Of a stretch of DNA of 64,000 nucleotides, positions 1 through 64,000 are shown in pieces. Within the stretch, counting starts at the first letter, position 1; every line of letters starts with the position of its first letter. The position numbers were made by a program, and so were the translations under genes. The DNA is from Gnetum montanum (Eukaryota > Plantae > Gnetophyta), in NCBI GenBank assembly GCA_015680685.1, contig MNCI01002706.1, positions 118,712 to 182,711 of the forward strand, written 5' to 3'. The notes beneath the pieces were generated by a model. The model was given only the letters and a program-made list of their open reading frames with translations, had not been told where the DNA came from and made no database searches.

Positions 1-45
1 ATTGTAAGGAACTTGAGGACGAGTTTTCATTTAGTCATGGGGGTA

Positions 46-802
46 TGATGAGATGCGATATCGCGGCCGCTGCAATATCGCATCCCCTGCGATATCGCGT
101 ACGCGATATCGCGTAGTTCCCTGCGATATCGCGTACACGATATCACGGTCCGCCGCTAAATCTATAAATAAGAGGCAGCACTCCCCTCATTTGAAAAGAT
201 AGACGTAAAGTAGCGAAGCTCTGGCAGATTGATCATCCCAAAGATAGAATATTTTCCATGTGCCCGCAGTAGGAGTCCCCCAAGTGAACNNNNNNNNNNN
301 NNNNNNNNNNNNNNNNNNNNNNNNNNNNNNNNNNNNNNNNNNNNNNNNNNNNNNNNNNNNNNNNNNNNNNNNNNNNNNNNNNNNNNNNNNNNNNNNNNNN
401 NNNNNNNNNNNNNNNNNNNNNNNNNNNNNNNNNNNNNNNNNNNNNNNNNNNNNNNNNNNNNNNNNNNNNNNNNNNNNNNNNNNNNNNNNNNNNNNNNNNN
501 NNNNNNNNNNNNNNNNNNNNNNNNNNNNNNNGACTTAGTGTTGTAGTTAGAGTTAGTTTTAGTCTCTCAACCCTTCACCCTTTAGCATAAGAGATAAATT
601 GTAAAAGACCAAAAAAATCATATACCTCAAACTTACTTAACCATACACCGTGACAACAACAAGTAAGTCTGGGAAGACAACGATTAATTAACCCCAAGTG
701 TTCCTTGCGGCGTTTAGGCATTTAGTTTGTGGAGTTCGACCGGATCGCGTGTGCTATGCTCGTTTCGTATGGTTGAGTGTAGGGGTACCTCGCCACTCAT
801 CA
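46..802 (+). mobile_element. 3' LTR of an Athila-like Ty3/gypsy element (internal region lies upstream of the window; N gap inside)
   Basis: Starts TGATGAG right after a PPT-like CATGGGGGTA and ends CTCATCA. The preceding 'AACTTGAGGACGAGTTTTCATTTA' matches the sequence before the 3' LTR at 60874-60909. TATAAATA at about 163. The U5 end resembles the LTRs at 52852-53712 and 60910-61877. Confidence 0.85.
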
Positions 803-1712
803 AAGATGAATCACACTTTTATTAATATTTTTATTGAGAGAAACTTTTTTAATAGTTTCTTGGAAAATATAAAAGAGATCATTTTCAACATATCCTAATG
901 TTTCTTAAAAATTTCAATAGAAAAACCATCAAAACCTAAAACTTTACCATGTGCTAAATTAAAGGCCATAAGCTTTGATTTTTTTTTTTGTTGTTGTAAT
1001 TTTTGTTTCAAGAATACTTCGATGCACTTTTGTTATAAGATGAGGAATGTTCTTATTATTTATATAAAATGATTTTCGTTTAGGTAACCCTTTCCTTTTA
1101 AAAATTTAAAAAATTCCTTGCAATGTTCATCTTCAATTTTTAGTTAATCCATGTGACTTTCAGTGAGAGCACTCTTAGCTTCAAAAGTATCCTAACATTG
1201 TTTAACATAATGAGCTTTAACCAAGGTTTTTTGAGTTTCAAAATTAGAGAGATTTTGGTCTTAAAAAAAATTACATTTGCTTTACAACTTCTACAAGATC
1301 TTTTTCAACTTGACACTTAGACTTAGTAAATTGCTTTCCAAACCATCTAGCATTGTTTTGATTCTACAAGTAGTTTGCTGACACTAGTTAATCTAACCAA
1401 TTTTACCAATAGACTTTTTTTATAGCATTCCTTAAAGATTTCAAAATACTTTTTCCACCGGGTCTTATGTTCTTATGTACATATTAGCATTCATACAAAA
1501 AAGCTCATACTTTTGGAAAGATGAAGAATTAATCCCAAAAGGAAAAATGCTAATAGAAAAACGATGTGATAAAAGTAACATCTCTGTGCACTTTTACTTT
1601 CATTGTAAGCTTCACTTTATTAACTTCACTATAAAATGAAATATAATATTTATCCTATAGATCTTATAATTCTTCAAACTTAATAAAGCATCAGTCAACC
1701 ATTTTCTTAAGT

Positions 1713-1983
1713 GGATATTTATACAAATATAATATAACGTCCGGTCAATAAATCATTTGAGTCGGATATTTATACAGACATAATGTAATGTCCAACAAAT
1801 CATTTGAGTCTAGTGACGGTTGCAATTTCAAAATCCGATCCGAAAGATCATTAGTCTGGAGTCATGATCGTTTTGTGCAGAAATTAGTTTCCATTTTAAG
1901 AAACAAAGTGAAGTCTCCAAATTCCATAACTGTGCAGAAATTAGTTTCCATTATAGAAAACAAAGTGAAGGCTCCAAATTCCA
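1713..1983. repeat. Two short tandem duplications upstream of TBL (about 50 bp x2, then 57 bp x2)
   Basis: GGATATTTATACA...AAATCATTTGAGTC occurs twice (1713-1810). TGTGCAGAAATTAGTTTCCATT...CCAAATTCCA occurs at 1874 and 1931. Confidence 0.85.
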
Positions 1984-2066
1984 AAATTTGGATTGCATCG
2001 GTTGCCAGCAGCAGCAGCAGGAGTGATAAAAATCTCAAAGAGCAAAAGCTATACCTAAACCTCGGT

Positions 2067-5000
2067 ATGACAGGCGGCAACAGCAGCAGCAGCATCAGAG
2101 GAAGAGCCAGATCCGAAAAACTTCTCATCAACAAATCCTACAAAATTGCATTGACATCTCTGCTCTGCGTGGCAGCCCTTTGGTTTGCATGGTCTGCAAC
2201 TGTATCGCTGTCTCCCTGGATCCTGAATTCCAACACAGCGTCATCATTTTCTTTCACAGGATCGTCCCACTGCAATTATTCCCATGGCAGATGGGAGTAT
2301 GATCCAAGCTTGGCTCCTAGATACGACAAAACTTGCCAGGAGATTTTCAAAGGTTGGAACTGCATCGCTAGCAACAAACCCAATGCCAAAGATATCTACA
2401 AATGGCGCTGGAGGCCTTGGGACTGCGACCTACCTCCACTTGATCCTCATTTGTTCTTCACTCTCTTCAGGAACATTAAAATCGGTACTTTAACTTGATC
2501 TCAACTGTAAAGTTGAAATGTGTAGCAGAAGCATTGAAAATTCAAAGCCACTGTAGAAACTGCTGCTATTTCGGATCTCTACTGCCAAGTTTGGATGCAG
2601 AATCTCTTGATTTAAAATACTCTTTGAGATACACTTTCTCTGGATTCCGTTAGTGTTACTGGCCTCAGCTTTGTAATATAAATGCCTTGTCTGAAAACGG
2701 TTTTTAAAGACTTTATGGCAATTTTTTTGGTTAATCTTTAATTCTGTGCAGGTTTTGTAGGGGATTCTTTGAATCGGAACATGTTTGTTGCGTTGGTGTG
2801 CACTCTGAGAAAAGTTTCTGAAGATGTGAAGAAGTGGCGTCCTGTTCGGGCTGACCGAGGGTTCACCTTTCTTAAGTACAACTTGACTGTGGCTTATCAT
2901 CGCACTAATCTGCTCGTGAAATACGGGCGGTATGTGAAGTCTCACTCAATTTTATTGGCATGGGCTACAAGCATTGAAATTTGAAAACGTAATATGTCAG
3001 TGCCAACCATGGATTCAGACTATAATACCATAACTCTAGTTCTCCTGCTTTAACTATGTTTTCTGACAGGATTTTATTTGGACATAATAAAAATTTACTT
3101 TCAATTTCACTTCCATTATCCCAGGGATTACACAGTGTTAAATATGTGAATTCGGTTGTAGCCAGGAATACAGACAATTTTTCGGTCACGTAGGGATGGT
3201 TGTCTTTAATTGAAAATAAACCTTAATTTTGACCAAGAGGCCAACCACGAATCATAATACTGTAACCCTAGATTATACGTTGAGCATAATTCTGTACAGG
3301 GCCCATCATATAACTTTAAATATTATTTCCTAAATTTTTCATCCTATTCAATCCTATGATTTGATTTTTTGAAAAGAGAAAAGATTCTCTCGGCCAAATT
3401 ATAAATATATAGTTAAACTAGCTTACCTGACATTCAAGAAAAGACCCAAGAACAATTGCACAAATCAAAACTTTACTCAATGCAATTGTCCTAAAGAAGA
3501 AAGTTCTAAAGGGCATGGAAATTTTTCTTTTCTATGATCCGTCTTGTCTATTTGTTTACCAAATCCCTTTGAAGAGGATATTTGAGCAAGGTTTCCTATT
3601 CATCTCAATAATGTTTAGCAATATCCAAATTTTTTTTCTTTGTTAAAAAAGTTTATCCTTCAATCTATTTCACTTCTTACTTGATGGAACCCGTCTTCTG
3701 TTAGTTTTTATCCTGATGTGGAATGCAAGTACCTCATCTAAGTAATCTATTTCTAAGGTTTTTAACTTAAAACTATTTCTGAGTAAATTTTTTTTCTATT
3801 GTGGATATCACTGGTATCATTCAAAACATTTGAACCAGATTTATTTTGATTTATTGAATGAATTACGTTTTCACAATGTATTTGTGGAAACAAATTGTCT
3901 TTCTCTCTTGGTTGTAGGAAAGGTAACTTTTAGCTAAAACTTGAGGTGTTCGTTGTTTTCCCAATATATGAATCAGCAAGACGGTTTATAAATAAATTCC
4001 ATTACATGTTTTGTTATTAAATAAACAAACTTACATTTTGGTTCATTTTTAAACATGGAGGAAATTAAAATAATGAAATTAAGTTGATTTGGCATGCAAT
4101 GCATATTTCCATCTTTGCAAATATTAAACATTTATTCAGATTATATGTATTGTAGATGGTCTGCTGGACCTGATAACGGACCTTTAGAAAGATTGGGGTA
4201 CAAAGAAGGCTTCAGGGTGGACGTTGATGTTCCAGATGTTACCTGGGCAGAGGCCCCAAACTATTATGATGTTCTCATTTTTAACACTGGTCACTGGTAA
4301 AGTACAGATACGTATTCTATTTTGTTTTCTGACATATGTCATGTATGACAAAATGATTAAATAGAATATCAATGGTGAAGTATGATTTCTTTACTTGAAG
4401 ATGCATTCACATATACAGCTGTTTTTAATTGCAAATTCTTTTAGCCATAGCAGATAGTGTGTTTGTATATAAAATATCTGCTCTTTCAGTTCTAAAATTG
4501 TACTTGAAATCTGAGTAATTTTGTTCACAAATAATAGTCTAGCAAATCAGAGTCTAATAGTGTATCCAAGCCTGATCTTTTAATAGTAAGGAAATTAATA
4601 GATTTGTTGAGTCTGCATCTGATATAACAATAAATTCATTTTAGTTTCAATTTCAATAAACATTTTCTGCCTGAAAAATAAATTTGTCATCTAGAGTCGT
4701 AGTCATACATATTAAATAGATTTCACCGACTTTCACATACCTTGCAGAGATTCTTTCTTTTAATTTTTTTTCTATCATGCAGCATATCCATCATTCAAAC
4801 TTTTGTAGAAATTTGAAACTAAATCATCATACCCAATGCTAATGCTATTGTTATAAAGTATAGGCGGAGTATGAAAGTAATAAACATTTTCTTTATGAAA
4901 GTTTCTTGGGGAAACCTAAAATTACTTGGCCTTGATTCTATAAAATATTACAAAATTTGTAATGCATATTTATATGGTTTTTGTATTGTAATTTCTTTTT

Positions 5001-6961
5001 GTTTTCAGGTGGTGGTCTCGTACAAAATTTGATCCAGTGAAGTCACCCATGTTATTTTTTAAAAAGGGTTTACCAATATTGCCTTCAATGCAACCTGAAG
5101 AGGGTTTAGACATAGCGCTCAAAAATATGGTCAGGCAGTCATTTCTCCTCAATATAAAAATTTTACAGTATGGAAAAATTGATGGCATGGTAGGCATAGT
5201 CGTAGATGCTAAGTCAGTAAATAGGTTAATTCTAAGGCATAGATACCATCTTTTTTATGATGCATATTTGACACTAGAGTAAATCTGGGTCTTCGGAGTT
5301 ACGATGACATAGCCAGAGCCCATATTGTATTTTCTGGCTTCTGTTTTTTATCGGTTATTTGGTATACACTTTTGGAGATTCTCTTGTTGAATATCCCTCA
5401 TTAAGTTCTCTTAGTGGCTTTGGAATTCATGTTAGACTGAATGATTAGAAAAAAAAAATGAATTGAAGTGCAACTTTCCCTTCAAACTCTCAATAGAAAT
5501 TCTTGCATATGTTGTCATACCTGTGGTCGTTGGATGAATAATGCAAAGGGTGGCTTTTGTTTGTTCGTTCGTTTGTGTTTTTTTTTTTTTTTTTCCTTTT
5601 TTTTCTTTTTTGCCGTCTCCTATCCTTTGTCGTTTGAATTGTTTAATTGAGGACCCACCTGGATTGCCTTTCCAAATCTTAAACTTTAGCCATGCTATGA
5701 GCCATCCATTGTAATATACAATGTTAATTGTTAAACATGCCTATGTTCTTTCTGTCGCAGATTCAATACGTTGAGAAAGTCACAACAAAGAAGACATTGA
5801 AGATTTTCCGGACACAGTCACCTAGACATTTTGAAGGTGGTGATTGGAATTCTGGAGGAAAATGTTCTAGGCCCAAACCTTTGGCATTGCAGGAGGTAAA
5901 TTTCTGTGTTATAAAACTATTCAAACAACTGTAGTCTAAGGCTTCATTTCGTTTCAATGGACGTAGTTTCATTTAGTTGAATTTTTGTTTGATAATCAGC
6001 CTTAAAGGAATTTTTGTCTGATAATCAAAATCATGCATGCAAGAACACAAGTTTGTATATAAAAATGTTTCAACTCATGTTTGTTGTTGATGACAATACA
6101 GATTAAAAGTTTTAAAAGAAAACTTTTTACACTAATGAATTGTTAGAGAATGAAGGCACATGATGGTAATTTAATGGTCTCAAGAGTGTGTTGATGAGGA
6201 TGATGTGGTTAATTTAAAAGAGAATCAAATATTTGCAATTCTGCTGTTTTTCCTTGCCAATGACATTTCAACTTTATCGGTACTGCTAAAATTCATGATC
6301 CAACTTTCATAGTGGGAACTCCACGGATAATGTTACAACAATGGTGAAATCATCTTGTGTTGGCTGTTGCTCATTTCAAAAACTCGTTTTTACAGTTTAA
6401 TATCTAAATTTTTAATTTTCAAGTTTATCCATTAGATCATAAAAAGAATGCATGTACTTTACAATTAATGAAGCCTTTGACTTCTGGATGTGTTGAAAGT
6501 TTAGAGGTTCATAAACCAATATTGCATTTTTAGGTTTGCTTGTTTCAATTTTTTTGAAGGCTTGAATTCACTGTAACATTGCAATTAATTTATTCTTGGA
6601 AGTATTATCTGTACCAGCTTGTCAAATAAGAATTGGAGAATAAATTTCAGTTACCAAATTCACTCCAAAAATGTATTCTTTCACCTTTCAGGTTTATCAC
6701 TTGTTTACAACTGGGAAAAATGGTACAAATGTTGAGGGGCGCCTCGCAAATTCCCATTTGGTGAATGCCGTTAGAAATTCAAGCTTTTATATGTTAGATA
6801 TAACTGCTATGTCTGAATTTAGAGCCGATGCTCACCCTTCAAAGTGGGGAGGGAAGAAGCATGAAGATTGCATGCACTGGTGTTTGCCGGGATTAACTGA
6901 TTACTGGAATGACTTGTTAATGGTTATATTACTTGAACACACAACAAAAAAAAAATTATAA
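2067..6961 (+). CDS. TBL13: Trichome birefringence-like protein (TBL13-like; PMR5N + PC-esterase O-acetyltransferase), about 420 aa
   Basis: Exons 2067-2484, 2752-2929, 4156-4296, 5009-5129, 5761-5895, 6692-6961. All introns are GT-AG and the exons total 1263 nt in frame. N-terminal TM segment, Cys-rich [26 protein letters not shown] (GDS), [41 protein letters not shown] (DxxH). An in-frame ATG at 1788 is possible but less likely. Confidence 0.93.
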
Positions 6962-7737
6962 TTTTGCATTTATATTTGTTTTTGGCTTGTTGCCACCATG
7001 TTTTTCTTTTTCTAGGAGAGAATTAATTGGTTGCTTCATTCAAATAAATAAGATTATTTTCCTTCATAACTGACTGAGTTTTAGGATCGAAGTGGTACGC
7101 TTAACATGCAGCTAGCTGTAATTTAAAATATATACTCAAAATTAATCTATAAATGAAATATGTACAATTTTAGACGTGTGTACAGTTCACCTCATGTGTA
7201 GTTAAGAGCATTGCATATGAGAAAGCACACTGAATTTCAAACAGTTAGGTGCTCTTTTTACAAAGAAACTTATATAAAAGGTTGAGTGCTTATGCGGTTC
7301 GAAGTGAATGGTGGAAAAGACCCATTTATGGTGGAAAAGAATTCACATAGTAGTTTAAAGGCTATGCCAAGTAACTGGGAACATGAAATTGCAGTGATCC
7401 TTTAATATTTTGAATAAAGTGGTAATGTCAAATAAGGGATGTATATATGTTCCAAACTCTGGAAATTTCACTATCCACTTTGGGAAAACATTACCCATAA
7501 AGCAAAATCACTGAAGGTCGGCCATTGATTAGAATTACTAAAAGTTTTTATTTTGCGGTAAGTTTGCAGCATAGGCTAAATCTATGTTTGCCCTATTTTC
7601 AGCGATGGTGAAATTTTGGCAGATTCACACTTAAAAAGCATGTGTGTGAGGATTAGCTGGTTTTGAGCTTTCAGGTAAAATTATTCTCATTGTGAATGCA
7701 AGGCAGCAGTTTTAATTTTTCGTCCAAACAACCTACA

Positions 7738-7963
7738 GCTACTTGGTTGTAACTTTTACAGTTCAAAGTTCGACCAAAATGACCACGAATAAAATATTAG
7801 CACTGACTTTTTGAAACTAAAACTGAAGCTGTTTTAAATTACATTTTATAGCTACTTGGTTGTAACTTTTACAGTTCAAAGTTCGACCAAAATGACCACG
7901 AATAAAATATTAGCACTGACTTTTTGAAACTAAAACTGAAGCTGTTTTAAATTACATTTTATA
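7738..7963. repeat. Perfect 113-bp tandem duplication
   Basis: GCTACTTGGTTG...TACATTTTATA at 7738-7850 and 7851-7963. Confidence 0.95.
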
Positions 7964-8955
7964 CCTTTTAAGATCTGTTGGACCATCTTTGATTCAACTA
8001 TTTTGCATAATATTTGTATATCTTAACAATTACCCATCGGCATCAAACATGCAAATCACATGTCTTTTTAAATTAAAAGTTATGCTAAACATAGATGCAA
8101 TTTGATTTGATATGACATTAGTTTTAATTGTAATCATGAAGCATTTATTTAACCAAAATATGCTGGTCCAAAGTATTGTAACCTTGCTTAAAAGTACATA
8201 TCATTTATTTGATTTCTTCTTTTCTTTAAAAAAGAACAACTAATTGATTGTGCAATTACCAACAGAAAGAGGGCATACTCAATTTATAATTTTTTATGAC
8301 TCAACGAAGGATAATCTTGAAAGTGTTCATTATGTTAAATATTTATAAAATTTTTGTATGAAATTATATAAGGTATAGATAAAATATATGAAGATTCACA
8401 GCATCAACATGATTTTTCCAGTTTACAAGATTGTGTTAATTATATTTTTTGATATTTATATACTTCAAAATAGGAAATTAGATCATTAGTCTTGATACAT
8501 TTAACTCAGCAATAGATCTTGTTGATCATATTTTTTTAAAGCATTGGATGAACGCTTAAAAATAATTTATATTTAGTATTATATTTATATAAAATTATAA
8601 ATAAATCCTTTCTTCCCAAACCCCAAAGAAATTGCAATTGAACCTATAGACATCCATTGAATTTCTAAAACCTTGGAAATAAAAAAAAAAGGTACTACCA
8701 AAATTCAAAACACTCTAAAATTTGCAAAAGTATACAGAATAGCTTTAGAGAGTGTTTGGAAATTTGTTAAAATGGAAATTAACTTGATAACCTTAATAAG
8801 GAATTTTTCAAGTTTTGTAGCATTGAATGAGCTTACTAGTTGAATTGCAAGTTGTATGCACAACTTAGGATTGAACTTGTAATGTTATACTAGAGATATT
8901 TTAACATGTGCATAGCCAATGAGATACTTTTAAAGTTACATTTGGAAGTTAGTAA

Positions 8956-9320
8956 TAAATTATCACTACTTAATTTGGATAACTTCAACAAGAAAATAAT
9001 GGTTACCATTTGCTAATGACATTGTGATTTATTAAAGAAAGTTAAAAGAAAATTTTCCAATATAATAAGTGTGAAAAACCTTAGAATGCCTACTCATCCT
9101 ACCAAGGAAACAAATGATTATTCCATTTTTCTTTACAAGCAAAATTATCACCACTTAATTGGGATAACTTCAACATTTCCTAATGACATTATGATTTATT
9201 AAATAAACTTGAAAAGAAATTTTCAATTTAAAAAATATGAAAAACCTTAGAATGCCTACTTAATTTGCCAAGGAGGAAAGTGATGATTCTCCCATTTTTC
9301 TTTCAAACCAAAATTACTAA
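8956..9320. repeat. Diverged tandem duplication, about 185 bp x2
   Basis: AAATTATCAC.ACTTAATT.GGATAACTTCAACA...GAAAAACCTTAGAATGCCTACT...CCATTTTTCTTT occurs twice. Confidence 0.85.
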
Positions 9321-9659
9321 CCTGAAAATTTTAATAAAATAATTAAATATGTAAATGAATCATTATATTTAAAGAATGAAGAAATATTAGCCATTAATAA
9401 AACTTTAAAAAATAAACAAAAAGGTGTTAATATTAATATTGAGGTTTTGTTCAAGATCACAAACAGTGAGCTTAGAACATAGAAAGATCAACATTTTCAA
9501 ACAACCGTTAAGTGAAGATATCTTTGGCCTATTAAATAAAAGATTATATTTTATCATTTCACTTGAAAGCATCAAATATGTAGACTTAATTGGATAAACT
9601 CTCAAGTAGTATCCAAATTTCAAGTAGATTTGATGTTTTAGTAACGAATTTGATTTGTT

Positions 9660-10200
9660 TTAGGAAATTTGATTTTTCTCTCCAATTTTTCTTCAACAGA
9701 TTTGATTTCTCTAGAATTCTGCTATGGGAAATTCTATATTACTTCAGGCTTCTTCAATCAATGTTAAAATTTTTGCTTATTTTATTGATGCAAAAATTTC
9801 TATTAATTCTCAAAATACAAATTTACAAGCTAGTAAGAAAAAAGTTGTGATGCTTTTTCTAGTAATGTTGATGTAACTAAGACACTTGATTTTGTTCTTC
9901 TTGATGATGTATGTGAGTCATTAGTTGCTAATCTCTTTGCATAATATATGTTCATTCAAATTTTAGGTTGCCTCATAATTGAAGTTTTGTTTTACAAGTA
10001 AATGATATTAATAAAAAACATAACATCCAAGTTCTTCAAACTAGGTATTATTCTCATTTTTTCCTATTTGTTGAGTTAGGAAATGCTTTAATAATGCAAC
10101 ATGCCCTAGATGTAGGGTCTTTCTTATACATAAGCATGTGGTATTGATCATTCCCAAGCTGGCTCTAGATATTGATGTCCAATTTGAAGATATTGATGTC
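9660..10200. repeat. Dispersed repeat, copy 1 (homologous to 37395-37925)
   Basis: Collinear blocks such as ATTTGATTTCTCTAGAATTC, CTATTAATTCTCAAAATACAAATTTACAA and ATTATTCTCATTTTTT...GTTGAGTTAGG. Confidence 0.85.
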
Positions 10201-10247
10201 CAATTTGAAATATTTTGCACTTAGAATGGATGTCTTATTCACTAACT

Positions 10248-10699
10248 TAGTTATATATTTATAATCTGGCCTAGAAAATCTTCTTCATTGATAAGTAATA
10301 AGGTATTTCAATCAAATATTTCATGACTTCTAGACAAAGAACAAGATTTATTTATCAAATTTTTCATGATCATGGGATCAAGAATAAAATATTTGCATTA
10401 TCTATTGTATATTCTCATTCTCAGCCAAATTTGTTCTTTTTTGTAGACTCTCTTAGGCGAAAAAAAGAAACAAACAAACAAACAAACAAACAAACAAATT
10501 CAGCTAAGAGTGAGGTGAGAACATATGATAGTTGATGCAAATATTTTGTTCTTGATCTCATGATCATGAAAATTTTGATAAACAAATCTTGTTTTTCGTC
10601 CATAAGTCATAAAATATTTGATTCAAATACCTTATTACTTATCAACAAAGAAGATTCTCTTGGCCAAATCATAACTATATATTATAAATATATAACTAG
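10248..10699. mobile_element. Foldback/MITE-like element with about 160-bp inverted arms
   Basis: 10248-10406 is the reverse complement of 10527-10699 (e.g. GATAAGTAATAAGGTATTTCAATCAAATATTT / AAATATTTGATTCAAATACCTTATTACTTATC). The loop holds an (AAAC)n tract. Confidence 0.8.
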
Positions 10700-11019
10700 C
10701 TACTAATTATCAATTGTTGCTTAAAGGGATCATTTAAACATAAAAAATTAAAAATAATACTCTCTATAGTTATGCATTAGTCCAATTTTTTGAAGATAGT
10801 TGTTAAATTATAGATTAATTAAATAAAGTTAATAATAATTCATAAAACTGCAAAATAGAAATAGAGTAAATTATAAGAACATATTAGCAATTGTTCAAAG
10901 ACTAAAAATAGGTTAAAATACATAATAACTTATCAATGTTCAAATATTCATAACTAAAAAAATGCATAATGGTAAATGTTTAGACAAATATAATAGTAAA
11001 AATTCATAACATCTAAATT

Positions 11020-13000
11020 ATAAAATTGTTCTTCATTTGATTTAATGTACTCTTCATTTAGTCTACGCTGAAGATGAGAAGCCTTTGATATTTTGATATA
11101 TATGTCTTTGGAAATTGAAGGGAACATCTTGAAACTCTCAATACTCTTTACTCAAAATAGTGCTATAAACATAAGACCTATTTTTTTACTGCCAACATCT
11201 ACACATGCTTATGCTAATCTCAACAGTAGTTGGCAAGATCCTCCATGTATAATCAATGGAATGTGTACTTGTTGAGGATGTTCTTGATCATATGATATTC
11301 CATTGTAACAGTTAAACTCAATGATAGCATATGATGGTAGCAGTGGAGGTTTACAATGGGAATTGTAAATTATTTTCTTAATGATTCCCAATGTGCCATT
11401 AACCAATCCTACTTTTGGCCATAGATTAACAATAAGCATAACCCTTGCAATTTTATAGATAAATACCACTTGATCTAACTTTTCTTCTCTGTTATCCCAA
11501 ATCTGACATCATTTGTGTTCTTATCAACTGTGCACCATGCAACTCACTTTTGCAATTTTAAAAATACCTTTTCATTATGCATATGCATCTTCTCCTTTGT
11601 ATCAAACAAATGCACAAAATCCTCAAATCCATCTTGCCTATTTGATATTGATGGAAGATCCATTCTTGAGCTCAAAAAATCATAATGAGCATCATTGAGT
11701 TTTCCTTCTTGTATATTCATCAAAACTTCTCTAAATCTTTATTGCCATGGATTATCTTTCCTTTGTCAATACACTGCATCCAAAGCTACAAATGTATTGA
11801 ATGCTAACCCTAAATTTTTTACATGGAGTTGAGATGAGATGTATAGTATAACATCTTTCATAGGTAGAAGTTGTGCGAGATCTCCAATGACTATCACTAA
11901 TCTACCACCAAAATTCTTTTATCGGTTATCTAAAAATATTTCCTTTAGCCTTCTATCAACATTGCTAAGTAGTCTGCCACCTATAAAACTCATTTCATAT
12001 ATAATGGTATACTTTATGTATATATATCTATTTTGTAACGATGCTAAAGTTGATGCAACAAGTAGATTGTGCTCCTTGATTCTAATTGTTAATGTAGAAT
12101 GTATTGTAGTTGCATTAATATTATAAGCCACAACACCAATAGGGGTAAGTACTAATAAGACATTTTTTCCCGATGAGAAAGTTCTCCTAAATTTTTTACA
12201 AATGGTATCAATGAGATAAAATTTTCCTATGCATATTGTTCCTTATCAAATTCAAATTGTTGCATATATAGGTGGCTAGTGATAATCTTATAACATTTTT
12301 TTTATTTAACTCTTAGGAAAGATAGGTTCATCTCACTGTAGTTATGTCCTAAAGGTGTTACTATCCTATGTGATCTATGACTATGAACAAAATACATAAC
12401 AATCCTTGCAATATCTTCTCTAGGACACATAGTTGACTATTCATGCTCTCCAACTTGATCCCTTAATCCAAGCATTTTAAGTTCACTTCATTGGAAATAA
12501 TCTTATAGCATTTCTTTTATTTAACTCCTAGGAAAGATAGGTTCATCTCATTGAAGTCATTTCCTAAAGGTGTTATTATCCTATGTGATCTATGACTATG
12601 AACAAAATACATAACAATCTTTGCAATATCTTCTTTAGCATATATAGCTGACCATTCATGCTCTCCATCTCAATCCCTTAATCCAAGCATTTTAAGTTCA
12701 CTTCATTGGAAATGAGTTGATGCAAGTATATGACAATTCAGTATTTCAAAATCATATTTAACATCATCCTATCTTTTGAAATGATATCTCTATACTGCCT
12801 CTCTTTTTTGGAAATACATTCAAAATCTTTATCAAATAGCTCCTCTTGAATTTTATATATGTGTCAAATAGATATCCATTTTAGTTCAATTTCTTCATCA
12901 GTTCTTCCCAAATCATGCTTTGCATGTCTAAAAGGATAGTGCAATAACAACTGTACTTAATAATAATCTATCCATTTTTCCTCTCCTATTATTTTTAGAT
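11020..13000 (-). mobile_element. Degenerate PIF1-family helicase, Helitron-superfamily relic (Helentron/Helitron2-like)
   Basis: Minus-strand motifs in order: QLLLHYPFR; GTICIGKFYLI (Walker A); LTPIGVVAYNINATTIHS; IIYEMSFIG..VDRRLKEIF; ARVMLIVNLWPKVGLVNGTLG; QLLLRLA; GLMFIAL..VKS; LQRRLNEE. Many stops and frameshifts. Confidence 0.8.
12282..12713. repeat. About 215-bp tandem duplication within the helicase relic
   Basis: ATAATCTTATA.CATTT...AGTTCACTTCATTGGAAAT starts at 12282 and again at 12497. Confidence 0.9.
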
Positions 13001-13182
13001 ATTTCCTCTCCTATGCTAATAACCATTAATTTTTAATAGCCATCTTTAAATTGGTAGAGCTTACATGAGTAACTTTTCCCAGTGGTGTATAAATGATAGT
13101 TTCAATATTCAAAAAATCTTTGAATCCAATTTACTAGGAAGGCATAGTTATCATCAACTATGAGACATAAACAATATATACA

Positions 13183-13330
13183 ATGAGGTGTTAGCCTAGT
13201 GGTATGGGTCTTGGTTTGGTGATCCCATGTCACAAGTACGATTCTAATAGGTAGCATTGAGTTATAAATTAACAAAAATTCTGTAAAAGAAATCCTGAAA
13301 CTAGTCCAATAGTTCCAATGGGTCTCAACT
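13183..13330 (+). mobile_element. tRNA-derived SINE (copy 1)
   Basis: A-box TAGCCTAGTGG and degenerate B-box GTACGATTC. The body TAGCATTGAGTTATAAAT.AACAAAAATT is shared with 36733-36762. Confidence 0.6.
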
Positions 13331-13519
13331 GATGTAAGTAAGAAATTTCAGTTTCTTATTAATAATAATAACCAATAAGGAAACATATTTAGGTGAAAGT
13401 AAAAGAAAACATTTGATAATTATGTTTTATCCCATCTAGAGAATCAACAAATAAAACATTGGCCACTGCAACATTAAATATTAATCTTTTTAGGAAAATA
13501 AAGGAGAACACCAAAGGGA

Positions 13520-13670
13520 CCATCATTTAGAGTGATGGCAAGGCACTCATTTCTCAAGTCAAATTCCTAGGTTCAAGCCTAAGAACAACCACTCAAAAAG
13601 GTTAAGCTTTCACTCATCTACCAACCCTCTCGATACCTGCTTAGCAAGATGACCACTATGGCTCCTAGAA
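13520..13670 (+). mobile_element. Possible old Au-like SINE
   Basis: B-box GGTTCAAGCC followed by AACAACCACTC..AAGGTTAAGCTT..CCCTCTCGATACCTGC, resembling the Au SINE layout. Very degenerate. Confidence 0.35.
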
Positions 13671-13703
13671 AGACATACATACACAAGTATTGGTGATGTT
13701 TTA

Positions 13704-13908
13704 TTAGAAAATGTAATTTTAATTTTTATCTACAATTCATATTGTACCAAAAAAAAAACAAGGTAAAATGTATTCCAAAGATAATGTTGACCTAATAGTC
13801 AATTAAAAAATGCAACTCATTTAGAAAATCTAATTTTAATTTTTATCTGCAATTTACATTGTGCCAAAAAAAATGTATACCAAAGATAATGTTGACCTAA
13901 TAGTCAAT
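13704..13908. repeat. Near-tandem duplication of about 90-100 bp
   Basis: TTAGAAAAT.TAATTTTAATTTTTATCT...CCAAAGATAATGTTGACCTAATAGTCAAT at 13704 and 13821. Confidence 0.85.
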
Positions 13909-14647
13909 ACTGGATAGTGTTAAACTTTTAGAGTAAGTCAAAGATGAAATTTTGTGAAGCTAAAATATTTTCCTTTTTTAACTGTTCGTACCTCTAAGTA
14001 GTATAGCTAAAACATGATGCTTTGTCAAAACATATGCAGAACATAATGATGTATCAAGTGTGATTTGAATTAGTAACCTCTTGCATGCATATTCCTTATC
14101 AAACAATGAGATAACCACTTAAACCACTTCTCATTGTCAAAAAGTTATCATGACAATTCTACAAAGATTAATAACGTAACATATTTCCTCATTTTACCAT
14201 GCCTATATGGCAAGCAAAACCTTGGGCATTACATGTATTTATCTAATCTATGCTTTTTGCCAAGCCACAAACCATGTTAACAATGCAGAAGTCCTTCAAA
14301 GTTAGTTTGCATATGTTCACGTAACCTTGTTTTATTGATGAACACTCTCTCATTTAGGATCATTTACAAAACAATCCGTTTTATTCAAGCATAGGAATTC
14401 TAAATTTACATTTCTGTAAATCAGGGTGCATTCATTTTCATATGTTTTATCAAATAAGAAAATTCTGTTATTGAACTATCATGCACAAGGGTGTTTCATA
14501 AAGTCAATTAATGCAAAGTTCTGCATCCCTTTCGAACTGAGTCCAATGATTCATTGGAATATTTTGTGTCATTAAAATAACATTCTTTCCGAAGAACATA
14601 TTGATCGTGTTATGAAAAACCATTGCAAATCTACATCAAAACACTGT

Positions 14648-17600
14648 TCAAAATTTTATTAGACCCTGATCTTTCAAACAAGATAGCACTTCTGCAAGAC
14701 CTTCACGTAGAGGTCGAGGCTTGTAACCCAACTCCATCTGTGCTTTATCGCATTTGTAGGCCCATTGGTGCTTGAGAACCCTTATTGTCTGCATTTCATA
14801 CAAATATTATTCGTATTTTATCCAGTGACAAGAATATGACATCAATATATTAACGTAGTAAACCACCATTTTTTGTTTAATTTTTTGCTAGAAAACAAGG
14901 AAAAGAAACATACCGGGTAACTAACAAGAGGAAGCTTTCCGGTGAGCCTAGCCCAAAATACTGAAAGCCAGCCATATATCTCAAGAACCCAGAGAGGGAT
15001 ATGAAAAGATGGGGAGGAAGTTGCAGTCAAAGTAGCTGCAAGATCAAAAATGGTAACAAATGAAGCATTTTCTCCAGTGAGAAGATACCTTTCACCAACT
15101 TGGCCAATTGTTATTGCAGCAACATGAGCAGATGCAACATCATCAACATGAGAAAAGGACATCTTGTCATGTCCATAGCCCATGTAGCTAGGCAGGCGAC
15201 CATTAAAACGTTCAATCAGCTGCATTGTGTTTCAAAATAAAAAATCAGCACTCTTGGGCAATAACGTTCCAATTTTGTCACATAAAGGAAGGAGGGCAGT
15301 TGAGATCATCCAACTGACAGATCACTCATCAAATTACCAAACATGCAATGCAGGAACGTTTGTGCCTAGTTTGATCCCTGCAACATTCATATAACCTTAT
15401 TACGATTTTATCATAATGTTCTATACATGCATAGTATGTCCTTCATTTCACTTCTGCATAATGCCTGGCTAATTTATTGTATTCACAGTTAGACTTTCCA
15501 GGCAGGCTCACTTGGCTTTTCCTGCTACATCAACGCATGGATCACTGCATTAGCGTTTTCTGCACCCGTTGTAGCCTTTTTTTTATTTTCCTTTAACAGT
15601 GTAGTTAGACAAATAATTATAAATCAAGTTAGACAAATAATTATAAATCAAACACATAGAAAATCAGACAGTGTAGTTAGACAAATAATTCCAAATCAAA
15701 CACAATAGAAAATCAGAGAGAGTCAGTATGGAACGAGTAACTAAAAAAATCATGATAAGAGTTCTATTTATTTCAAAATGGAAGTTTGATCATTTTCACC
15801 TCTGGTTTTGTGGTAGCATTTATCTATGCTTTTTTATTTTTCACAACAAAACAGAATCTAAGAACCAGAAAAAAAAGAGTCTTAGGGGCCCTGTGTCGCC
15901 GGTGGGGAGGGGCCCTTAGGGGTGAGTCGGCAAACGATGGCAGGTGCAATGCAGACGTTCAAGCTCATGGAGCAGGTCCAAGGTGTTGCGATGCTCCTCG
16001 ATGTCCATGAAGTTTGCCGCCTGTTGGATACCCTGCATAGCGGACTCCCGCCTGCTCCGGTCCGTCGGTGAATCCTCCGCATCCGGATGGAAACGTGCCA
16101 AGGTTCGCCGGCTATGTCTGTGGAGCTCCCCCAGGAGCTCTCACAGCTGATGCCCAAGATGNNNNNNNNNNNNNNNNNNNNNNNNNNNNNNNNNNNNNNN
16201 NNNNNNNNNNNNNNNNNNNNNNNNNNNNNNNNNNNNNNNNNNNNNNNNNNNNNNNNNNNNNNNNNNNNNNAGCACTGTGCTCGTGTGCCCGATCAAGCTA
16301 TCTTTGCCTCTGCTCCTCCTCCTCCTGTAAGCGTTCATGCTCCGCCCTCTCCACCTCCTCTTGAGCTCTACAAGCCACATCCTCCTGCCTCAACTCCTCC
16401 CGCACCTGGGCCCGGATCTTGTCAATGAGCCAGACCCAAGCAACCTCTACCATTAGCTCATGTTGTCTCATCTGCTCCTGTTTCCGCTCGTGGAACTGGG
16501 CTTCCAGGTCAGCCTGAGATTGGGCAAGGGCCTCGTTCCACTTGGCCTCCCACTCCCGCCGCGCCGCCTCCCGCGCAGCGGTTGCGGCTTGCTGTTCGGC
16601 CTATTGCAGCTCTTCAACCCAGTTTGAGCGGTCGTTGGGGGGGTCTGGCAAGGGGGAAGCCATCCTGATAAGACTACAAGCTTGTACTTAAAATACGCTA
16701 CAGTCTTACTTTAACTTACCATTAGGTCATGCATAGGATTGCAACCCTGATGCTTTAATGTATTTCATACTTGTAAAAAGTGTTGAGTGCAATTTAGCTT
16801 ACGACATGCATTCATAAAATAAAAGCAAATAAATATAACAAAAAATATCTCTAATCCATAATACTCGTGCACTTTTCTGAATAACACCACCCTTTACCAT
16901 GGTAATTTGAAAACACATATCTGGATTCCCAAATTTTGTGATACATTGATTGCATGTAATTTATTAGTTTAGTAATAGTAATTCATGAAACAAATAAATA
17001 AAGAAAAACAAAACAGCTGCATAACTGGTATACGCACATGTAATGAATATTAGAGGAACTTGACAAATAAATGCTGAAAAGTGCCATTCATATCTAGTCT
17101 ACATTGCAGAGTGAATTACCAGTTTTGCAACAATATTTCCTGTTGTAAGTTTTCCAGCTCCATATATCACCCCTGGATAAAGCATAACAATTGGGAAGCC
17201 ATCAACAGCTGCTTGGCAAGCAATCTCATCTGCCAAAGCTTTGGATTTTTCATATTCAGTGCAAAAGAATTTTTTTTGATGGATCTGTCAAATAGCAAAA
17301 GTAGAAGTTACTGATATTTGCTTGGTTCTCAAATTCTAACACCAAGTAAGCATCCATTCTTGCTGAAATATACTGTCAAGCATATAAAGAATAGGATATC
17401 TAGAGAATTTGGTTTTGGAGCAGAAAATATGAATCATAAATTTTCAAAAAAAGGACAAATACAGAACAGTTTTGAATTGTATTTTCAGAAAAACAACAAT
17501 CAACAGTTGCTTATCATTTACGAGCAAACATCTGTTTTTAAACATTCCATGAAAGTCACTCTGGCTATAGATGGTTTGTAATTTTATCTACTCTGAGCCA

Positions 17601-20600
17601 ATGAGCAAAGAATGAATTCAGATAGTTGCTTGAGAGAAGATAGCCAAATCTCATCAAGTAGGAAAACAGAGCATCTATAATACTTCGAATACAACGATAT
17701 TAGTTTGCTCCCTTTCGATCTTCCAGAGATTAAAAAAAAATTCAAATGTCTTAAAATGTGAAATTTCTAATACTAGAGAAATGCTATTTCAAATATTATC
17801 TCCACATGTAATGAATGCTAAGAACTAACTTCATGACTAAATTGTATCAGGGAAATCAGTCTTGACAATGACGTCACAATATGTTCATTGATGGACACTG
17901 AAGCATTGGCATTTACTGTTTATGGAACTTTACGGTTTCTTAATCTAGCATATAATTATGGTCAGTAATCTTGTCGTTATGAGGGACTAAAATTCTTGCT
18001 CTCCATTAGTCATATTAGTCGTCTTTGTTGTATGTTTTGGAAACTTGGATTTAATTTCTTTGGAAATTGCTTTTGTGTGAAAGCATTGGAACTTTTCATT
18101 TCATGAGAAAATTAGCACTCTCTATGTCAGGAAATTAGGGTATAGGTATTATGATGTAAAAACTAGAATTTTAATTTTCTTGATTGGAGACTTTAAAATT
18201 AAAGAAATCAAATTTGTTTTACTGATGTAGATATACATAATTTTTTTATTTATTTGGTTAAAAGAAATTCAAAATTTCTGTTGCAAGGTAGAAAGAAGAA
18301 TAGCTAGCCAGTTATTTATCTAATTGTCCATGTTTACTAGAAATATTGAAAATCAGTTTTTAAGATGAGTTAAAACTTGATTTACTATGATAGATTCTAA
18401 GCAGTGGTTGATGTGTCTCTTTTGAGAGAAATTTAAGATTTCTGTGTTGCTGTTACAGGGTAAAAGCATAATAGCAAGTTAGTTATTTGCCTCAATTGTC
18501 TATGTTGTTCTCTCTGCTGGGGAATTAGCATTTGATTTGATCGAAATCCTGTGTTTTATGAAAATTGGTCATGACATATTACTATATGCTTTATGTGTCT
18601 GTGTGTACATGTGATTGCATAGTGTATGTGTGTGTTTGTGTGAGCTTGATAGTTTTAATTTTGTGACTGTCATGGACAAAGCCATTGCTTGGATGTTTGA
18701 ATGCTTCTTGTTTTAATAATTTTTATGTATTTTTAGAGGTGCTTTCCCTTTCTGTTCTTTTACTTTAGAATTTAGCACATAAGTACGAGCGATGTAAGTT
18801 GCTTGTATGAACGTTAGGGAGCGTTTGGTTGGGTGAATCTATGGATGTTGAATCTTAAGATTTCACTATTTGAATTAGAAAGAAGGTTTGATTTTGCTAA
18901 AGTAAATCCGTAGATGTAGCTGTGATCTGCCAGATTCACTTTTTCTTTTGATTTTTCAATCTGGAAAGATTTCACCTCATAAGGTATAATCTCTTCAGAT
19001 GCAAGAATCCCAAGATTCAACATCTACATAGATACAAGCACAAGCAGATTTAAGAAACCAAACAAACCCCTAGGAATTTCTTACGGATGCAAATTAAAAG
19101 CTTAAGCTAGTGTTGTATTCAACTTCATATTCTACTTGGTGTCATTTTCTTTGAAACAACATTATGATCTGAAAATGTGATATCTCAAAGAACATATTTG
19201 TAACATTGTTACATAGGAGAATGTAGTTGGATACACTAGTTGACATGATGTTCAAACATATAAACTCTTTAAGAAAACTGGCATGCTCCTCCAAATTTCC
19301 TATCTACCTTGTATGTTGTTTTTATGGAAATCGAGTGTATTTGAAACATCTAAATTAGGAAGTTGTGGTTTTTGATTTATTTTTCTATTATTCATGGTGA
19401 ACTGCTGTATAAAATAGTTAGTTAATTTACATAATTTAAGAGCTTTCTCATAATATAACTTCTATTAAGCACCATCCTTAATGTGTATGTTTTGTTGTGC
19501 ATTTCTCTTTATGTACATTTTTATATGTTTCATGTTAAAGGGTTGTAAGAAGGATTAAAACAATGATATAATTCTGAATATGTGTTTGTATGTTTGTTTG
19601 CTTTCCCTAGGAATGATTCCTCATAAGTGATGACCGAAAATGCCCTATGGTTTTAAGGTTGGATAGTGTCACTTAATTCCACATGCACGTTTGTGTAGTA
19701 TGATGCATTTGTTGGGTATTCCTTTTTTGGGCACGTAGAATTGATCGGTTGCTTCTTTAACGTTGCCCATTTGTAATTAGTTTGACAATAAATGTGTTGT
19801 TAACTTTTTAAAACGGATTGTAGTTTGTCTACTAAGGTTGTGCCAGTTTATTTGCCTAATGGAAGATTAGAAAAATCACGTTGGCATGGTGCAATCGCTA
19901 TTGAATTTCCTTAAGGTAACGTGGTCCATGAGAAGAATAAGTGTCATGCAATCGATGCATTTAACTTCAGCATTATGGAGAGCAGGAAGATCATATCTCA
20001 TCAACTTGTTAAATTCAATTAAGGAAAGAGGTAAGGTAGGTCCTATAATCAACCCACCACTACAATGAGTCAAATTCTTGCTAGTTGCTAGTGTAATTCT
20101 AGCCCATGTTTTGAGAATTTATAAAAAAAAACATTGTATTCAATTTTGAAAGGCTGGTTATAGGGCGTCCTACATAAGCTGTGCTAAGTTGACTTATTAG
20201 CTAGTCTGGCTTGTTGACACCCCTTTAATGCTACCAAACCTGAAGGGTCTCTTCAAGATGCAGAGAATGCTTGATCAGTTAAACTTGTTAGGAAAAAGAA
20301 TAGCCCTTACATTGGTACATGATGTTAGCAAGGCTGTATTAGATGAAAAGTTATTGAACTTGTTAGATCTGACCTTATTAGCTCATGCAACAAGCACAGT
20401 TAGAAGGGAAAGAGGGCTTAATGGCTTAAAAATTAGCAGAACTAAGGCAATATATGGAATGCAATTTTAATAACAGCATAAACAGTGGTGAAATAGAAGT
20501 GATAATTCAAAGCTAAAAAATCTCTCACTACAAACAGTTCCACTACCTAGGATCAATTCTTTAATCAAATGGTAAAATTGATAAAGATATAAGAAATAGA

Positions 20601-23600
20601 ATTGAGGCAAGATGGTCTAAATGGAGACAAGCTAGTGGTGTTTTATATGATAAAAGAATACCAATAAGACTAAAAGGGAAATTTTACAAAACAGCAATCA
20701 GGTTTGCTATCTTATATGGTGTTGATGTTAGGTAGTACAAATGAGGCATGAAAAATAAATCAGTGTGGTAAAAATGCAAATGCTTTGATGGATGTTGAAT
20801 GTTACCAAAAATGATAAACTACATGATACAAACATTAGGGGAAGACTTGGAGTGGGTTTTATTTCAAATAAGCTACAATAATGGCAACTTAGATAATTTG
20901 AACATGTACAAAGAAGATTAGACAATAAGCTTATAAAAAAGCTTGCTACATCAATGTTTTAAGAAAACTTCTAAAAGGAAGACCAAAAAAGACAAGGAAA
21001 AATACAGTTGAAGATGATTTTAAGAAACTGCAAATAAACAAAGATCTAGCTCTTCATAGAGGCAAATGGCAAAAAAGAACTCATATAGTTGACCTCATTT
21101 TGTTGGGACAAGGGTAGGATGATGATGATGATGATAGTTAGAAGGGCAAGAGGGCTTATTGGTTTTGGTATAGAGCCAATATCACAGCGTAACTAGCAAC
21201 ATAAATTATGAATATTCTTGCAGATAGCTCTAAGGTTGAAGAGCACCATCAGGAAGAAATATTACCATACAGCCATACTTTAAGCCCTCTAAAGGTTCTC
21301 AAGATCCTAGACCAATACCAAGAAACAATGTATTGTACCAACAACTATTTGTTTTGAAGAATGAATGACAAGTTTGTACTAAGTGATAATGGTTTGCTAT
21401 GTGGGAGGCTATTGAAACCCAAAATTTTTGTTTGTAGATTAGTTGCTGCAATTGTTGATTTTCCAAGCTCTTTACATAGATCCAAGATTTGAAAACATGT
21501 TAGAAAACATTGCTCTTTCAAAGAGACTTCAATATACTTAGAATCACTGAGTTAGTTGGCTCAAGTTAGAACCCAGCAAATTATGAAGAATAACAAACAA
21601 TCTACTAGTTTACTTTTTCTTCCAAAAAAAACAACCTAATGAAGATGATCAAAGCTACATAACTAACCAAAGGGAAAGAGAAAGGCAAGGAAGATTCAAA
21701 GGGAGATGAAGATTTAATTATCAAAATAGAGATCAAGAAACAAACTCAGAAGAAAATATTAGTCACAATACAAGAGCAAAAGGAAGAGGTTCAGCTAGAG
21801 GAAGAAGCAAATGGAATCAATTTGGAAGACATCTTCATATGAAGTTCTATACAACAGAATTCCTAACCTGAGTCATATAAAAATATCTGGATATCAATCC
21901 TATGTAAAGACCCCAAAACAATTCATTGACAAACTTGAAGACAAAAAAAAACACATCTTTGTTGGTTATGATTCTCACAGTTGATACAGGTGTGATGAGA
22001 CAGTTTGATACAAGTGATTTTTTCAAACAATAAGAGAAATCAGATGCATATCAAAGTTCAAAACCATGGGTTCAAAGAGACCATTATTGCACTCAAATGT
22101 TAGACACACAATTTTTAAAAACAACTACAAGATCTCACAATATTACAAATATGGCATATTCAGCAGTCTCAAATAAACCAACCAATGTCAATGAAGCCAT
22201 GAAATTAAAAACCTTGAAAGAAGCCATGGACAACGAGTACAATGCCATCCTAAGAATTAACACATAGGAATTAGTGGACAAACCAAAAGACAAGAAGGTT
22301 ATTGATTGCAAATGGCTGAATAAAACAAAGTACAATGAGAAAGGAGAAGTCACAGCACATAAAGCAAGACTTCAGGCAAGAGGATTCAAACAAAAGAAAC
22401 ACATTGACTATGAAAAAATCTTTGCACCAATGGCCAGATTTGAAATCATCAAGCTCATTCTCTCCATAGCAACACATAAAGATCTAAAGGTTCACCAAAT
22501 AGATATCAACTCAGCATTTCTAAACAGATACATCAAAGAAGACATAGACATCTACCCACCTGAAGGTTACATTATCAAAGGAAAAGGGAACAAGGTGTGC
22601 AAACTTAACAAAACTCTAATACCACGTGAAGGAACTTGAAGCAGAGAAAAAATTACTTGGTTATCTTGACTTCACAATGAATCAGCTATATTTTTAGAAA
22701 GCTTAAGAATTTCTCTACAATTTGGAAAAAGGAAGTACTACAAAAGATATCCAGAAGCTGAGGTTATGTTATGTTCCTTCCAGCTTATCAAAAATCACAG
22801 TAATTTTGGTAGTGTAACTCTGAAAGATGATAACTCAAAACTACTTGTGTTTATGATGCTAAAATTTTAACTGAACCTTCCTACATATATTAGCTTTCAA
22901 ATAAATCTAAAATCACATAAAATCAGTGTGAGGTGAGGGAGAGATGATCCAATCATTGACCATCATTCATTCTGGTAAAATTTTGGGACTCAAAAAATCT
23001 TCCAAATTTCAGAGCAAATATCTCCCAAATTGTGAGAGATATTGAGATGAAGTTTTAACTGAACACAACCACCTGTTCTAGCTTTCAAATAAATCTAGAA
23101 TCATTGAAAAATATAGCAAAATAACTGAGTATGATTGAAATAGTGAATGCCCCTAATTCTTACGATTCAACTTTCAAAATTGAGTAAATAATGATAAATG
23201 ATGTTGATGAATATTGATAAATTGATAATGAACTAATGAAATTCGTGTTGAAATCGTTTTGATGATTCCTTGATACACAAATTTCCAAAAGATGCCTTGT
23301 ATATGTGTGTGTGAGACAAGTGAGGCAAAGTTTATTAATATGATATAGCCCCAATGTCAAAATAACCCTAAGAGTAACACACACACACTATTAATATGAT
23401 ATAGCCCCAATGTCAAAATAACCCTAAGAGTAACACACACACACACTATTAATATGATATAGCCCTAATGTCAAAATAACCCTAAATGGCCGACTGGCAA
23501 CAAATGGAGCAACAACAGCAACAGCAACAGGAGGAGCAACAGGAGCCGCAGCAGGTGCAGGAACCAGAGCAACCACAAGCTCAACAATAGGAGCAGGTGC

Positions 23601-26600
23601 AGGTCCTCGAACAGCCAGCCAACGGGGGGCAACACCCTCATGGAGAACATGCCTTGGCCGGCGATNCAGCGATGTGGGGGGCCGGTACCTGGAGGCAGCA
23701 TCGAGGCCCACTCCAGGGCTAAGGGCACCCTGCGCCTCCAGGTTACCCAACCCCCTCTCGAGGGGGTCTGCACAATGTAGCAAAGCCTTATCAGCCACTT
23801 TGTCTCACGGGGTGCATGTCCGCGACTGGACCTCATCCGACGTTGGGCCCAGGAGCAGTGGCAGGTGGGGGAAATCGGGGTCCGCAGCCTGTCCACGGAC
23901 CTCCTTTTGTTTATTTTTCCCTCCCATCAGACCAGGGATTCAGTTTTGCTGGGAGGCCCGTGGTTTTACGGAGCGAGGGGTTTGGCTTTGACCCCATGGT
24001 GTCCCGGGGCCCATCGTGAGGCAGACCTGTTTACCAGAGCCCCGATTTGGATGCAGGTTTCCGGGATCCCCTGGGAACTCTGGAATCTGGGTTTCCTGCA
24101 GAAAATCGCAGGATTCTTCGGCAAATTCATCGCCTTTGACCGGGTAACGCAGTCAATGGAACACATGGGCTTCGCCTGTTTCTGCGTTTGGCACGGGTTG
24201 GTGGAGAAGGACCTCATTCAAGAGGTCGTCTTGGAACTCCCCGAGGGGGGCGAGGAAAGAAAAACTCTAGGTTGAGTTTGAAAACTTGGAGGCTACAACA
24301 GGACCCAAACGCAATCCTGAGACCCAGGGAAGCAACACAACCGGTTGCGCGCACTGCGGAAAACCCGGCCATCAAGAAGCGGCCTATCGGGTGCAGGGGT
24401 TGAGGCTGCAAAGACCAAGGGCCCAGGCCAGACAACTGTTTGAGGGAGGCGCATGGGTCNNNNNNNNNNNNNNNNNNNNNNNNNNNNNNNNNNNNNNNNN
24501 NNNNNNNNNNNNNNNNNNNNNNNNNNNNNNNNNNNNNNNNNNNNNNNNNNNNNNNNNNNNNNNNNNNNNNNNNNNNNNNNNNNNNNNNNNNNNNNNNNNN
24601 NNNNNNNNNNNNNNNNNNNNNNNNNNNNNNNNNNNNNNNNNNNNNNNNNNNNNNNNNNNNNNNNNNNNNNNNNNNNNNNNNNNNNNNNNNNNNNNNNNNN
24701 NNNNNNNNNNNNNNNNNNNNNNNNNNNNNNNNNNNNNNNNNNNNNNNNNNNNNNNNNNNNNNNNNNNNNNNNNNNNNNNNNNNNNNNNNNNNNNNNNNNN
24801 NNNNNNNNNNNNNNNNNNNNNNNNNNNNNNNNNNNNNNNNNNNNNNNNNNNNNNNNNNNNNNNNNNNNNNNNNNNNNNNNNNNNNNNNNNNNNNNNNNNN
24901 NNNNNNNNNNNNNNNAGGCGAATGGGTTAATGTGGTGCAGGGGAGCTCCAAACCCTGCAGGCACCAGGGGACAGAAACCACGCCCAAAGAACCTGGATGC
25001 AGCCCGGTGATGCGAAGCGAAGAAGGCCGATCCGGCCGGCCGAACGAGACTCAGGCCAGAGACAAGAAGACCCAACGGAACATCAACATGGGGCTCCAAC
25101 AGACCCTCCGGGAGGTCTACCAACACCGCACCCCTAGTCACACATGAAGTTGTTCAGTTGGAATTGTAGGGGACAGGGTACCCCCTATAAAAGAAATACC
25201 CTACGCAGAATTGTTCGTGATGAAGATTGTGATATTGTTTGTCTCCAGGAGACCAAGCTACAGGCAACGGAGTCGCACTTTCTCCACTGGGAAGGTTGGA
25301 CCACCCACATGCACCCCTGTTTGGGCCGAGCCGGCGGACTCGCTATTTTGGCCCACTACACCATGAATCTCATGGATGCATTGCAGTGGGCCATCACTGT
25401 CCAGCTCCCCTCACAAGGGGTCTGGTTGACTAATTTTTCCGAGGCGCAGAACTGGGAGCAACGATTACACGAGTTGACCCGAGTGGCGCCGCTGATTCCA
25501 AACCATCGATCGTGGATAGTGGTGGGGGACTTCAACCAACGCCTCCACCCTTGGGAGAAATCTGGGGGGCCTACCCTCCCTCCACAGGGGGTGCATGAAT
25601 TCTAGACTTTTCTGGCAACCTTCTCCCTGGTGGACCTACCCATTGAGAACTGTCATTTCACGTGGAGTAATCGGAGGAAAGGCCTGGACCACACCTTTTT
25701 CCGAGGCCGAGAAATCTTGATTACAGAATCTTCAATTGCCAACTGTTTGGGGGCCTAGATCGATGGAGAGGTCATTCTGCCTTCCACCCACGGCCTACAA
25801 GACGCAGAAATGTTCTTTGATGGGCTCGTTCCTGGAACCAAGAGCCGACAAGTACCCAGATCTTCCCTGCCCCGCCTATGGGCCCAGGGCGCAAATCTGG
25901 TGGACAAATTTTTTGTCCAGTCTGGGAACAGTTCCAAGCTACAGGGCCTACACTTCGCTTTTCTGCGTTGTCTCAAGTTGGGTCGCCAGGTCAACCTCCC
26001 CCGCTTTTTTAAGGAGGCCCTTCTGCTCAAGNNNNNNNNNNNNNNNNNNNNNNNNNNNNNNNNNNNNNNNNNNNNNNNNNNNNNNNNNNNNNNNNNNNNN
26101 NNNNNNNNNNNNNNNNNNNNNNNNNNNNNNNNNNNNNNNNNNNNNNNNNNNNNNNNNNNNNNNNNNNNNNNNNNNNNNNNNNNNNNNNNNNNNNNNNNNN
26201 NNNNNNNNNNNNNNNNNNNNNNNNNNNNNNNNNNNNNNNNNNNNNNNNNNNNNNNNNNNNNNNNNNNNNNNNNNNNNNNNNNNNNNNNNNNNNNNNNNNN
26301 NNNNNNNNNNNNNNNNNNNNNNNNNNNNNNNNNNNNNNNNNNNNNNNNNNNNNNNNNNNNNNNNNNNNNNNNNNNNNNNNNNNNNNNNNNNNNNNNNNNN
26401 NNNNNNNNNNNNNNNNNNNNNNNNNNNNGGAACTGGAATGAGGAGCTTCGGCAGGCCACGCAGAGGGCAGTGCACGAGGCTCAGGAGGCGGAGAGAAAGG
26501 AGTGGGAAGCCAAATGGAATGAAGCCCTCACGTAGGCCCAGGCCGACCTAGAAGCCCAATTCTCTGAGCGCGAGCAGGAGCGAGTGAGGCAGTAGGACCT

Positions 26601-29600
26601 CAGAGCCGAGGCTGCTAGGGCTCGCCTAATTGACAAAATCCAGGCCCAAGTGCAGGAAGAGTTGATCCAAGAGGAAGTGGCCCAGAGACAATGTGAACAA
26701 GCGGAACGGGCGGAGCAGGAGCGGCTTCAAGAGGAGGAGGTCCAGAGACAACGGCAACTTGACTGAGCCCACGAGCACAACACCTGACAGTGGCTAAGAG
26801 GGGGGCGATGCCCGTACCTCATTCTTGGCATCAGCTGTGAAAGCTCCTAGGTTGAGCTCAGACGACATATCCGCCAAACCTCGACACGCTTCCATCCGGA
26901 TGCAAGAGCTTCGCGGGCAGACAAGAGCCGACCATGCAAGGTATCCAACAGGCGGCCAGTTTCATGGACACGGAGGACCACTGGAACACTCTGGATATCC
27001 TCCATGAATTGGAGCGCCCCGATTGCGCCTGCCGACGAACCCATAAGGGGTTGTCGAGCTCGGGTGGTGGGGGACGCTTGCCCCCCTCTACCAGGTCGAT
27101 GCCCCCTCCATCCGGATGCAAGAGCTTCGCGGGCAGACAAGAGCCGACCATGCAAGGTATCCAACAGGCGGCCAATTTCATGGACACCGAGGACCACTGG
27201 AACACTCTGGATATCCTCCATGAACTGGAGCGCCCTGATTGTGCCTGCCGACGAACCCATAAGGGGTTGTCGAGCTCGGGTGGTGGGGGACGCTTGCCCC
27301 CCTCTACTAGGTCGGTGCCCCCCCCCCCNNNNNNNNNNNNNNNNNNNNNNNNNNNNNNNNNNCCCCCCCCCCCCCCCCCCCCCTTTCTGTTGTCTTTGAT
27401 GGGGAATGGGGGGGGTGCCCCCCTCTCTCTTTTTCGCTGTGGGGGGGTGTCCCACCCCCCTCCCCCGCTATTTCCCAGGGTTGGCTCCAGGGGCAGTGTT
27501 TGTTTTATTTTTGTCTTGGGAACTGTTTTGATTAATTTGGGAGTCCTTCCCTACCATGGGGGGGCCATTCCTGATGGCCCACCATTTGTAATCTCTTGTN
27601 CACCAATCTGAAAATTTCCTATATTTTATTAAAATAAACACACACACACATGGATTGGAGCCAAAATAACATTACAACTACCCACCAATCTGAAAATTTC
27701 CTATATTTTATTGAAATAAACTACTATTATATAATAAAAGCAAAAATTATTATCTTCTACTCTAAAAAACCAACAATTCATCCTTAAGAATGGAAGGCAA
27801 TCTTCATTGTCAAACATAGTTATGGTTAGGGAGTTATAGCCATTCAAAGTTTTTGTAAAACACACCAATTTTTTTAAAAAAAAAGAAGGAAATTTAAATG
27901 TAAAAAGGTTGATAATGTTTAAATTTTCAAATTTCATTATCCAGGGTATCTAAGAATCAAAACTTTAACCTTCAGATTAGCAACCCAAAATTTTTTAAAC
28001 ATCCTCTAGCTAGCCAACTAGTCAACTTGCCAATTGCATTAAGATTAACAACACCTAAATATATATTTTTAAAATTTTTGAATTTAACATATATATATAT
28101 ATACACACACATCCTTTCATACCCAATCTCCACATTAATAAAGCTCCTTTTCATTTCTTTTTACATTTTCCCTATTACATTCATTACATATCATGTTGAA
28201 TGATGTATTTTTGACATTTGCCTGACATCTAGGAACAGGATGTCATAGTTTGAGTAGTTGTCTTTTGATGAATATCATTGTTGATTATTTGATGAAGAAT
28301 TTTTTGTTGAATGGATATCAAATCAATGAATTTTAAAATTTCTAAATTATTCCGCAAGTGTTTGACGTTGTGCTATCTTTACCATAGATAGGTGAAACAT
28401 AACCAATAGGTTTACTTTAGAGGCATGAATCAATTGCTTATACTACCTGTATAATGTGTAGACTACTAAACAACCATTTGATAAAATGCTTTGTTGTGGG
28501 TTGAACTTTATTTAAGGGTATCCTCTAATATTATTGATCACTATCAAGAGCTCTTTATTATCATAAATTCCAGTAGATTAAGAATGGATACAAATAACGA
28601 AAGAGGAATGTGTTGAACAAAGTGAACGTTTTCTGTTGCCTTGGGCACAGAATTGCATCCCAATTACCGTAAATCTTAAGACTAGGGAGTTTCATTTGAC
28701 AAGCAGGTATGTTCTGAACAAACAGGAAGATGAGTTAACTAAAGTCGTCTGGTAGTCTTCCTTTTCAGTGTTGTTTGAACCATGCAGGAAACCCCCCTTA
28801 TCATGGATTCTAGGATTTCAAGGTAGGAGGGGCAAATGATGCCAGGCTGTTAGTTATTTGGGAAAATGGAAAACCATGAACAAGAAATAAATTCAAGTTA
28901 AAACTTTCCATCATACATCAGGGCTAAGTGGTGTGCAGAGTTACTCAGGGTCATGATCTTATTTCTAGACAATGTGTTGGAAAGACTGAGTAAATTCCTG
29001 ATTTTGTGGACTAAGTAAATTCCTGATTTTGTGGGATTAATTGCAGTTTTTTGTAGAGTTTGTTTTCCCTGATTTATAGCTTCCATTTTTATTGCTTCTG
29101 ATTTCTAGGAGATCAGTTTTCTTTTTTAGTTTGTTTCCTGAAATACAGAATAAGGCTGGTCTATAAATCCTTGCATGCAATCCTTCATAAACTTCAATAA
29201 AGAGAATATTTCATTTCATCTCTTTGTTCATGGTATTAGAGTCAAGTTAAATGGCCGAAAAAAATTCTTCTTCCAAATCTTTGATAGATAAACAAAGTTT
29301 ATCTATAGCCTCAGTATTGAGCAATCCCAACCTGCTCAAGGAGGCTGACACATCATCAAAGACTCCCATAGCCTCAGTTGCACATAGAGGTAATCTAAGT
29401 ACTTCATGTTTTACACATTGCCATGTAAATGATAAGTGGACTGTTGACACAGGTGCTTTAGATCACATGTTTGGAAACAAGAGTTTATTCTCAGAATTAA
29501 AGGAGTGTCATGACGACATTAACATCACTATAACTGATGGTACTATGTCAAGAGTAGTAGGTTGTGGGTCAATTGATATTTCTAGGATGAATTTAAGATC

Positions 29601-32600
29601 TATTTACTATGTTCCGAAGTTAAAGTATAACCTCCTCTCTACCAACAAATTGTTAAAAGATCAAAATTGTGTAGTAACCTTTTTCCCTTCTCTTTGTGTG
29701 TTCCGGGCCCTATCTTAGGGGAGGATGATTGGCAGTGCTTTGGAGAAACATGGTCTCTACATTCTCAATGGTGCTGGTTCTCCTTCAAAAATTAAATCTC
29801 ATGAAAACGTCTCCCTTTCAACCTCATCTAGTTTAGAAATAATGCTTTGGCACAGACGCCTTGGTCACCCTAGTTTTGTTTATCTCAAATCTTTGTATCC
29901 AACTTTGTTTGTCAATAAAAATCCTTCAGATTTCCAGTGTGAAAATTGTATTGGTGCAAAACAAACTAGAAAAAATTATCCTTCTCATACATATCAAGTG
30001 TTAAAGCCATTTCATCTTATACATACTGACATACAGGGTCTCGCCCGTCAATCCACTCTCACAGGCTCTAAGTGGTTTATCATGTTTATTGATGATCATA
30101 CAAGGGTGTGTTGGGTTTATCTCATGAGAGAAAAATCAAAAACTGAATCCATTGTTAAACAGTTTCACAAACATATCTTAAATGTTTTCCAAACCAATAT
30201 CCAAAGTCTGAGAACTGGCAATGGTAGAGAGTATTTCACAAATGACCTGACACAATACCTAAATGATAATGGAGTGTTTCATCAGAGTTCTTGTACCTAC
30301 ACCCCTCAACAGAATGGAGTGGTAGAGAGGAAAAATAGACATTTACTAGAGGTAGCCCAAGCTATTATGTTCACTAGTCATGTTCCAAATTCTTTTTGGG
30401 GAGAAGCAGCATTAACTGCAGCCTATCTTATAAATAGAACGCCATCCAAAACTCTAAATCTTCGAACTCCTCTCAGTTGTCTACTTGATACCAATCCTCA
30501 TGTTCATATTCTTAACTCTCTTTTTCCTATAGTGTTTGGTTGCATTGCATATGTCTATAATCATCACCCACACAAAAGAGTAAACTTGATCCCAAATCCT
30601 TTAAGTGTGTCTTTACTGGCTACTCTTCAACTCAAAAGGGATATAGATGCTTTCACACCACCCCCCCACCTTTCCAGAAAATTCTTTGTCTCTTATGATG
30701 TAACTTTTTTGGAAGATCAAATGTTTTATCCCAATAGTTCTCTTNCTTGTTGTAAATCTTGAACGGGATCTTTACCAAATGGATGTAAAGAATGCTTTTT
30801 TGAATGGAAATTTGGAGGAGGAAGTGTTTATGAAGATGCCACCAGGATTTGAGATGGGAAGCAACAAAGTGTGCAAGCTTAAGAAGTCTTTGTATGGTTT
30901 GAAACAAAAGGTTACAAATAATGATTCCCCAGTTGACCGTGAGTAGTATCAACATCTAGTAGGAAAACTAATCTACCTTTCACTTACTAGACTTGACATT
31001 GCCTACAGTGTGAGTGTGATCAATCAATTTATGCGTTCACCTACAAATTGACATCTAGAGGCAGCCAATCATGTACTGAGATATCTAAAGGGCTCTCCTG
31101 GCAAGGGACTCTTGTTCAAGAAAGGTGAATCTCAAGAGGTGGAAGGCTTTGCTAATGTAGATTGGGCTGGATCAATGGAAGATAGCAAATCCACAACTAG
31201 ATACTGTGTGAAATCATGGGGAAATCTTGTGATATGGAGTAAGAAACAATCAATTGTAGCAAGAAGCAGCACTGAAGCAAAGTACCAGGTGATTGCTCAA
31301 GGAGTGTGCGAGCTTATTTGGATTGAGAAACTTCTAAAGGAACTAAAAATTTCATTCTTAGGTCCTATGAAGCTCTACAGTGACAATAAATTAGCAATAA
31401 GCATTGTTCACAACCTAGTTCAACATGATCAAATAAAGCATGTTAGAACAGATAGAAGCTTTATCAAGCATGAGATTGACTCAGGAGCAATTAGCCTAGC
31501 TTACATTCCTACCAAGGATCAAGAGGTTGATATCCTCACGAAAGCATTATCAAAACCAGGTTTTGAGTCTTTAGTTTGCAAGCTAGGAATGATAGATATC
31601 TATTCTCCAGCTTGAGGGGGAGTGTTGGAAAGACTAAGTAAATTCCCGATTTTGTGGACTGAGTAAATTCCTGATTTTGTGGGATTAACTGCAGTTTTTT
31701 GTGGAGTTTGTTTTCCCTGATTTATAGCTTCCATTTTTATTGTTTCTGATTTCTAGAAGATTGGTTTTCTTTTTTAGTTTGTTTCCTGAAATACGGAATA
31801 AGGCTGGTCTATAAATCCTTGCATGCAATCTTTCATAAACTTCAATAAAGAGAACTATTTCATTTCATCTCTTTGTTCACAATGTTTCAACATTCTTGCA
31901 AGATACCCAATGCGTACAAAATTATCCATGGCAATTATCACCCACATGACAAAATTTCCTGTTTCTGTAGTGGTTTTGACTTTTTGTTGTTGGTTGTTTG
32001 GTTTTTGTTCTTTCTAAAATATATACGGTAGCAAACAGTCTTTAACTCTTCCACTCACCCTGTCATATCCGTACAGTATCTAATATAACCATCTTCTTCC
32101 AAAAATGACAAGTCTCTAAAATAAAACTGTAATTCTACTGTTGATATAATTGTTAAAGGTTTGATAATAATCTATCACATTCATCTAACACAACACCAAA
32201 AATTTTGTTCATAAATAAAATAAAATCTGTAGTATTAGAAAAAAAACACATAATTTCAATTACAGCCAACAGAAAACACTTGCAATAATAATTTGCAGAT
32301 CTTCTTCTGTGGCTTGACTATCACCTAAATATAATGAAAGAAGAATAAAATTGGCTACGTGTTTACATCATGACTAGTAAATAGGGCATGTTAATTGTGC
32401 TGACAGCTGATATGTTAAAATATGCACAATTTGGTATGAATCTCCAACCTGGCTTTCATCTGCAACATATCCATCTGTTGGTCCAATTGCGAAAAATGAT
32501 GAAGTGTAAACAAGTCTTTGTATCGTAGATACCCTCTTCAAAACTTCTATTACATTTTTTAAGCCAGTAACATTAACCTGGTGAATGTTGATGCAAGTTA

Positions 32601-35600
32601 CAACATAGATGCATTATTAGCCTTTCTAAAACAGATAAAAGTAAACCAATTTATTCAAAATAAACTAAATGAAGCATTGAGACAACGTTTCCATAAAAAC
32701 ATCAAACATTGTCCGCAAAAGCCAAACAAGCTCCAAAACAAACGATAGGCATTCATAAATAGGAAATTACCTGACACTTGTTATAACTAGCATTTTATAT
32801 AAAACCCCAACGACATTGCCATTCTTGAAAGCAGAAATTGTGATGCTCATATGTTTGCAGAAGTTTAACCTTGAACAGGAAAACCATGCTATCAACGTCA
32901 ACATTCACAAATTACATTGAAAGTTACATTGTATTCTGATGGTTTTACTTGACAATTATCTATTAACTATATTCCAGCTTCCAATTTTGTTATTAACAAA
33001 ATCTTATTTTTACTTGTTTAAAAGAAATATTTGTGGCAGTCTTAATTAGTGTATCTCTGTAGCAATACTAGCCACTTAATAACATGGCCTAAAAGTTAAC
33101 ATTTGCAATGGAATGGTTGGAGTGTTCATGCATACAAGGCATGAATCTGGGAGTTAAAGTGCCTTTAATGCCATATTATGTATTATGGCAGTTAATTTAT
33201 GAAGAACAGATGGTTGGTTGGTTTGTAACATTAGATTAGATCCATTATTCATTGTAGCAGGGTGTTCATTTTATTTTATCAATTAAGTATTTTATATATT
33301 TGTTGCTATTCCATTTATATTAAGAGCAGAACAGTGCATAGCATTCATTAGGAGTTCAGTTGACCAACCGTTGCTCAATGACATGTATCTTGAAAATGTT
33401 ATTATCGTTACATATAATGAAGCCAAATCTTTATCATATCTCTGATTTTTTTCTGTTAAAGTTTGTAACTGCCTCCCCTGATTATGATGATTTCATTTCA
33501 TTGTAACTTATTGTACTAATTGATTAAGGAACTAGGTGTGGTTGGTATTCTTGACTTTGGAAAATGACTACTTAGATTGCCCATGCTTTTGGCTGCTGTA
33601 GGCTATTTAAAGGAGTGGACAGAGATGTGGGATGTACAAAACACAATTTTTAATTAGAAATCAGATTAGCATCCTATTCCATCGATGTTTCCCTTCAAAT
33701 TTAAGGAGTTTACCATGTAAGTCGGTTGTCTTGCCTTTTTTTTATTGATTCTTCACTTGATTTTTTTTTCAGTTCCGGTAATTGTGCTACAGTCAGCTCG
33801 AACAGTTACCCATAATTTGTTTAAGAAAGAAAGAAAACTACTGAAATTCTTCTTCTTATCTTATATATTCCATTAGTTGCCCCAACTAAATTGATAGTTG
33901 TCTTTGTTTAAAGACAATTTTAACCCAGACTCCTTCAACTCATAATTGATTTTTAGTTATGACTTATTAAAGTTTGATCTTTGATAGGTATTTAATTGTT
34001 AGAGAGGTGGAACTATTCTTAATAATGTTTCTGTTTTCAAAAATCAGTCATTTTGTTGTTTTATTAGTTATTCAGGTCCTGTCACCCACTCAAAATTGCA
34101 ATGTTGTAAAATACATCATTTCTCTCAGGGTCCTTCAACATTTTACTAGGTGTCAACCAGTCTTCCTACATTACTCACCTAGGTGTTTTCTATCAGTTTG
34201 TATCATTTCCTCCAGTTTTGAACTAACAGTATGGTTTCTCCCACTCTGAAAGAGCAAGCTTGTTCCATGAAATTTCTGCTCTGAAATTTCAACTCAATTA
34301 TTTATATTTCACATTTTCAGGACGACATATTAGATTCAGAACAAAGAAACTACGAGAGGACCAAAAGAGCAGCAGAAAATTCAATCCCAGTTTTTAGTAA
34401 TATACGTCTCCCGGTGCTGGTACTAAATTGATATATTTAACAAATATTTTTTCAGAGAAACCTGGCAAAATTTTTGAAAAAAGTGATGTATGGATATGAC
34501 CATCAAGTTTTCCACAGCGACCATTCATTGCAATGGCAAAAAGCCTGCCATAAAATAACTTGGCAAACCCGTCAGGTGGAAAATCAGTTCCACAGAGTTG
34601 AACTTAAAGATATACAATTATACATTCATAAAAACGATAGACACCAAATTATGAAATCGATCTGCAAAACATTCAATAGAAAATCAATATCGTGAGAACT
34701 GGATCAATGCTCTATTGGTAAGTATGAATTCTGCACATATTGCCAGCCTTTTTGCTTGGCCTTATGGGAACATGAGATAATGTAATTGATCACTACTATG
34801 GAGGATGGAATCTTAGGCATATACAAGACATTAATTATGCTTTGTTAGGGAAGACTGCTTGACAGCTTTGTATCTTAGATAGATTGTAGGTTAAGGTGAT
34901 GAAAACAATGTACTTGTATGGTAGTTTTCAATTTGTTAATACTCCTAATATTACTAATCCCTCCCCAATTTAGAGAGAGTTTTAGTTTACAAGACATTGG
35001 TTTTGTCAACGTTTGCACAATTAGTAGTAAAACTGGTGTTATAGATTAGAATAATCCACAAAGAATGCTTAACACGCTTTATATCCTATGGAAAGAATGC
35101 AATATCCAGTAAACATTTGGAATCACATGTTTACTCCTCACATTTGTCTCTTTGCTAGTAAGATGCTTCATGAAAAATTACTCACTGGTCAATATTCTCC
35201 CCAAAACATTACAGAGGATCCAGGTTATGACTTATGTTCTTCAATAACAGAAAGTGCTAATCATCTTTTTATAAACTACCCATTTATTCAAGAAATTTAG
35301 AATGAGTTCAAGGTAGTAATCATAGGTCGCTACTTGCAGATAATTCTGGGAATGATTTTTTGTTAGTCTGCCAACACCAGTATACAGGATAACATGGTAA
35401 GGCATTGACAGCACTTGGATAGTTTATTTGGTATGAATCATGGCATGAACAATTTTCAGAGAGTTTTCCAACAAAGGTCATAGGCCAGTGTGGGTTGGTG
35501 TTTGGGTGCTTTGGTTCTTTGGAAGGATGCTGCAAAGTTTAGAAGGAATAATAACTAGAACAATATTGGTTAATAGTTTACATATTGTTTTGTTTGTTCT

Positions 35601-36555
35601 TCTGTAATTGAAATATCTTTCACGTCACCAGGGTTAGAATTTGACAACTTTTTTATGCATCTTTTCATGATTTTTAGCATAAAATATGCTGATTTTTTAG
35701 GGTGAAGTGTCATAAAAGCACTGAAAAGTTTTTAAAAGATATTAATATGACCCTTTGAGATTTCAAAAGGCATCACTTAACTAGATACAAATTTAAATAA
35801 GAAAATAAGTGGATGTTTAAATGTTTTTTTATATTTTTTGTCTTTTTAATATAAAATAAATTAATAACAATATATTTAATATTTATTTTTATTATCATAA
35901 AGTTTTATAGTATATTATGTTTATGATAACAAACTCATATTTTTTATTTTAGCTTTTAATAATAAATAATTTTAAATTATCTAAAGACCGATAACATTTT
36001 TTAATATTAAGAGTGTCTGGCAAATGCCTACTAGAATTTTGAAATTCCAAACCCTGCACGTCACCCTGGATACTATAGATATGGGAATGTCCATTTGATC
36101 CAAAAATTTACCGGTGGTTTTCAGAACCCAAACTGAATACATGAAGAGCGTACAAGCCAACACTATACCTAAATTAGTTCAATCAGAGAAAATTAAACCA
36201 TGGTGGTTTCAGACAAAGTAGAACTAGAAAGATCTGTTAAAAAATTTCATGAATATTTTATATAACTAAGAAAAGGCAGAATGAGAGAAATTACAGATAT
36301 GAAGCGAGAGGAGTCGGGAAGCCAGGGCTCGACAATAGCAGCAGAGTGAATGATGGCATGGCAGCCAAGGCAGGCAGGCAAAAGAGAGTCAAGGTCAGTG
36401 ACATCGCCATATGCAATCACAACACCAGTCCGTGGTAGGGAATGTAGAGAGCTGCTGGGCCGCACAAAAGCAACCACACAATGACCAGCTGCGCACAGTG
36501 CATGGCAGATGCGCCCTCCCAAGTACCCTGAGGCTCCTGTTACCAGCACTCTCAT
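14648..36555 (-). CDS. FLDH: NAD(P)-binding Rossmann-fold extended SDR, farnesol dehydrogenase-like, 333 aa
   Basis: Exons 36555-36295, 32577-32449, 17284-17120, 15219-14914, 14788-14648. All introns are GT-AG and phase 0. Motifs [47 protein letters not shown] (YxxxK), [26 protein letters not shown] match my recollection of Arabidopsis FLDH along its length. Confidence 0.93.
15597..15720. repeat. Short imperfect tandem repeats (GTTAGACAAATAATT..AAATCAA x3)
   Basis: Three copies of the core and two of ACAC..AGAAAATCAGA, near the 3' flank of the GC-rich insertion. Confidence 0.8.
15885..16666 (-). mobile_element. 5'-truncated copy of the coiled-coil + J-domain-like retroelement (FLDH intron 3)
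   Basis: GC-rich island. Minus translation ..[42 protein letters not shown] [gap] [43 protein letters not shown] is homologous to 26430-27030. Confidence 0.85.
18817..19070. mobile_element. PIF/Harbinger (Tourist-like) MITE
   Basis: Termini GGGAGCGTTTGGTT ... AACCAAACAAACCCC, flanked by TTA and TAG; internal GAATCT/AGATTC motifs. Confidence 0.65.
20421..21135 (+). mobile_element. 5'-truncated RTE-clade LINE with (GAT)n tail
   Basis: [53 protein letters not shown]; ends in (GAT)6. 23-bp TSD AGTTAGAAGGG(A/C)AAGAGGGCTTA at 20398-20420 and 21136-21158. Confidence 0.92.
21850..22615 (+). mobile_element. Ty1/copia pol fragment (integrase tail and RT N-terminus), degenerate
   Basis: [72 protein letters not shown]. 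Confidence 0.85.
23333..23485. repeat. About 56-58-bp unit x2.7 containing (AC)n at the left junction of the LINE
   Basis: TATTAATATGATATAGCCC.AATGTCAAAATAACCCTAA(GAGTAACACACAC) repeated. Confidence 0.9.
23486..25147 (+). pseudogene. LINE ORF1 (Q/E-rich N-terminus, DUF4283, CCHC knuckle), disrupted
   Basis: [12 protein letters not shown]..; [55 protein letters not shown]; CAHCGKPGH. Its stop overlaps the ORF2 start (ATGA at 25144). Confidence 0.85.
25144..25696 (+). pseudogene. LINE ORF2 APE endonuclease, C-terminally truncated
   Basis: [46 protein letters not shown] at 25603. Breaks off before the RLDR and SDH motifs. Confidence 0.9.
25697..27030 (+). pseudogene. Accessory ORF: retrotransposon additional-ORF-like domain + coiled coil + DnaJ J-domain-like module
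   Basis: [45 protein letters not shown]; E/Q/R-rich helix 26431-26790; [25 protein letters not shown] (HPD at 26893-26901)..[16 protein letters not shown]. Confidence 0.7.
26891..27322. repeat. 216-bp (72-codon) tandem duplication of the J-domain C-terminal half
   Basis: TCCATCCGGATGCAAGAGC starts at 26891 and 27107; the two units are nearly identical. Confidence 0.95.
28975..31879 (+). mobile_element. Internally deleted Ty1/copia LTR retrotransposon (2.9 kb)
   Basis: LTRs 28975-29230 and 31623-31879 (TG..CA); TSD CAATG; PBS TGGTATTAGAG (tRNA-iMet type); PPT TGAGGGGGAG. PR (WTVDTGA), GAG-pre-integrase ([10 protein letters not shown]), INT ([17 protein letters not shown]), partial RT, RNase H (ARSSTEAKY). 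Confidence 0.95.
34700..35470 (+). mobile_element. Old L1-type LINE ORF2 C-terminal fragment (zf-RVT region)
   Basis: [30 protein letters not shown]; [42 protein letters not shown]. Confidence 0.7.
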
Positions 36556-36678
36556 TTCCTCCCAAGTGCAAATGTTTGTCAGAATAACACCAGGAGGCCT
36601 CTCATTTGGCTATCTTTATTTTTCAAGGGAGGGACATCCCTTGTTGTAGCGTTTAATCTTGATACATAATTTTATTTC

Positions 36679-36795
36679 TTAGCTGCTGGTGGTCTTGGCC
36701 CTCAACCAAGTTACAAGTTCAATTCTATTACATAGCATTGAGTTATAAATCAACAAAAATTTTACTAAGGTCTGAGTGAACATAAGTAAAAATTC
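36679..36795 (+). mobile_element. tRNA-derived SINE (copy 2), about 125 bp upstream of the FLDH start codon
   Basis: TTAGCTGCTGGTGG..ACAAGTTCAATTCT..TAGCATTGAGTTATAAATCAACAAAAATT, matching 13183-13330. Confidence 0.55.
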
Positions 36796-37394
36796 CAAGC
36801 ATTTTGTGTAACAATTTCGCTTGTAATTAGTATATAAAATTGTATACATTTTAACTTTTATGAAAAAGCAATTACAAGGAAAAATGAAATATGTAAAAAC
36901 ACATCCACAATTCTCTCTATATGACCATGAAAAACATCAACACCTTGCAGAGCATACCATGCATTCGCAGTGAATTGCATAGCATACTAATCTCATATGC
37001 TTAGGCCAATGTTACTTTTTTCATAGAATATCCAATTTTTTGCACCAAAAGAAAGTTTTTCAAGATTGGTTGTAAGGATGAAAATCTAAAACAACATCCC
37101 TAAAATAATTAGGCCTTTTCTTTTTATTGATTTGGATTTTCTCCTCTCTACAATACTCTACTTCTTTACTCTAGATTTTTTATTTTTAATATGTATATAT
37201 ATATTTCCTTTGTTATCATGTTAAACAATATTTACTTCTCCTAGGGGTTATTATAAAGAAGGTTGGTGGATGTTGGATAGTGTTGGAACTCAAATTTTTT
37301 TAATCTATTAGAATTGAATTTATAACTTGAAGCTTCCAAATCAAAAGTCTTATTACTAGGTTATCAGTGTTATTTTCTTCCTTTCAAATTTTTT

Positions 37395-37925
37395 CGGCAA
37401 ATCTAATTTTTCTTTTTTCAATTTTTCTTTGGCAAATTTGATTTCTCTAGAATTCCCCTATGAGAGATTCTAGACTAGCCCCAACTTCTTCAACTAATGT
37501 TGAAATTTTTACTTCTTTTATTGACGTGGAAAGTTCTATTAATTCTCAAAATACAAATTTACAATATAGTAAAAAAAAAAAAGTCGTGATGCCTTCTTCT
37601 ACTAATATTAATGCAACTAAGATTCTCTAATTTTGTTTTTCTTAATGATGTATACAAGTCATTGGTTGCTAATCTTTTATCACAATTTGTGGTTATTCAA
37701 ATTCTGGTTACCTGTCTTGTAATCAAAGTTTTATTTCGTAGTTAAATGATGTAATAAAAAAACATGACATTCAAGTCCTTCATGCTAAGCATTATTCTCA
37801 TTTTTTTCTGTGTGTTGAGTTAGGGAATGCTTCAATGGTGCAATGTGCATTAGATATAGGGCCTTTTATACATAAGCATGCAATGTTGATCATTTGTAAT
37901 TGGTTACAAATTTTGATGTCGAATC
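37395..37925. repeat. Dispersed repeat, copy 2 (homologous to 9660-10200)
   Basis: Same collinear blocks and same orientation as copy 1. Confidence 0.85.
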
Positions 37926-40900
37926 TAAGAATATGCTAAAGTTTAATGTTTTGTCAAGTTATATAATCTTCTATTCATTTTTCAGAAAGATAAGCAAAAA
38001 ATTGTTAGTCTTATTAGTTTCATCAAGCATATGGAGTCTATTTCTACAACTTTTGATTTTCATAGACATGTTTTTGTTGAAATCAACCTTCTTAATCATA
38101 AAAAGGAATTGGCATTACAAGTAGGAGGAAAGACTTACATTAAGCTAATTACATATTATAATCTTTCTAATTCTTGCAACTTTTGTCATTGTGAAGGATA
38201 TTTGTTTAATGCTTATCTTTTCTTCCTAAAGAAAAGAAAAAATGTGATTAGGTTAGCATTTTTTAATAAAAACAATATGAAATTGAAGATATAAAAAAAT
38301 CAAGTTAATTTCAATGATAAAAATGATTAAATGGCAATAAAAATCCAAATAAGATATAGGTTTCTATGTGTATTTTTGTTAGTACTATAGAATGGATTAA
38401 GTAATCTAGATAGACAGTGTAAGAAAACATGCCTTGTTGGTAAATTGAAAGTTGTTTTCCTCTAAAATGAGGGCTGAAGGAATGTAGATATTCTCACAAG
38501 TTTCATACCATCACAACTATCACCATAGAACTACATGGCCTTGATTCATTTACAAACTTCATCATAAGAATATGTAAGCTTGTTGGGGAGGCTTTGCCTC
38601 CTTGGCTCGGCCCCTCACACTACTCTTTGAAGTAGAATTTAGGGCTAGATGCATTAGAGTATTGATGAGCATTAATGTGTCACGTCGATGGGCCCCCATT
38701 GATGAGGCCTTGTCGATGGGGCCCCATTTACATGGTGTTGCCCTGTCAATGTAGGATGCAGCCCTAGAGAAAAAACTATAAATATGAGCTCCCAACCGTG
38801 TTTATAGGCATATTAGATTCATAGTAGTAGCAGTGCTCTTATAGTTTGTCTATTTGAAAGTTAGAATATTTTTCCCGAGTGTCTGCAGCAGGAGTCATTA
38901 AGTGTACAGATATTTATTCAAGCACTGTTGTACCTGAACCACACTAGTGTGTACAACAATAAAGATGAGCTTCTTGATAAACCTTGTAGCATTCTAGATA
39001 GCTTAAATGTTTTATTTATGCATTCATTGTTTTTATTAAATATTCAATTAATTAAGCTAAATTATACTTTAATTAATTAAGGTAAACAGATTAAGTACAT
39101 AAGTACAATTGCTTTGAGCGTAAACACGTATTCACTTGGTAATCCTAGCAGCGTTATTGCTTGGTGCACCCAATAACGTAGCACTTGGTAACCTAGCAGA
39201 GGATACATGGGTTCAGGATATGTACGGAAAGTGGGACTAGATACTTATGTTAGGATTAGTTAAAGATTAGTTAGTTAGTTAAATTAAATTAGTCATTCAA
39301 TTACTTCATCTCTTTTTTTAACCACCAAAACCATAAAACACAAAACGATAAAAATCATATGCCTTGATTGCACTTAACCATACTATTAGGCTTCACAAGT
39401 GTAATCAAGAAGACAACGAATGTCCTATAGGGCAAGATTCACTTCCTAGGAGATTACTGCATCGAAAACTAGAGAGTCCAAAAAATTTGATCAAATCACA
39501 CATGAGCACTCTATGGTTCGTATGGTTAGACATAAGGGTACCCTTCATAGCTCATCATTGGTGTCATTGTCGGGGACTCTGTTTGTTGAAACGTGCGCTA
39601 TCTAGGTTTAGTGGATATTATTAATATTATTGGACGAACCCCAAGGTCAACATCATTTCCAAATAACATAACTACAAGAGCACATTGATATTTTATTGTT
39701 TGCAAAATGTCTTCTTCTCATAGGCAAAATGATATAAAATCATCGGTCCCAAAAGAGTGCAAAGTGATATATACTCATCCAGATGAGTATGTGTCAAAGT
39801 TCACCTTCATCCTACATCAAGATGAACAACTATGATGATGTGATATGAAGGGCAATATTGTAATGCCCCCTGATCGATCTATGCCTATGATGCTACTTCA
39901 AACTCTTAAGAAGTTAGGCATTCATGATCTTCAAGAAGAATATGTTATGCAAGATTATGACTACCGAGACTACCATCCCACTGAAACACAACATAGGTGA
40001 GATTGACATCATGAGAGGCATCATGAGGATGCTAAGGGGAAATAGTTCACTAATCCCTTGTTCCTATTGAACCAAGATGACAATGAGAACCTTGCCTCTA
40101 AGGGCTCTCAACATGAACATTCTCTACCCTTTGTTACTGGTGATGAGGGTGTGACCATGAATTTGTAGTCTGCAATCCACACTTTAGGTTCAAGGAAATA
40201 TGGCAGTTAAAGAAAGGGATTAAACAGGCATCAAAATGATAGGAAACTTGATGAACATGGCCATGATAACCAAGGGGGAATTAGTAGATTTCATGATTGA
40301 GGTAGTCCTCCTTCCTCTTCCCTCTCTTCATCTACATTTGCTTCTTCTTCCTCTTCTGATTCTGAAAGACATTACAGAAGGAACAACCACGATGGAGGTG
40401 AGCATCGAGTCAATAATACTAATCACCATGCCCATAATAATCAAAGGGGTAACCAAGGACATCATTGATGATAACGAAATCATGATGATGATGAGCCTTT
40501 ATTAGCAACTCAAAATATGCTTAACATTGTAGAGGTAGTTAAGATCCCAACTAGGCATGTGAAGGATAGTCGGATCAAGCACTTAGACATAAACAATATC
40601 CCAAGATTTGAGGGGGTATATAACTCTAATTTGTAGACACATCTACAAGCTTTACATGATGCCTGTGCCTTACAGAACATTGAAAATGGTTGGCAAAAAC
40701 TCAAGCTATTTCCCAGGACACTCATTAAAGAAGTTGAAAGCTGGTACTGGTACTTAGAGCTGGAATCTATCTGCCAATGGAGTATAATGCTTGAGCTATT
40801 CAATGACAAATACCAGATGTACTCCAAAGTGTCTAATTTGAGAAGGCAAATCCAAGGTTGGAAACATGGAACACATGAACCCTTAGATGCCACCATGGAT

Positions 40901-43833
40901 AGATACTATTCTCTTTTACATCGATGCCCTAGCCATGGTTATTCTCAAAGGGAGCAACTCTGCCACATCATAGATGGGCTCAGAGCAGAATCTATAAGAA
41001 CTCTTGGGGTTTATGCCCAAGGGAGATTGTTTGAACTAAGAGCTCATTAGATACAAAGGCTTATAGAATAGGTTGTAAAAGAAGAAGATGAGTTTTGAAA
41101 AAGGGAAAGTGTGAAAGAATATAATAGGAACCCTTCCATCAAAAAAAGAGAGATATGATTTTGTGACAAGGAGGAGTCACCACTTGATGAAGTGGTGAAT
41201 AGGAAAACCTTACCCATCCAAAAATTTGTTTATGATATTTCAGCAAAGGTTGACAAATTATGGGACTCTTTGGATGAGAAATTCCAAACCATTATGAAGA
41301 TTGTTGAGGAATCCAAAGAGAAAAATAGTGATTGTAATCGCAAGAGGTAGAAAGAAGCTGAACCTGCCTACAAGAGAGGTAAGGGCAAAGCTGTTGTAGT
41401 AGAAGAAGTTGTGGAGACAAACTCTGATGATGATGTTGGTTATGACATTTGTTAGCATGAACATCTTAAAGGATGTTGCCCTATGGTGTCACACTTACAA
41501 GAGTCTAGGATGTACGTGTTGAATCCTTGACTAGCATAGAGGCAAGCACCCAGATGATTGCCTTATCCTCAAGGTAATCCAAGACAATTCCACCACCAAC
41601 AACAAGCTTACAACCCAAGTGGAGCTCCACCTCAACCATATGAATAATATTGACAATGGCACCAACCACAATCATGGGGAATCCATTGCCAAGATAGCAA
41701 TACCCTTATAGGAAACTAGATCCATATGGGTACTATGTTTAGCAAACCATCTCTCCAAGGAGTTTTGCCAACCATGCCTCATTTCAAAATAACTATTACC
41801 CTCTAGAGTATCATTGAATTCATTCACCATCTACTTGAGGAGAGAATCTATATCCATACCATCCTCTGCATTCATTTGCACACATCCCTCTACCCTCAAC
41901 CCAATTACCTCCTATTCCATTCATGCAGGGTGAAATTCCTCCACAATTGCAACAACAAAATACCACGAGGGTTGTACATTCATAACTAGTTTTCCAGCTA
42001 AGTGGTTTGGACAATTAATCTAGGAAACATCCATTTTTCCAATCCAATAGTCCTTCCAAACCCTCACAACCTAATCCAGCTAGTCACCTTGTATCTCCAA
42101 CATCCTCATCCTTTGCATCAAATACATTCAAGTACCCTTCAAACCAAGTGCCACCTCAAATCTGCACTGTAATGCTAACTCATGTTGTTTCCAACTGGAT
42201 TAAGGCTGGCAATCTTCCCATGAAAAGATCTGACCTAGGAAGTACTCTTATTTACTTGCAGATTGCTAGACATGAGCCATGCAAGGCTCTTCTTGATTCT
42301 GGTTTCGATGTCAATCTCATCTTCCATGACATGTACAAGGCTTGGAACCTACCGCCTCTCAAGCAAAGCAACATTTGTTTAGAATTGGTAGATCAATCAC
42401 TCAATGTCCCTTTGGGGTTAGTGGAGGACATTGTGACCATAGTTTGCAGGTGGTCCTATGTTGCTAATTTTCTAGTGATTAAGTTGAAAAATTGCAAAGG
42501 TGACTTCCCCATCATTATGGTAAGGGCTTGGTTAAGCATAATAGATGCATGTATGGGCATAAGGGACCTTTCCTTGGAAATATCCAAGGAAAATGAATTT
42601 AAAAATTTAGAGAAGAAGCATGTTCCATGCATTGTGTATAGTGATAATGGGTGCAATTGTGTGCAAAATATCTAGTCCATCAATAGTACATTCATTACAA
42701 CATGCAATTAGTATGCATAAGAAACAGATATTCAAAGATGTTTATATGTAGCAGCCATAAAGTAGGAGGACACCCAGTGGCTAACAGCTAACTTTGACAG
42801 TAGTACATTATGCATGGAACCTACTAAGCCCCTACCATGCATCTATGTCAAAAGTATGGATGAACTTGAGTAGGCTCATCACCAACTCTTTGACAATCAA
42901 GAAAATGCTAATACCTATTGGAGAGAGTTGGAAATCCTTGATAATTTTAAGTAGAAGCCCATAGAGTTAAAAACTCTACCAACCAACATGGAATACGCAT
43001 TTTAAAAAAATGGTAAGGTAATTATAATCAATGCAAATCTTGCTCTAGAACAAAATAATAAGTTGTTGCAGGTCATCAACAAGTGGTCAACATCCTTTGC
43101 TTGGTCATATCTTGAACTAATAAGAATTGATCCAAGGATATGCCATCATCATATTTACACCGACTCAGCCATGAAGCCAAGAAGGCAGCTGTAGCAACAA
43201 CTGAATCCCAAACTAAAGAAAATCATGAAGAAAAAAATAGAACAACTCCTCAAGGCCGGGTTCATTTATCCCATTACAGATAATGAGTGGGTTAGCCCAC
43301 TCGTAATTGTGCCAAAAAAGTGGCAAGTGGCAAGTCTACATTGACTTTAGGCTGTTGAATATGGAAACATTTAAAGATCATTTCCCATTGCCATTTGTGG
43401 ATCAACTATTGGACATCATATCTGGGCATTGCTATTATAGCTTCTTGGATGGTTATAGTGGCTATAACCAAATTCAAATTGCACCAGAAGGTCACGTGAA
43501 GATAATATTCACAAGTCCCTGGGTGACTTTTGCATATTGTAAGATGCCATTTGATATGTGCAATGCTCCTACAACATTTCAACACCTAGTCCTTAGTATT
43601 TTTCAATAGCAAATTGGTAGTGGGATAGAAGTCTTTATGGATGACTTGTCTACCTATGGGGCTACATTTGAGCAAGCCCTAGATCGCCTTGAGCAAGTAT
43701 TGAAAAGATGTGTTGAAACAAACCTTAGGCTCAATTGGGAGAAAAGCCATTTAATGGTCTAGGAAGGCATAGTATTGGGGCACCACATTTCACAAGAAGG
43801 GATTGAGGTAGACATGGAAAAGATAAGGGTCAT

Positions 43834-46800
43834 TGATGAGTGGCAAGGTATTCCTACGCCCAACCATACGAATATGAGCATTCATGCATGATCCAGTTGA
43901 GCGCCAAGGATTAAGTGCTTATGCACCTACATAGAATAAGGATGAGTTATGCAGTTGTTGTCTTCCCAAGCTTACTTGTAATGCACAATTGTATGGTTAA
44001 GTAAACTCTAGGTATATGATTTTTATGTTTTTTTATATTTTCTATCTTGGTCTCCTAAGTGTGTGAAATGGAAAGATTTAGTTAACTATTAGGTTTTTGT
44101 AACTCTAATGTGAATCAAATCCTAACACCAACATTCGGTCCCACTCCCCAGACACATCCTAAACTAGTGTAACACCACTGGGATTACCAAATGCTAGTCG
44201 TTACTAGGTTACCAAATGTTCCNAGGATTACCAAATGCTAGTCGTTACTAGGTTACCAAATGTTCCACATATGCTCGAAGTGGTCGTGCTGAGTGTGCTA
44301 ATTTATTGACGATTAATAATTCTATAGAAATAACATTGATTAACTAATGAAAACATCAAATAATAGTAAATAACATTAAATGCTATAATTAAGCTATTCT
44401 GAATGTTACAAGGTTTATCACGAAGTTCGTATTTTTTTTGGACACAAGGTATGCTCAGGTACACAATGCTTGAATATAGATCCATTCACTTTATGACTCC
44501 TACTGCAGGCACTTAGAAATAATTCTAACTCTGGAAAAGAAAAAAACAACAAGAGTTTAGCTAAAGGACTGAAAAACTAATGTCCTCACAATAGAATGAA
44601 AACTTGTCCTCAAGTTCTTTACAAAATATTGGGAAGGTATGGGATTATTGACTTAATGATAATTGATGGTGACATGGAATGACAGACTCAAAGTGCCTGG
44701 TGAACATATCAACAAACATATTACAACATTGGTGTTCATAACCATTGTGGTGAGCACTGTACATAGATGACATCTAGATCCTCATTTGATAGCTTGAAGA
44801 GAGAGAGAGAGAGAAAAAAAAAGAAAAGAAAAGAAAATGAGATACATTGTTGTCAATGTCAAAGATGTGCACACCGTTATTTGTCCATGGCCACATGACT
44901 AAGCTTGTTCCTTGTGTAAATGCTCTTACTCTAGTTCATCTTGAGTGCTCCCTCCTATCCCAGTCCATTGTTCATGTGATCACCATCTACACACACAACA
45001 TAATCATGAATTAGCAAGGATAGATAACATATAATGCAGTTGATACCTTGCCTCAATGTGAATCACATTAGCTAGGTTGTGGGTATGGCATATACTGGGT
45101 TAGAGGTTTGTAATTGATAACAACCCAAGGTGTAGGGGTGAGATAAAAATTTGCGACAAGCCCCCACGACTAAGAGTGAACCTCTGGTAGCAATAGGATG
45201 GAAAATGAAAGAAAAAGAAAGATAAGAGAAATAACAACGGTGAAGCCAATAAATAGAAAATGGATGTCATGGATGGGGTGAAACAAGAAATAGTTAATTG
45301 CAAGAAATGTTTAAGGGAAAAGAACTTAACAATTGCACCAAAAAGGAATGCCAGTGGGTCCTCCCCAAAGTAGGCTCATGCCCTTTATGCCTTGACAAAC
45401 CCACAAACCAAAGAGTCTATAGGCTCTAGGAATGACATATAGAGATAATAGTTAAGAATTTACCAAAGAATAACAATGCACTAACCAAGATATAGACTAA
45501 TCATAAAACTGGCAATGAGGTAGAATACGATGAGCAATATGGAAAGAGAAGAGAGAATGGAATGGAATCCCAAAATCAAGGTTATGTAAAGTCCCTTGTA
45601 TATTATGTGGTTAAGGTGACTTAATAAAATTAAGCTAAATTCAGATTAAAACTAACCACACCTAGTGACCTTGCATCAACACACTTGACCAACCCATCCT
45701 CTTGAAGCAACAAGAATGCTTCCATAGAGCAACTACCATTCCAAAAAAGAGAAGAATAGAGATGTAGGAAGTGAGAAAGGGCCTTAGTTAGAGGAAACCT
45801 TCAAGCATGGGTAGCATGTCTTTCCAATGCCATAACTAGTGCTTGTAGTCCATGTTCCTTTATTATGTCTAAGGGGTATGCTTTGAATTCCCACTAGTTG
45901 TTATTTTTTTTATGGGAACCACACCATGCAAAGACTTATTTGATTCATTCAACTTCTTGATATTACTCAATAGCAGAAGGGTGGAAAACCTATGAAAAAC
46001 ATCCAAGTACCCAAGAGAATAGCCAGTACAAATGCATCAAATCCCTTTGAAGTCACACCCTTTTTAACCCATTTGAATATTTCCTTGGTTTGAAGAATAT
46101 CAAGCCACAAATTCATTAATAGGTTTGATTATAAAAAGGGACAGTACAGTTCCAAAACAAAGGAAGACCATAGAGTTGAATGGATGACGTGGACTCATTG
46201 CCTGTTTTATCAAAAGAAACCATATCTTAGTATTAACATTAAAAGTCAAAGGTAAAAACCAAACATTAGCAATCAACACTATTATAGTACAACCCACCAT
46301 CAGAAGCACTTATTAGGTGATGAGTGAGAATAAATCAAACAAAAGTTAATAAAGAAAGAAACAGTAAAAATGTTAATGATGGTGTAAAACAAAAACAAGT
46401 AGAGATGAAAAATGTATAAAATAAAAATGTGTAAAACAAAAAAGATAAAAGAAATTCAGGGCTTAGAAAAACTAGCATTGGTGGCCATCTCCCCCATGAC
46501 TAAGTTGGGAGGAGGAGATCTGAAATAATGAGTAGGACTGTCCATTAATAGAGGTAGTGTTAGTACTGGCCATTTTGGGCTCATGGAAAGGTTTGGTTTG
46601 CTGTATGTTGACCAATAACTTCTTATTGGGGCTTCTAGGTTTATAGATCATCATGGCCCTTGAAGGAAAAGTTTCATGAATGATATAAGGTCCTTCCCAC
46701 AGTGTTTGAAATTTAGTTTGTTGTGGCACATGTGTAGGATTCCAATAAAGAACCCTATCTCTTAGTTGGTATTTGACTTTTCTAATCCTTAGGTCATGAC

Positions 46801-49800
46801 ATTGTTTGTTGAAGGCCTTGTGTAGTTCATTGGATGACAAGGCAGTTAATTGATTTTCATCTAGCAAGTTAAGATTCAATAATTATTTTTTCTATGCTAG
46901 ACTGAGGTTAAGGTTAAGGTCACATGCTGTAGACAGTGTATGAAGCTCAGCTTGGATAGGAAGTGTTGGAAGTTTACCGTACACCAACTTATAGGGAGAA
47001 TAGCCTATAGGGAGTTTCCATGTGGAGTAGTAGGCCCAAAGAGCATTGTTTAGTTTGGTGCTCCAATTTCACCTATATTTGCTAATAGTTCATGTCAATA
47101 TTTTTGTGATTTCCCTATTGGTGACTTCGGCTTGACCATTCGCTTGAGGATGATATGGTGTAGTCAGTTTATGATCAACTCCTAAGTGTTGCATCAACTT
47201 CCAAAAAGTCACACTTGTAAAATGTGTACCATTATCAGAAATAAGTGCATGAGGCATGCCAAACCTATTTATGATTTGTTCTTGAACAAATCATGTAGTG
47301 GTAGATGATTTACAATCAGTAACGGTGGCTGCTTCTACTCATTTTGCAAAATAATCAACAGCAACAACAATGTATGCTTTTCCATTGGACATTAGTGTAA
47401 TAGGCCTCATAAAATCAATACCCCATATGTCGAAGGGTTTTAAGGGTTGAATCCATTATTGTGGACCCTCCATTCTAGCATTCATTCCCCCATCATATTG
47501 GCAGTGCTCACAAGATTGGACAAAATGATGGATGTCCCAAAATAATGTAGGCCAATAATATCCTACAAGCAAGATTTTAATGGTTGTTTGTCTCCTAGCG
47601 TAATGACCCCCACAAGGGTCCTCATGAGCATCTTGGAGAACTTGCAATTGATCTGCGTCGGGAACACACCATCAGATCAAGCCATTAGAACAAACCTTGT
47701 AAAGGTGTTCGTTGATTTCCATGAAATGTTTGACTCAGTGGAGAAATTATTATTTCTTTCTAATGTCCAGCCCTTGTAGTGTTTCTTGCATGAGAAGATA
47801 AGTAAGAATGCTACTATACTAGTTTGTATCTGTGGGTGATTGATTATTTATTACACCTACAAAGAGAAGTTCATAAAGGAAGTGATCGAAAGTTGGGTAT
47901 TCATCCTCTTTGTTGTCCCATCGCAACCAGGATAAATGATTAACAACAACATTCTAAGTGCCTTTATAGTTTACTATCATGAGATCGAACTCTTGCAAGA
48001 TCACAAGCCATCGTATGATGTGAGGGCTCACCGTTGGTTTATTCATAAGGAACTGAATCGCACTATGATTTATGTGTAAAAATACCTTATAGCCTAATAC
48101 ATAGTACCTGAATTTCTCTAGTGCAAACACCATGACCATTAACCCTTTTTCTATTGTGGTATAGTTGAGTTGTGCACCAGCAATGCTTCGACTTGCATAG
48201 TGAATGTAATAGGGATGTTTTTGGTCATCTAACTATGTAAGTATGGCTTCTAAAGAAAAATTGGCTATGTTAGTCATTATATGGAATGGTCTGGACCAGT
48301 TAGGAGCTTGTAGAATGAGTGTTTCTATGAGCTTTTGCTTCAAGGTTTAGAAAGCTAACTCACATTCCTTAGTCCAATCAAAGGGTACATCCTTTTTCAT
48401 TAATTCTACCAATGGTTTTGCAATCTTCAAAAAGTTCTCAATGAAACATCTATAATAGCCAGTATGTCCAAGGAATGATTGGATATCTTTTAGAGTTTCA
48501 AGTTGATGAGTGATTCCTTAAATAACTTTAATTTTTTTAGGATCTATCTCTATCCTTGTTTGTGAAATTTTATGCCCTAATACAATGCCCTCATGGACCA
48601 TTAAGTGGCTTTTCTACCAATTGAGCCTTAGGTTGGTTTCAACACACCGTTTCATCACTTGCTCTAATCGGTCCAATGCGTGTTCAAAGTTTGCTTCGTA
48701 GGTGGAGAAATTTTCCATAAAAACCTTCACACCATTCCCTATTTGTTGCTGAAATATACTGAGAACCAAAGTTTGAAATGTTGTTGGAGCATTGCACAAG
48801 CCAAATGGCATCTACCTATATGCAAATGTTCCCCAAGGACTTGTGAATGTAGTTTTGGGTTGGTCTTTTAGTACTATTTGGAGTTGATTGTACCCACTGT
48901 AACCATCCAAAAAACTATAATAACAATGCCCTACTATGGTATCTAAGACTTGGTCAATGAATGGCAATGGGAAATGATCTTTAAATGTTGCCATGTTTAA
49001 TAGCATAAAGTCTATACACACCCTCCATTTACCACCTTTTTTATGCACAACGATTAATGGACTAACCCATGCACTGTCAGCAATGGGGTAGATGAACTTG
49101 GCCTTCAAAAGTTATTCAATTTCTTCCTTAACTACTTGCTTAAGCATAAAGTCTATAATCATCTTTGTAGTTGTTGTCGAGGCTTCATAGAGGGGTCAGT
49201 GTAAATTCTATGTTGACATATCCTAGGATCTATTCTAGTTAATTTAGAATATGACCAAGTAAAGGATTTTGACCATTTGTTTACCATTTTTAGTAGTATT
49301 TCTTTTTGTTGAGGAGCAAGCTTAACATTAATGATTATTGATTTTCCATTCTTGAGAAATGCATACTCCATATCAGTGGGCAATAATTTTAATTCAAGGG
49401 GCTCTTGCTTGAACTCATTAGGGATTTCCAACTTCCCCCAGTTGATATCTTCAGTGTTAGTACTTGGAAGTTGGTGATGGACTTGCTTTAATACATCTAT
49501 ACTATCGATATAGACATAAGTTAAGCTCTTAGTTGGTTCCATGCATAAAGTTGAATTGCCCTCTAGGTCAGCTATTAGCCACTGGGTGCCTTCCTGTCTT
49601 ATGGTTGCTACATATAGGCATCTTTGTATGTTAGATACTTGTGCACACTGGTTGCATGCAAGCAATGTTGAGTGTTGTATAAACCAAGACTTATACACGC
49701 AATTACACCCTGTGTCATTATATGTGATGCATGGAACTTTTTTCTCTCGATCTTTCCAAAAGTATCTTCTTTTGATATCTCTAGGGAAAGATCACGTATT

Positions 49801-52800
49801 TCTAGGCATGCGTCAATCGTACTTAGCCATGCTCTTCCCATTATGATTGGGAAGTCTCCCTTATAGTTGTTAACTTGGATCACTCGGAAATCAATTGGAT
49901 ATGACCACCCATAAACAATGGTGACAATGTCCTCCACTAGTCCCAATGGAACAATGATGGACTGGTTAGCCAACTCTAGATGAATGTTACTCTTCTTTAG
50001 TGGAGGCAAGTTCCAGGCTTTATACATTTCTTGGAAGATCAAATTAACACTAGAACCTAAATCCAAAAGAGCTTTACAAGGCTTGTTTCTAGCAATTTGC
50101 AAATAGATAAGAGGACTTCCAAGATCAAAGAATTTCCTAGGAAGATGGCCAACTTTAATCCAATTAGTGATGGCATGAGTTAACATAACAATGTGTTTTG
50201 AGTGTGATTTTTTGTTTAAAGGAAGCTCTGAAGATTCAAATGATGATGAGGTATTTGGATAATTAACTGCTTGTGGTTGTAAGGACTTGGTTGGATTGTT
50301 GGTTCTAAAGAAAGATCTCCTCTTTGATCGGTTGTCCGAACTAATAGTAGGTTGAAGATTGACAACCCTTGTAGCATTACATTGCTACGGCTGGGTAGGA
50401 AGCTCGCCTTGCATAGTTGGAGCAAGTGGTAATGGAGCTGAGGGTGGAAGAGATGCAGACATATGAGAAGGGTAGTATGTATGTGGAGCATCACCCCTAG
50501 AAGAAGAAGTTCTATAGTACTTAGGGGTCTGGTAGTAAGGTTGAAGCGCATCATGACTAGTAGAGTCACATGGAGAGATTAGCTACTGAACATAATACTC
50601 ATATGGGTTAGGTTAACGATAAGGGTACTGTTGGCATTGTAGTGTCATTCCACATGATTGTGGGTGTTGCCACTATTGATACTATTCATTCAGTTGTGGT
50701 GAAGCTCCACTTAGATAATATGTCAAGGGTTGGTGAAACTGCCTTGGATTACCTTGAGGATAAGGTAACCTTCTGGTTGTTTGTCATTTGTTTAAACATG
50801 GGTTTAGTGCATACACCCTAGACTCTTAAAAATGTGAAACTACTAGGCAACATCCCTTAGGATGGTTATATTGGCAAATCTTACATCCACCATTATTATC
50901 TATGTCCAAATCCACAACCTCCTCAATGAAAACAAACTTATCCTTACCCTTGTTACGTGCATGCTCAGCTTCTTTTTTTTTTTCCTTTTCTCTTGATCAC
51001 TACTTTGTTCTCTCCTCTGCTATTTTTAGGACAATTTGAAATTTATCATCTAGAGAGTTCCACATTTGATCCACCTTTGTTGATATTTTTGATTCAAAAT
51101 TTTGAATGGGCAAAGTCTTTCTATTCACCATCTCTTCAAGTGGTGACTCTTCTTCATCATCGCAAAGTCTAACTTCCTTCTTTTAAAGGAAAGGATCTCT
51201 GTTGTACTCCTTTGCACTTTCTCTTTTCCTCAACTCACCTTCCTCCTTGGCAACTTGCTTTGAAAATATTTGTATTTGATGAGCTTTAAGTTTGGGTAGC
51301 CTTCCTTGGGTATAAGTCCCAAGGGTTCTTCGTGTTTCATACCTAAGCCCATCCATGAGATGGTGTAGTTGTTCCTTTTGCAAGTAACCATGGCTAGGGC
51401 AAGGATGTAACACTGAATAGTATTGACCAATGGTAGCATCCAAGGGTTTGTGTCCTCCTTGTTTCCATCCTTGGATTTGCTTATGTAGTTTGAACACTTA
51501 AGAGTACATTTGATACTTATTGTTGAATAGATCTAACATGGTACTCCATCGAAGAATGGATTTTGGTTCTAAGGACTGGTACTAGCTTTTTGCTTTCTTG
51601 ATCAGTGTCCATGGGAACAACTTTAGCTTTTGCCACTTGTTTTCTATATTTTGCAAGGCACATGCATCATGGAATGCTTGTAAATAGTTTTGAGGATCAG
51701 CATTGTATCCCCCTTCAAATCATGGGATGTTATTCATGTCTAGTCTTTTGATCATACTATCTTTTTGGTGCCTTGTTGGAATCCTAACAGCCTCTGCTAT
51801 ATTTAACATACTTTAGGTGGCGAGTAGGGGTTCATTGCGATCATGCTGCCTATGGTGTCTATGATGCCTATGTTGTTCCCTACTCTCCCTTCTTTCATGA
51901 TGTGTCTCTTTGGAATGCCCTCATCCCCTTTCTTTATTATTTTTTCAGTGATTTCTATTTTTCCTACCATTGTCCTCATGGTCTTTCCCTCTGTGATTGC
52001 ATTCAAATCTTGAAGGAGAGGAGGAAGAAGATGATGAAGGTGAAGAGGAAGGAGGATTGGCACCATGTTGGTGCCTACCACCTTCTCTTTGGTGGTCACG
52101 ACCTCAATCATGGTTACAATTGCGATGTCCATCATTATCATGCATTCGTGTTTCTTTTCTAAACTCTTTGTGTCCATTGGTAGAACCTAGGTTATGAATA
52201 GATGAGTAAAGATTATAATACCCAACTCCTTGACCAAAGTCAAGGAGAGGAACATCATTTTGTGGAAAACCTCCCAAGATAGGTTCACCACAATCGTTTT
52301 TACTTAGGACATATGGAACATCCTGAGACCACTTCCCGTTCATGGATTTGTAATGTCTCTCCTATTGTAGATCCCTCTGGTGTTGTGCCTCTATGGGTTG
52401 ATAATCTCTCAAATCTTGTTCATGTACAATGTACTCTGGCTGTAAGTGCTGCATACCAATTCATGTGAGAGCATGAAGAAGCATGCACGGGATTCAGTAA
52501 TTGGAAGGTAACACTATGTTACATTCCAAATCACATCATCATAGCTGTTCATCCTAGTGGAGGATAAAGGTAAAGTCTAGTACATACTCATTAGGATGAG
52601 CGTATACCATGCAAAACTGTTGGGGCACTAGCAGATCGCCTTGTGCACCCTGCCTCTGATTGTTCATGGTATCAGACCTAGTTGGTGAAACACTCTCATA
52701 AGAAAAAGGAGACATGATTGATTACTCAGTGTGCGGTACTTTTTTCTGGTGATTGTAGGATAGTTACCCTTAAGGGTCCATTCCAATGATGGAAGGATTT

Positions 52801-53712
52801 CCTAAGTTCTAATCAATGCACAAACAAAAAAATCCCCAGCAACGACGCCAATGATGAGCGGCAAGGTATCTCTATGCCCAACCATATGAATACGAGTGTT
52901 CACACATGATCTAGTTGAACTCCAAGGATTAAGTGCTTATGCACCTACACAAAATAAGGATGAGTTATGCAGCCGTTGTCTTCTCAAGCTTACTTATAAG
53001 GCACAATTGTATGGTTAAGTAAACTCAAGGTATATGATTTTTATGTTCTTTTATATTTTCTATATTGGTCTCCTAAGTTTGTGAAATGGAAAGATTTAGT
53101 TAACTATTTGGTTTTTGTAACTCTAATGTGAATCAAATCCTAACACTAGCATCCATTCCCACTCCCTAGACACATCCTGAACTAGTGTAACACTACTAGG
53201 ATTACCAAACGCTAGTCATTACTAGGTTACCAAGTGTTCCACGTATGCTCAAAGTGGTCGTGCTGAGTGTGCTAATTCATTGATAATTAATAATTCTATA
53301 GAAAAAACATTGATTAACTAATGAAAACATCAAATAATAGTAAATAACATTAAATGCTATAATTAAGCTATTCTGAATGTTGCAAGGTTTATCACAAAGT
53401 TCATCTTTATTTCTGGACACAAGGTGTGCTCAGGTACACAATGCTCGAATAAAGATCCATTCACTTTATGAATCATACTGCGGGCACTCAGAAATAATTC
53501 TAACTCTGGAAGAAAAAACACTACAAGAGTTTGGCTAAAGAATTGAAAAACTAATGCCAAAACCAAGCACCCCTATCTCTTATTTATAGACAATGAGATA
53601 GGTTTCAACATCGCGTGTTCGATGTCACTTGGCTGATCCAACATTGTGTATTCGATATCAAGGGTCCGATATTGTGGATCTGATATTGGGTCACTTATTT
53701 GATGACTTATTA
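43834..53712 (-). mobile_element. Nested Athila-like Ty3/gypsy element (element B), antisense within the RT of element A
   Basis: 5' LTR 53712-52852; PBS TGGCGTCGTTGCTGGGGA (52850-52833); gag-PR-RT-RH-INT on minus; truncated 3' LTR about 44583-43834; TSD GTCAT. The host reads continuously across the insertion (KIRVI|..VKDV*SFLGYTGYY). Confidence 0.95.
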
Positions 53713-56700
53713 GTCATCTAAGGAATCACACACCAACCAAAGATAGTTAAAGATGTTTGATCATTCCTTGGATACACTGGCTACTACCAACGTTCCATAC
53801 AAAATTTCTCTAGGATTGCAAAGCCATTAGTTGAGCTTACAAAGAAAGATGCTTTATTTGTTTGGACCAAGGAGTGCAACACATGCATTCCAACTACTAA
53901 AGAAAAAACTCATAGAAAATCCAATTCTACAAGCACTAAATTAATTTAGATCATTTCACATAATGATGGATGCATCTAATTATGCCTTGGGAGCTATGCT
54001 TACATAGTTGGATGATAAGAAACATTCATATTACATCCACTACGCAAGTCAAAGCATTGTGGGTGCACAATTGAATTACACCACAATTGAGAAAGAACTG
54101 ATGGTAGTGGCGTATGCTCTTAACAAGTTTAGGCACTATGTGTTTTGCTACAAAGTATTTATGCACACAAATCATAGTGGCATCTGCTTTCTGATGAATA
54201 AGCCAATGATGAGCCCCCATATCATACAATGGCTTATGATCTTGCAAGAATTTGATCTCACAATGGTAGATCATAAAGGAACTAAGAACGTGGTTGTTGA
54301 CCATCTCTCTTGATTAAGATGGGATAATAAAGAGGAGGTGAGTTCGCTTTCTGATCACTTTCCAAATGAACTCCTCTTTATAAGAGCAATAAATGACCAA
54401 GTGCCCGCTGAACCAAAATGGTATGATGGCATCCTCACTTCTCACTTAGGAGATGCCATGAGATTTAGACTTTAGGAAGAAATAACAATTTCTTTGTCAA
54501 GCAAAGTATTTCATGGAAATCAACGGATACCTTTACAAGGTGTGTGCTAACAGCCTAGTTTGTTGGTATGTCCTTGATGTGGATTAACTGTGTATTCTCC
54601 AAGATGCTCATGAAAGCCCTTGCGGAGGCCACTATGTAGGGAGATACATGGGCAAAAAAATCCTAATAGTAGGATACTATTGACCTACAATCTTCAAGAA
54701 TGTCCACCAATTTGTTCAATCTTGTGGACACTATGAAAGAGATGGTGGGATGACCACTCGAATGGAGGGTCCTTAATAGTGGATTCAACCACTAGAACCC
54801 TTTGACATATGGGGCATAAACTTCATGGGTTCCATCATGTGCAATAGAAAGGCATATATCATCGTAGTAGTCAACTACTAAACCAAATGGGTAGAAGTAA
54901 TAGTTGTCATTGATTATACATCATCCACTACTACTATATTTGTACAACAACATGTTGTAAACAGGTTTGGGGTGCCATGTGCATTGATTTCTGACAATGG
55001 AAATCATTTTACAAGTGTTACTTTTAGAAAGTTGATGCAATGCTTGGGGGTTGAACATACATTAACAACAACCTATTACCCCTAGGCCAACAGTCAAGTA
55101 GAGGTAACTAACTAGGAGATCACAAAGATCTTAACAAGAACCATAAGTAAATATAGGAGAGATTGGAGCATAAAACTCAATGATGCCCTTTCAGCTTGCT
55201 GCTCAACATGAAAACTCCTTATTGATTACTCTCCCTATGAGTTAGTGTATGGAAAACTTCCAACATTTCTAGTTCAATCCAATCTCTATACACTCTCAAC
55301 AACCTATGAGCTGAATCTTGACCTAAGCCTAGTCCAAAAAGAAAGATTGATCAACCTCAACGTGCTAGATGAAAACTGATTGGTGATCCTATCTTTGAAT
55401 GAAGTGCACAAGGCATTTAATAAACAATGACATGACCAAAGAATACAGAAAGTGAAATTTCAAATAAGAGATAAGGTTCTTTATTGGAATCCCACACATG
55501 TACCTTAGAAAAAAAAATTTCAAACATTGTGAAAAGGACCTTACATAATTGATGAAATCTTTCCTTCTAGGGCCATGATCATATACAAATTGAAGAGCCC
55601 AAATAAAAATCAATTGGTCAACATCCAATAAGTGAAGCTTTTCCATGAGCCAAAGTAAGCCAGTGCAACAAATACCTCAACAGTTGGACAACCATGTTTA
55701 ATTTTTTGGATCTCCTCCTTCTAACTTAGTCATGGAGGAGATGGTCATCCATGCTAATCATCCATATAGATCCTTAATTTTTTCTATTTTTCTATTTTTT
55801 TATTTTTCATGTTCTGGATTTTGCAATTTATTTATTTTACAACTTTTTGATTTTCAAAATTTTTCTTATATTTACACCATCATTAGTATGTTTGAATCTT
55901 TATTGGATATTTTACACTTTCCTATATATTCTACTTTGTTTTGTTTAAGTGTGATTTTCAAATTTCTGCTAATAAAAGTGCTTTATTGCCAATATGACAT
56001 AGTGGTGCTATGGCTATTACTAATGGTAGTTTGTGCCTGATGTTTTGTTTGCTAATGTTTGGTTTCTATTTTTGAATTTTTGTACCAATGAATCATTCAT
56101 GGTTTCTTTTTCATGGAACAAGTAGTGAGTCCAAGTCATTTCCTTGTTTTGGAAGTTTTAGGTTCCTTTTATTAAAGAAAATTTTAATAAATTTGTGACC
56201 TTGGTAGTTTCTGGAATTGGAAAGGATTCAAAGGTTTGAATAGGGTGTGACTTTAAGGGGACTCAATACTCTTTGTACTTTTCTACTTGAGTGCTTGAGT
56301 GTTTTTCATGAGCTACTTACTATTCCATGTCACTGACTATAGGAAGTCAAGTAAAGTCTTTTCATGATGTGGTTCCCATCCAAATATCCAAAAAAAAAAA
56401 AAACAAAATGACAAGAATTCAAAGCACACCCCTTAGACAAATAAATAAGCTACAAGCACTGGTTATGGAACTAGAAAGACATCTAACCATGATTGAAAGT
56501 CCCATCTATCTAAGGCCCTTTCTCACTTTCTACTTCTCTTTTCTTATCTTTATGGAATGGTGGTTGTTTTGTGGGAGCACTCTTGTCTCAAGGGGGTGGA
56601 TCGGTCTTAGAGTGATGATGCAAAGTTACTAAAAGAGGTTGTTTTTGGTTTGGACTAAGGATGGATCTTCTTCGTTCATTTTAAACATATACTCCACAAG

Positions 56701-57249
56701 GGACTTCTTATGACCTTATTTTGAAATTGCATTCCACCTTCTCCATCATCCATTTATGCTAATTCTAACTCACCTCACTATCAGTGTCCATGTTCTTGAT
56801 TCCATGTCTTCGTCTGACGTATTTGAATTCTTAGGTAGAATCTTTTAGGTTTTGGTTTTTAACTTTCATCGACCATTAGTTACCTATGGGGCCCACAGAC
56901 TCTTTAGGTTGAGGTTATGCAAGGGCAAAGAGGGAATGTGACTACTATGGGGAGGACCCACTTGCATATCCCTTGGTTGGGTTCATTAAGTACTATATCC
57001 CTAAGCATTCTTGCAACTAAAATTTTTCATACATCCATTTTCCACATTAGACCATGTGCTCCTTTACATATTTTATTCATTAAATACATTCTCCATAAAA
57101 TTTCTTAATTTTTGAGCTTTTAAAGACCCTCTTCAATGCTTTTATCATATTCTTGGCTTTTCTGGGATTCCATGGATACCAATTTTATTGAAAAACTCCT
57201 GATATTTTTTGAGATATTCAAATTTCAAAATTTACAAATTTTTGTTGGT

Positions 57250-57345
57250 GGGCCCTCTATATGGGGCCCCATCGATGGAGCTGACCCATATACTAGGCCT
57301 CGTATATGGGGCCCTATTGACGTAAGGGAAAAATAGTATAAATAG
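57250..57345 (+). promoter_or_regulatory. Putative internal promoter for the 3' ORF of element A
   Basis: GGGCCC/ATCGAT motifs followed by TATAAATA (57337), the same architecture as the element's U3 (38686-38785). Confidence 0.5.
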
Positions 57346-57801
57346 GCATGACCCCACTTAGAAAATTTTACATTTTCTCACAAATGCCAAAGGAGTTTTC
57401 AAATTTCTAGAGCCTACAACCTTCCAGAGTCCATACCTTACAAACCATTTATACAAATCACTCTATTCTTCAACCTTGCAGCTATCAGAGGTAAGCTCTT
57501 CATTGTGGGGGCCACAAATGTACCATTTTTGATAGAAATTTTTTCACAATTTTTTTCTAACTCCCACAAAGGTTTAACTGAAAAATAAACTATTAAATAC
57601 TAAATTACAAGAGTTAAATCCTTTCAACAAGATTTGGTGACAATTATAATAAATAATTAATAAAATAACAAGAAAATAATTAATCTACCATGGTCCAACC
57701 TTAGCCAAAGTGTAACTAACTAACTAACTAACAGGAAAGGTATTCAAAACTTTAAAGTTACACATTACACCTACTAATCCATGAATGTGTTGTGACTGCA
57801 A

Positions 57802-60666
57802 ATGGCATTAAAAGGAAAGCACACGTAGTAAGCAGGATTGCCCCAACCAAGAGAGAAAAAACCTAGAATAGGAAGAGGCCAAGAATAGTGCTAGGAAGAA
57901 CCATTTGCAACCCATGCCACAGGTCCTCTTAGGAAAGAGGCAGAAGTGGAATTTATCAGTTGGATTCTAGAATTAGCAGTAGTAGTAATAGAACACTCCC
58001 ATTGGGATGATGCACCAGCACAACCAACAAATCTTGAGGTGACCTTAACAGAGGCTTTCCAAAATTAGATTAAATCAAGGGAGGTCCAAAATTTGGTGCT
58101 CTAGGAGTTAAATTTTGGCCCTTTCCTAGAGCATGCACCAAGAGAAGTATAGGATTAGCTAAAGGCCTCTCCCATGTGGCTAGTCATCACTTCCACTAGG
58201 GAGTGGTACATGGGAGAGACATTCCTATTTTGGAATAATAGGCAGCCTAGAGCAACGATGAAAATCAAGGACATCTCAGTGTCTTACTTAGTGCAGGCCA
58301 TTGCTACATGCTTGGGTTGCTCAAAATAAAGGCAAATCTTACCAAAATTCCAATGTAGGCAGATCCAACCATAAAGAAAGAATGGGTGCAATGGTGCTAC
58401 AGTGTTGATTGTAAGGAGTTTGGTGCTCTCACAATGGTAGAGATGATTCATTAAAGATTGTGGCCTTCCACCTCAATCCCACGGTGAGACCAAGCAAAAA
58501 CACTACCTTTTCTACCTAAGCATGCACCGCTCTTAGTGGTAGATTCTTGATCAACCTTCTTTAGTTGATCTATCTAAAAATGGAGAAGCAGTTTAAAGAA
58601 AATGAACGTAGAAGGAAGGTACTCCCCTTTCCATGCCTCATTAGGAAACTTTGTCAAAGGGGAGGGATAGTTTGTTACACTAAAAACACTATTAGAACTA
58701 TTTCAGTTGCCAACTGGATAGAAATGATGAAGGATAAGATGCCTATGACTACAATTCAAGAAGAGGAGTAGTGGACACCACCCCCACTTGCCACTCAGAC
58801 AATAGTGCCAGACATTACTACAATCGCCCAAAATTTGCAAGAGTCAGAGAATGGTTGTTGAGTGAATAAGAGCAAAGAGCAAGCATGAGTGATAGGGACC
58901 CATCCATATGTAGACAAGCCATGAGATACCTTAATGAGGTGGCCCAAATGATTAATTTGATGGATGAGGGTGGATCCATTTTCTTAGTCCAAAGAACATA
59001 GTTACTTGCGAGGTCGAATCTAAGTGCTGGAGAGGTCATAGTATCTCTCACAGAACAATAGTCACTCCTAGAAATCTCTGGAAATGTTGCAACCTTCTCG
59101 GTGTGCTTAAAAAAGGGCAAGGAAACAACTATATTGGTGATGAAACACCAAGGGTAGGAGACAACATCAGAAGTGGTTGTTGATCATATTGCCAAAACAC
59201 TCAACATACCTACAACATTTGTACTAGATGTCACTACACTCAAGGATGTGTAGATGTCTACAGGAACCACAAGCGATAGAATAAATGTAACACAACATGA
59301 AGAACTATTGGATCGATTGGTGGGAATCAGACAATTGCTTTTAGATGTCTTTGACCTTCTGGACATTATCACTACAACCCAATTAGAGCTACTAGAGGCA
59401 AGGGGCAAAAACATCATATTGGAGGGGCAACTTGAAATAGCCAAGGAGTGGAATGAATGCTTGGCTGCAGAAGTTGCTAAATTAAGAGCCCAAATTGTTG
59501 ATCCCACATTTCTCAACCTAGCACTCATAAGAGATGAAGCTATTGAACAACTTCACACCAAACTCAAAGGGGTTGAGGGTGTAATGGAGATGATGGTGTT
59601 CTATCAATCCTTGGTAGAGGCCACATAGCATAAGATTTAGAAGGTTTTGGATTAGACCTACTAGGAGAATGTTTAGTTAAATGTTGAAAATCATTGCCTA
59701 TAGAATGTTGATGTGCACAAGCAATAATTAACTAATTTCATCCATCAATATTAGGAGTAACTGGCCAAAGAAAATACAAAAGTGAGGAGATTGGTGGTAG
59801 AAAATAGAAATCTTTCCATGGAGGAAGTTTGCACCCTTTGTCAGAAAACTACAATTGAGGTAGCTGCCTAGAAATTAGAGGCTCTTAAATTTGAGAGAGT
59901 CAAGGACCACTATAGAGAACAAGTTAGTCTACAAAAAGAAGTAAATGAAAAACATATCCAGTTGATGAAGGAAAAAATGAATGAGACCCTCCAGCAACTC
60001 CAACAAGGGAAAGAGTTGTGGCAACCCATTGTTGATGGAATAAATTCCTATAACAAAGTGGAAATCCACATGAAGGAGTTGTAGATCAAGGATATGATGG
60101 AGTTCGTGGAGCTCACAAATCTTCATTATGCAAATTTGGCCATGTTGACTATTGGATGACCAAAGTTTGAATTAGAGAAGTAGGTGGCTAGCTTGTACTT
60201 ATTGTATGAGGCCAAGTTCAAGCACCACAAGGACACTGAGGACAAGCTTGCGATGGCCAATGCTGAACTCAAAGTTCTCAAGACATGATTCATAGATCAA
60301 CAATCAATTACCGAGAACTTGGCCAGGAGGATGAATGACTACTAAGAGCTATAAAATGTAGTTAAGGTGTTCGACATCAAATACAAATTGTTCATCACTT
60401 GGTTTGTCAACATAAAGGAAATGTTCCTAATAATGCACTATTTGTAGGATGTCCCCATTCCAGCCCACATTGGTGATGTCGTGTGGATTGTAAATGATCC
60501 TTAGAGTAAGGAGGAGAAGATGAAGGCATTGCTTAATGCCTTTCACCTTCCACCAGAGGTTGCAGTTATAGTAGGATAGCCACAACCACCTTAGCTACCA
60601 CACATGCTTGAAGTTGGCAAAGGTTCCTTAGAGCCTCAAGAGCCACCATCACCTGGAATTATTTGA
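57802..60666 (+). pseudogene. Athila-type 3' accessory (env-like/additional) ORF, degenerate
   Basis: Starts MALKGK.. with a basic N-terminus; IATCLGC..LPFPCLIRKLCQRGGI (plant transposon accessory-domain style); long heptad-rich region; many TAG/TAA/TGA stops. Confidence 0.65.
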
Positions 60667-63202
60667 TCTTCTCCACCGTCTTCATGCCATCAAAGGAAGT
60701 GCTATCTAATTCTTTTTGTGTAGTCATGTCATGGTGTTTAATTTTGTATCATGAACACTATAATTTTGTAATGTGTTGATCTATACACTTGGGCACTTAG
60801 TTTTGTCAAGTTAGTTCGTTTTGTTTTGTTAAGAGTTAGTTAATAATTCCATACCTTTCCAATTTTGTAAAATAACTTGAGGACGAGTTTTCATTTAATC
60901 ATGGAGGTATGATGAGCATCAATGTGTCATGTCAATGGGCCTCATTAATGTGGGCTCATTGATGGGCCCCTATTGATGTGGCTTCATCAATGGGCCCTGC
61001 TTACGTGGTGTTGCCCCTTCAATGGGGCTACATTGATATAGCATTTGCTACATTGATGGGGCCTTGTCAACACGGCCCTATAGCAAAAACTATAAATATG
61101 AGCTCCTAGCCATGTTTATGGGCATATCAGATTCATAGTAGTAGCAGAGCTCTTGGAATTTTTCTATTTGAAAGTTAGAATATTTTTCTTGGGTGCCCAC
61201 ATAAGGAGTCATTGAGTGTATGGATCTTTGTTTGAGCACTAATCTACCTGAACCATACCAATGTGTACAACAATAAATATGAGCTTCTTGATAAACCTTG
61301 TAGCATTCTAGATAGCTTAAATGTTTTATTTATGCATTCATTGTTTTTATTAAATATTTAATCTATTAAGCTAAATTAAGCTAAATTAGACTTTAATCAA
61401 TTAATCTAAATAGATTACGTACATAGGTACAACCACTTTGAGCATAAACACATAGTCACTTGGTAATCCCAATAGTGTTATTACTTGGTGTGCCCAGTAG
61501 CATAGTGCTTGGTAACCCAATAGTGGATACGTGGGTTTAGAATGTATACAAAAAGTGGGACCAAATGCTTATGTTAAGACTAGTTAGAGATTAGTTAGTT
61601 AAATTAAGTTAGTCATTCAATTACTTCATCTCTCTCTTTAAGCACCAAAACCATAAAACACAAAATGATGAAAATCATATGCCTTGATTGCACTTAACCA
61701 TACCATTATGCTTCACATGTGTAATTCTTAAGACAACGAACAACCTATAGGGCAAGATTCACTTCCTAGGAGGCTAGTGTACCAGAAACTAGAGAGTCCA
61801 CAAAATTTGACTGAATCATGTGTGAGCACTCTGTGATTCATATGGTTGGGTGTAGGGGTACCCTTCACCACTCATCAAGTATGAATGTGTTCTAGCTTTC
61901 TAAGAAAATAGTGTTTATGCATACAAGTTCTCTATTTTTTATTGTTTTTGTGTATGTATCTTGTTTGTTCTTTTGCTTGTACATTTATTTAAGACATACA
62001 TGATACACCTCTAACAATGGACTAACAAGTTGTATACACTTTTTTTGTGCTTGTAAATTCTCTAAGCTTTGAGGCATAGTCCACTTTGAGTTCCCCTCCT
62101 TTGTTGCTACTTCAAGACTCTCAAGTGATACCAAATAGTGCTTTTCAAAGGGTGGAACCATTATAGATAGCTTATAGGGTAAACTTTTTCTTATCTGATA
62201 AGAATACTATGAACTCAAAGATTAAAACTAGCATCAATAATAAAATTATAGTTGATGGTAAAGATAGTCGATGTAAGATCAATAACTTTCCACTAGTGGC
62301 ACCACATTCTTGCTTTAGAATAAATATTGGTATTAAGCCATAGCTCTCTATCTTGAATCATTTTTCTATTTTAAGTTCAAGAATGGATGTTGAAAAGTGA
62401 TGTATATTTTATTGGGACTAGAACCTTTCTCCCTATTAACAATTAAATTTCTATACTTATTTTTTCAAAGTATCAATTATAAAGTTGTACACCTGAGTAG
62501 AAACTCCTAAAATTGGAAAGGTTTTACTTTCCATATTTTTTTGATAAAATCTATAGTGTTAAGCTTGTGATATACTTTGAATTTTATTTTCTTATTATTA
62601 ATACATCTTTAGGGTTTAACCACATTCACTTGCCTCCCTCCACCCCCTCTTCCCCAACAAATTACTAGGTTGACACCTTATTGTATTGATCAACACAAAA
62701 TATAATTAGTAATTTAGCAATATATAAAACAATGAACATCTCTTATTACAAGTATGTTAAGGTTGTTATGAGTTGCATAAAACCAAATTTTATTTGAGAG
62801 GAATCACTTATTTAGTTAGAACATGAATTGCTTTCAAGGGGTATGCTTTTTAGGTTACATTGATCTAACACAATTATACATGTTCTACTTAAGTTTTAAG
62901 TGTAATGTAAATTACAATCTATAGGTTCATTTAATTAAATAGTTTGAGGTCTAACAATCCTTCCATATTCTATAAATCTTGAGATGTACCTATGTTTCAA
63001 TTATTTTGGGTTACAACATCCCCTTTAACAATCCTTTCATAAAAAATTCTAATTTTAAAAACTTAGTTTATGTATATTTTTATCATCACTAATTTTTTCT
63101 CCAATTTTAAACAATGTAATAATATTAAGGCTTCTTCTTTATATCTTAGTCAAGTTCTCTAAAAATGCTGGTGGCTTAGAATTCACTTTTTACTTATAAC
63201 AA

Positions 63203-63290
63203 TGAAATGTTAGCCTAGTGATAAGACTCTTGATTTAAAAGCTCCAAGTCATGGGTTTGATTCTAGTAGGCATTACTGAGTTAGAAAGTT
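63203..63290 (+). mobile_element. tRNA-derived SINE (copy 3)
   Basis: TGTTAGCCTAGTGATA..GGGTTTGATTCTAGTAGG..TGAGTTA; A and B boxes as in copy 1. Confidence 0.5.
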
Positions 63291-64000
63291 CTAATTGGAC
63301 TATAGATATTAGGGTTTGTCTATTTTAAAATTATTTAAGGGCTCCAATAGCTCCATTTTTTACTTTGGATTTTGTTCATTTCTTTACAAACAAAATGTTG
63401 GATAAGAATATGAATAGAACTTTTGTATCTCCTCCATACAAATAAAATTATAGTGCATTTAAAAAAGAAAAAAATTATTAATTTTAATTATTTTGGGAGG
63501 ATGCATTAGAAACTAAAACTTTTTTTATGAAGGACTAGGGGAAGGTAGTTGTTGAAACCTCAAAATAATTATAGTATGGTTATTCTCCAAGATATATAAT
63601 CCAATTAGAATTGAAATAATTTGACTATAAGTAAACCCAAAGACATAGATATGTTGTACCCAACTTTTAGGTTCCCCAATGATTAAGGAAAGTGTGGTTT
63701 AAACATTGTTTCATCCAAGCTCAAGTACCTAAAACTCATCAAAATTAAATGTGAAAAGCCATATTTTCAGCTTTTAGAGCCCTCTAGGAATCATTTCAAC
63801 TCATAATGTAGCATATGAACATTACTTTTGACAACCCCCAAAAAATTTAGGAATGAAATTTTTTCTAAGTGTTGGAGATGACAAATGTAACATTAGCATC
63901 ATCCCTAGACCATGCTACTAATATCACTTATGCAGGAACTACTTCTTAGCCCTAGTTTTGACTTTGCATGACCTTGAATGGATGAAATACAATAGTCTTA

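Follow-up and report, generated by a model that had tools for sequence, protein, structure and literature searches.

Plant L1-clade LINEs, such as Celine of poplar (PMC11288735) and the elements surveyed in PMC5203782, are described in the accessible parts of these sources as having an ORF1 with DUF4283 and CCHC domains and an ORF2 that begins with an APE endonuclease. The combination of DUF4283 and APE is the signature of plant L1 elements (PMC11288735, PMC5203782). Their copies are often 5′-truncated and carry neither LTRs nor TIRs, and domains such as RRM and RNase H have been gained within ORF1 and ORF2 (PMC5203782). Additional genes of unclear role are a feature of plant LTR elements, as in the Athila ORF with Transposase_32 (PF20167/PF03078), where a conserved extra gene lies 3′ of the replication genes on the sense strand (accessible text of PMC11728184 and PMC7264820). 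HAL1, or half-L1, is an L1 derivative that lacks the reverse transcriptase (RT) and retains a selected ORF, namely ORF1p only (as far as the accessible part of PMC5753468 goes). In bdelloid rotifers, one type of accessory gene (GDSL esterase, DEDDy, coiled coil) occurs across unrelated classes of retroelements, and movement between these classes has been proposed to proceed via RT template switches (accessible text of PMC5408684).

The locus described here shares traits with each of these systems and differs from each of them in others. The window, by which we mean the whole 64-kb stretch of DNA that was analyzed, contains a large and a small copy of an element; in the large copy, a selected ORF follows the 5′ part of a plant L1 (Table 1). 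This third ORF encodes an accessory domain, a coiled coil and a J-like end. Unlike plant L1-clade LINEs, the element has this ORF downstream, and RT, zf-RVT, poly(A) and target site duplication (TSD) were not seen at either copy. Unlike the additional ORFs of plant LTR elements, the third ORF stands in a non-LTR setting and terminates with a J-like part that carries an HPD motif, and its accessory fragment has no Pfam match. The element is not a HAL1: it retains part of an endonuclease and a third selected ORF, and its loss of RT looks copy-specific. The rotifer ORFs differ in being animal-hosted and in having other domains; the word DnaJ does not occur in the accessible text of PMC5408684 or of PMC6338049. 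It is also absent from the main text and from one of the two supplements of PMC5203782, the other of which may list rare domains. In the titles, opening lines of abstracts and passages that the literature search covered, with Repbase and most subscription papers outside it, we found no LINE with a separate J-domain gene.

Table 1. Features of the two element copies and their setting (positions within the window)
Feature	Position	Strand	Remarks
Large copy, whole	23487-27630	+	~4.1 kb; L1 ORF1 and APE endonuclease directly 5′ of coiled-coil/J-like ORF
Plant L1 ORF1, large copy	23487..25143	+	Gln-rich start; DUF4283 ~23820-24176 (PF14111, E 5e-25); broken; 456-N gap
Weak CCHC knuckle in ORF1	~24343-24375	+	PF00098, E 0.06, under cut-off
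ORF2 5′ part, APE endonuclease	25144..25690	+	PF03372, E 6.8e-17; without last catalytic motifs RxDR and SDH
Likely copy-specific deletion junction, endonuclease/accessory ORF	25690..25722	.	In frame
Accessory domain fragment	25691..26031	+	114 codons; no Pfam match; Transposase_32/Athila-ORF1-type resemblance by eye
Assembly gap in accessory-coiled-coil ORF	26032..26428	.	397 N
Coiled-coil part, large copy	26431..26800	+	In-frame stops present
J-like domain, large copy	26806..27046	+	PY-ILGI...HPD at 26893; 10-base loop deletion; stop 27044-27046; Pfam DnaJ E 0.013-0.02
216-bp tandem duplication	26891..27322	+	C-terminal half of J and start of 3′ region
Putative 3′ UTR, large copy	27263..27630	+	Poly-C/G runs, T-rich after; merges into AT-rich host DNA; clear poly(A) absent
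Small copy	15885..16666	-	GC-rich island (0.61) within AT-rich DNA
Small copy, Pro-rich linker and E/Q/R-rich coiled-coil part	16271..16666	-	In-frame ATG at 16663 opens linker; 2 in-frame stops
Assembly gap, small copy	16162..16270	.	109 N
J-like domain, small copy	15916..16161	-	HPD at 16089-16081; reading frame shifted once near 16130; ORF stop 15918-15916; Pfam DnaJ E 0.05, under cut-off
Post-stop bases, small copy	15885..15915	-	~30 GC-rich bases, AT-rich DNA beyond; unlike 3′ region of large copy
Host gene exon, NAD-dependent epimerase/dehydrogenase	14845..15231	-	PF01370; translations

The sole partner of the small copy in a self-BLAST of the window is 26484-27249 in the large copy, to which its segments 16276-16571 and 15939-16159 align by blastn with about 71-78% identity. 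The small copy thus covers the coiled-coil and J-like part only, in agreement with the initial annotation, which had described it as keeping just the 3′ portion. Features of a plant L1 are confined to the large copy, where ORF1 carries DUF4283 and ORF2 opens with an APE endonuclease; the endonuclease shares 29% identity with a full ORF2 across 206 columns. DUF4283, endonuclease and the accessory-J ORF lie on one strand and have a similar GC content of 0.53-0.61, as opposed to 0.28-0.32 in the flanks. GC3 is also similar across the L1 and the accessory-J parts (0.59-0.67). This link of the accessory-J ORF to a LINE, in one copy, is what the window contributes; the initial annotation of the small copy mentions neither the plant L1 ORF1 and endonuclease upstream of the ORF nor the likely internal deletion described below.

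No 5′ UTR is visible upstream of the first ATG of the large copy. A 58-bp tandem repeat with an AC run (2.7 copies, 23333-23485) ends exactly at this ATG. At the 3′ edge, an AT-rich sequence of about 38 bases occurs twice, 82 bases apart, within 27601-27720, and may represent host DNA or the end of the element. The large copy is preceded, at a distance of 0.9 kb, by an isolated copia RT fragment (22268-22636, plus strand, RVT_2, E 8e-35).

Translations revealed further exons of the host gene near 17110-17290 and at 36250-36609. From the positions of these exons and of the one at 14845..15231, it follows that both copies are intronic, the small copy in sense and the large copy in antisense orientation relative to the host gene. 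This gene, which we take to be farnesol-dehydrogenase-like, spans 14845-36609 on the minus strand, more than 20 kb, with introns filled with transposable elements. The same long intron contains a 2.9-kb copia-type element (28974-31879, plus strand) with 258-bp LTRs of 95% identity, TG...CA ends and a 5-bp target duplication, CAATG; protease and integrase remnants were recognized in it, and an RT was not found. Elsewhere in the window, nested and decayed Ty3/gypsy copies occupy 38700-61900 in both orientations (67-86% pairwise identity, Retrotrans_gag at 40637-41047), an exon of a PMR5N/TBL-type plant gene lies at 1761-2495 (plus strand, PF14416, E 5e-12), and an imperfect, MITE-like palindrome of 430 bp (77%) lies at 10252-10681.

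The coiled-coil/J-like ORF evolved under strong purifying selection. This had been proposed from conserved blocks in which the two copies differ at silent sites only, and all of these blocks were recovered. A ten-residue block (small copy 16555, large copy 26500) contains five differences, QADLEAQF three and LIDKI two, all of them silent. A twelve-residue block contains three silent differences when compared with the second unit of the 216-bp tandem duplication at 27150; against the first unit, one residue differs. The attached concern that the choice of conserved blocks biases the estimate was not borne out by a comparison of all ungapped alignable parts of the two copies, which comprise 173 codon pairs, or 167 after removal of six with a stop codon. 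Over these 167 codons, pS is 0.68 and pN is 0.16, corresponding to a dN/dS of about 0.10 (bootstrap 95% interval 0-0.19, the lower bound of 0 reflecting saturation), far from the value near 1 that the initial annotation had set against its own claim. Differences at codon positions 1, 2 and 3 number 34, 31 and 80. Neither a ratio this low nor this excess at third positions was reached in any of 5,000 neutral simulations with matched transition and transversion counts (neutral mean ratio 0.71; P < 1/5000). When the coiled-coil block was read in its two remaining sense frames, the ratios were 1.43 and 1.57, and the antisense frames gave 0.98, 0.28 and 1.89, the frame with 0.28 being the one that shares third positions.

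Changes private to the large copy follow another pattern. Relative to most matching contigs, 39 of the 40 private changes listed (of 424) fall in the ORF, with 13 at each codon position; 14 of these are synonymous, 21 alter a residue and four lie within stop codons. Deamination-type changes account for 28 of the 40. The even spread over codon positions indicates neutral decay after insertion. Together with the low dN/dS between the copies, it shows that constraint acted in active lineages and that the genomic copies decayed neutrally later. Since synonymous sites are near saturation, the two copies represent two old, long-separated subfamilies, and the ORF is old in the lineage. By itself, this dN/dS would be ordinary for any element that was once active; the value of the finding lies in the architecture in which the selected ORF is found.

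The element belongs to a large family. A query with 25100-27100 drew 5,246, 2,503, 6,098 and 4,495 contigs in four of four runs, which carry four organism labels and come from three studies, and some part of 24916-26031 was present in 20 of the 24 runs listed. With such copy numbers, a captured single-copy host DnaJ gene can be ruled out. Summed contig depth in X1, which does not equal copy number, was 472-4,528 over the endonuclease and accessory part (bins 25301-26037) and 768-6,637 over the coiled-coil and J-like part (bins 26440-27042). The strong 3′ excess in depth that would be expected with 3 kb of RT in between was not seen. Contigs that enter the gap of the large copy from the left keep the frame. 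On the right side of this gap, contig ends are colinear with the first 12 codons of the small copy in three runs (9, 7 and 15 contigs, by eye). In contigs, too, the J loop has the longer form of the small copy, from which we conclude that the 10-base loop deletion is private to the large copy. At the level of RNA, a 581-base query against about 2% of a single RNA run recovered four reads, all of them partial and less than 95% alike, and no RNA run was among those listed as containing part of 24916-26031.

The initial annotation had also claimed that the ORF spreads in a 3′-anchored manner. The first half of this claim stands, in that the small copy is 5′-truncated. Since family contig ends are colinear with its first 12 codons, the small copy begins inside a longer ORF; its Pro-rich linker was matched to these contig ends by eye. 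For the same reason, its ATG at 16663 is unsupported as a natural ORF start. The second half of the claim, a shared 3′ end, was not recovered. The ORF stops at the same aligned codon in both copies (15918 and 27044/27260), and past it their similarity (score 25, P 0.65) did not exceed that of shuffled sequence (mean 26), the stop being followed by about 30 GC-rich bases in the small copy as against about 350 bases in the large copy. No significant TSD and no clear poly(A) were found at either copy, as the initial annotation had stated for the small copy. A 9-base near-repeat at 15876/16700 was considered as a TSD and set aside, being within chance for the search area by our estimate. LTRs or TIRs bounding the copies, which had been named as an observation that would speak against this mode of spread, were not found in the window self-BLAST, and a comparison of the ends returned only low-complexity matches of 9-14 bases. 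For an L1, 3′-anchored spread is plausible.

We then considered the nature of the third ORF. The HPD motif is present in both copies, and hence in both subfamilies, although synonymous sites between them are saturated. It sits between predicted helices 2-13 and 21-40. Across the PY-ILGI start, the basic helix II and FHPD, the alignment with the J-domains of Sec63, DnaJ and Hsp40 is ungapped. A PDB sequence search gave 37 weak matches (E 0.11-2), of which 23 were J proteins (two of them presumably so) and 14 were CD1d chains; the J half of the small copy gave no match in such a search. Applied to the frameshifted halves, the Pfam DnaJ model (PF00226) gave 14-16 bits (E 0.013-0.05), short of its cut-off of 27.8. 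For a fold model of the J fragment that lacks helix I (pLDDT 67, pTM 0.29), Foldseek gave no match and VIA gave none at Z ≥ 5. Broader searches were negative in their respective ranges: a 69-position J profile returned nothing at E ≤ 0.001 from 1.84 billion representative proteins, the coiled-coil/J alignment had no homologue among 3,542 candidates of 71-275 aa, the accessory fragment had none among 53 candidates of 201-2000 aa, and of the pattern matches in two metagenome scans, 70 and 595 in number, none was confirmed. The 114-residue accessory fragment, truncated by the junction on one side and by the gap on the other, matched no Pfam family, Transposase_32 (PF20167) included, and its single-sequence fold model reached a pLDDT of 42. 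By eye, its motif pattern resembles that of the Transposase_32/Athila-type accessory proteins. The third ORF likely ends in a chaperone-recruiting J-domain.

No RT was found in or near the large copy. The endonuclease search returned two generic full-length L1 ORF2s from 1,736 candidates. In two canonical ORF2s, RT occupies residues 505-761. The alignment of the large-copy endonuclease to two full ORF2s stops at 25671-25710, ahead of RxDR and SDH. At least 12 X5 contigs (agreement 0.89), among the 24 loose-end rows listed of about 1,370, depart from the window sequence at 25690 into R-I-D-R (translated by eye), the canonical endonuclease motif. None of the 32 contig pieces listed, of about 18,400, spans 25690-25722. 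The only other stretch left uncrossed by these 32 pieces is 26860-26925, which corresponds to the known private 10-base deletion of the large copy. With random placement, the junction was left uncrossed in 1.7% of trials (0.017), and some uncovered point occurred in 12%. The break in the endonuclease, the divergence of related contigs at this point and the lack of crossing pieces argue for an internal deletion, and the large copy likely lost the C-terminus of its endonuclease and the RT, together with the beginning of the third ORF, at ~25690.

We also considered whether the RT could be concealed in the 397-N gap and rejected this option, since an RT requires at least 1.4 kb of extra sequence. 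The colinear stretch at the gap of the small copy measures 115 letters in this copy and 41 in the large copy, so gap sizes are wrong by only about 75 bases. The 397-N gap is crossed by one X1 contig, with a shorter side of 40, and one X5 contig, with a side of 30, just below the minimum of 31. A decayed L1 3′ fragment with a piece of zf-RVT (E 3e-4, ~35110-35295) lies at 35100-35500 on the plus strand; since it is AT-rich (GC 0.35), it likely derives from another family than the GC-rich element.

The junction may be read in other ways. The family as a whole could be a non-autonomous L1 derivative, in which ORF1 is followed by a fused ORF of about 630 aa (truncated endonuclease, accessory domain, coiled coil and J) and RT is borrowed in trans, as in a HAL1 with more cargo. 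The absence of RT from the copy in the window, the similar depth on either side of the junction and the compact length of 4.1 kb would suit such a design, as would the preserved frame at 25690, which is however expected by chance in one of three cases. This model offers no obvious use for an endonuclease deprived of the final catalytic motifs, and it fits poorly with the 32 listed pieces, none of which crosses the junction, and with the related contigs that run into an intact endonuclease motif there. We regard it as improbable. Alternatively, the contigs with an intact endonuclease may be L1s without an extra ORF, and the large copy a chance chimera between the 5′ half of an ordinary L1 and a separate poly(A) retroposon that originated from an LTR-type accessory gene and was mobilized in trans, the two having been joined once, either through template switching or through a nested insertion combined with a deletion. 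That the link was seen once and that the junction looks private are both consistent with such an event. The two parts, however, lie on one strand with no intervening host DNA and agree in GC, GC3 and depth, and the remainder of the L1 is not found downstream, where the only RT-end fragment is the zf-RVT piece of presumably different origin. We regard a chimera of this kind as equally improbable. The element is likely an autonomous L1, as judged from its domain content, and its reading as an L1 lineage whose third ORF is of the LTR-accessory type and ends in an Hsp70-recruiting J-domain has, in our estimate, an even chance of being correct. Among the contigs listed, none displays RT beside the accessory-J ORF, and the link between L1 and this ORF comes from one copy.

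What the third protein does is a separate question, for which an anti-silencing role is the main rival. The selected protein might act against silencing or on chromatin, by turning Hsp70 toward a repressor complex or the loading of Argonaute. Alternatively, the HPD domain might be no more than J-like and fail to engage Hsp70. The low J scores and the lack of a fold match for the fragment without helix I leave room for the second option, and accessory ORFs of plant LTR elements have been proposed as silencing modulators (PMC11728184) or chaperones (PMC7264820) in the accessible text of these papers. The gapless agreement of PY-ILGI, basic helix II and FHPD with the J-domains of Sec63, DnaJ and Hsp40, and the retention of HPD in both subfamilies while synonymous sites became saturated, are more easily explained by a genuine J-domain. 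We consider these other functions unlikely, if less so than the alternative structures discussed above.

For the L1 lineage with a third ORF, the following mechanism may be envisioned. The RNA of the element would encode, as a third protein, the accessory domain, the Pro linker, the coiled coil and probably a J-domain with its HPD motif. Either the accessory domain or the coiled coil could tether this protein to the RNP of the element, where the HPD loop would recruit or stimulate host Hsp70 for folding or activation, that is, maturation, of ORF2p. Similar themes are known from viruses, with no sequence relation implied: polyomavirus T-antigen J-domains engage Hsp70 for their targets, and Hsp40/Hsc70 act on the RT of hepadnaviruses, so in both, a J-domain links a mobile element to the host Hsp70 that it recruits or requires. 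New copies would then insert by target-primed reverse transcription and would often be 5′-truncated; if the element spread in this way, the missing 5′ end of the small copy would be accounted for. We infer the RT of intact copies, this mode of insertion, the recruitment of Hsp70 and its target. The small copy is a decayed, 5′-truncated member of a high-copy family of plant retroelements, the intact form of which is likely an L1-clade LINE with a third gene, a description that, taken as a whole, we hold about as probable as not. More tentatively, a plant L1 lineage may have acquired an accessory gene of the LTR type, combined it with a J-domain and kept it as a third ORF under selection across several related species, thereby acquiring its own Hsp70 co-chaperone.

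If these assignments are true, a LINE with its own J-domain gene would represent a new LINE design, and an accessory gene would have crossed from LTR-type to non-LTR elements. The interaction between HPD and Hsp70 would provide a biochemical handle on the role of accessory ORFs in plant retrotransposons. Whether chaperone recruitment aids the maturation of RT or counters silencing would become a testable question.
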